DNA of 62,979 nucleotides, filler included, from Conidiobolus incongruus B7586 (Eukaryota), in assembly GCA_000697335.1 (NCBI GenBank). It is 17 parts of 17 records of this genome, joined end to end, with 100 filler letters (N's around TTAATTAATTAA, not from the genome) between each part and the next. Parts side by side here need not be neighbours in the genome. Positions count along the whole stretch, not along the records: positions 19,616 to 21,829 come from JNEM01004232.1; positions 21,930 to 25,325 come from JNEM01004233.1; positions 25,426 to 29,126 come from JNEM01004236.1; positions 29,227 to 30,711 come from JNEM01004238.1; positions 30,812 to 32,018 come from JNEM01004239.1; positions 32,119 to 33,446 come from JNEM01004240.1; positions 33,547 to 34,998 come from JNEM01004243.1; 10 more parts are not named here. One strand, 5' to 3'. Position numbers and translations under genes: made by a program. The notes under the pieces were generated by a model. That model worked only from the letters and a program-made list of their open reading frames with translations. It was not told where the DNA came from and did no database searches. Below, piece after piece: positions 1 through 62,979 of this stretch (positions are counted from its first letter, which is position 1; each line of letters starts with the position of its first letter).

Positions 1-3000
1 ATTTTTTTGTAATATTTAACTTATTTATTAAATTTATTAAAATATATCTTTATATTTATAAATTAAATAATTTTATTTTAATTAGTTTTTATTTAACTTT
101 GATAATAATATTTAAACTCTTATTTAATTATATAATAAGACTTATTTAATTAGAGTGTTTTTTTAAATTATAAGTAATAACTATTATAATATAAAGTATT
201 TAAAATAATATCAATATTTATTGATATTTTTATATAATTTTATAACTATTATTATATTATTTTTGTAAATATAGTGGTAAATACTAATATAGTATAAAAG
301 CAAACTTAATATAAGAGTAGTGTAATATAGAATATAATACTATAATATAATTGTAATATGCAAATATAAACAAAGTTTAATTAAGCTTCAAACTGGGATA
401 AATCACCAATAAATTAAGATTTAAATTAGATAGTGCTAATATACTATAATATTGATAGGATATAATTTCAATCCTAGAAATAATAAAAAAGATAAAAAAT
501 AATAAAAATTAAGAGAAAAAAAGAAGAACCTAGTTTATTAGATAATTCAATACTATTTATATAATTAATTTAATTATAATAATATAAACTAATCATATAA
601 TTTATAATTAATTAAATTATATGAAAGTATATATAAGAATTTAAAAAATTAGTCTTTTAATACTCCCCTAATAAATTTCTTAAAAGAGACACACTCTTTA
701 GATTTTTATAGATAGATATAATAAATTAAGATATTCTTAATATTTTCTAAAGGTTTATATATAACTTCTTTAATAAAATAATTTATTTATTTTATATAAA
801 AATAAAGCTTATTCCTAATAGATTTAGATTTAAATATATAATTAATATAATATTTTTCTTCTCTATCTTAATTAATAATTAAATCTAATTTTAAAATTTT
901 TAATCAATTAGGAAAAATATTAAAATCTTCAAAATAAGGTTTGATTTTAGATATATAAAAAATAAAGTTAATCTTTAAAATTAAAAATAATTTTAAGATA
1001 ATGTTTTTAAATTTTATATTAATAGATTAAATTTTATAGGGACTATAATATAATAGCAAGTATTTTAGATTTAAGTTAAATTTGAGTAAGGTAGGTTTAA
1101 AAGCAAATTATTCTAAGGATACAAACATATTAATTTTATATTTAAGTGGATTCTTAGATAACTTTAAATATTATTGTTTTATAATCCTTTAATTTTCTCT
1201 GAAGTTAAATTTAACAAAGGAATTAATATATTTGATATTAGATTAAAATTCAATTATATCTAAAGATAAATTGATTTAAAATTTTAAAATAATTATTAAA
1301 TTAACATATTTATTATAATTAATGAAATAAATGCTAAAACCTGTTGATTTATTGATAAAGATATTAAATAAATATTGAAATTAATAGATATAAGTATTTT
1401 AATTTAACTGATTAGTGTTAATATAAGCTTTAATTATTTACTTTAAGGTTTTAATAGTTCTTTTAGCAAGTTTATTAGTTTAGTGATGATTAGTAGTAAA
1501 TATAATTAGATTAATCTTGAAAAAAAAGATAGTAACTTCAAAAATTAAGATTTGAATTATATTTTTCTATTAAATATAATAATTTATGGAATTTTATAAT
1601 AAGTAAAAATATTAGAGAATAATAATTATATAATATCTTTAATTGTAAAAGTTTTAAAATAAAGAATAAAATAAATATATTTAGAGAATAAATCAATTAC
1701 AACTAGTAAATTATTATAACTAGTTATTAATTTATGAATTTTTATAAAATCAAGTTAGATTTGTTATTAAATTTTATTAGGGAATTATAAGGGTATAAGT
1801 TTACTATATTTTAATTAGATATTATATTTAATTCTTTAATATATATTATAGGTATTAATGAATATCTAAACTAATTTAACTAAGGAAAGCTTGTAATATT
1901 TTATTTTAATTCTTTCAATAGTTTTTAACTAGTTTTAATCTTTTCTAATAGGTAAATTATAATATTCATTAAATATTGCTTATTAAATCTTAGGAATATT
2001 AAGGAAAAATAAATAATTATTATAATATAATAGGTTATTAATGATTTTAAATCTTTTAACATATTTTAATTAGTTTTTTAATAGTTTAAAATGTTGTTTT
2101 TTGATTAAAATATAAAAATAATATTTTAATAGTATTTTTTAAAATAGTTTAAAAAATTCATTATTTTTTTATTAATAGTTATTAAGTTAATATTTGCCAG
2201 ATTTCTATAATTAGAATAAAAAGATAAATATATAAGATTTTTTAACAAAGTATCTACTATATAATTTTATTAACCTAAATGTTATTAGATAAAGAAAGAT
2301 AAGCTTAGATAATTTTAATCTATCTAACTTATTTTCTAAATAAATATTTTTAAGTATTTAAATAAATAAGTAATTTATAATCTATAAATATTAAAAAAAG
2401 ATTATAAGATAAGAAATATAAATGATTTTTGATTATTTTTACTAAAGCAAAAAGTTTTTATTTATAAACTAGGTATTTTAGTTTAGCTGGTTTTATTTTT
2501 CTTAACTAGAATATTATAAGCTTTAAAGTAATATTTGTAAAGTTAAACTCAACTTATTCTCTTTTATTTATTATTTTATCATATAATTAAATGGTAAAAT
2601 ATAAATTAAATTTAAACTAGGTTAATTATCTACCAGTTATAAAAGAATTAGAATTAGTAAAAATAATAATAGGTAGTTTAAAATTAAAAATAAATAAAGC
2701 AAGAGTATTAGTAATATAGAAAATTAAAGTATTTATATAAAAAATACATAATAAAGTTTATTCAAAAAAAGAGTTTTTTTAAGAGATTAGTTAGAAAAGT
2801 TATAAGTTCAAAAAAAATCAATGAAATTTTTAAAGTAATTTAATAATTTAAGTATAAACATAAGTTGATTTTTGTTTATAAATATAGTAAAAGCTTTTAT
2901 ATTTTTAAGTTTAATTAAATCAATGTTAATTCTTTAAAAATAAATAATATAACTATAGAAAAAGATAGAAAAAACACCAAAAATACATTTTGATAGCTTT

Positions 3001-3543
3001 AAAAATAATTTATATTTTTAAATAATTTGTAAGATTTAATTAACATATTAAATATATTTTTTATTAGTTTTTAAATACATTAGGATATTTTAAAGATAAA
3101 TAATAATAAAGTTATTAAAATCAAAGTTAAGAAAGGAATTGATTAATTAAGTAAAAGTTATAAAAATATTATATAATTTAAAGTTTTTAATAATAAATTT
3201 ACAATAGCTTAATAGAGTATTAAAAATAGTTAAAAAAATAGAATTTTTTATAATAAGGAAAAAAGTTTAATATATTTATTTTCAAGTAATTTTTAGATTT
3301 CTTCTTTTAAAGTTTAATATTATTTAAGAGATAAATGATAAGTAAACTTAAAATATAGTTATATACCTAAAAGAAGTTTAATTTTGTGCTTAATATTATA
3401 TTTAAGAGTTAATTTACTTATAAGTTTAAAAACATTATCAAATTAACTTATTATATTATATAAAAAAAGATTATTAATTATAATTTTATTAAAATTAATA
3501 AATAGAATATTAATAGTTAAATAATAAACAAATATATATCCCT
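1..3543 (-). mobile_element. Hypermutated Ty3/gypsy LTR retrotransposon of chromovirus type (RT, integrase, chromodomain, PPT, 3' LTR); 5' part lost at a gap
   Basis: Minus-strand translation, with reversion mostly of transitions. RT ~2950-3250: LTIFNTLLSYCKF..NFKLYNIFITFT (=TAFNTPLGHYEF..FGLCNAPATF), IIIYL*NILMY (=YLDDIL), KCIFGV. Integrase ~1400-1810: KLIPL*FPNKI**QI*LDFI, LLVVIDLFSKYIYFI, IIIFNR (=ISDR), NHH*TNKLAKRTIKTLK (=HQTDGLAERTI). Chromodomain ~730-870: EEKYYI..KLYFYIK*INY..EVIYKPLENI. Purine tract AGGGGAG (669-663) is followed by TAT (mutated TGT) at 662. The LTR outer end was not located. Confidence 0.88.
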
Positions 3544-4164
3544 NNNNNNNNNNNNNNNNNNNNNNNNNNNNNNNNNNNNNNNNNNNNTTAATTAATTAAN
3601 NNNNNNNNNNNNNNNNNNNNNNNNNNNNNNNNNNNNNNNNNNNTTAATTTTTTTAAATAAAGAATAAAATATTAAATATTTTAAATTAACAAAATAATAA
3701 AAATATGATATTATTAATTAATAATATAGTACTTTTGTCATTAATTTTCAATTATTTTACTTTTGATTTTTATTAGAGTAATTAATCTTTAAAATAATTT
3801 GGTTTATCAATTTATTCATTTTTTTAATTATTATTTATTTCAAAAAGATAATATAATTAATTTAAAAATATTTTATCATAAAAAACTTTAAATATAAACC
3901 AAATTAATTCAATCTTTTTTCCAATTTATTCTTGATATCGTCTTGATTTTTAAATATAAAAGCCATAATTTATTTTTGAAAATTTTGATAAACTAATAAT
4001 TCCTGGTTATTAAGTTTTATATTATAAATCTATTTAATTTTAATTTTAAAATTTTTAAACTATTTTATACTTTCAATTTTGATAACTTTATAGTTTATAT
4101 CTTATATAATTATAAAAATTAGAATATTTATATTAATATTTATTAATTGCAATTGATAGAATAT

Positions 4165-5722
4165 ATATACTACCTTATAAAAATAGGTCATAAAATTATG
4201 ATTATATATATTTTTATTAAAAACTTTATTAATTCTTAGTTAAATTATTTTGAATTAAAATATATAATTAATTTATAATTAAATATATTTGATCTAACTA
4301 TATTAACTTTTGGTTGATATTTTAAAATTTAAATTTTACTTAAAATAAGTTATAAATTTATGTGTTTTGGTTATAAAAAGAGAATTAAAACTTAATATAC
4401 CTATCTTTTGTTTTTTTAACTTTTTTAAGTTTATAAGGTATAAAGTTAACTAACTTTTTATATTAAAAAAGATTAATTTTGTTCTAAGCTTCTTAAATAT
4501 ATTCTTAAAGCTTATTTAAATTTTTTATTGGTGGGAAAGCTTTAATTGCTTTTATAATTGATTTTAAAGATATTTAATTAAATTAAAGTTAAATAATTAA
4601 GGAAGTTATTTTATAACTATTATTTTATTATTATTAAACCATTTGGTATTAGAAATAATAATATAACAAAAGATATTATTTTGTTAAAAAATAATATCTA
4701 AATTAATTAATTTATATTATTCAATAGTTTTTTTTAATTTATTATCTAGAATACTTTAATATATCTTAATATTAACCCATTTGTTAATTTTATAAAGATA
4801 TTTTATATAAAAAGATAATATATTTTTAAACTATAATTAACCTATTATTATATTTTTGGGTTAAAATAAAATGATAGTTATAAAATATTATTTTGTTTTT
4901 TTAAAATGTCTAGTTTTTTTATTAAATTTATTAAAATATATTTTCATTTTATTCAACTAAATAACCATATATTAATTAATTTTAATTTAACTTTAGTAAT
5001 AATATTTAAACTCTTACCTAGCTTTATAGTAAAAATTTTTTAATTGGGGGTATTTTTTTAAGATGCAAGTAGTATTTACTATAATATAAAACATATATAA
5101 TAGTATTAATATTAATTAATATTCTTATATAGTCTTGTAATTTTTTCTATACTTCTATAGTAATTTTATACTTACCTATATTAATTAACATATAAATATA
5201 TCTTAATTATATTTATTTATAATCCTAATACACTTAAATTTAAATTTAAATATATCTTTACTATAATTTTTAATAGCCTTAACTATAGTAAACTAGTTAA
5301 CACTACTAATTCCATTAATTTTACAAATTGATTTACCTTTATCTTAAAGTTGATTGATATATATATAAATGTTTTTAAAAACAATTTAAGTATTTTAATA
5401 TTAATATTATTTAAAATAATAATTTCAAATAATAATATTAGTATATATATAATTTCATAAAAAAAAGATTTAAGTAATTTTTGTTTTATATATCCTTTTA
5501 ACTTATAAACTTGCAAATTTATAACTTACCCTATTTAAAATTTAAGATTTAATATATTAACTAATAATATATTCAATATAATTAAATATAACCTATTATA
5601 ATCAAATAATATACCTTAATTATATATTTTAATTTGAATTAATTTAGTTAAAAATTATTTAAGTTACAGGTAAATATATAAGTGATTTTTAATTTATAAT
5701 TTACTTTTATAGGCTAGTATAT
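4165..5722 (-). mobile_element. Tc1-like DNA transposon relic (DD34E family), apparently full length
   Basis: Ends tatactaccttataaaaataggtcataaaa and ttacttttataggctagtata are inverted. Inner repeats taagttataaattt (~4346) and aaatttataacttac (~5515). Interior is colinear with the copies at 22176 and 41077. Confidence 0.85.
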
Positions 5723-5893
5723 AATATAATTTGATGTTAAAATATAAATAAAAAATTNNNNNNNNNNNNNNNNNNNNNNNNNNNNNNNNNNNNNNNNNNN
5801 NTTAATTAATTAANNNNNNNNNNNNNNNNNNNNNNNNNNNNNNNNNNNNNNNNNNNNATTTATTTATTTTCAAAAACTAAATATAATTATTAT

Positions 5894-7465
5894 ATATATC
5901 AGTCTATAAAAATAAATCATAAACTAAAATCATATATATTTTTATTATTATAAAATTAAAGAAATGGGAAATATTTTTAATTTCTGATTTCTCAAATATA
6001 TTATTAATTTTAAATAAAAAAATATATAAGATAAATAAGAAAATAAATAATTTTTTTAATTAAAAAATTAATTTTTTAAAATTAATTATTTAATTTATTC
6101 ATATTTATACCAAATAATAACCATCAAAGGTCTTTTATTTTAATATTAGTAAAATTTAACCATAAACTCTCTAAAATCATTCAAAATTTACAAGCAGCTT
6201 TTGGTAATAAAGTATTATCTAAATCAACAATTTATTGCTAAATAAATTATTTTAAAGCTAAAAGAGAAATTACCCAAAACTTATTAAAATCTAAAAAACA
6301 AATTTCAACTATTACTCTTCTAATTATTAATAAAATAAAAAATTATATTAAAAAACACTGTTTTATTTTACTAGAGAATTATTAAAACACTATAAAATCA
6401 GTTACACAAGTATTTTATAAAAAGTTTAAATTAAAATTAATTAATAAAAATATAAAATAAATGCTTTATAAATTAAATAAGGTTTAAAAAAAGTTAGAGT
6501 AACTATTATTAAACAAAATTTACTAAGATATAGCTAGAAACTAAGGCTTTTATAACAAATTATTATAATTGATGAATCTTAAATTCTTTTGTATAATCCT
6601 TTGTTAAAATATAAATCAAGGTGTTAGATTAAGCCAAATCAACCCCTTTCATAAATTTCTTTAAATAAGCACTATATTAATAAAAAAATATTAATTTTTA
6701 TAATAGATTATAATAATATATGCTATTCTTATTTATCTGTTAAAGGAAAATTATTTAATAGTAAACTTTATTTTTCTTTTTTAAATTAAACTATTTCTAA
6801 TTGGTATTTTTAAAATAATTTAAGAAAACCTATTATTTTGTAAAATAATTATAAAATATATAAATTTAAAGTTATAAAAAACTTTCTAATTAAAAATAAC
6901 TGGAAAAAACTACAATATCTAATATATTCTTTAGACTATAACCTATGTGATTATAATTGTTTTAGGTAATTAAAAAACCAGCTTTCAAGAAAAAAAATTT
7001 TTATAAAAAATTTAACTGGTTTGTAAAACATCAAATTTCAGTTTTTAATAAAAAAAATTATTTTTTAAGTATTAAATCTTTACTAAAAATATAGCAAAAA
7101 ATTATTAAAAATAAAAAAAATTATTAAATTTATATAATATATTTATTTTTATTTTTTATATATTGAAAATATTTATATTTTTTCAATCACAAAAAATTCC
7201 CATTATTTAAATTACAAAGTAATATTAATAACTTTATTAATTCTTAATTAAATTAAGTTAAATTATATATTAAACTTATATAATTTATATATATCAAAAT
7301 ATCTTTGATCAAATTATATTAATTTTTAGTTAATATATTAAAACTTAAACTTATTTAAATTAAGTTTGAAATTTGTGTGTTTTGAAATATAGAAAGAAAA
7401 TTAAAGCTTAATAAATCTATTATTTATTTATTTTATTTTTTTAAATTTATAATATAGAGAATCAA
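5894..7465 (-). mobile_element. End of a Tc1-family copy, interrupted by a mariner insertion and truncated at a gap
   Basis: 5894-5944 joined to 7225-7465 matches 4165-4450 (atatatattttTA|ttaa(a/t)aactttattaattctta). Confidence 0.75.
5945..7222 (+). mobile_element. mariner (DD34D) transposon relic, ~1.28 kb, TA target duplication
   Basis: ~28-bp imperfect TIRs (tattattataaaattaaagaaatgggaa / ttcccattatttaaattacaaagtaata, including the TAs at 5943-44 and 7223-24). HTH QRSFILILVK..IIQNLQAAFGNKVLSKSTIYC*I; *MLYKL at 6458 (=WVPHEL by transitions only); IIIDES* at ~6562-6582; YSLDYNLCDY at 6925-6954 (=YSPDYNPCDY). There are 34 codons between the 2nd and 3rd catalytic positions. Confidence 0.92.
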
Positions 7466-10400
7466 NNNNNNNNNNNNNNNNNNNNNNNNNNNNNNNNNNN
7501 NNNNNNNNNTTAATTAATTAANNNNNNNNNNNNNNNNNNNNNNNNNNNNNNNNNNNNNNNNNNNNTAAAAGTTAATTAAACTTTATTTATATTTTCATAT
7601 TATATTTTATATTATATTACTATATATTTTATTATATTAAATTTATTTTAAATTTAATTTCATAATATATTAATAATCTTTTCGTATTATATTTATATAG
7701 TAATATGATAAAACCATTAAAATTCTTTTAGCAAATTAATAATTACTTATATTAACTTGATTTATTATTTTTATAAATCTTATAAATAGTTAATTTTTTC
7801 AAATTTAATACTATAAACTATAATACCATTAAAAAAAATACCCATATAATATTTTAATGATAATGATAGCTTAATTACTAAGTAAATTTGAGATTTTAAT
7901 TTTTAAATGATTATTACCCTCTAAGGAACCTATATTAATTAACTAATGTTTAAGAAAAATATAACTCAAAGAGTTTAAATCTAATAAATTAGTTATTTCA
8001 ATATTATTATTATTTCAAATTATTTTTTTAATATTTTCAAAAATAAATTAATTATTAATAATAATTTTAAAAGCCACTATAAGCTTAAAGACTATTTTAC
8101 TAATATAAAGAATTATGTTAATATAATTAATAAAAATTTAAAAAATATCCTTAAATTAATTACTTTTATTTCAGAAAGATTTATTTATACTTGGTAATTA
8201 ACTTATTATAATTTAATCTTCAAATATCATTAAGGAGATAAATTATTATAAGAATACAAACTCTTTAATAATTAGGAAAAACCTTTAAATAAAGATATTA
8301 CTTATAAGATTAAGTTTAATTAATAAGAGAAGTGTTTACTTAATTTAAATAAAAACTTTTATAAGGCAATCAATTAATAAATTTAATGAGATATATTTAA
8401 ATATATTGAATATCACCAAAGAAGAATAAATCTACAAGTTATTATAATGTTTTAATTTCTAAACTAAACCTTAATTAATAAAAAACACTTTAATAATATG
8501 TTTTTTTTCAAATATATATAATATAACAATTATGATTGATAATATCTTTATTAAATGATAAAATCTTCTTATTAAAAGAATTAATTATTTAAAACTTATT
8601 TTAACTTGCTTAAATCTCAAATGATAAATATTACTATTTTAAAACTTAATAAGCAAATATTTAGTTAAGAAGTTAAAATTTATTTAAAAGTTAATCAAAG
8701 TTATTATTATTGTTTAAAAACTTATATTAATTATATAATTAATATAATATCCCATTAAGAAATATAATTAGTCTAATCCCTAATAATATTAATTTATTAA
8801 TTACAAATTTAACTTGAATAATATTAATATAATTTTAAATTATTTTTTTATAATTAATTAGTAAATTTAAAATAAATTTATAAAGGTTTTAATAAACCAA
8901 AAAATTTATCAATTAAATTATATATGCTAAAGAGATTCAACTTATTAAAACATTGAAAATTAGAAATATTCTAATAATTAATTGATCTAATTCTTTATCT
9001 TTAATAATCACCCTTTTATTTATTTTAACTAGTAATATTATAAATATATTTTTTAGTATTTTAATTAATTATAATTATTTAGCTATATTATTTTTTTTAT
9101 CATTTTAAAATAATCTTTGCCTATTTAAAAATGTAATAAAATAATTAAATATACTAATAACTTAATAAAACAAACATTAAATATTATAATTAAATATCTT
9201 GTATTATTTCCCAACTATTCCTAGTATATTAAGTTTTTAGTTGGTAATATTAATTAAAATTCTATATTAGGTTAAAATTAATTTAAATATCATCGTTTTA
9301 TATCAATAAATATTACTCTAACTGGTCATAAATTTATTTCTTTCATTTATTAAAAAAATCAATAAAATAAATATCAAAAAATTTGTATTATTTTATTATA
9401 CATTATTAAATATTTTATTTGACATTAATTTTATATTTATAGCAAATAATTTTATTATTATTAGCAAAAATCAATATAAAAAATTAATTAAAAACTTTAA
9501 TAATATATGAAAATATATATTTGTTTATTATTTATTTATTAATACTTATTGTATTAATTTTAATAATATTATATCTAATAACTATTTTATATATTATACT
9601 ATAAGTGAATTTGCTAATGTTTTCAATCTTATAAATAAAATACCTCTTTATATATAATATTAAATATAAATTACATTTATCCTTAATATACAACTATATT
9701 TAAAATTTACTTACTATTTATCTCTTAAATAATACTAAACTTAAAAAAAGAAATTTAAATATTATTTGAAAATTAAATATAGTAAACTTTCTTTTTTATT
9801 ATAAAAATCACTTATTTTCTTTATATAAAAGGTTTTAATAATAAAAAAATATATATTAATAATTATATTTTAAATTTTAAATTTTAAATCTATTAAAAAT
9901 AAAACCATTTTATTAAATTTATATAATTTTAAACATAAATTACTTAAATCAGTTATTTTTACTAAGTTAAATATTCAGAATAATTATCATAATAATAAAA
10001 TTAAAAAAAAATTCTATTCCCTTAATTATTTTTAATATTTTCTCAAACTATTATAAATTTACTATTATAAATTTTAATTATATAATATCCTTATAACTAT
10101 TATTTAATTTATCGATTCCCTTTTTAATCTAATTTTAATAACTTTATTAACATTTATTTTAATAACATCTTGTTTTATTTAAATATTAAAAAAGAATAAA
10201 TCAAATAAATTCATTAAGTTTTATAATTTATTTTAAAACAAAAATTTTCTTTAAAAATATCAAAATGCATTTTTAATGCTATTATTATTTNNNNNNNNNN
10301 NNNNNNNNNNNNNNNNNNNNNNNNNNNNNNNNNNTTAATTAATTAANNNNNNNNNNNNNNNNNNNNNNNNNNNNNNNNNNNNNNNNNNNNAAAATAATTT

Positions 10401-12682
10401 AAAATTAATTTATTATTATATTTTATTATAAAAATTTCTATTTTTAAAAATATTTTAATATATTTAAATTAAGTTTATTTTAATATTTAATTTAATCTTT
10501 ACTAATTATAAGGTTCATATTTTAGTTTATTAAAAATATATTCAAGTTTAAAATTAATAAGTATAAAATTTATCTATATAATGAAAATTAATTTATATAA
10601 ATAATTTTTTCAAATAAAAGTATATTTCTTTATATAAATTTTGATATTACCTATAAGTAAAAAAATACCAAACAAATTAAACAAAAATTTAAATAAATTT
10701 TAAATAATATCTTTTTTGAAATTATAGTAATAATTCTAATAATAAATGGTAATTTTAAATATTATACTATCTTAAGAAAATTGTTTATAAATTATAAATG
10801 ATTTTAAAGGGTTTATGGTTTAATTTTAATGGTATTAAAATAAAAAACCTTTGATGATCACTATTTAATTTAAGAATGATTAAATTTAATATTAAATTTT
10901 GTTTCAATAATATTTAAATGGAAAAATTATTATGAATGATATATAAATATAGCTTGAGAATATTAATTCTCATATTTATTTTATAAATTATTAATTTTTT
11001 AAAGCAAACAATATGCTTGAAAAATCAGAAATTAAAAAATTTGGCATTTGTTTCTTTTTGTACTAATAATATACACTTTATTAATTTCTATGTTTAATTC
11101 AATTAATTGAACTTTGAGATTTTCCTTCAAGAAATATATTTAGTACTTTAACTATTGCACTTCCTGACCTAACAGCTATTTACTAGTTTTGCAGATAAAA
11201 GTGATGGATGATTTTAACTAAAGCACCATATTTATTTAATATTACATGTCTAACTTTTGTTGATTATCCAAACTACAAGGTCCAAATATCAAAATTATTT
11301 CCAAATAAAATCAAATGTTGAAGAAACCATTTTATAATTGAAAATATTAACCTTTTTGGAGTTTTGGAAAGTGATGAAGACAATTACCTATATATATATT
11401 TATATTGATATTATACATATTTTTGATTAATTGCGAATAGAAATTTAAATTTTCTAAATTTTCAATTAATAATATTAATGATAACTATGTAACAAGTGAG
11501 ACATAAAAAATAATTAATTTGGGATTTATAATTAGAATTATTTGTTATTATTAAAAAAATACATAATTAACATATAGTTATATAAATGAAATGAAACTCA
11601 CAATAAAAAACACGATAATAAATGAGTTTACTTGAATAATTCATCCAATTCATACAACATTAAATTTTATTTTGTAAATTAATTTTATGATGAATAATGG
11701 AAAGGAATTATAATTAAAAATTACTTATTAAATTATCATGTAATTTGGATAAATGTATCTTTAATATAATATATCACATAATCTCTATATAACAAAATAA
11801 CAATCTTAGCCAATATTTAGAATTCTATTTTTATTATTGACTATTTTATCAATATTTGTTGTAAAATGGATTAATTCCAATCCAAAAGTCCATAACCATT
11901 TCATCATGATAATTGAGCATAATTTCATTAATTCAATCATGTAATCGAAACAAATTACTTTCAAATTCCAAATCTTATTTTATATAACATTTTGGAATTT
12001 TATAATCCCAAAAATTAATTTTGAATATTAAAATTCATGTGGAATAATAATTTTCAAAAGTTTTTGAAAGATAATTTTTGTATTTGTTCAATATTAATGT
12101 ATGTTAAGTTATAAGATTTTATTTTTTAAAAAAATTAATCAACCCTATAATTGAATTAATAGTATTTGTTAAATGTATTCAAATCATTCTGTTAACTTTG
12201 TCAATACAATGTACATATTTTTTTATATTTTTATTTTATTCAATAAATATAAAAACTAAAATTCATATCATTGATAAATGGAATGCGATTTGGACCCAAT
12301 CAAGATAATCAATAGAAAAAGAAAAGCTTGATTGAATGGATATTGATTAATTCGAGTAATTGTTACGTCAATCATTGAAGGAAATATCTAGACATTTGAA
12401 TTAATTTAGATCTTTGACCACCAAAGTGATGATCTCATTAACAATCACACACATATCAATTCTAATTCAATTAACCACAATTTGAATCATTCAAATGAAT
12501 AGAAATAAGCTTGACAAAATTAATTTTAACTTTTAACTAAATACAAACAATTAATTCAGTCTTTTAGTTATTCCTTTGTTAGCAATTAATATTCAATCAT
12601 CTAACTTTCTTTAATACATTAATTTAGCGGATATAACTGAATTTGTAATATTAAATTATCAAGTTTAAAAAATATTGCAAAA

Positions 12683-15600
12683 ATGGATATAATACCTCCA
12701 AGTGGTAATAATGAGCCACGTATGGATTTTCGTAGTCCTCGTCCTAATGTACCAATAGAAATTCCGTTGAAATCAGCTACTTCTTATACCAACCGTCCTC
12801 AGAGTCCCGACACTTTGCGTAAAGTAAAAACCGATATTAACGCTCCTTCAATGAGTAATACCCCAGAATTTCATACACCATTATCTCCCCAAAGTATAGA
12901 TACTTCCAGTATGAAAGATGCCATTTCGGAAACTGATGCTCCAGTATCCCAATCTCATCCTTTAGGTCCCATATTCGTCTACATTGAGCCTTTTATGGGA
13001 AGTACTTGGTTTAATTATAGTTTGATCATTTCTATGGTGATATTGACATACCTCATGACAAAACTTCGCATGGGTGTAGTCACCTGTCTCGGTTTAGGAT
13101 ATTTAGTTGGTATATTTGAATTCACAATTCATTTGAAGTTAACTAATTCAATTTATTTAGCACAATTATATAAATTATCATGGAAGACAACTTACCTTAA
13201 AGAAAAACAAAACATTAAAGAATCGGTTAACGGTCCCGAATTAGATACCGATTACGAAAGGGCACGTTGGGTCAACCATTTTTTAGATAGATTTTGGAAC
13301 GAATTCGAAAATTATTTGACCAAAACTATCGTTGATAGTGTCGAACCCATTATCACTCCTTATTTACCAAGCTTTGTACCCTGGGTCAAATTTACTACCT
13401 TTACAATGGGAACCAAAGCACCAGTTATTGAATCGATCAAGGGGTTTAGAAGGATTGAAACCGATCTCGTTCTTATGGATGCCGAAGTTTCTTTCACACC
13501 ATACAGTGAAGAAAATTTGAATGAAGATAAAACCAATTTAAAAATTGTAGTCACTACTCGCGTTCAATTTGGCGCTTATCACATCGATATTCCAGTTTAT
13601 CTAGATAACATTAATTTACACGCATTTGCACGGATCAAGCTTCGTTTTATGAATGATTTCCCACATATTAGAATGGTAGAAACCTCCCTTTTAAATGCAC
13701 CAACTTACGATTATAGTATTAAATTGTTTAGTGAGAGATTTGGTTACGACTTAACTAACATTCCCTACCTGCAAACTTTTATTAAAAAGCAAGTGAATGC
13801 TATTTTAGGTCCAATGATGTTCGCTCCCAATAAATTTATTCTCGACCTTGAAGCTATTATGAGTGGTGGCGTTGAAGCTAATTTCCCTATTGGTGTCCTC
13901 CAGATTTACATTGACAGCGCTCGTGGTCTTAAGAATACTGAACTTATTGGTGTCCCTGATCCTTATGTCAGCTTAAATATTGAAGGTCGTCAAGAAATTG
14001 GACGTACTCAAGTTGTTTGGAACAATCTTAACCCTACCTGGGGTGAATCGTTCACTATTTTAGTTCACAGTCTTTCTGAAACTTTAAATTTGAAGGTGAT
14101 GAATCACAATCTTGCCAAACAGTCCAAGATGGGAACTGCACAATTCAATATGAGCTCTTTGCTTACTAATCCTCGTCAAGATCTTGTTACCAAAGTTATG
14201 CGCAACTCTAAGACAGTTGGTGAGCTAGCATTTAGGGTTAATTACTTCCCCGCAGCTGACCCCATCAAGAACGAAGATGGAACTGAACAGGTTATCGAAT
14301 CCGACAGCGCTGTCGTTCGTTTCCATTTAAGGCAGGTCGAAGGCATGAAGAAAGGTGGCAATATCATTAACTTAACAAAGAATCAAGCTCAACTCATTTT
14401 GGATCTCAATGGGAAAGTTCAACATAAATCACCTTTCAAGAATATTTCTGGTAACATGGTTTTCGAGGATACATATGAAACCTTCATCGAGAGTATCAAG
14501 AAAACAAAGGTCAAGGTCATTTTACGTCTTTCAGATCGCTCTGTAATTGGCCACTACTCCTCTACTTTATCTGAAATGATGGCCAGTATTGCCGATAATA
14601 AAGAATGGTTCAATTTCGAGGCCCCAGGTCATGAGGGTAGTCTAAATGTCAAATTAGATGTCAGATCCAAGCCAGTCATTGTCGATCCTAATGCTATTCA
14701 GGGTATCCTTCCTCCCATCGGTTTTGTCAGAGTTGAAGTGATTGAAGCTACAGGACTCAAGGGTGGTGAATTAATTTCAAGTATGATCATGTGCGTTCAT
14801 TCTTAAGCCTCTATTAACTTATAACTTTTAGACCCCGAGCCATATTGTCAAGTTGTTCACTCCAACAAATTAGTTGGCAAGACGCGTTGGTTAGATAACA
14901 CGACTAAACCTGTGTGGAATGATGTGTATTACATCCCTGTCCATGGCGAGAGCGATGCTTTATCCTTCGAGGTAATGCATTTCAACTCAGTTCAAAAAGA
15001 CAAGCTATTAGGTAAAACTAGTGTACCTATTAAACCTTTACTTGGACCCAAATGGGGTTTCAAGGAGGGCTATCAACACGGTGAATCTCACGACGAGTAA
15101 GTTTTTTTTTGAATTATGACAAATTCTTATTAACATTACTATAGATGGTATCCCTTACAAATCAAAGAAGAAAAAGAAAGAGGTAGTATTCATTTGAACT
15201 TGCAATACTTCTCCCTCCATCCTCAATGCCTCAATGATACCAAGCAAGTGGAACAAGTCTTAGACCAAGCCAAAGAAAAAGATAATACAGTTGTCGAAAC
15301 TAAGACTCACGAAACTCAAGATACTCCAGCTGATTCCAATACACTTGCATCTGTCAACCCTGACGAGTTACAAAAAGTTCACGAAGAAATTGAAAATCAA
15401 TTCAAACTTACAGATTACAGTAATTATATTTTGTATATTTATATTTCAACTTAATTTATTCAAATTTATTTTAGATGCTGGAATCCTTCGTATTATTCTT
15501 CATGAAGCTAAAGGTGTTGGAAATGCTAAATCTAACGTTCATGCTGTGATTCTTCTCAATAACAATGAACGTGTCCCAGTTCACAAGACTACATCCAAAC

Positions 15601-17388
15601 GTGGCTCTAACCCCATTTTTGAAGACACCTGTCAGACTTTCATTAAAGAAGTGGATATTGATCGTATTACAGTCAGTATTAGATCTACCAAAGAAGGAGG
15701 TCATGGTAAAGAGTCAGAACTCGCTAGATGGACTGGATCCGTAAAGGAAATTGTTGAGAATCTCTCCGAAGAAAGCAGAACTTTCAATTTTACTAATAAC
15801 ACCATAGGCGAACTTCGACTCAGTTTCAAATTCGATGCCTGTGATTACACGATCAATCCTTCTGAGAGCGGTAGAAACATGGGTATCTTACAAGTCACCG
15901 TTGTCAATGCCGAGAATTTGATTGCCGCGGATAGATCCGGTACCAGTGATCCCTATATCACCTTCACTCTTAATGGTGAAAAGGTTTTTAAGACCGAAAC
16001 CCACAAGAAGAATCTCAACCCTGAATTCAATGAAACCTTCACTGTTGCTATTGAAGATCGTATTCAATCTAAATTTGTCATGGAAGTATTTGACTGGAAC
16101 CAACTTGAGAAGCATAAGAGTTTAGGATCGGCCCAATTAGATCTCTCTTTATTAGATGTTGAAACTCCTTTTGATGTCCCAGTTGAATTAGAAAACGTCA
16201 AATCTGGTATTGTTAATTTAAGAATGTTTTTTGCCCCTCAATATGTCTTAGAGGATGACGAAAAACATGCTCTACCAGGCATGATTTTAGACTCAGGAGC
16301 CCAATTTGCAACAGGACTTGCTAAAGGAGGTGTCAAATTAGCTGCTAGATCGCTCACTGGAGGTGCTTCTCTCGCCGTTGGAACTGGTAAATTCGCTGGA
16401 CAAGCCATTGCTGGTGGTGGCAAATTGGCTATTGGAGGTGCCAAAACTGTCCTCTCCGCACCCATCAATGTCGCCAAGGGTGGTGCTGGTCTAGTTGGTA
16501 GTTTATTAGGTAAAAAGAAGAAAGATAACACTGATTCAGATCGTGAAAGCCGACTTTCCCAAAGTTCTACCCAGCGTCACTCTCTAATATCCCCTCAAGC
16601 TAACACTCCTGTCCATCAAGTTGAATCACATACAGGTAGTTTTATATATTTATTTAATATCTACATCAGTTTATTAATTATTAATTATAGAAACTATAAA
16701 TTCTGAAACTCCAACACTAATGAAAAATAATCAACCATCACATTATAATTCTCAACAACCATCTGTAACCTTCAGTCCTCCACAAACTGATAATAATGTT
16801 GGTGTACCTCTCCATCAGCCTACAAGTACAAATTCTAACATTTCCGATGATTTCAACTCACCTGGCTCTCTCAAACTAACCATTTTTGAAGCTCAAGACT
16901 TAATGGCTGCAGATACTAAGAATAGCAGCTCAGATCCTTACATTAAACTATACATCGGCCGCAAGAATGTGTACAAGACTAAGGTGATCAAAAGGACACG
17001 CAATCCCCAATGGAACGAAGTGTACATCATTCCCAACTATCTGATTTCCGAGCCCATCAGTATCGAATTCCAGGTGAAGAGCTACGCACTCCTCGGTGAT
17101 GGACCCGAATTGGGCCTCTACATCCTCAACACTGGTGATTACATTTCCCCCACCAACACGTCACAAGACTTCTGGGCCTCCAACCTCAATGGAAAAGTCC
17201 GATGTGGTCGCCTTCATCTCAAACTCGAATTCATCCCCCACGGCGTCTACCTTAGTCCCACCTTGGCACGTAACTCTACGTCCAACCTCAGTGAATCTAG
17301 CTTCAATATGAACGACGCCACCGACGGTTCTAAGAGTTCCAAACTTTTCGGCAAGATCAAGAAGGGATTCGGCAGTATCAAAAATTAA
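12683..17388 (+). CDS. TCB: Tricalbin / extended synaptotagmin (TM hairpin, SMP domain, about six C2 domains), ~1481 aa. Exons 12683-13109, 13161-14780, 14832-15096, 15145-15419, 15475-16635, 16691-17388
   Basis: SMP start ERARWVNHFLDRFW..FTMGTKAP; C2 motifs GVLQIYIDSARGL..PDPY, ADRSGTSDPY, SSDPYIK. Five GT-AG introns (51, 51, 48, 55, 55 nt) join the ORF fragments in one frame; spliced length 4446 nt is divisible by 3. Confidence 0.95.
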
Positions 17389-20300
17389 TTTAGCAATAGC
17401 ATTATTTATTTCACAACTCAGTCATTTTAATCCATTAATTAGCTTAATAAAAATAACCTTATTTTTAATGCAATAAATATTCAACATTCAATTTAATTCA
17501 AAATCATTCCAAAATTCAATATATTTTTAAAAACAATTCAATTAAATCCATTATATTGAATATCTGAATATTACTATTGGATCAGTTCAATTTTAAAATT
17601 TACACTATATTTTTTTCTTGTCAATAATTTTTTATTATTGATTGATTCACAAATTTTCAAAGCTGAAATATTACATCAGATTTTGAATAATATACTTGAG
17701 AAATATTTGTAATTTTCTCATGTGTGTGGAATTTTAAATTTCAATACAAGAATATTAGACGAAATTTAAATTGTATTGTATTATCAAAATAATTGAATAT
17801 AACATTAAGTTTGCTTGATTGATATATCTATTATAGTAATTAATTGTTAGTATAAACTCATGCTTGAACTATCTGATCTATATTAATTTTCAATAATAAA
17901 TACAGCACCAGTCCAGGAAAATGCCTGCGAATATTAATTCTTTTTATTCCCCAATTTTGTCATTTTGTATCGTTGATAGATTTTCAATGTTAAATTAAAA
18001 TGGATATTTTTATAATTTATAAATAAATCTTTTGGATAAAATATATTGAAATTGATTTTAATACAAAATATTTACTTTATCTTATGTTTTATACTATATA
18101 TTTTTTACAAATATAAAAATATTTAATACAAATTAAAAAATTGGCCCATGTACTTAATACAATATATTAAAATAATTTAAATCACTTATCATTTTAGAAT
18201 CAAAAATAATATTATATGATTTTATCATATTAATATAATATATTTTCATATTTATAAATTCGATTAAATTGAATTTGAAACCTGATTATTAAATTAAATT
18301 TATACATATTAATGAAAATTATGTGATTGGAACCTTTTTCTTTAACAGAGGTAATATTTTTTAAAATATATATTTATATTCATTTTTTATAATATTAACA
18401 AAGTTGAAAAATATTCCAAAGTATGTTAGAAAAAATTCTGTTATTTTGATATTACAGGGGTTAAAATTGAAATTTAAGATAATAAATTTTACAATCATTA
18501 TATGTAGATAAGGGTCTATGAGATTATGTATTTTAATTTAAATTTGATGAAATCATTAAAGTTGGACTGCGAATATCAAATTTAAGTTATATTAGCTATG
18601 AAATTAATTGAAATTATGTATTAATCATAACATATCAAATTCTATATATCTCAGGTTGTAATAAAGATATATACACTATCAATCATTCATCAATATCAGA
18701 TTCAAATCATTATTTGCTCAAATATGGGATATTTTGAATTAAACAATTGAACAAATGATGCATTTTGATAATATTGACAAAGTATGGCAATAACATAGTA
18801 TATGAACTGTTTATTCATTTAATTAAGGAATATAAGTATTAAAAATAGTTAAAGTATAGTTCAATAAATTAGAATTAAATAATAATTCAATTTTAAAATA
18901 TACTGGATTTTTAATAAATAAATATTATAATCTTTGATTTATATTATATTAAATATATAAAATAGATTAAATTCTAGTTTATAGTTTAAATACCAAGGTT
19001 TATTTACACCAAAAATAGGTCTAATATCATGTTGGCTATATATATAATATTGCCTCAGAATTCTAGTAATAGGAAATTTTTTAATTTTTGATTTTTCAAA
19101 CTTATTATTAATTTTAGAAAAGCAATATATATAATAGGAATATTTTTAAAATTAAATTATATATATTGATATTAAGTGGTTTTTTATGAAAAAAATAACT
19201 TTTGAAAATATATTATATAATTTAATCATATTTAAACCAGGTAATAAATATCAAAATTTTTTAATTTTTATATTTATCAAGTTTAATTATAAATTTTTTA
19301 AAATAATTAAGATTTATAACTTATAAAGATAATATTTTATTTAAATTGATTTTATATTATAAGGTAAACTATTTTATAAATAAAAAACTAATTTTAATTA
19401 CTGTTTTTTTATTATTAAAATAAATGAATTGTTAAAAATTCCTTATTATTTCAATTAACAATAATTATGGTATATTAATATTATATATATAAATATATTA
19501 TATATCAAATTTTAANNNNNNNNNNNNNNNNNNNNNNNNNNNNNNNNNNNNNNNNNNNNTTAATTAATTAANNNNNNNNNNNNNNNNNNNNNNNNNNNNN
19601 NNNNNNNNNNNNNNNTTTAAAATTTAATATATTTTAAATGAAATTAGTTTAATTAATAATAAATTATTGATAATTTAATATAAAATATTCATTTTTAATT
19701 TAATATAATTATTTAATAAGATTAATAATTACCTAATTTGATTGCTTATATTATAATCACTTATATTTGCATAATGTCAGTTTCATTAGTTTTAGATAAA
19801 TATTGGATACTTTTGATATATAAATCTAGTAGTTTTATATAAAATTAATATATAAAGAGGTATATATGAGCTTTACTATATTGAAGTAATATTATATCCT
19901 TTTAACCAGGTAATAAATCATATTTTCATAATAAGCCTGGTTTTTTAAATTTAATTCAAATAAATATATTATATTCATTAAATTAGAATAAAAATTTTTT
20001 TATAATTTTATATAATTTTTTAATTTTAAATTTAACTCATAATTTAATATATATTATCAAGTCATAAGTCAATAAGTATTTGTATATAAACTATACTCTT
20101 TCTATTTTTATTCTTATTTTATATAATTATGTGTTGAAATATTATCAATTAACTTTTATTAATATTATAATAAATTTTATTATTTTAATACACAAAAATA
20201 TGATGTATTAATATTCTGATATATCCGAATTAAATCGTTGTTTATTTTTTAAAAATAATATAATTTAGGTTGAAGATAATTTCTCAATTCTTCTATTTGT

Positions 20301-22063
20301 TTATAAATGGTTACTTCGTAATATTATTTATATCATGATTAATTTATAAGCTTTTTTGGATACTTTATTTGATTAAAACATCTATTAATTTCTGATCTAA
20401 ATTAAAAATATTATAAACATCACTTCTAGTATCCTATATCCAAAACCAATATATAATTAATTCTGATACTTTTTAATAACATAAGTAAATTTTTATTTAT
20501 ATATAAATAATTAATATATAATGAGGAATAAATCGAGACTATTTTATATATAATAATTTTCTCTTTTTTAATATTTTTTTATCAATTTTTAGTTATAATT
20601 ATAATTTAGTTAACTATAATATTATAATATCTTATAACTATATTCAAAATATATTTAAACTTAACTGATGAATATGTCATCTGATTTTAATTCTATTTAT
20701 AATAACACCAAGTTATTGTATTTTATATAAAAATCGATTCAAATATTAGATTTTGATTTAATTAAATATTATCAACTAACTAACAAAATCAAATATTCGT
20801 TTTGGTATGAATAAATATTTTGTTAATTCTTAATATATACGTTAATAGAATTATTTTTCAAATTTGTAAAACAACATATAGTATTATAGCATTATACTTA
20901 CTTTAGGTTATTAATAGACGTTTTTATTATTCTACTCTAGATAACAAAATTATTTATGCAATAAAATAGCTTCAAAATAATAATTAATTATAATATCAAA
21001 TACCACAGTAAGAAATTTAGCTTTATAGATTATTTTTTAATATATTTTATTTTAATTATATTATTAATTTTATATATGACCCTTATTTATACTAAATATC
21101 TTTATTATTTTAACTTGAATATTGATATAGGAATTAAATAATAATATAATATATATACAATTAATATTTTTTTATAATATATAAATTTTTATTTTATATT
21201 TAACAAGCGTGTAATATTTCAGAGTTCTTTATTAACCAATCAATTATGATATTTTATGAATTAATTTAACTAATTTGTAAAAATTTTATTTTATAAATAT
21301 ATTTTTGACTTATATAAAATAATAATAATTTGATACGTTATAATTATATGAATAAAATAGATATGGTAAATCTTTCCTTGTTTCTTAATGTAAAATCATT
21401 GAAAATTAAAATGATATATTATAAAGTCATGATTTAATATAAAAATTACTTTTCAATAAATAATGATAATATCAAAAATTTATAAAATTTTGATAATTAA
21501 TTGGTTTGATTTTGAAATATAAATAAAAAACCATATAATATAATTATAAAATTTATTAATCAATTTTAATTTATAAATAAAATATTTGCTATTATTCAGT
21601 ATAATAGGCATTATTTTATCTTAATTCCTTATTTTGTGTTAATAAGTAAAAATATATATATATAATTTAAAATTTATCAATTATACTCATTTTTATAATA
21701 ATATCTATAATTTATAATATTTTAATAAATTTTATTTAATTTAGTTATTATTCTTTTTAGATTTTATAATCTATAAAATAACTATTCTATATTATTATTA
21801 ATTAATCTAAATTTCAGTTTTATGGTATTNNNNNNNNNNNNNNNNNNNNNNNNNNNNNNNNNNNNNNNNNNNNTTAATTAATTAANNNNNNNNNNNNNNN
21901 NNNNNNNNNNNNNNNNNNNNNNNNNNNNNTTTTTTATTATTTCAAATTTATGATAATAAACTAAAAAAAAGAATAAATTTATTAAAATTATATTTAAAAA
22001 ATTAAATATAAATCTATTAGTTTTTATTTAATAAAATATTACCTAAAGATTTATAATATTTTA

Positions 22064-25000
22064 TATATACTAGCTTATAAAAGTAAGTTATAAAATTAAA
22101 ATTTCTTATATATTTACTTATATCTTAAATAGTTCTTAATTAAATAAATTTAAATTAAAATATATAATTTACCTATATACTAACCTACAAAAATAAGTTA
22201 TAAAATCAAAAACACTTATATTTTTACTAATAACTTAATAAATATTTAATAAATTAAACTTAAATTAAATAACAAAATCTATTATATTTATTAATTATAT
22301 ATATTATTAAATAATGATATATAATTATTAATTAGCTAAAATATAAACTTTTAGATTTTACCTAAGATAAGTTATAAATTTGTGGGTTTTTAGTGATAAA
22401 AAATATTAAAACCTAGTATATTTACCTTTAGCTTTTCTAATTTCTTTAAGTTTATAGGGTATAGAATCAACTAACTTTTTATATTCAGAAGGGTTAATCT
22501 TATTCTATGCTTCTTAAATATATTTTTAAAGTTGATTTAAATTTTTTGCTAAAGGGAAAACTTTAATAGTTTTTTTTAACTAATCCTAAAGATATTTAAT
22601 TAGATTAAAATTAAAAGATTAAAAAAGCTACTTTATAACTATTATCTTATTATTTTTAAGTTATTTGGTAGTAAAAGCTATAATATAACAAGAGGTATTA
22701 TCTTATTAGAAAATAACATTAAATTTGTTTAACCTATACTATTCAATGGTTTTTTTCAATTCATTGTTTAAAATACTTTACTATATTTTAGCATTAATTC
22801 CCCTATTAATTTTATAAAAATACTTTATACTTAATGATAATATATATCCCTAAATAATAATTAACCTATTATTATATTTTTGGGTAAAATTAATATAATA
22901 GTCACAAAGTAATTTTATATCTTTTCTGAAGCATTTAGTTTTTTTATTAGAATTACTAAAGTATATTTTTGTTTTATTAAATTAAATAACTTTACTCTAA
23001 TTAGTTTTAGTTTAATATTAGTGATAATATTTAAATTCTTATCTAGTTTTACAATAGGATTTTTTTAGTTAAGGGTGTTTTTTCTTAAAATGTAAGTAGT
23101 ATCTATGATAATATAAAACGTATATAATAATATTTGTGCTAACTAATATTCTTATATAGTTTTATAGTTCCTGCTATATTTTTATAATAATAATATATTT
23201 ACCTATATTAATCAACCTATAAATATACTTCTTATTATATTCATCTATAATTTTAACAAACTTAAGTTTAAGTTTAAATGTTTTTTTATTGCTATTCTTA
23301 ATAACTTTAGCTATAGTAGATTAATTAACACTAGTAATTCTAATAATATCATAAGTTGATTTACCTTCTTTATAAAGTTAATTAATACACAAGTAGATTT
23401 TTTTAAAGAGCAGTTTAAATATAATAATACTAATAAAAAAAATTAGTATATCTGTAAAATATTATATAAAATAATAACAAAAAAAGAAAAAAGATATGGT
23501 TATATATTATTATATATATCCTTTTATCTCAAAAACCCACAAATTTATAACTCACCTTAGTTAAATATTAAAGTTAATATTTTTGCTAATAATTTACTAA
23601 AAATATCTAAATATATTTATTTATTATTAAATAATATATTTTAATCATATATTATAGTTTCAAGTAATATAAAATATATAAAATTGTTTTAATTATTAAT
23701 TAAAATATATATATTTTTAATTTTATAATTTATTTTTATAGGTTACTATATTAGTTAATTATAAATAACTATATTTGATTATATTTTATTAACTATTAGT
23801 TAATATATTAAAACCTAAAATTTAACTAAAATGGGCTATAAATTTTTAGGTTTATATATTAAAAAGGTATAAATAATAAAACTTATATATATCTTGTTTT
23901 TTTTTGTTATATTATAGATATTATAAAATTATTAAGCTAATATTTTAAAATAATAATTATAATACTTAAATCTCTCTTTAAAAAAGTTTATTTTTATATT
24001 AATCAACTTTATAATAAAAATAAATCAACTTATAAAATTGCTAGGATTACTAATATTAGCTAATTTATTATAGTTAGGGTTATTAAGAATAATGTTAAAA
24101 AAACACCTAAACTAAAACTTAAGTGTATTAAAATTATAGATAAACATAATAAAAAGTATATTTATTGATTAGTTAATATAAGTAAATATAATATTATTAT
24201 AGAAATATAACAAGAATTATAAAATTATACAAAAATATTAATTAGTATTAATATTTTTATATATATATTTTAAATTACAATAGATATTCCTTATACTTTA
24301 AGAAAAAACACCCCCAATTAAAAAAATCTTATTATAAAGTTAAACAAGAGTTTAAATACTAATATTAAAGTTGAACTAAAACTAACTAGAGTAAAGTTAT
24401 TTAGTTTAATAAAACAAAAATATACTTTAGTAGTTCTAATAAAAAAACTAAATAATTTAAAAAAAATAAAGAATTATTTTATAACCATTATGTTATTATA
24501 ACCTAAAAATATAATGATAGGTTAATTATAATTTAAAAATGTATATTATCTTTAAGTATAAAATATTTTTATAGAGTTAATAAAGGAATTAATGCTAAAA
24601 TATACTAAAGTATTTTAAACAATGAATTGAAAAAAACTACTAAATAATATAAGTTAAATAAATCAAATATTATTTTCAAACAAGATAATACCCCATTTTA
24701 TATTATAAAATTTATTTTTAAATGGCTTAAAAATAACAAAATAACTATTATAAAATAGCATCCTTAATTTTTTAATTTTAACCTAATTAAATATCTTTAG
24801 AATCAAATAAAAAAATTAATTAAAGCTTTCCCCTAGCAAAAAATTTAGATTAACTTTAAGAATATATTGAAAAAGCTTAGAATAATATTAATCCTGCTTA
24901 ATATAAGAAGCTAGTTGTTTTTATACCCTATAAACTTAAAGAAGTTAGAAAAACAAAAGATAGATATATTAGATATTAATTTTTCTATCAATATTAAAAC

Positions 25001-25212
25001 TTGCAAATCTATAAATTATCTTAGCTATATTTTTAATTTTAATATATCAATTAATAATTAATTAAATCTAACTTTAAATATTATATTATAAATAAAAATT
25101 ATATATTAATTACATAGTTTAATATAAATTTATTTAAATTAAAATTGATCAAAATATTAATAGAAATATTTATATTTTTAATTTTATGACTTATTTTTAT
25201 GGGCTAGTATAT
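22064..25212 (+). mobile_element. Tc1-family relic whose left TIR is split by an inserted second Tc1 copy
   Basis: 22064-22175 joined to 23751-23870 matches the reverse complement of 5490-5722. Transposase remnant IFKQDNTP at ~24672. Right end ttatttttatgggctagtata at ~25212. Confidence 0.85.
22176..23750 (-). mobile_element. Tc1-family relic, full length (~1.57 kb), nested insertion
   Basis: Ends tatactaacctacaaaaataagttataaaa and ttttataatttatttttataggttactata. Minus-strand VIF**DNTSCY (=FQQDNAPCH) at ~22685-22718. Confidence 0.9.
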
Positions 25213-27312
25213 ATATTACCTATTTTAATTAAATATTTAAAATATTTGAAATTTAATATATTATTCAAAGTAATATATATCTTCATAAATTATTATTCAT
25301 TTATGTATTTTCATACTTAATAATANNNNNNNNNNNNNNNNNNNNNNNNNNNNNNNNNNNNNNNNNNNNTTAATTAATTAANNNNNNNNNNNNNNNNNNN
25401 NNNNNNNNNNNNNNNNNNNNNNNNNTTATTAAATACCATTTTAATTAAAATAATGTATTAATATAGATATTATGTTAATTTTTATATATAATTAAAATTT
25501 AAAACTATTAAAATATTATTAAATTTTATTTAATTGGCTATATATGTATAAAACTTATATAAACCAAATTCTTTATATTATATTTTTTGTTTTAAATAAA
25601 AAAACTATTTTATATTATTATAATTAGAATATTAAAATTATTAAATGCTAGTTAATGATTTTTCTGAATAATTAATGTTAATTATTTTTGCCAATAATAG
25701 TACTTTAATAAATAGTATTTCTTTAATTAATATTGAATTAATATTATAAGTTACATTATATAATGAAAAAAGTAATTTATTGCCTAATTTGTCAGCATTT
25801 TCAAAAATTATATTAATCAAAAATAATTGAAATTAATAGAATAATTTTTGATTTTATAACCCCTTGTAAATTTTATATTTTCAAAATTTCCATAAATTTT
25901 AATATTAGAATATATAGAACTTAACATAAATAACTAAATATTTTAAATGAATAAATAATTAATTTTTTATTAATCTATCTCAAAATAATTTTAATAATTT
26001 TGTAAGTTAAAATTACAGATAGAAATTAATTGATCATTAATATAAGGTCTGATAAGTAATATAAAGCTTATCTTTTAATACAACAAAAATTGTTAAAAAG
26101 TTAATTAATCCATTTATATTAATATAATGTTATAAATCCCTGAACCAGTCTTTTAAATGAAATTATCTTTTTGAAATAGTGTTGATAATTAAAAAACCTT
26201 ATAAATCAATCAATTTTCATATATCAAATCCAAATGCTTAAAGTTAGTGAATTTTACTGAATTAAATCAACAAAACTTCATTATACTATTGAATATTTTA
26301 TATCAAAAAAGTAAATTTTAAAACATTAGTACATTAATTAATCTATCACAATAGCTGTTATAAAGCGCTCTATCACAAATACCAAACTCATGAAACAATT
26401 ATTAATAAGAGGCTTTACTTATAAACCACCTGTTTTAAATACAAATATCTTTCAAATTTATCATTTCTTAAACTTCAAATTCTTACTTTCCTTGGAATGA
26501 TATAATATATATTAAACTCCACAGCACAAAATACTTATTCAAATCTTTAATGCTGAGATAATTGTTAAAATAAACACAAATTAAAACTAAATTAATATTC
26601 TGAATATCATTCGAATATTTGATTCACTATTCCTGTGTTGAATTTTACATTTTACAATAGGCTATTATTCATCAATGATTCAAAATTGTATCGTACTGTG
26701 ATGGACAATATATGATGTTAGCAGTGGTTAGATTAGATTTGTAGCTATTGTTGAATTATTAATTATTTTGTAAAAAATTTTATAACTATTATGAATAGTA
26801 GATATATCTAAGGAAACCATGATTAATTTTTTATGATTTAATGTTAATTTGAAAACGAATTAAACAGTCCTGCCTAATTACTTTTGAAAAGTATAGTTTC
26901 TTAAAGTCTAATAAAATATATAAATAGCTTTATAATAGTTGGTAAAATGATATTAAAATGGTCTTTGGACTTGAATATTTAATCAATTAATTTAATAATT
27001 ATATCTGTGGAAAATTGTCAATTTGATAAATTCAATTACAATTTTTCAATTCAAAATATTCGGAACAATGTATACCTTATAGAGGTAGTATTAACTCATT
27101 TTTGATATTGATTGAGTTTCAATCGACATCATTTATAGGCTAATAACATCATTTTTAAATCATATTATTGGACAATTAGGTCATATCTGATTAGCCAATG
27201 ACTTTTCAGAATTCTAATCATGGTATCACTTCAATAACATTTCCTATATAAACAGAAAGTCATAGATGAGGTCATTAGTTGTTATTTGATTTTACGTTAA
27301 AATACTTTAGAA

Positions 27313-28319
27313 ATGGCTCCCGTTGCTTTCCCTGATCTTAGTAAAGCTAGCAAAGATTTGTTAAGCAAAGACTTCCCCTCTGGAAACGTCAAATTAGAAG
27401 TCAAGACTAACACTGCCAATGGCGTAGTAAGTTGTTTATCTTCATCTGTTCATTTTTAGCTCATTCCTTTTAAATAGACTTTCTCTGTTAATGGTCACCA
27501 AGATAACTCTTCTGGCGTTGTCTTCGCTGAAACCAAGGTTAAATACAATGATTTCCAAAGAGGTCTCACCTTGACTGAAGCCATTACTACCGCTAATCAC
27601 CTTTCAGCCCAGCTTGAATTGGAACATCCTTCTACCAAAGGTATCAAATTTGATTTCCTTGCTTCTCTCTCTCCCGCCACCAGGTAAACACTTCGTTTTA
27701 TATATTTATATTGATAATCTAACTTCTTTGAAGCCAAAAGAGCTTATTAGCCAATGTCTACTACAAGCACCCCAATGTCCACTCTCGTTTCAACGCCAAC
27801 CTTCTCAAGGGCCCTATCTTCAATGCTGATGTTGTTATTGGGTAATTAGTTTTAATTCTGTCTTGTTTGAAATAACTAACATATGAATTTAGTCAAGATG
27901 GTGTCTTCGTTGGTGGTGAAACTGGTTATGATATTGAAACGGGAGCTGTCACTAAATATAATGCCTCTGTTGCTTACTTCCACAAGGATTATACTGCTGC
28001 TATCCATGCTACTAATGCTTTATCCGCTTTCTCTGCTACTTATTACCACCGTGTTAATGCTGATGTTGAAGCCGCCGCTAAGGTCTCTTGGGACTCTAAT
28101 GCTGCCACCAACGCTGTTGCTGTTGAAATTGGTACTAAAGCCTACCTTGATCGTGACACTTTTGTCAAGGCTAAGATTGACAACAGCGGCAAGTTAGGCT
28201 TGGGATACACTCAATTGCTTCGCCCTGGTGTTAAACTTAGCATTGGTGGTTCATTCGATACTGCTAAGTTGGACCAAAACGCTCACAAGGTTGGTCTTGC
28301 TATTGTTTTGGAAAACTAA
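27313..28319 (+). CDS. POR1: Mitochondrial outer-membrane porin (VDAC), 284 aa. Exons 27313-27426, 27478-27683, 27734-27841, 27893-28319
   Basis: MAPVAFPDLSKASKDLLSKDFP..KLEVKT; FVKAKIDNSGKLGLGYTQLLRPGVKLSIGGSFD..AHKVGL. Introns of 51, 50 and 51 nt (ctaac branch points in introns 2 and 3); spliced length 855 nt. TATATAAA at ~27245. Confidence 0.97.
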
Positions 28320-29292
28320 ATTTAATCCTTCAATAATTAACAATACAAAATCTTTTTTTTTCTAATTTAAATTGCAATTCTACCTTATACATTTATATAA
28401 ATATAGCTCACTTTGTTAATCTTGGATTTTCATAATCAATCAGTTTTTAGTTTAATTCATCTGAATCTGTCTTTTAAAGTTCCAATCTCAAATTAATCAT
28501 TTATTCATTCAACTTAATTTTGATTATATCATTATCAATTTGAATTATCTCACTCTTTATTACTATAAACAATTATTGTATTGACTCTGGTTTATTTGAT
28601 AATTAAGAAACTTTCACTCCAAATTAAAATATATATTTAGAGAGCCAATTATAAATAAATTTAAACTAAATATGAGTTAAACTTTAATTTATTGATGCTA
28701 TTTATATTACAGTCATAATAACTTATACTTTATTATATATCTAATTCATTAGATAGCTTAGATCGTTTTATAAACTATTTGAATAAAATTTTTAATTAAC
28801 TGCATTTAAAAAATTAACATTGATTTAATAATATATATATTCAAATTTATTTCTTTAATAAAATAAAATATAATAATATTATATATTTTAAAAAATCATT
28901 TAATTTTCTTTTGATGACAAATATTTGATATTTATTATTATTGTCAGATGTTGAAAATAATTTGAAAAATAAATATTAAATAAATTATAATATTATTAAT
29001 ATATTGATATTTAAAATATCAATAAAGTTAGTCTTGTAAAAAATTATAATATTTTCTTATTTATTTTTTATATTAATTTGATATAATATATCATGTTATA
29101 AATATTTTTATTATGTATTATTAATANNNNNNNNNNNNNNNNNNNNNNNNNNNNNNNNNNNNNNNNNNNNTTAATTAATTAANNNNNNNNNNNNNNNNNN
29201 NNNNNNNNNNNNNNNNNNNNNNNNNNTAAATAAATTAAATTAATTTATATAATATTATATTATAATATTTATAAAAGAACTATTTATTCAAA

Positions 29293-30711
29293 TATACTAA
29301 TCTATAAAAATAAAATCAAAAATCAAATATAAATATATATTTTAATTAATAACAAAAGTAATTATATATATTAAAATACTTGAAACTATTATATATAGTT
29401 AAGATATATTATTTGATAATAAATAAATATATTTAGATATATTTAATAAATTATTAATAAAAATATTAACCTTTAATATTTAACTAAAGTGAGTTATAAA
29501 TTTACTGGTTTTTGAGATAAAGGGATATATTTAATAATATATAATCATATATTTTTTTATTATTATTATATATAATATTTTACAAATATATTAAATTATT
29601 TTTATTAGTATTATTATACCTAAATCCCTCTCTAAAAAAATCTACTTGTGCATTAATTAACTTTATAAAATTAGTAAATTAACTTATGATATTATTAAAA
29701 TTACTAGTGTTAACTAGTTTATTTTAGTTAAAGCTATTAAGAATAATAATAAAAATAAATTTAAACTTAAACTTAAATGTGTTAAGATTATAAATGAATA
29801 TAATAAGAAATATATCTATAGGTTAGTTAATATAAGCAAGTATAATACTATTATAAAAATACAACAGGAATTATAAAACTATACAAGAAAATTAATTAAT
29901 ATTAATAATATTATATATGCTTTATATTAATATAAATACCACTTACACTTTAAAAAAAACACCCCTAATTAAAGAAATCCTATTATAAAATTAAATGGGA
30001 GTTTAAATATCATTGCTAATACTAAACTAAAATTAATTAGATTAAAGTTATTTAATTTAATAAAATAAAAATATATTTTAATAAATCTAATAAAAAAATT
30101 AAATGCTTTAAAAAAGATTTAAAATTATTTTATAGTTATTATGTTAATTTTATATAAAAATACAATAATAGGCTAATTATTATTTAAAAATATATATTAT
30201 TTTTAAATGTAAAATATCTTAATAAAATTAATAAGGGAATTAATATTAAAATATACTAAAATATATTAAATAATGAATTAAAAAAATTAATCAAAGAATA
30301 TAAGTTAAATAAATCTAATATTATTTTCTAATAAAATAATACCTTTTGCTATATTATAACTTTTATTACCAAATAGCTTAAAAATAACAAGATAATATTT
30401 ATGAAGTAATCTCTTCAATTTCTTAACCTTAACCTAATTAAACATTTTTAAAATTAATTAAAAAAAGCTATTAAAGCTTTCCCCTTAATAAAAAATTTAG
30501 ATTAACTTTAAAAATATGTTTAAAAAATATAAAACAAGTTTAACCCTTCTTAATATAAAAAGTTAGTTAATTCTATATTTTATAATCTTAAAGAAATTAA
30601 AAAGGTTAAAGATAGATATATTAAGTTTTAATTTTTTTTATCATTAAAAACCTATAAATTTATAACTTATCTTAAGTAAAATTTGGAAGTTTATATTTTA
30701 ACCAATTAATA
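29293..30711 (+). mobile_element. Tc1-family relic, right end lost at a gap
   Basis: Outer end atatactaatctataaaaa; inner repeat aagtgagttataaattt (~29487); IF**NNTFCY at ~30323; colinear with the 33547 copy. Confidence 0.88.
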
Positions 30712-30811
30712 NNNNNNNNNNNNNNNNNNNNNNNNNNNNNNNNNNNNNNNNNNNNTTAATTAATTAANNNNNNNNNNNNNNNNNNNNNNNNNNNNNNNNN
30801 NNNNNNNNNNN

Positions 30812-31530
30812 CTAATATTAAATTAAAACTTATTAAAATAATTTAATTTAATAAAATAAAACTATATTATATTAGATCTAATAAAAAGATTAAATACTTA
30901 AAAAAAGATATAAAATCATTCTATAACTATCTTGTTAATTTTACCTAAAAATATAATAAAAAATTAATTATAGTTTTAGAATATATATTTTCTATAAATA
31001 TAGGATAATTTAGTCAAGATAATAAGGGAATTAATATTAAGATATATTAGAATATTCTAAATAAAAAATTGAAAAAGACTATTGAAGAATATAAGTTTAA
31101 TAAGTGTAATATCATTTTCTAACAAAACAATGCTTTTTATAATATTATAACTTTTATTACCAAATAGATTAAAAATAACAAAATAATAGTTATAAAGTAT
31201 TCTTTTTAATTTTTTAAATTTAACCTATTTAAATAACTTAATAATTAATTAAAAAAGTTATTAATACTTTCCTTTTATCAAAAAATTTAGATTAGTCTTA
31301 AAAATATATTTAGAATATATAAAACAAGATTAACCCTATTTAATATAAAAAATTAGTTGATTTTATACTCTACATATTTAAAAAAGTTAAAAAAAATTAT
31401 AGATATATTCAGTATTAATTTTTTTTATCATCAAAAACCTATGTATTTATAACTTATTTTAGTTAAAATTTAAGAATTGATATTATAACCAATTATTCTC
31501 TAAATATCATCATTTAATGATTTATATTAT
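30812..31530 (+). mobile_element. Tc1-family relic, 3' half
   Basis: IIF*QNNAF at ~31110 and the inner right repeat tttataacttatt at ~31447. The right boundary is approximate. Confidence 0.8.
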
Positions 31531-32118
31531 TCATAAATATATATAAATATAATTATTTAATCTGGGTTTATTTTATTAAATAATAATCTGTTATTAAAAA
31601 TTTAAGATTTTGGATTTTATGATTTTTATAAATTAATATATTAATTTGAATTTTAAAATAAAACTTTTATTAATTATAATTCTTATTTTTGATTGAAATA
31701 AATATTATAAAATTTTAAATTTTTAAAATAATTATTTGATTTAAATAATTGATTCAAAATATAGCAAAATAATATCAATTTTTCTAATTTAATAGTTAAA
31801 GTTTTTATGATATTTTTTAATAAGAATTTTATCAAATATATTTAAAAATTAATCTAAAAATTTAAATAATTACTCTATATAAAATATCTAATGTTGGAAA
31901 TTATATTTACAAAATAATATGAAAAAAATCTAATTTTTTAAATAATTTTTCAATAATATTAAATAAACTAAGTTATTTTATCTATTTACTCCTAGCTATA
32001 TAATATATTTATAATATANNNNNNNNNNNNNNNNNNNNNNNNNNNNNNNNNNNNNNNNNNNNTTAATTAATTAANNNNNNNNNNNNNNNNNNNNNNNNNN
32101 NNNNNNNNNNNNNNNNNN

Positions 32119-33446
32119 AAACATAAATATTTTTATTAATAACTTAATTAATATTTAATGAAATAAACTTAAATTAAATAATTAAAATGATATATATTTA
32201 TTAATAATATAAATCATTAAATAATGATACTTAGTTATTAATTGGTTAAGATATCAACCCTCAAATTTTATTTATAAGAAGATATAAATTTATTGGTTTT
32301 TGGTGATAAAAAAAATTAAAACTTAATATATCTATCTTTAACATTTTTAAATTTTTTAAGTTTATAAAATATATAATCAACTAACTATTTATATTAAAAA
32401 GGGTTAATTTTGTTCTATATTTTTTAAATATATTTTTAAAGCTGATTTAAATCTTTTGTTAAAAAAACATTAATAACTATTTTTAACTAAACTTAAAGAT
32501 ATTTAATTAAATTAAAGTTAAAAAATTAAAGAAACCATTTTATAATTATTATTTTGTTTTTTTAAGCTATTTAATAATAAAAGCTATAATATAATAAAAG
32601 ATATTATCTTATTAAAAATAATATTAGATTTATTTAACTTATATTATTCAATAGTTTTTTTTAACTTATTATTTAAAATACTTTAATATATTTTAATATT
32701 AATTCCTTTATTAACTTTATAAAGATATTTTATACTTAAAAATAATATATATCTTTAAATAATAATTAACCCATGATTATACTTTTAAGTAATACTAAAA
32801 TAATAATTATAAAGTAGTTTTATATCTTTTTTAAAATATCTAGCTTTTTTATTAAATTTATTAAAGTATATATTTATTTCATTAGATTAAATAACTTTAA
32901 TTTAATTAATTTTGATTTAATATTAGTGGTGATATTTAAATTCTTATTTAACTTTATAGTAAGATTTTTTTAATTAAAGATATTTTTTCATAAATTGTCA
33001 GTAATATCTATATTAATATAAAACACATATAATAATATTAGTGTTAAGTAATATTCTTATATATTTTTATAGTTCTTGTTATATTTCTATAATAGTATTA
33101 TACTTGTTTATATTAAGTAACTTAAAAATATATTTCTCATTATATTTATTTATAATCTTAACATATTTAGGTTTATATTTAAATGTGTTTTTGTTATTAT
33201 TTTTAATAACTTAAATTATAATAAACTAGTTAACACTAGTAATTTTAATAATATCATAAGTTGATTTAATTTCTTTATAAAGTTAATTAATACACAAATG
33301 AATTTTTTTAGAGAGGGTTTTAAGTATAATAATACTAATATGAAAAATCTAATATATCTGTAAAATATTATATAAAATAATAGCAAAAAGAGAAGAAAGA
33401 TATGATTATATATTGTTAAATATATCCCTTTATCTCAAAAACTTAT
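32119..33446 (-). mobile_element. Tc1-family relic filling a whole contig
   Basis: Colinear with 22215-23540 throughout. Confidence 0.88.
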
Positions 33447-33546
33447 NNNNNNNNNNNNNNNNNNNNNNNNNNNNNNNNNNNNNNNNNNNNTTAATTAATT
33501 AANNNNNNNNNNNNNNNNNNNNNNNNNNNNNNNNNNNNNNNNNNNN

Positions 33547-34956
33547 AATATTAACCTTTAATATTTAACTAAGGTGAGTTATAAATTTGTGGGTTTTTGA
33601 GATAAAGGGATATATATTTAACAATATATAACCATATCTTTTTTCTCTTTTTGCTATTATTTTATATTATATTTTATAGATATACTAAATTTTTTTTATT
33701 AGTATCATTATACTTAAATCCCTTTTTAAAAAAATCCACTTGTATATTAATCAACTTTATAAAAAATATAAATTAACTTATGATATTGTTAGAATTACTA
33801 GTGTTAATTAGTTTACTATAGCTAAATCTATTAAAAATAATAATAAAGAAATATTTAAACCTAAATTTAAATATGTTAAAATCATAGATGAATATGATAA
33901 GAAGTATATTTATAGGTTAGTTAATACAGGTAAATGTAATACTACTGTAGAAATATAGTAGGAACTATAAAACTATACAAGAATATTAGTTAACACTGAT
34001 ACTATTATATATATTTTATATTAACATAGATACCACTTACACCTTAAGAAAAAATACCTCCAACTAAAAAAATCTCACTATAAAACTAGGTAAGAGTTTA
34101 AATATTGTTATTAATATTAAACTAAAACTAATTAGAATAAGGTTATTTAGTTTAATGAAACAAAAATATACTTTAGTAGATTTAATAGAAAAGCTAAATA
34201 CTTTAAAAAAAATATAGAATTACTTTGTAACTATTATATTAATTTTACCCAAAAGTACAATAGTAGGTTAATTATTGTTTGAGGATATATATTATCTTTA
34301 GGTATAAAGTATCTTTATAAAGTTAATAAGGGAATTAATATTAAAATATACTAAAATATTTTAAACAATGAATTAAAAAAAACCATTGAATAATATAAGT
34401 TAAATAAATCTGATATTATTTTTTAGTAAGATAATACCTTTTACTATACTATAGCTTTTACTACCAAATAGCTTAAAAATAATAAGATAACAGTTATGAA
34501 GTAGCTTTTTTAATCTCTTAACTTTAATCTAATTAAATATTTTTGGGATTAATTAAAAAAAGTTATTAAAGTTTTCCCCCTAGTTAAAAATTTAAATTAA
34601 CTTTAAAAATATGTTCAAGAAATATAAAACAAAATTAACCTTTCTTAGTGTAAGAAGTTAGTTGATTCTATACCCCACAAACTTAAAAAAGTTAGAAAAG
34701 CTAAAAGTAGATATACTAGGTTTTAATTTTTTTTATCATCAAAAACTTACAAATTTATAACTCACCCTAGGTAAAATTTAAAGGTTTATATTTTAATCAA
34801 TTAATAGTTAAATATCATTATTTAATGATAAATATAATTAATAATTATAATAGTTTTTAATTACTTAATTTAAATTTATTTTATTATATATTAATCAAGT
34901 TATAAGTAAAAATATAAGTGTTTTTGATTTTATAACTTACTTTTGTAGGTTAGTAT
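33547..34956 (+). mobile_element. Tc1-family relic with the most readable DD34E transposase
   Basis: VI*FNETKI at 34142 (=VIWSDETKI); F**DNTFYYT at 34421 (=FQQDNAPCHT); *LF*SLNFNLIKYFW (=WPPQSPDLNPIEHLW). D at 34430 and the E position at 34535 are separated by 34 codons. Inner repeats at ~33570 and ~34755. Confidence 0.93.
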
Positions 34957-35098
34957 ATTATAATAATTTTGTTTTATATTAAACATAATTTTTATTTTNN
35001 NNNNNNNNNNNNNNNNNNNNNNNNNNNNNNNNNNNNNNNNNNTTAATTAATTAANNNNNNNNNNNNNNNNNNNNNNNNNNNNNNNNNNNNNNNNNNNN

Positions 35099-36100
35099 TA
35101 ATTATAAATAATTATAGTTAATAATAATCATAATATTCAAGATATACATAAATTAATACCTAATCATATTAAGTTTATAAATATATATAATCAAGAATAT
35201 ATTTATAAATTAATTAATATTGATATATTTAATATTATTATATACAATAATATTATTATAATAATATAATGGTAATTTTAAGGCTATATAAGAATATTAA
35301 TAGTATAATTATTATTTATCCTTTCTATTAAAGTTAAAACTGATTATATTTTAAGAAAAAACTCTTAATTAAATAAGAGTTTAAATAACTTTATGAGAAT
35401 TAGATTAAAATTAATAAAAATACATGCTATTTTGTTTTATTTAAAAATATATTTTAATACATCTATTAGGAATATTATTTATTTCCCGAAAATGAAAAAT
35501 TATTTGATAATTATTATATTTTTTAACTTGTAAATATTATATTGGTAAATTAAAGTTTAGTGTCGTATATTATCCTTATATATATACATATATATATATA
35601 TGATATTTTTATAAAATCAATAATGAAATTAAGATTAATATATATTAAAGTATTTTGAATAATATAATAGAAAAAACTTTTAAATAGTATAGGATAAATA
35701 TTTAATTATTTTTGAGCAATATATATATCTTTTAATATATCGTTATTTCAACTATAAAATAGCTTACATATATCAGAAATTCTGCCATAATATAGCTTTT
35801 TCAATATTTTAATTCTAAACCAATTAAACATATTTAATATATATTAAACGATGGCTAAATTTTTTCCACAAGCAAAAAATTTAGATAAGCTTTAAAAGTC
35901 CATTTAAGAAGCTTAAAATATGTTTGATTTCGTTAAATATAAAAAGTTAATTAAGTCTATAGCCTATAAATATAAACAAATTAAAAGCAAAAAGATTTAA
36001 GTAATAATATTATTAATATCATTAATATTACAAAAATCTATAAATTTAAAACTCTTTATCATTAAACTTTTAGTTTTAATATGTCAATCAATAATTGTAT
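35099..36100 (+). mobile_element. Older, more diverged Tc1-family relic
   Basis: Recognisably colinear with 33830-34800 (e.g. ttaagaaaaaac, aagtattttgaataat, agcaaaaaatttagat) but with indels and transversions. Boundaries are approximate. Confidence 0.65.
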
Positions 36101-37976
36101 AATCTCTATTGGGCTTAGTTTTTTGATATTTATCAAGTATTTAAAATATAAATATTTGTTATTTTAATTTTATAACTATTCAAATTATATTAGTTATTTA
36201 TTATTATAAAAGATTTGATTATATATTGAATAAAATACCTTTTATAATTCATTTCAAGGTCAAGTTCACGATTGTCAGGTCATTTAAATTATAAGAAAAA
36301 TTTATCCTGGATATATTAAAATATAAAATATATTTATTAATATATAAAAATAATACCTTTATTTCAAATTTTATATGGACTGATTCAATTTTATATTGCA
36401 TATTAAATGTAATAATTTTGGATGTATATATAAATCTAATAGATTCAAATTAGTTATTAATTTATTTAACTCAACCTGTTTATCAGATAACCATAAAATT
36501 TAAGATATTTTGTATAAAAGAATCTTAATTAATTTTTTCACATTGAAATATTTCTTATTAAATTAAAATTCGTAATATTACTTAAAGAATGAGGATTAAA
36601 GAAGTGAAAATGGATTATATTAGATTTTTGCAATATCCAATATAATAGAGGTTAAAATATGTCAAAATATATAAATTAGTATTGAATTAATAATGGAATT
36701 AGTATAATAAATTTCTTGATTTCATTGGTTTGATTTATATTCAACTTTTTAATACTGGTTTCAATACTCTAATTATAAAGTAAATTTCACTATGGTTAAT
36801 TTTTTGCGAATATATTTATATGTAATGAAAATATTATAGCTTGCAATAACTTAAAAATAAATTTTTTCATTTTATCAAGTAAAATGTATTCAAAAGTATT
36901 TTCATTGTAAAATATATAATGCTATATACAATATGGCAAATCTTAATATCAAAATTTAAAATGAAATATAGAAAAAGTATATATGCTAAAGATAACAATT
37001 ACTAACTTATCATGATCAAATAATTATTCAGGGAAATTCGTGAAACAAAATTAACTCAAAGCGAAGGTTCATTGGGAAATTCTCATGAATAAATATAAAA
37101 AATCAATTGAAACCACATATTTAGGGTATTGTTTGGTGTCGTAAAATTGGAATAACAAATGTAAATTTCATCCAATAACTAATCAATTTAACTCTTTCCA
37201 TAATTTGTATTTGACTGTAGTGTCCATTGAAGATGAAATAAAAATATGATACAAATTTAATTTCAGATTTTTGAAGAATATTTGAAATTAAAACTTTTGA
37301 ATAAAATTGAATAAGACTTAGAAAATTTTATAATATTTATTATAATAGATTATATTACCTCAGAGTCAAAAAATATGAAATTTAAGTTTTATTTTTTTAT
37401 ACTTATTACTCTTAACAATAGAAATATATTATAAACAAATAGGAATATATATATATATGATGAGACTATTAATTCTATTATATATTTTATATATATTTAA
37501 TTTTTCCTATTATCAATATAATTAAAAGATCAGAAATTAAGAATTTTATTATTTTTTGTGTTTTCATAATTATAAATAATTTAATTAATATAATCCCTTT
37601 TCTTCCTTTTAATATCATTTTTTCTTTTGATTTATTTTTAAAGTCATTAATTTTTCAATATTTAAAACTTCTATAACTAATATAATTAATGAAATTATTT
37701 TATTAGACAAACTAATAAATAATAACTAATATATTCACAGCCTAAACAAATTTACTGATATATCAAATTATTTATCATTTCTAATTAACGTTTTTTAAAT
37801 GTATATTAATTTCAACTACAATTAGTGTTAAATATATAACATTTTATAAAGTTTTATTTAAATATCATTAATTTTATTTGATTTTTCAAGGTATTTAATT
37901 TATTTTTTAAATTATTGAAATAATAGTTAATAAATAAATAAAAATAATTAAGATAAATTCATAAAATCAACTATAT

Positions 37977-38360
37977 TGTCACGAGTCAGATGACTCCCTT
38001 CTTCCTAAGTGTCTTTACATCAACCTAATGTTAAAGTCATTTCCATCTCACATATCATCTGCTCTTGCTTTATCTTTAAATTGGCCAATGATACAAGTCA
38101 CCGGATAATCTAATTAATGACGTTACCCAACCCACACTATATAAAACCCGGAATTAGAGCTATCCTCAGCAGGAAGGGTTTGGTCTGGGTCCTCCCAGCT
38201 ATTTGACTTAAATCAATTAACCCCCTATCTCCCTAACACTTACCTGGAATTACCCAGATCTCTCTCTTTTACTCAAGCTACTCTGGACACGGCTTTCCCA
38301 AGAAGTGTTAATATAATCTCCAAAAATTAATATATTATTTGAATGTATTAAATCACGATA
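37977..38360 (+). mobile_element. Probable solo LTR (384 bp)
   Basis: Begins TGTCACGA and ends TCACGATA (one transition from ..GACA). Flanked by ATAT on both sides (37973-76 and 38361-64). Internal TATATAAAA at ~38138. Abruptly more GC-rich than its flanks. Confidence 0.7.
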
Positions 38361-40309
38361 ATATGTTGTGTATTATATTATTATTTTGATTGAAAATAGA
38401 TATAAAATGAATTTATTTAATATTAACAAATAATCAATTATATTGATTTAATATGTTCAAATCATAAATGAAAATTATCATTTAATAATAACTGGTTGAA
38501 ATATAATTAATAAATATTTACAAATGGTGAAAAGAATATAGAAGTCATATTATTATCAAAATATTTACAATGTTATTGAATCCAACCATTATTAAATTAA
38601 TTGATTTAATATAATATATATTGTGATATTTAACAAAATTTTAAAATTTCAATATTATAATATTTTCAATATAAATTATAAAATTTTTGTGTATATTTAA
38701 AATAATTGTTTATCACTTAATATTACCTTTTGTCAGAGATTTTATGAAAATCATATAATACTTAATCTGATTTAATGGATGATTTAACTTTATTAATAAT
38801 TCTTATTGGTTAAAATCTTGAGATGCTATTATCCCATGATTCAGCTCCCGTCCCTAAAGGGTAATAAATATGATCAATAACCGATAAATTGAACCAATCA
38901 AATTTAAATTGAATTAAAATTTTAATAAAATAAGGTTGGCAGGTGTATCAGCCATTATTCGTAGAACACTTGCAACTTTGGAGTCGGGGTCTTTTCTCCC
39001 AATGCAGGGTCTGAAATATGATCCCTTTGCGATGGTGTCGAGACGGTAGATGCCCAAGTGTAACTAAGCCAACCATAATGTAATTCTAATTTTTTACTAT
39101 ATATTTAATAAAATATCATTATATATTAGTTTTAAGTGAGCCTTTCAGTTCAAGGTTTGAATCTTATTGAAGGAATTCTTCAACATGAATTTTAGATTAA
39201 TTATAATTCAATAATTTACAATGTATAAAGTTATTTTAATATGAATTTTAGAGATTTATTAAGTATTAACAAAAAAATATATTTATTAATCTAGTAGTAT
39301 TGAATTTATATATCTATATATTCTTTTTTAAATACAATATATTTTTATTTTAATTTTTAGAATTTTTTCATTAATAAAATTAAAATAAATTATATTGATT
39401 TGATTCTTATAAGAAATTTATCAAATTCAAATTTTTGATGATTAATATAACTTACTTTAAATTATAATTATTGGTAAATAATATCTATTATTACTATATA
39501 TCCATAATGATAACATTATATCACATAACTCTCCTCTCTCTTGTATCACTTATATTTGATTAATATTTTTTAAAATGTATTTGTTATATTTTATAATATT
39601 TTTTATAATTAAAGATCAATGTTAGAAAAGCACTCGTAATATGATTTAGTAAATTATTTATTAATCCTGCTTTTTAATGCATTGGGACTCTATATCTTAG
39701 ATCTTACTATTGAGACAATGTAGCAGAATATCCAAAGAAAAACTATCTTCTATCTTTATCAGTTTTGGGTTTAAATAGTTGATTCAATGAATGATATGGG
39801 ATTTGGTCATAACCTAATAAAGAAGACAAAGAGAACAAAGTGTATCCTTTAACTAAAGACTGGAAAAGCTAGATTAAAATAGAAATAATATTGGTTTAAC
39901 TATCACACTGGGATGGGTGATTAATTTTGAAATATAACAATGAATATTTAATTATAATTTCATGAAAGAATTAGCATTGGGAAGAGTTAGTCTTGTTTGT
40001 TTGGATTTTTAATAATGACATGCTGAAAAATGTTATTTGGAAGATATTGAATGGTCATTAATAGTTATATTGCTTGGATAAATATTATACATTAATCTTC
40101 TTTTCTAATAAATCAAATATTTTATAATTAATTTAAAATTGATAAATTGAGCTTAAATGATTGAATAACTGACATCATTTCAATTTTGGCTAAAAATAAT
40201 TTCAAGAATAACACTTTGGACTTCATATAGTAATAGATATAATGATATATAATTTAAATATTATTGCTAGATATAGTTTATTAATAGTATTTTATGATAG
40301 ATATCTATA

Positions 40310-40850
40310 CTATTTAAAATAGTATGGCTTCCATTTAGTTTGGGGTTTATATATATAGCCTCGTTGATATTGTTGTCGGTCTTGGACCCAATAGTGAAAG
40401 CCTTCAAATCTTGATAAATGGTTATTGAATAGTTCGTAAATTTCTTCCAATCGGAATTCAGGTTGATTTCGATAGAAATTTAGAATTTCGAGATTGGTAA
40501 ATTGGTGAAGATAACGGGGCTGGAAAGTGATGATATCCAAATTAATAAGAGTAAGAGATTTGAGTGTTTGTGCACAGGAATAATAAGCTCGATGAAGCTC
40601 AGTATCGAATAGATTTTCCAAAGCGGGTAAATCTTCATGTATGCCAAACTGTTCTGGATATTGAATTATTAAGGAAATTAATAAAGGGCAATTTCGATAA
40701 ATTGACCTGGCCACAGAAGGGATATTCTTATTGATATTAATATGAAGTTCTTGTAGCTGAGGCATATTTCTCAAAAGATTATCGATCGACCCTGCACATA
40801 AACCGTTAAACTTTAATTCAAATTTCGTAATCCAAATAGGATTCAATAAA
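40310..40850 (-). CDS. C-terminal part of an LRR/RNI-like protein, probably F-box-LRR family; 5' end lost at a gap
   Basis: MPQLQELHI, CPLLISLII, TLKSLTL and FTNLEILNF repeats. The open frame runs into the spacer at 40851 with no ATG at its start. Confidence 0.7.
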
Positions 40851-41076
40851 NNNNNNNNNNNNNNNNNNNNNNNNNNNNNNNNNNNNNNNNNNNNTTAATT
40901 AATTAANNNNNNNNNNNNNNNNNNNNNNNNNNNNNNNNNNNNNNNNNNNNATTATAACATTTAATTATTTATTTTTATTAAAATTAAAATTAAATAATAT
41001 TATATATTAGTTTATATATTAACTATTTTATTTTATTATATTTGATTGTTTAATATAATATTATAAAACATTATAA

Positions 41077-42646
41077 TATAATAATCTAGAAAAATAAGTC
41101 ATAAAATCAAAAACATTTATATTTTTACTAATAATATAATTAATATTTAATGAAAAAAATTTAAATTAAATAATTAAAATCTATTATATTTATTAGTTAT
41201 ATATATCATTAAATGATGATATTAAGCTATTAATTGGTTAAAATATAAACCCTTAAATTTTACCAAATATGAGTTATAAATTTATAGGTTTTTAGTAATA
41301 AAAAATATTAAAATTTAATATATTCACCTTCAACTTTTCTAACTTCTTTAAGTTTGTAGGGTATAGAATCAACTAACTTCTAATACTAAAAAGGGTTAAT
41401 CTTATTCTATACTTCTTAAACATATTTTTAAAATTCATTTAAATTTTTTATTGGGGGGAAAGCTTTAATAGCTTTTTTTAATTAATCCTAAAAATGTTCA
41501 ATTAAAATAAAGTTAAAAGATTAAAGAAGCTACTTCATAACTATTATCTTGTTATTTTTAAGCTATTTAGTAATAAAAGTTATAATATAATAAGAGGTAT
41601 TATCTTATTAGAAAATAACATCAGATTTGTTTAACCCATACCATTCAATGGTTTTTTTAATTTATTATTTAAAATACTTTAATATATCTTAGTATTAATT
41701 CCACCATTAATTTTACAAAGATATCTTATACTTAAAGATAATATATATCCCTAAAAAATAATTAACCTATTATTATACTTTAAGGTAAAATTAACATAAT
41801 TGTTATAAAGTTGTTTTGTATTTTTTTTAAAGCATTTAACTTTTTTATTAAATCTACTAAAGTATATTTTTATTTTATTAAATTAAATAACTTTAAATAG
41901 TTTTGGTTTAATATTAGTAGTGACATTTAAACTCCCACTTATTTTTATAATGGGATTTTTTTAGTTAGGGGTGTTTTTTTTAAAGTGTAAATGGTATTTA
42001 TGTTAATATAAAGTATATATAATAATATTAGTGTTAACTGATATTCTTATATAGTTTTATAATTCCTGCTATATTTTTATAGTAATACTATATTTACTTA
42101 TATTAACTAACTTATAAATATACTTCTTATTATATTGATTTATAATTTTAACACACTTAAGTTTAAGTTTAAATGTTTCATTATTATTATTCTTAACAAC
42201 TTAAACTATAGTAAACTAATTAACACTAGTAATTCTAATAATATTATAAGTTGATTTATAATTTTTATAAAATTAATTAGTATATAAGTAGATTTTTTTA
42301 AAGAGGGATTTAAGTATAATAATATTAATAAAAAGAATTTAATATATTTGTAATATATTATATAAAATAATAACAAAAAGAGAAAAAAGATATGGTTATA
42401 TACTGTTAAATATATTCTTTAATCTTAATAACCTAAAAATTTATAACTTATCTTAGTTAAATATTAAAGGTTAAAATTTTAGCTAATAGATTATTAAATA
42501 TATTTAAATATATTTATTTATTATTAAATAATATACTTTAATTATTCATTATAGTTTCAAGTAATTTAATATATATAATTATTTTAGTTATTAACTAAAA
42601 TATATATATTTTTGATTTTATAACTTATTTTTATAAGTTAGTATAT
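41077..42646 (-). mobile_element. Tc1-family relic, full length
   Basis: Both ends present (taatctagaaaaataagtcataaaa / ttttataacttatttttataagttagtata); colinear with 22176-23750. Confidence 0.9.
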
Positions 42647-43910
42647 TTAATTATTAATTGGTTAAAATATAAATCTTTATATTTTACTTAAGGTAAGTTA
42701 TAAATTTGTGGGTTTTTGGTAATAAATAAAATTAAAACTTAGTGTATCTATCTTTAACTTTTTTAACTTTTTTAAGTTTATAAGGGTATAAAATCAATTA
42801 ACTTTTTATATTAAGAGGGGTTAATCTTGTTCTATACTTCTTAAATATATTTTTAAAATAGATTTAAATCTTTTAATAAGGGAAAAGCTTTAATAACTTT
42901 ATTTAACTAATCTTAAAAGTATTTAATTGAGTTAAGGTTAAAAGATTAAAAAAGCTATTTTATAACTATTATCTTGTTATTTTTAAGTTATTTGGTAGTA
43001 AAAGCTATAATATATTAAAAACATTATCTTATTAAAAAATAACATTAAATTTATATAATTAATATTATTCAATGGTTTTTTTATTTCATTGTTTAAAATA
43101 CTTTAGGACATTTGAATATTAATTCCCCTATTAACTTTATAAAGATAACTTATATTAAAAGATAACATATATACTTAAATAATAATTAACTTACTATTGT
43201 ATTTTTAAATAAAATTAACATAATAATTACAAAGTAGTTTTATATCTTTTTTAAAGCATTTAGCTTTTTTATTAAATTTACTAAAGTATATTTTTATTTC
43301 ATTAAACTAAATAAATTTATTTTAATTAGTTTTAGTTTATCATTAATAATGACATTTAAGCTCCCACTTAATTTTATAATGGGATGTTTTTAGTTAAGAG
43401 TGTTTTTTCTTAGAATATAAGTGATTTCTAAATTAATATAAAATATATATAATAGTATTAATATTAATTAATATTCTTGTATAGTTTTATAATACTTGTT
43501 ATATTTCTATAATAATACTACACTTGCTTATATTAATTATCTTATCAGTATATTTTTTATCATATTTATTTATAACCTTAATATACTTAAATTTAAATCT
43601 AAATGTATTTTTATTATTATTCTTAATAGCTTTAACTATAGTAAATTAACTAACACTAGTAATTCTAATAATATTATAAGTTGATTTACCTTCTTTATAA
43701 AGTGAATTAATATATAAATAAATTTTTTTTGATATAGATTTAAGTATAATAATATTATTAAAAAAATTAATATATCTATAAAATGTTATATAAAATAATA
43801 ATAAAAAGAGAAAAAGGATATGATTATATATTATTAAATATATCCCTTTATCTCACAATACCATAAATTTATAACTCACTTTAATTAAATATTAATAGTT
43901 AATATCTTTG
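42647..43910 (-). mobile_element. Second Tc1-family relic directly abutting the previous one; outer part of its TIR missing
   Basis: Starts at attaattggttaaaatataaa, which lies ~150 bp inside the TIR of intact copies (cf. ~41230). Colinear up to the gap. Confidence 0.88.
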
Positions 43911-46900
43911 NNNNNNNNNNNNNNNNNNNNNNNNNNNNNNNNNNNNNNNNNNNNTTAATTAATTAANNNNNNNNNNNNNNNNNNNNNNNNNNNNNNNNNN
44001 NNNNNNNNNNATATAATAATTATAACTTAATTTAATTAAAATAAAAATATTTCACTAAAGTTTATTAAAATCTAACCAATAAGAACTATATATTTATATT
44101 TTAAAAAATTCTCTAAGTGAAAATATCAAAGAAGGCTAACATATTTAATATATTAATTAAAATATAATATATATGATTATAATTATTTTGGATAATAAAA
44201 AATAAAGTTATAGAAAAAATTGATATAAAAAATTTAAATTGATTTAAAGAATTAAATTTAAGTAATTAATAAATAATTATCCATTAAGTCTTAGAAAATT
44301 ACCAAAGGTATGGTAATGAGTTATTAATAATAAAAGGGAATTTGATTTTATATTATATACCTTTTAAACCATATATTGATATTTTTACTTAATTTTAATA
44401 ATAAATTTTGCCGTTACTTAATTTCTATATTAATATATAACTTAATTTACTTCTCTTAACATCAATAGTTTGTAAAGTCTTTTTTAAAGACTAATTATAA
44501 AGTGTGCACAATATAATTAATTTATTTCTTCAAAACATTGAATCTTTATCTTTAAATTACTAAGCGCTATACTAATAATAAAGTTTATGACCAACAAATA
44601 TTTACTTCTATAATATGTTACAATATCCACTTAAATCAATAATCAAGTCGTCAATATTTTAAATATTGAAAATACATATAATATTAGTGTATTAATTCAT
44701 ATATATTTATCTTATATTTCAAGGACAAGATTTAATAATATTAATTCAAACTATTTAATATATACATAAATTGATACAAATTATATTTTTGAAATATATT
44801 TATAATAAATCTTGTTAATAATATTGATTTTATTTTATACCAATTAATAAAAAAATTTGAAAAAATTCTCAATCAAAACTGGATCTAATGAGAATAATTT
44901 CTAATATTAATTATTTAATAGTTATGGTTGAAGACCTTGACTAGTATATAGGCCAGTAAATTATAAGAATAAAATATTATAAGAATAAAATATCATAAGC
45001 ATTAATTTGGAAAAAAAAGCCTTATTCTATTATTTAGGTTATAATTTAAATATTGTAATCCTAAATATTATTTATTTAGATTGATGCTGAAGAAATTAGA
45101 AAATTTGAATATTAAACTTGTTAATAATATAAGTAAAAAATAATTGCAATAAAGAAAATTAGATTTATTTTATAATTTCATTATGGTATTTATTATAAAA
45201 GGATGAAATTACATCAAATATAATATATTATGTTCATATTTCAAAATTGGATCTCTATCGTTCAGAGAGGCAGATTTTGATATCATTAATTCAAATAAAT
45301 TGATTTCTATTCAAGCCCAATCCACTCGCTAAAAATAGCCAAGTAATAATAAAATTTATTTAAAACGTTTAATTATTGAAATCATTTTGATTTTGAAAAA
45401 GTTGGTGAAAATACTGAAATATATTCAAATCAAATTCTATCAATTGTAAATATGTAAAAAACAAGTGTATTAATTAAAAAATATCATCATTTTTATAAAT
45501 GGACCTGATTAATATTATTTGTATTAATGATGTTAATTAATCAATATATACAAGTTGTAATGTTGATTTTGACATAATATCAATTTTACTCTCATTAAGA
45601 AAATATGTATATTTTAAAGAATTCTGGAGCGATTTAACTTTGATTTCCATATTAAAATTGATATATGATCATTTATTAATAAAGAAACTTGAATTATTAT
45701 AATTAACTTCCTAACTTTAATAAAAAAATTCTCAAGAAAATGATTGGATATTATTATAATTGTAGGATAATTTTAATTAATTCAAATACACCTCGATGTT
45801 TGAGGGAATAAGAGTATTATTAACATCTTTGACCCTCAAATCGAGTTAAATAATTACTCTAATTCATCAGAATTGCAGTTCTAATTTAGATTATTTTAAT
45901 ATAAAATCCTTGATGATGTCATAAAAGGTTAAAAAATTACATCCGCAATTAAATTTGTTCTTATTTGGAAATTTATCAATTAAAATTTATGCATTAAATG
46001 GGAAAATGATATTAATATTTTCAAACGTAAACTCAATACTTTTCCAACCATAGAAAATTTAAAAGTCGAATAATTTTCATTAATTTAAAGATAAAATTTT
46101 GTGAGTTTTGTGTAATGATTAATAACAAATTATTAAAAATATTAAATTTATAAAAAAATTAATTATTTATTTTATTTGATAGAATTATGAGTTTAATTAT
46201 CTAGATAACTTTGGTTTAAAAAATTTTAAACCTTGTATTTGTTATCACATTATTTGATTTGAATTAATATAAATCAACCAATTAATGAGAAATTATGATC
46301 ATTGAAAAATTAATTAAATGGTAAATAAAATATCAATATTTGATGCAATTGATAAAAGAAACAATGATCATAATTGAATATTATTGAAAGCAAGTACAAA
46401 TATGATTAATTATTAGTTATATTATATGAAGGTTAATAATATATTGATCTTAGAAGGAAAGATTAAATAAATTCTGGAAAAGAAAAATATATTATAAGAT
46501 TATATAAGCATTAGTCTTGAAATAATAGGATATTTGGTTAAAGTGGAATTATTGTGATATAATTAATAGTTTATATATATCTTACGTGATGTAAATTTTT
46601 ACATTTACCAGATATTATAGACTAAAAAACATTTTTTAATCTTGAATTTCAACGATATGTAATTTGGTAAAATACTAAAAAAATTTCCTAGATAGTTATT
46701 TAACAGCTGTAAACTTAATTTGATTTTTTATTGTATTAATAGTTATTATTAATTTCGATATTAAATAAAACTATAAACACACAATTACTAGACCCCTAAT
46801 ATTAAGGAATTAAATATAAATTCAATTAATGGTTACTTTGATTATGATCTAGAAAAAGGTCGGGTCTATATAATATTAATAAAGCTAAGGGTTTTTTCAT

Positions 46901-47202
46901 TCCTAAAGTATTACTATTATATTTCATAACTTTATTTGATATCTCATATTAATTATGAAACTAGAGTTCTGGTTTAAAATTATTTTAAAAATCAAACATA
47001 ATTATGCTAATGATTTTGTTTGATGATATATTCTAACACATTTGAAAGTTTTTCTGATATATTTTATCCTTTTCTATTTGTTATTAAGCATTTATGGATA
47101 ATAAAGCTTCGTCGTTCATTTAAACACTGGTAGTACCTAATATGGAGTTGAATTATAATATGTATAAGTGTAACTCATTAAATAATAGTATTAAATACAT
47201 AA

Positions 47203-47277
47203 AATAATAATAATAATAATAATAATAACAATAATAACAATAATAACAATAATAACAATAATAACAATAATAATAAT
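47203..47277 (+). repeat. Compound microsatellite (AAT)n/(AACAATAAT)n
   Basis: Seen directly; lies ~400 bp upstream of the homeobox ATG. Confidence 0.95.
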
Positions 47278-47681
47278 TGTAATGTGTCAAAAGCTATCAA
47301 AGAATAATATTTTTTAATGCTCTAATTTTTTAATTTTGAAACATTCAAATATTACATTTTTAGTAGATAAAAATATTTGATATTAAAAAATTAAAAAAAT
47401 GGGATTTACTATTTTTAGTAATATATTATTTTAACTATATATTTTCAAGTCGAAAAAATTTGACAATTTGGGTTATTTTATTCAAAAACTTGAAACCGGT
47501 TTAAATTGTAATTAAATTTGTCTATTCAAATTTACAAAATTATTATAAAATTATAAATTTACTTTGTTAAATGGAGTTTTACTTCATATTATTCTATACT
47601 CTCTCTTTCTCTTTTAACTTTAACTTAAAATTAATTAATTATTTCTTATTATTTTAATTGATTAATATATTATTTTATTTT

Positions 47682-48230
47682 ATGTCACCTAGATCTAGCC
47701 AAAAGACAAGAACTAGAATTAAGTTTGATCCAGGTCAAATAGAAGTATTGGAGAGCTCTTTCCAAAAGAACTCTAAACCTGATCAAGTAGAGCAAAATAA
47801 CATCGCTTCTGCCACTGGTCTCCCTCTTAAATCAGTGCAAATATGGTTCCAAAATAGAAGAGCAAAAGCTAAGTCTGTTGGCGAAAAAGTTGAAGTCAAC
47901 TATAAGTGGGTTAACTATGACGAGTCATACTCTTTTGAACTCAATACCACCCCTCGTCCTCCACCTCCAGATAATATCCATGCAAGTACTGTTAATGATA
48001 ATATATCTAAGCAGTCTAAAAGTAAGGATTCATTATTCATATTTAGACTATATTCAGTTTTGAACGATATATCTAACAAACTTGTTATAGCTTTAGTTCC
48101 AACGAATATCCCGACTGATATCCAATATCAAAGTCAAGATATAGATTCAATTATCTCTTATTTGGATGATATTGGTAATCAGTTTATCGAGATAGATGAA
48201 CAAAAAGCGCATTTTATCCGTAACAATTAA
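47682..48230 (+). CDS. Small homeodomain transcription factor; probable intron 48022-48090
   Basis: RTRIKFDPGQIEVLESSFQKNSKPD..IASATGLPLKSVQIWFQNRRAK. First ATG is at 47682. GTAAGG..CTAAC..TAG defines a 69-nt in-frame intron. Confidence 0.9.
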   Translation: MSPRSSQKTRTRIKFDPGQIEVLESSFQKNSKPDQVEQNNIASATGLPLKSVQIWFQNRRAKAKSVGEKVEVNYKWVNYDESYSFELNTTPRPPPPDNIHASTVNDNISKQSKSKDSLFIFRLYSVLNDISNKLVIALVPTNIPTDIQYQSQDIDSIISYLDDIGNQFIEIDEQKAHFIRNN

Positions 48231-51200
48231 TATTTCATCCAAATATTATATTGAATTATTTAATTACTATTCAAAATCTATCAATTCACCATTTGCTTCA
48301 AAATATACATGAAAATGAATTAATTTTTTTACTATTGTAATATCTTCTGGTTTTTCATATTTTATTCTTTTGAATTAATATTAATCAGATTTATATTTAA
48401 TTACAAAATATATCTACCTGTTTAATTGAATTTTTTTATTCTATACTAATATTCAACAATGTTAATTAAATATTTCAAATGAAATGTTTCAATAACTGTT
48501 CTATATAAAACGTTTATGTCAAAATATTATCACGCTATTATTAATTATGAAAGGTGAATTTATTAGCCATATTAAAATTTAAAACTTAAATTATTACATC
48601 ATTCAATAGGTAAATTTGAAACTATGTGAAATGATTATGAAATCATCTAATTTACTTTTTCAAAATTGTTTCTATGGTCTTAAATTGTTTTTGAAAATGT
48701 ATTCATTATAAATGCGAAATATGATTAGGATATCGGTTCAAATTTGATAAGTTCAATTTTTGCTTTGATTATATACATATCAAGATTCAACTCTATTGCT
48801 GTTTTATATTATTATTAGAAATGATACTAATAGTGTATATATGGCACCTGTCATTAAATTGAATATATATTACTATTTTACTCTCATTGAAATATGTTTG
48901 ATTACTTATATATCTCTGAAATACATTTTAATTACATTTGATTTTCAAGAATATGGATATTAATTTAAAAATAAATTATTTGTATTTTATTTAATTGCTG
49001 ATTTTGCAGTTAACAGTTCTCAAAGCCAAATTTTATACAGAATAAATAAGAAAGTTTAGATTTAAAAATTTATACTCATTTTTACCAATTTGATATTATA
49101 TCTATTGATATTTATACGAAATATTGATCTACAAAGGTCTTTAATATTATTTGAACTTAACCACAAGCCCTTTAAACTTCTATCAAAATATATTAATAGT
49201 TTATAAAATTAACATATTACCAAATATTACTAACTATAGCTTAATAATTTTCACTTCAGAAAGCAAATTATTTAGGACTTAGTAAAACATAAAGAATATA
49301 GTTTCTAATATGAGTTTCCTAAAAAGATGCATAATAAATAAAATAAATTATATTTCACCCCTTTAATTAATGTAAAATAATCAAAATATTTTGATTCAAA
49401 TAAATATATTAAAAATATATTAATGCTTAATTTTATTATATTAATAAAATTCTAAAATTAATATATTAAAATTAAAAATATATATTATTCAATATAAATA
49501 GCTATATTTAAATGAGACCAAGTAAATATTGCTATAAATCATAGCTTTTATAGAAAAATATTCTAATTAACCAAATATTTTTACTTATCTGGTAAATTTC
49601 TTAATTGAAAAACGAATTAAAATGCTTAAAAGACTTACCTTTATAAATATCTTCAAAAGAATATCTCAGTTATAAAATATAATAAAATTATTTTAATAAT
49701 GTATAATATTGCATATTTCTTTTATTTAGTTCTCAAAGTTAACATAATTATAAATAAACTTAAAATTTTTTTATTAACATAATCTCCGAATGTTGTTCTT
49801 AATATTACTTAAGGGTTACTATTATAATACAGAACATCTGTGAAATATAAAAACTTACACTAATTTTAAATTCTATTAGATAAAGATAAAAGAAGTTATT
49901 TGCTTCAATATACTGACTATTTAATAAGCCTTAATAATTTAGTTATTTTGGCCAATATAAAATATCCTTGAGAGGAAGTAAACTAGAATATAAACACTAA
50001 ATTAGTATATGAATTATCAAATTATATATTTAATACAAAAAATTAATAATAATTTATTTCATATTTATCAAAAATATAGCAAGAAACAATAAAATTCAAA
50101 GAAAAATATGAATTTTATATTAAAAGTTTATTGAAAAATAATTCAATTAATTTCTATTATTATATCTTAAAATTTTAATATTAGAAAAATAACTGATTTA
50201 AGTAATATAATATTATATAACCAATAGATCTAATATATTGAAGAATCAATATATATATACATATATTCAATTTATTATTATTGCCATTTTGCTTATTTAT
50301 CTATATTATATTATATTCCTAGATAAAATAAAAATATCTTCATTATTTTAAATATTAAATATATTAATGGTAAATACAATATACTCTCTTAGTGCTAGGA
50401 ACTGGGATTATTATATTAAATCAAGCTTGAGTGTTGATAACTTATATTATTTCGATATAATCTATTTAGAGTTTTATTTGAAATTTAATTATAAAGATTT
50501 ATTCTAATTTCCTTAAGCTAGAAAAAATATATCTTTCCCCCTCTATATAATGGAATAAGAAATAATAAATTTGAATGAAAATAGAATAAAAGGTAAATTA
50601 TGGGCAAATTGAAATAAAAAGGTAAAGATATAAGGAATAATTGAGTAAGAACATGTCATACAATTAATAGTGTTAATTCCTTTATTTACAGAGTTTCACA
50701 TTAAAATAAACACTCCCTATTATTTTCAATTAGGTTATATTAGATCTATTTTTAATATTTTTTATACCTAAAATACTAATATGAAAATAGTAATAATATT
50801 ATTTACTATATAGTTATTTCTCAACCAGTATATATATTTGATATTTAGTAAATTATATTTACATATTTGTCAATTATAATTAATTCAAATTAACATAATA
50901 AAATATTTATAATTTCATAAATTATAATTTTAACTGATAACTTTAAGCTTTATTAATTCAAATATTGGATAACGTTAATCAATGTATCTTTTAACTTATT
51001 AGATTTAGCCTTATTTAACTATTTTATATATCTAAAATTGATAAATTTCAAAATTTGAATTATTCTAAAATAAATATAAGAATAAAATGATTTGCTTCTA
51101 TATATAGTCAAGCTACCTAGTTATATATAACCTTTAAATAAAGAGATATTTTTACTTTCAAGAAACATATTTATTTCAATGATTTCTTCAAACCTAGTTT

Positions 51201-54200
51201 ATTATTTTACTATTAACAACCTATTTATTAAGGAATGAGATTTAAAATATTATTACCAGTATTCTATGCACCAAAAATTATTTGGTTTTGGTATCACTTA
51301 AATGAAAGATTTTATGCAATCATACTCGGATTATTATTTAATATATAATAAAACCTTTTATTTAATATTTCTCACTTTATATTTAATTGGAAATATTTTT
51401 AAATATAATATTGCTTATTATTCTTTTAACTCAAATTTCGGACAAATTAAATCACCAGAAAAATCTTAATAATAATAAATTCAAGAGTTGGAAACAAAAT
51501 AAGAGTTATAATTGAAAATGATTAATATGAAAATATAATAAATTAAAATCGTGGACAGGAATTCATATTCTCATTCTTATCATTATAATAGAGCATTATA
51601 TAAAAAATATCTTTTAAATATTGTGTTATATTAAATTAATAGAGCATTATCATTTTTTAATGAAATCTTTTATAATTATGCTTTGATATCTGATATGAAT
51701 TAATTTCTATCTTTTTTAGTTGCAATTTGAAATATATAACTCAAATTATATCAATCACCATTATTTTAGTCTACATATTTAATACAAGATTAGTCATTAG
51801 AATGTTAAATGTTCCAAATTGAATGATATATATTAATTGTTAATTCATATAAATTAGTTACACAAATTAAATGTATTTTTGAGGAATTTTCAATTATTCC
51901 GTTCCAAAACAGGCCTTTCTGAAATAAAATGATCCATTATTTTAATTTAATTACTATATGTAGTCTAATTTTGTCCATAAGATCTTGCTTAATTACAACA
52001 CCAAATGTGTTATAAAAGGATATTTAAATATATAATCTATTTGAATTGGTTCCGGAAATAAACAAAACTTTTATCTAGCTTAGGAAGATATATCATAGTA
52101 TAAATTTAATAATTTGAACCTATTTGAAATTAAAATTTATTGGATTGTGTTGAATTATTAACACCTTTAAAACCAATTCCATGAGAATTCAAGTAGACTA
52201 ATGTTAAATTTAATTCTGTTTAATATATAATTTTCAATTCCTTTTATTGCCAAATTATTTTACCAATTATCCGAATTTACATGTTTCAATTTAATATTTT
52301 GAAAATTTAATCTATTTTTATTATGTAAAATTATATAATAATTGACACATTAATAATTTTTGATATAATATGAAATTAACTATATGGTTAAATAAATATT
52401 ATAAAATATAATTATACTAATGAATTGGTAATTAGTTCAATATCAACTGATTGATATTTTAATAAAGATATGTATATATCTTTTGAAATAGATAATGAAT
52501 GTCTTTGTATATGATTGGATTATATTATTGACGTAAAATAATATATTATATTTCTTTTGCTTATAATTTGTTGACTTAGTTTTATAAATACCTAATAATA
52601 TATTCTTAATATAAATCATATTTTATTGATTAAAATTTCTAATTATTAAATTTTAACTATGTATATAATATGATATAATTTAATATATATTACTATGGAT
52701 TTGAAATAATAAGACCTTTTTGAGATTAAAAATAAATGAATATTTTAATATATAATATGGAAAATAAATATAATATAAATTTAATATTTTTCATTATTAT
52801 TAATAATTTTTTGATTTATTTTTAATTAATTTTTATTATTTCAAAAATATATCTTAAAAACCAAAATAAGATATTTTGCAAANNNNNNNNNNNNNNNNNN
52901 NNNNNNNNNNNNNNNNNNNNNNNNNNTTAATTAATTAANNNNNNNNNNNNNNNNNNNNNNNNNNNNNNNNNNNNNNNNNNNNTTTATTCAATAAATACTC
53001 TCATTAGTAAAAAATCAATTAATTTTATTTTACTATAGTTGATTAATATTTCTTTATTTTAAACTAAATATATAAATTATTTATTAAAAATTTAATAATC
53101 ATTCACAAATATATCAAATGTCAAAAATTAGCGATAATTATTAAATATATATTTATATATATATATAGTGTATTAAAATTTTATTCTATACAGGTGAAGT
53201 ATATTGACCTAAATTTAATATTTTGTTTATCATGTAGTTTTCAGAACTTTGAATATTTTTAAATAAATTATAAATATTTGAATTAATAAGTATATTAATT
53301 TAATTAATAATCTCAACTTTATTAATAATATATAAATATTGCAACTAAAATTAAATTCGATGTTGATATTATTAAATTCATATTAATAAATATTTATTAC
53401 TTTTAGACTATTTTTTATAGATTTGTTAAACAATAAATATAATATAATTATAAATATAAATATAAATTAATTAAGAGTAAACTTAAATATAAAATAAATT
53501 CAATAATTAATTTTTTGTATTATAGATTTTAAGTATTTATGAATATGTTTATAAAGTAAAATATATTAGGTTTGAAATAATTCAAATTTAATATTAAATA
53601 ATATTATCAAGTGCTATTTTATTTCCTTTAGACGTATTAGTTTAATTAAATATTGAATCATATATTATGTATTTTTATACCGTCATAATATTGTTAATAG
53701 AATATAAATGATATAAAATTATATATTAAAAAATATATACCAAGATATATGAACATTCAAGTTATTGTTGTTTATTTGTATTTCTTAAATAATTTGTAAA
53801 ATTAGAATAAATTGAATCAAATAGCTATTAAATGAAATACACAATAAAAATCTTATAATTATAATATTTAAATTAATCAACAAAGATTTTAAATTATGTA
53901 AACAATTTAGCATACCTTAATAATATTATTCAAAATTATGAAAATTATTTAATTTCTAGTAAATTAATTTGAATAATAATTATAAAAATAATATTTTAAT
54001 ATTGGAAAAATATTTATAAAATAATTAAATCATTAGGAGTTATTTAACTTATTATTTTTAATATTAACAGGATATTATTTAAAAAATTTATAATATTTTG
54101 AATTCATATTTATATCAACTAACAGGTATATTTTATTGAAAAAACTGTATATTTAAAAATAAATTTAGAGAGAAATAAATATATTACCTAATAAATTTAA

Positions 54201-55125
54201 TATTTTCAAATTGAATTGAAAATAATAACTATAATTTTTTATTTTTAATAATAATATGAAATTTCCAATTTAAAATATATTGATATTAATTTATCACATT
54301 TTTTATTATAAATTAATTTCAAAATTTCAAATATCTAAATGAAATTTTATTATTAATTTAATAAATTTTTACAATATATTCATGAATATGAGGAATAAGG
54401 TAAAATGGTTGATTAGTTACCTCCCAATAAAGTGAGTATATTTTTTAAAAAAAGAATAATTCATATCAATAAAACGCAAAAATTTGTAATAAAAATTAAT
54501 TAGTATAATTTCAAAATTATTTTTTTTATAAAATTTATAAAATTATTGATATTTAAAATTTTTTATATGCGTTTTTTGCTAATATTGAAGCCATAATCAA
54601 ATATAATCTTGATTATTAAGTAAATTGTGAATCAATTTTAACCAATAAATAATAGAATTATAGTAATTATCAAATAATCAGTTAATATTCGGACGACTTA
54701 CTCGATAATTGACTCGATGATAAATTTAAATGATTCGTTTTCTGAGTTTTTTCAGTATTACCACAGTCTAAATTCTGGCAAAGGTGGAGATGCTTCAGTC
54801 AATTTGAGATTGATCAATGCATCAATGTCATTGGAATCCCTAGAATGTAGTATAGGATTACAGTCAGAATAAAGTATTTGGGTTTAGGAGTTGTCTGATT
54901 CTTTTATATAGTCGCAGTTTTCTAAATTGATAACTATAGGATTAGAAGTGAAATGTTGTAATTTTGACGATGTACTTGAGAATTGGGATCAATGTTATTA
55001 TCTTCAGTTTGAAATTTGGTTTTAATTGGAGATTTTTTGAGCAAGATTTGGAATTTTTAGGGGCTGGTGAAGAATTTGGTTGAAATTCTAACTTAATGAA
55101 TTTGTTTTACAAGAATCGTCGCCTT

Positions 55126-57876
55126 TTATAATACTTCAAAATTTTCATCATTGACACAATTATTGGAAATATCTATATCGGTAATGGTATCAATTTTGAA
55201 TTTGTTCAATTTAGTCACTCTAGATTTTTTAATTTTCTTGCTCCGATCGTCACTATTTCCACGCTTCCTATTACTTCTCTTAGATTTATCCACTATCTCT
55301 TTCTCCTCCTCTTCCTCCAAGTAAAACTTATCATAAAACCCTAGGACATTATACTCAACCTTTTTGGGATCCTTATACAAATTCTTATCCAAATCCAATT
55401 TATATCGGTAACTGAATGTAGATTTAGCAAATTGAGGTCCCTCTGCACCTGCGGGGGTGGAGGTGCAATTGTGACATTTGTAGGAGGAGGATGTCAAATC
55501 AAAGAAACATTGAAGATGAATGTCAATACAATTGTAACAGTTTGTAGAATTACAAGTGTGGCATTTAATACATTCTCCAAGCGTTGGAGCTTGACAACTA
55601 AAACATTGTTGATGTTTGTAAAGTATTCGATGTTGAATTCTATCCATAACAATTCTCATAGTATTGAAATTTTTAAAAACTTTATCAAATTCCTCTACTC
55701 CAATCTCATTGACAGATTTCTTATCAATATCATTATCAATGAAAAAATTATTATAACATTCCGCCGCATTTATCAATATTTGAAATAATTCTTCATTAGT
55801 TTTTGTAAAAACAATCATAAGAGTTTCAGAATCACTGGGTTTTAAGTAACGACCTTCAGTGATACAATCTAAACATAAGGTTGGAGTACTAATTAACAAT
55901 TTGGGATTTCCCTTGGGATCTGGTTTGACTGAGGCGAGATAGTGGTTGAAGATGTCGCAATTGCAGAAGTGACAGGTACGAGTGAATGGATTTTTATCCT
56001 TCACTTTCCTCACGATTACCTTATCGTAATCATGACATTCTGGGTAATATTCTTGAGCTATCATATTAGCCAAAAAGTGATACATTATTGGAAAATTCTC
56101 CAAAATAAAATCTCTGTGTTCTTGACCTTTAAGACGTCGGGACTTTGCTAATAAAGTAGTCCACTCTATAACACTGTGGTAAACCATAGCCTTATTACGG
56201 TATGATTCCGCCTTGAAAATAGATCTATAAACGTGACTAAAATGTGTCACAGCATGCCACAAACTCTTAGGTGTAGTCAAATTCCACGACAATTTTGTCG
56301 TGAATCCACCTAAATTCACCACACTATGAATACTCTGCGATGGAACAAATACAAAATCACCCAACCTCTGTTCAAACATATACAACCGTTTTGTAGAATT
56401 CGCTAAAATTTCCAATTCCGGTAAAGTATTGTCAAGATCGCAACACCTTCCAACAGGTGATACGGTATCAATATATCGTCGAATGTGGTGGACATCGTCG
56501 GAATTGGACATTATCCAAAGACTTGAGGAGGAGGGATCGGAATTTACTATGAGGTTATGACCTTGACTACCGCAAACGTCGATATGCAATGGAGTGAATG
56601 TGCCACCGCGGCCTACATAAATTTCTATATTTGGAGATTTTAAATTTCGGGGTAGGTAATGCATCATATCATAAATTCCTTGGTAGTGTAATTCTTTAGG
56701 TATGATGTGGTTTACGGTACTTTGCCACATTGGTGGGGCTTCTAAATCTTTGGCGTAATATAATTCTTCACTATGAGATTGAAACTTAAGAAATTCATCA
56801 AAATGTATGTTTCGAGATTGTCGAGTATTGGCGTCTATAACTTGTATAGGATCGGAATAGTACTGCTCCAAATATTTCAGGGAGAATATTTTGGTATCGA
56901 AATTGGAAAGTTTATGGAAATTTTTTACAACCATTGGAATACCTTTGCCATATACAATCTCTCTAACTTTTTCCATTAATTCACTTTGTGTTAATTGGAG
57001 AATGTCTTCACAATGAGGCTCCAAAAACTTTCCTGGATACTTCTCCCTGATAGCTTTCTCTCTGAAAGCTTCACCGTCATAGCTAAAGCTGGAATCTTTA
57101 GATTTTGTTGGTAAGATTTCAGAGATTGGTAAATATGGTACTTCCGACCTGGAATTCAAGGGTACCAACGTTGGAGTTGATGTAGGTTTGTAAGTATTCA
57201 AAATGGAATTGGGATCATTGAACTTATCGGGAATTTGGGAGGATGCTTCGATATTATTGGGTGCTGTTATTAATTGAGGTGTTGATATTTCGAGGTTAAC
57301 TGAAGTATCTATAGAGGTCTCAACACTTGGAAGTGACGACAGTGGAAAGCTTAGAGAAGATACCGGGATTAATATTTTCGTAGTGTCATTATCATCAGAG
57401 TTATGGGAAATTTCTTGGGATTCGAGCTGGGATGAAGTAGAAAAGAGATTTGAAATGTTGTTAATTGCTGGAATTGAAACTGAATCAGAATTTATGACTT
57501 GGTTCGAGGTTTTATCAGGATCATGAGAAATACGAATATTAGTAAGAGTGTTGATATCAGTTTTAAGAGTTTTAGAGTCTGACAAATTCCAATATTAATA
57601 ATTTTGGATTTTTCACTAATTTTAGTTTACCTATATTTGACTTCTCATCCAAGGTTTCAGTAAAATTAGTAATATTAGTGTTACATAGGTTAGAATTTAA
57701 AATAAAGTCTAAAGGACTTTTCGAAGGTGACAAGCTTTTTATATCTTCCAAAGAAAGGGATAAATTAATTTCATTTGAAATATTTGTAGGTATTGGAGTA
57801 TTGAAATCTACAATCAAAGTTAGAATTTTGTTTTATTAATATTTATACTATATATAGATTAACTATTTGATGACAT
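55126..57876 (-). CDS. JmjC-domain protein with Cys-rich fingers (KDM3 / fungal DMM-1-like putative histone demethylase). Exons 57876-57864, 57807-57631, 57578-55126; 3' end uncertain
   Basis: Fe-binding H-x-D (TFTPLHIDVCGSQGHNL) and distal H (FVFVPSQSIHSVVN); CHFCNCDIFN..CLDC finger; C-terminal CxxC cluster; basic NLS-like tail. ATG at 57876 plus introns of 56 and 52 nt joins two ORF-track entries in frame (MSSNNFNTP..SNIDSKTLK). The subfamily call is from remembered motifs, not a search. Confidence 0.85.
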
Positions 57877-60667
57877 TGTTAAATAATAAATTATCCTGAA
57901 TACAAATTTGAATTTTTTCTTAATTTTAATAATATTTGAATAAATCATGATGTAATTGAATTTATCTTACTTCACATTTAATACATTAATTTTTGATAAT
58001 TATTATGGGAATTTTCATTAATCTGATAATATAATTACAAATATTAAATATCTGATAAAAATTTGAGAAAATTATATGGATTCAAAAATATCTATTACTA
58101 ATAGATTATATTCCAGAAAGAATAGAGTTGATTGATTTTCAATATTTAATGATAATTGCTATTGTTATAGATTCTAATAGAAGATTACAATAATTTGGAT
58201 TAGAGTATTATTTGATATTACAATTAACATACTGTGTTGGCTGAGACTGATATATATCTTTAATTTCAAAATAGTTTATCATTTTTTGTGAGGACCTGAT
58301 TCAATAATTGGGAATTAGAAATCGAATCAAGCAAATTATTTATTACCAAATTAGAATTTAAATACAGATTAACCTTGGTTTTAAAATGTCTTAATTTATT
58401 ATTTATACGCCACATATTACTATGAATAAGAGAGACTAAAAAAGAGGAAAAACCAAAGAATAAGCCCAGTTACTTGTACTTGAAATTACTTACTTACCCA
58501 GAGTATTCCTCAGAACACACTACGTTTTTAATATTGAATGGAAAAAATTTAGAATTGGAATTTTTTGATCTATGCAGACATCGGATTGAAAATAAGATTT
58601 TTATAATCAATTTCTATATAAAGAAATAACATATCTTAAAAATTTGTTTATGTTTATTTTCAAATCAAACCCTAATGAAATAAATTTAAAATGTAAGTTA
58701 ATTATTAACACATTGAAATAAATTCAATTATATCAAAAATTCTAGCTTTAAATGATTAATATCTTCACAATGATTCAATATATCAAATAATATTTTGGCC
58801 ACTAATTTAAACTGTGTCAATAGTTTTTCAATTGGTTATAAATACTCAACATCAACATAATCGAACTCTGAAGATTAAAAATTAATAATTGAATTTTTTT
58901 TAATATTGCTAAAATTCAGTTACTCTATATGATCGATTTCAAACTAGATAATATTAAATATTGCAGAATGAAACTAAATATCTTCTAATTAGATATTCAA
59001 CTATTGAGTGTTGATTAAAATTTCATCCACCTTGGAAGAGATTGATTATATTTTAATTATATGATAAATTGATTGGTTCATACTTCTCATATTTATTTTT
59101 TCTTATATTGATATAATTTCTCTCTGCAATATTTTATTAATCCAACACTATAATATTTTGTAATTGTATTAGTCAACTGGTGAAATATTGAACAAAACAA
59201 AGGATGATATAGAATAAATGATAAATTCAATACTATTCTTGATATTATTAATTATATCGAATCTGTAATGTTTTCAAATCTGTTTTTAGGATGTTAGTAA
59301 AAACTTGAGCAATTGAAAGTTAGTAATTTAATGGTGTTTGAAAATTCCTTTGAAACATGATCTATCCATATTTCATTGTTCATATGAATTATTAAATTAA
59401 TCAAATTAGCCCAACTAATCAATGCTATCATTAGGGTTTTAAAAATTTCAAATTGATTACCTTTTTGTATTAACACTTTTAACAAGATTCTTTAGAAAAT
59501 CAAAATATATGAATGATAGATTAAATTAGTTTACAATTTTATTGAGTCATCATCAAATACGAAATAACATTGCTGATTTCAAGTCATTTATATTATAGTA
59601 AATTTATCAGATAATAGGTATCTAAGTTCTCATTTTGGTAATGCAAGAATTATCACTCATTATTCGAAATCTTTAGAGCACCATTTTAATGTTAAAGGTT
59701 TTAATAATTGAAGGTATATTGGCATTGACCAAAGGTCAATTTGCGAAGACTTAATCAATATTAATACACTTTGGGTAACTATAATCACAACATCAGAAGA
59801 GTGATCTGAAAATTGGGTGGAGTGGATGAATAATGGCTGACTATCAAAACGTAGTCTCAAAACCTAATAAAAAGAAAAATTAATTTGAATAAAATTTAAA
59901 CATTGATTCATTTTGTACTATTTGAGAAAGAACTTATCTAAAATCTATTCTTGGCAACTCATTCACTATAATTGATTCATGATTTTATATTTTATAATTA
60001 TAATACAATTCTAATATCAACAAAAATTCCATTATATATTACTTCTGCAATAAAGGTTGAAATTTGAAATTAGTAAATTAACTTATCCAGTGATATAGTG
60101 TAATTTTTGAATAAATCCCCAATCAAAAAATATTTTCCATTGTAACTAACTCCGAAAAATCATTCAAGTTTTAACCATCAATTAGAATATAAAACCTTCA
60201 AAGCGCTTTTAAATTGATTTGAAATTGATATTTTAGAATGACTTAGTATGAGTTAGCATAAGATGGTAGTATAAAAACAATTTGAAAAAAATTGAAATTA
60301 GTTTGAATATTCATGCTACGTATCTTATTTCATTATTTTGAATAACATTGTTTTATAAATTTACTCAATTAGCTATGTTGTATTATTAATATTGAATTTA
60401 GCTAGCATCCAGTATTTCTAATGAATTAGTAATATTTTAAAATAATATTGCTATATAAATTAAGGAATAACTGAAAGTAAAAGGTATCGATGCTTGAAAA
60501 AGCATCAATCAAAATCTAAAAATTAAAGCACCAATTCATACTATTAATCATGGCATTAATTTAACCAATTTATTCTCCATCGCCAATTTTTATATGAATA
60601 TGATATAAATATCATATAAGATTCAAACTGACAATTCAACAATATCAAATCTGATTGAATTTAAGCA

Positions 60668-61423
60668 ATGAGCCAATTATTATATCAACCCCAATCAATG
60701 GCGGGACCATCCCAAAACCGAGTAGTAGGAGGTACTGAAGTACGACCAGCCTTCAAATTTCCTTGGGTAGTGTCACTCCAGAACGATGGCAGCCACAGTT
60801 GTGGGGGATCTCTTTACAAACATGACACAGTCATCACAGCTGCTCACTGTACCGACGGAAATCTCAATTCTTGGAAAGTAAAAGTACATCGTCACAATTT
60901 GAAAAAAACCGACGCTGAAGAGGGAGGAGCTACATACAATGTGGTGAAAATGACACCTCATCCAATGTATGAAAGTGATAACGCTTATGACATTGCAATT
61001 TGGAAAATTAATTCCAATTCTTCAGATTATACTGGCCTTATCCTTGATGATGGATCTTATGGTATTAAAACAGGTACCAAGTTATTAGCTATCGGTTGGG
61101 GCAATCTCACCCCTGTAGGTCCTTCTCCAGATACTCTCCAACAGGTTCAACTTCCTGAATATGATATCCAGAGATGTTCCAATCATTATTCTTTGTTAGG
61201 TGGTAAACCTTTAAACCCCAAAACTCAAGTGTGTGCAGGTTACGATCGAGGATTGCAAGATACCTGTCAAGGGGATTCTGGAGGTCCACTATTCCTTAAC
61301 AGAGATGGTAAGCATATTTTAGTAGGAGCTACAAGTTTTGGATTTGGTTGTGCTACTCCTGCATTTCCAGGTGTTTACGCTAAAATTTCAGGATTGAAAA
61401 GTTGGATAGATGAAAATATTTAA
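60668..61423 (+). CDS. Trypsin-like serine protease (S1A), intronless, 251 aa
   Basis: R|VVGG activation site; TAAHC, YDIAI and GDSGGP catalytic triad; Asp in the S1 pocket (DTCQGDS); six Cys. Confidence 0.96.
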   Translation: MSQLLYQPQSMAGPSQNRVVGGTEVRPAFKFPWVVSLQNDGSHSCGGSLYKHDTVITAAHCTDGNLNSWKVKVHRHNLKKTDAEEGGATYNVVKMTPHPMYESDNAYDIAIWKINSNSSDYTGLILDDGSYGIKTGTKLLAIGWGNLTPVGPSPDTLQQVQLPEYDIQRCSNHYSLLGGKPLNPKTQVCAGYDRGLQDTCQGDSGGPLFLNRDGKHILVGATSFGFGCATPAFPGVYAKISGLKSWIDENI

Positions 61424-61797
61424 ATATTATAATTTAGCATAATTTAATCTTTTATATTATTATTCCAAAATATTATTGATATATTTTTTTAGAAATAAAA
61501 AATATATTAATAAACTTTTAAATTATTAAAAAATTATTTTATAAAATTTACCAAAATTACATTTTAAATAGTATTTTATTCTATTTTTATAATATATTAT
61601 ATTATTATAATTAAACTTTGCTATATAATAAAACTAAATAAAAGACTATTTTAAATTTTAATTAAAAAAAATACAATGTTGAAAAATTTTTATATTANNN
61701 NNNNNNNNNNNNNNNNNNNNNNNNNNNNNNNNNNNNNNNNNTTAATTAATTAANNNNNNNNNNNNNNNNNNNNNNNNNNNNNNNNNNNNNNNNNNNN

Positions 61798-62648
61798 GAA
61801 TTATCAAAACATTTTAATATTAGTTATATAAGTAATATATATATATTAAAGTTTAAATTAAAATTAATTAATAAAAATATAAAATAAATATATTTTAATT
61901 TAACTAAAGCTTAAAAAAAAGGTAGAGTAATTATTATTAAACAAAACTTACTAAGGTATAACTAAAAACCAAAACTTTTATAATAAATCATTATAATTGA
62001 TAAATCTTAGATTTTTTTATATAATCTTTTATTAAAATATAAATCAAAATATTAAATTAAGTTAAATTAACCCCTTTTATAAATTCTTTTAAATAAACCT
62101 TTTATTAATAAGCAAATAGTAATTGTTATAATAAACTATAATAATATATGCCATTTATATTTAATTTTTAAAGAAAAATTAATTAATAGTAAACTTTATA
62201 TTTCTTTTTTAAATAAAACTATTTCTAATTAGTATTCTTAATATAATTTAAAAATACTTATTATTTTACATAATAATTATAAAATATATAAATTTAAAGT
62301 TATAAAAAACTTTTTAATTAAAAATAACTGGAAAAAACTATCATATTTAGAATATTCTTTAGATTATAACTTATGTGATTATAATTGTTTTAAGCAATTA
62401 AAAAACTAGCTTACAAGAAAGAAAATTTTTAGAGGAAAATTTAATTGGTTTGTAAAATATCAAATTTTAGTCTTTAATAAAAAAACCATTTTTTAAATAT
62501 TAGATCTTGATTAAAAGTATAGCAAAAAGTTATTAGAAATAAAAGAAATTATTAATTTTATATTATATATTTATTTTTACTTTTTATATATTAAAATATT
62601 TTTTTTCAATTATTAAAAATTCCTATTGGTTAAATTATAAAATAATAT
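61798..62648 (+). mobile_element. Second mariner (DD34D) relic, 5' part lost at a gap
   Basis: Colinear with 6375-7224; YSLDYNLCDY at ~62353; TIR ttcctattggttaaattataaaataata. Confidence 0.9.
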
Positions 62649-62979
62649 TAAAGAAATTCAACTCATTGATTTATTAAAAACTAAAAATATTCTAGTAATT
62701 AATTTACCTTATAATTCCTTACCTTTAACTATCACTTTATTGTTTATTTTAACTAAATATTTTATAGATATAATTATTAATATTTTAATTAACTTTAGTT
62801 ATTTTAGTTATATTATCTTTTCTTTTATTATTTTAAAATTATCTTTATCAATTTAAAAAAAGAACTTGATAATTAAATATACTAATTATTTAATAAAATA
62901 AATATTTAATAATATATTTAAATACTTTTCACTATTGTTTAACTAATTTTAATATATTAAATTTTTAATTGATAATATT

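Follow-up and report, generated by a model that had tools for sequence, protein, structure and literature searches.

The analysed window, a stretch of 62,979 nucleotides of Conidiobolus incongruus B7586, is made up of 17 contigs separated by the same 100-base stretch of N, and adjacency across these linkers is not implied. It carries one Tc1 element in at least 11 complete or partial copies, alongside mariner and Ty3/gypsy relics and host genes (Table 1). The transposon classes were recognised by matches with Sleeping Beauty (E 6e-20), Mos1 (E 9e-6) and Ty3 Gag-Pol (E 2e-6).

Table 1. Transposon copies and host genes of the window (positions along the whole stretch)
Feature	Position	Strand	Remarks
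Tc1 fragment J	1..260	−
Ty3/gypsy pol relic	300..3500	−	RNase H and integrase recognisable
Tc1 copy I	4171..5716	−	full length, older subfamily
Mariner transposase relic	6170..7228	+	CpG absent
Old mariner relic	10391-11069	−
Tricalbin gene (host)	12683..17388	+	unmutated control, CDS CpG o/e 0.75
Old mariner relic	21125-21822	−
Tc1 copy B	22071..25206	+	older subfamily; body 23828-25020
Left terminal repeat of copy B, interrupted by copy A	22071-22177 and 23749-23860	+
Tc1 copy A	22181..23746	−	full length, both terminal inverted repeats; ends approximate to a few bases
VDAC gene (host)	27313..28319	+	taxonomic marker, unmutated control
Tc1 copy C	29298..30711	+	right end lost at contig end
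Tc1 copy D	30813..31650	+	3' half, older
Tc1 copy E	32119..33446	−	truncated on both sides by contig ends
Tc1 copy F	33547..34952	+	least diverged copy, with 3 transversions private to it in 1037 columns
Copy F decayed DD34E transposase frame	about 33700-34725	+
Tc1 relic K	35105..36210	+	64-67% identity to young copies
Tc1 copy G	41082..42640	−	full length
Tc1 copy H	42641..43910	−
Old mariner relic	44079-44447	+
Old mariner relic	48951..50390	+
JmjC-domain gene (host)	55126..57594	−	unmutated control, CDS CpG o/e 0.77
Trypsin-family protease gene (host)	60665..61423	+	unmutated control
Second mariner copy	61798..62651	+	85% identical to 6376-7228

The Tc1 element is an ordinary member of the Sleeping Beauty type of Tc1/mariner elements, with a match to SB100X, D-34-E spacing, a TA target and terminal repeats of ~220 bp; it is the substrate of the mutation described below, not a novelty in itself. 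In copy A, each terminal inverted repeat contains two direct repeats, one outer and one inner, as in Sleeping Beauty. The insertion site of this copy is a TA inside the left terminal repeat of copy B, the two pieces of which match positions 0-112 and 109-217 in the left repeat of another copy. Copy H has a broken right terminal repeat, against which the left end of copy G lies. On the reverse transcriptase side of the gypsy relic, a candidate frame upstream of the recognisable pol part matched nothing, and the 9 long ORFs in the window include no methyltransferase gene.

The host is a Conidiobolus (Entomophthorales, Zoopagomycota), in agreement with the entomophthoralean origin suspected in the first-pass annotation. 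Its VDAC exon is 93% identical to the homologue of C. coronatus, and the VDAC tree placed the two as sisters with support of 95/92. Placement in the Pezizomycotina was rejected (p-AU 8.6e-5 for a forced VDAC clade with five Pezizomycotina), so the pattern is not ordinary RIP of a Pezizomycotina genome.

Four decayed versions of the FQQDN stretch of the transposase, quoted previously as examples of this decay, were all found at 34421, 24675, about 31117 and about 22712 (minus strand). The Tc1 copies are 76-87% identical to each other. Transitions make up 72-90% of the differences in the 15 pairs of the six closest copies and 57-90% in all 36 pairs of nine copies; thus they dominate, but the statement that the copies differ almost only by C/T and G/A is slightly too strong within the window. 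When contigs of the same sample were aligned on copy F, transitions occupied 359 of 383 variable places in run X1 and 367 of 395 in run X4. The per-site change was 0.37 for C>T vs 0.02 for C>A. C>T and G>A are equally represented on the same strand, as claimed, in 8 of 8 copies tested (Fisher p 0.14-0.89), and no strand patchiness was detected at 20-400 bp in the Tc1 copies (same-strand p 0.07-0.47). Reading frames and lengths do survive: two copies share one frame across 337 codons, and each core copy shows 1-4 indel events. The conversion of Gln and Trp codons to stops was likewise borne out: the six core copies have stops at 82-92% of 28 sites, the two older ones at 72%. Copy F has stops at 23 of the 28 despite its 3 private transversions. 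With these stops and the loss of DDE residues, the transposase of the Tc1 copies is destroyed.

The direction of change was established by comparing the Tc1 copies with an intact relative at conserved transposase codons. C>T and G>A alone account for 109 of 124 such codons, and the reverse direction for 35, of which 33 are unchanged; in a shifted-alignment control 14-22% of codons were compatible vs 88% at the conserved ones. According to the ascertainment-free count, cytosine was lost at 57/57 CpG, 151/180 CpA, 120/198 CpT and 137/318 CpC sites. Overall, the estimates span 84-92% for CpA, 56-61% for CpT and 43-50% for CpC. Six Trp codons in 8 copies became TAG 24 times and TGA once (p 1.5e-6). 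It is the loss of CpA, rather than that of CpG stressed in the first-pass annotation, that sets the pattern apart from ordinary methyl-CpG decay. At 10 inferred Arg sites, only 3 of them well conserved, the six core copies carry TG or CA intermediates, never both at one site; therefore, per-copy CpG loss is less secure than per-copy CpA loss.

As had been noticed, CpG is essentially absent from the young transposable elements (1 in 15,048 bases); it is kept in single-copy non-coding DNA (79 in 15,379). The observed/expected ratios for CpG and CpA (CpA/TpG) are 0.01 and 0.60 in the former and 0.53 and 1.18 in the latter, and CpG reaches 0.50-0.77 in coding exons. The ratio of CpA to ApC is 569:945 in young elements and 1433:960 in single-copy non-coding DNA (p 3e-42), and the RIP composite index ranges from 0.20 to 0.65 in young elements and from -0.18 to -0.80 in non-coding sets. 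The single-copy control consists of composition and old host paralogues rather than a neutral orthologue alignment; in the paralogue pieces transitions are 43 of 93 differences, against the 359 of 383 recorded for Tc1. Hypermutation is thus confined to repeats, and single-copy DNA does not share the transition load. Relics at 64-70% identity have CpG again, a pattern compatible with triggering by homology. Relic K, for example, contains CpG although 11 of its 24 aligned Gln/Trp-type sites are old stops. In the pooled old diverged relics CpG stands at 0.53 of expectation with 13.9% GC; AT richness by itself therefore does not set off the mutation. CpG-only methylation decay of the Dnmt1/Masc2 type was rejected by the CpA/TpG ratio and by a non-CpG loss of 43-92%. 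Plain AT-drift does not fit either, as single-copy DNA retains CpA and half of its CpG.

As for the relations between copies, six Tc1 copies are star-like, with 103 of 108 transversion splits private, and pairwise co-retention among them gave p 0.25. The losses are largely independent in each Tc1 copy rather than shared by descent, as had been proposed. Four-gamete incompatibility was 0.583 vs 0.599 ± 0.004, and the sites lost in all six copies exceed the binomial expectation (7 vs 0.4 for CpC, 5 vs 1.3 for CpT); some loss may therefore be shared, or some ancestral codons mis-inferred. The earlier view that three transposon classes were struck alike holds as far as the classes themselves are concerned, but per-copy independence was demonstrated for Tc1 only. 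Mariner provides one close pair (the second copy and 6376-7228) with 78 transitions among 110 differences, and the gypsy case, a single copy, rests on stop codons and composition (0 CpG in 3201 bases, CpA o/e 0.57).

Mutation load is higher in copies of greater transversion age (Spearman 0.83 and 0.81, p 0.04-0.05, n=6), which is what a passive clock predicts. The fit is better with a term for an early burst (LRT 4.4, p 0.018; LRT 5.8, p 0.008); this term could reflect loss already present in the source element. The absence of strand patches is contrary to a processive single-round mutator, and many rounds would blur such patches. The Tc1 family is very numerous, with about 25,000-31,000 contigs of the same sample aligning on copy F, so any defence must have been leaky.

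The spectrum, direction, rate and repeat restriction of the changes, together with the independence of the Tc1 copies and the destruction of their transposase, probably reflect a methyltransferase-driven mutator recruited to similar repeats and resembling RIP. A putative cytosine methyltransferase of the DNMT1/DIM-2/RID superfamily would be recruited to members of similar repeat families, whose cytosines would be turned to thymine over repeated rounds by an enzyme-driven rather than passive conversion. Targeting would end when a copy has become highly divergent from its family, and the load would arrive partly early and partly with age. The setting may be the sexual stage with DNA pairing, i.e., true RIP, or vegetative growth on silenced chromatin in a Dim2-like manner, and the two are given about equal weight. 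PF00145 domains are described for all seven entomophthoralean datasets, among them C. coronatus, in the part of the source available (PMC11105155).

Passive decay would need no dedicated mutator: repeats densely methylated for silencing (CpG > CpA > CpT > CpC) would lose 5mC by spontaneous deamination. We consider this rather unlikely, even though the load tracks transversion age, the changes are strand-symmetric and unclustered, and CpG is the most depleted context. The loss rate relative to the per-site transversion rate, a model-dependent figure, is 45-86x at CpT, 32-62x at CpC and 116-234x at non-CpG CpA sites, the last well over the roughly 10-30x of mammalian methyl-CpG; in addition, the youngest copy is already mostly converted. 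Published accounts, as far as their available portions go, point both ways: Phycomyces and the zoopagomycete Linderina have 5mC only in repeats (PMC11258239), but it is described as near-undetectable generally in early-diverging fungi (PMC13297926), and the Zymoseptoria study argues against a spontaneous conversion at CpA (PMC8016269).

Strong loss in all four contexts would also be expected from a cytidine deaminase, or from failed uracil or T:G repair in repeat heterochromatin, with no methyltransferase required. The composition of CpA sites relative to non-coding DNA (TCA 0.30, CCA 0.40, GCA 0.61, ACA 0.65) hints at a 5' pyrimidine preference, but in the alignment the 5' context is flat (0.46-0.53) and the preference comes mainly from the 3' base. 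Deaminases attack single-stranded retroelement DNA, whereas here the element is a DNA transposon, affected equally on its two strands and in its non-coding terminal repeats, and this explanation appears improbable. Neutral decay under a genome-wide GC-to-AT bias, or an assembly or library artefact, is highly improbable. Single-copy non-coding DNA is itself very AT-rich (13-23% GC), and its comparison rests on composition and old paralogues, but neutral decay is contradicted by the context contrast, by the CpA and CpG kept in single-copy DNA and by the excess of C>T over C>A. Moreover, the variants recur in two sequencing runs, and between 54682 and 60525 the window shows 0 differences from six contigs of run X4.

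To our knowledge, RIP has so far been demonstrated only in ascomycete fungi. In Neurospora it is premeiotic, depends on RID/Masc1 and is triggered in any sequence by homology above a length and identity threshold; each round brings many mutations, often clustered by strand. The Conidiobolus pattern resembles the Neurospora process (RID, DIM-2) in its repeat-limited C:G>T:A changes on both strands of several transposon classes, its CpA preference, frames kept yet full of TAA/TAG, positive composite index, spared single-copy DNA and independent copies. It differs in its zoopagomycete host and in a CpG loss no less complete than that of CpA, whereas Amselem et al., in the text available, tie RIP to CpA and suggest that CpG is not targeted. 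The RIP signature recognised in the first-pass annotation stands as to repeat-confined C>T/G>A change and independence, but RIP as a mechanism is only one candidate, and a vegetative Dim2-type mutator fits equally. RID-like genes are listed in Pezizomycotina and a few Taphrinomycotina and Agaricomycotina (PMC5751038, in part), and DIM-2 homologues are reported in early-diverging fungi (passages of PMC7862722 and PMC13297926).

In Zymoseptoria tritici, a Dim2-dependent mutator introduces CpA-directed C>T changes into transposons mitotically, with no sexual cycle needed (PMC8016269, available sections). The Conidiobolus elements share this CpA direction, but new mutations in Zymoseptoria fall at CA and not CG, whereas in Conidiobolus the loss of CpG is virtually complete and extends strongly to CpT and CpC. 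Repeat-restricted CpG loss is also known in basidiomycetes and Tuber, where it is attributed to the Dnmt1/Masc2 class; the same source, in its accessible part, notes the CpA+CpG pair for Tuber melanosporum, an ascomycete with RID (PMC4352252). CpG-only decay leaves CpA/TpG in excess; in Conidiobolus their o/e is instead down to 0.60, with a loss of 84-92% at inferred CpA sites.

The suggestion of an undescribed defence system was too strong, since a RIP-index signal in the same order has been published. According to the available part of Stajich et al. 2024, it covers 24.2% of the genome in Zoophthora radicans, 5.7% in E. maimaiga, 2.7% in M. cicadina and 2.4% in E. muscae; it is a windowed dinucleotide index with stated caveats, the methyltransferase candidates are not readable as RID homologues, and no value for Conidiobolus sensu stricto was found in that part (PMC11105155). 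In contrast to that index, the Conidiobolus copies were aligned, polarised by an intact relative and tested for independence. This alignment-level, polarised evidence of RIP-like mutation in Conidiobolus is new, and it indicates copy by copy that a strong, repeat-restricted mutator that includes CpA acts or acted in Zoopagomycota. True homology-sensing RIP in Conidiobolus, with a CpG+CpA target and no orthodox RID, is possible but doubtful; if true, RIP would either be hundreds of millions of years older than Dikarya or have arisen twice. Conidiobolus is a culturable genus in which one could test directly how old RIP is, whether it depends on RID and on sex, and what part DIM-2-like enzymes play. 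In the 2025 kingdom-wide screen of 1,239 genomes by Badet and Croll, RIP-type mutators were an ascomycete trait, and C. coronatus and all 8 Zoopagomycota were scored no_rip (PMC12543289). Our data suggest that a two-fold k-mer screen could miss a mutator where non-coding DNA is already over 80% AT.

The last VDAC exon of the window was identical to that of Conidiobolus coronatus NRRL 28638 at 131 of 141 positions, and the next match reached 65%. In a phylogenetic tree of 33 rows (the window and 32 of the 120 matches listed, picked for taxonomic spread), the window was sister to C. coronatus (95/92) within a clade containing Massospora (99/97), in agreement with the entomophthoralean host proposed in the first-pass annotation, which had called for a VDAC phylogeny. 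A forced grouping with five Pezizomycotina was rejected (p-AU 8.6e-5). According to this one marker, the host is a Conidiobolus near, yet distinct from, strain NRRL 28638. A weak second marker was the JmjC protein, the search with which gave one 44% match whose cluster contained a C. coronatus fragment. The window also carries host genes for tricalbin, an LRR protein, a homeodomain protein, and trypsin; no Rfam matches at the gathering threshold were found in it.

The 17 contigs of the window are joined by 16 identical linkers of 44 N, a 12-base all-frame stop, and 44 N; thus, neighbourhood is shown within contigs only, and the contig order across linkers may be artificial. Many of the contigs terminate within Tc1 copies. 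GC content was 10–19% in transposon stretches, 13–23% in other non-coding DNA, and 35–42% in exons.

One Tc1 family is represented in the window by eleven copies or fragments. The element is approximately 1.55 kb long, with terminal inverted repeats of approximately 220 bp that each contain an outer and an inner direct repeat, and its decayed transposase shows similarity with Sleeping Beauty (E 6e-20) and D-34-E spacing. Copy A lies at a TA within the left terminal repeat of copy B, which indicates at least two waves of Tc1 insertion. Copy G adjoins the broken right terminal repeat of copy H; as to nesting of G in H, the remainder of the H repeat was unrecognisable past G. The nested pair and this junction suggest that Tc1 elements insert into their own termini. 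Mariner (Mos1 match, E 9e-6) and Ty3/gypsy elements (integrase, E 2e-6; RNase H, E 2e-5) are also present. Pfam analysis detected neither copy A nor the integrase frame of gypsy and matched copy F, the least diverged one, only weakly; a word-index search with the decayed transposase found no homologue among 7,994 candidates. The full HMMER search revealed an intact Tc1 transposase, P0122 (338 aa), which is related closely to the window family and 35% identical to copy F as F now reads. Records of the P0122 cluster lie mostly on contigs of approximately 1.19 kb, equal in length to the span between the inner direct repeats of the window Tc1.

Positions of the features along the window
Feature	Position	Strand	Remark
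Tc1 copy A	22181..23746	-	within copy B
Tc1 copy B	22071..25206	+	
Tc1 copy F	33547..34952	+	
Tc1 copy K	35105..36210	+	old relic
Tc1 copy G	41082..42640	-	
Tc1 copy H	42641..43910	-	
G/H junction	42640/42641		
Linker (example)	21830-21929		
AT-rich repeat	7566-10290		CpG o/e 0.31
Part of AT-rich repeat	9513-9886		shared with gypsy contig, 3172-3539 (78%)
Part of AT-rich repeat	7572-7754		shared with gypsy contig, 206-384
Part of AT-rich repeat	8830-9251		resembles 62553-62979 (74%)
First GC-richer island	37980-38300		
Motif in first island	~38236-38247		
Second GC-richer island	38840-39080		
JmjC gene	55363-56983 (within 55126..57594)		
Short repeat	58315-58523		~200 bases

Differences between the Tc1 copies were mostly transitions, which made up 72–90% in pairwise comparisons of the six closest copies and 57–90% when all nine aligned copies were compared. 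Under a star model, the per-site values were 0.37 for C>T and 0.36 for G>A, 0.019 for each reverse change, and 0.01–0.02 for the main transversions. Contigs from the same sample matching copy F numbered 24,962 in run X1 and 30,850 in run X4, where depth is not equal to copy number. Of the variable places on copy F, 383 in X1 and 395 in X4, transitions accounted for 359 and 367, respectively. Among the 40 of 406 rows listed, the bulk of contigs carried C/G at many places where F has T/A.

A GC-maximal consensus of the six copies still contained 15 stops in 337 codons and understated the CpA loss (0.62); it was superseded by estimates from stop codons and from the outgroup P0122, used because sites lost in all copies cannot show in a consensus. 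For 124 codons conserved among 21 relatives, the residue is still encoded in 33; C>T/G>A alone accounts for 109 and the reverse for 35, and a shifted-alignment control gave 14–22% compatibility with C>T/G>A. Loss by context (222 compatible of 328 codons) was 57/57 at CpG, 151/180 at CpA, 120/198 at CpT, and 137/318 at CpC, and in the most conserved codons CpA was lost at 71 of 77 sites. Fitted rates exceeded the per-site transversion rate 116–234 times at CpA, 45–86 times at CpT, and 32–62 times at CpC. Six Trp codons in eight Tc1 copies now read TAG in 24 cases, TAA in 19, TGG in 4, and TGA in 1 (p 1.5e-6). Among the catalytic residues, one Asp is now AAT in 8/8 copies and the Glu is AAA in 7/8.

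The proposed limitation of hypermutation to repeats was borne out by comparison with non-coding DNA from which old mariner relics and contig ends had been removed. Young transposable elements (15,048 bases, 14.7% GC) have observed/expected ratios of 0.01 for CpG and 0.60 for CpA vs 0.53 and 1.18 in presumed single-copy non-coding DNA (15,379 bases, 19.8% GC; single-copy status checked against the runs for 54600-61430 alone), with p 5e-15 and 3e-42, respectively. The gypsy element and young mariners taken alone contain no CpG (CpA ratio 0.57–0.78), nor do the non-coding terminal repeats of Tc1. In a close mariner pair, 78 of 110 differences were transitions; for host paralogue pieces and a short repeat on 54600-61430, the value was 43 of 93, a partial control only, since the pieces are old and consist largely of coding sequence. 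Five old relics (4,292 bases, 13.9% GC) have ratios of 0.53 for CpG and 0.89 for CpA, yet of the 24 Gln/Trp-type sites that could be aligned in relic K, 11 are stops; such relics were likely hit once and later released. From runs X5 and X7, which come from other samples labelled as the same species, 0 and 1 short piece matched Tc1 and none matched the single-copy stretch, which is no proof of absence. A metagenome scan for a neutral orthologue found VDAC loci just 38–49% identical (7 loci), which yielded no neutral control.

In the six Tc1 copies, 103 of 108 transversion splits were private, and the 160 informative sites showed 47 of the 50 retention patterns that are possible. Pairwise co-retention was no higher than under a margin-preserving null (p 0.25), with the largest z, 2.6, for A-G. 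Three observations count against full independence: four-gamete incompatibility was slightly low (0.583 vs 0.599, under a null that disregards copy rates), sites lost in all copies were in excess at CpC and CpT, and at none of the ten inferred Arg sites do TG and CA intermediates occur together among the core copies. Relic K, however, took the alternative path at the conserved GRP Arg, and nine columns of the eight-copy alignment show both intermediates. The earlier claim that mutations arose independently in each copy holds for most of the non-CpG loss, whereas part of the CpG loss may be older than the burst.

Copy F has three private transversions in 1,037 columns, yet 23 of its 28 Gln/Trp-type sites are stops. 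Adding an early offset to the model improved on a pure clock (p 0.018 for 314 polymorphic sites, p 0.008 for 94 outgroup-inferred sites); even so, mutation load climbs with transversion count (Spearman ~0.8, p 0.04–0.05, n = 6). Losses of C and G are equal within each copy, and no strand patches were found in the Tc1 copies; a weak lag-1 clustering signal in two of the six copies (p 0.03–0.04) does not survive the strand-patch test. These data fit repeated rounds but do not distinguish between RIP and a steady vegetative process.

A strong C>T mutator signature, restricted to repeats and with CpG and CpA as its target, is real in this Zoopagomycota fungus. A hierarchy by the 3' base is established for RID and DIM-2 systems with their C5 cytosine methyltransferases. 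The order CpG > CpA > CpT > CpC on double-stranded repeats points to an enzyme of this kind. Enzyme-driven conversion of repeat cytosines is probably the source, given the early load and the magnitude of the non-CpG effect; within this reading, a Dim2-type mutator of vegetative growth is given about the same weight as homology sensing before meiosis. The same two features disfavour passive deamination of dense 5mC, which we regard as unlikely, and a deaminase or repair defect is more improbable still. AT richness alone does not draw the mutator, as the CpG-bearing relics at 13.9% GC demonstrate; plain AT drift or an artefact is hardly credible. By its mutation pattern, the enzyme-driven mutator would work in a RIP-like manner and is a candidate for RIP, although true RIP outside Dikarya is doubtful.

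According to the accessible text of Stajich et al. 2024 (PMC11105155), a RIP-index signal exists in Z. radicans and is lower in three other Entomophthorales, RIP was previously observed in Dikarya only, and the methyltransferases reported there are not to be taken as RID homologues; its supplements, as searched, gave no per-species counts of PF00145, the domain of these enzymes. The accessible parts of Badet and Croll 2025 (PMC12543289) report RIP-like signatures in ascomycetes only and classify C. coronatus (6.4% repeats) and seven other Zoopagomycota as no_rip, in a test requiring two-fold k-mer enrichment over non-coding DNA. Portions of other papers describe a mitotic mutator that depends on Dim2 and hits CpA but not CpG (Moller et al. 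2021, PMC8016269), an association of CpA signatures with RID and of CpG signatures with Masc2-type Dnmt1 (Amselem et al. 2015, PMC4352252), Tc1/mariner in Conidiobolus and RID mainly in Pezizomycotina (Muszewska et al. 2017, PMC5751038), 5mC confined to repeats in Linderina and Phycomyces (Lax et al. 2024, PMC11258239), and DIM-2 in early-diverging fungi (Nai et al. 2021, PMC7862722; 2026 review, PMC13297926); van Wyk et al. 2021, likewise in part, served for method caveats only. The literature search, with most subscription papers outside its scope, found no alignment-level report of RIP-like mutation for Conidiobolus. The CpG loss in Conidiobolus departs from the patterns of both Neurospora RIP and the Zymoseptoria mutator.

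Several other features of the window were recorded. The AT-rich repeat is possibly an LTR or other element. The short repeat has at least five further copies in sample contigs at approximately 80–90% identity and by eye is not stripped of CpA/CpG. The JmjC gene has a diverged paralogue in the same sample. Two GC-richer intergenic islands, with no Rfam match at the gathering threshold, retain CpG, and the first contains a motif that resembles the U1 snRNA 5' end.
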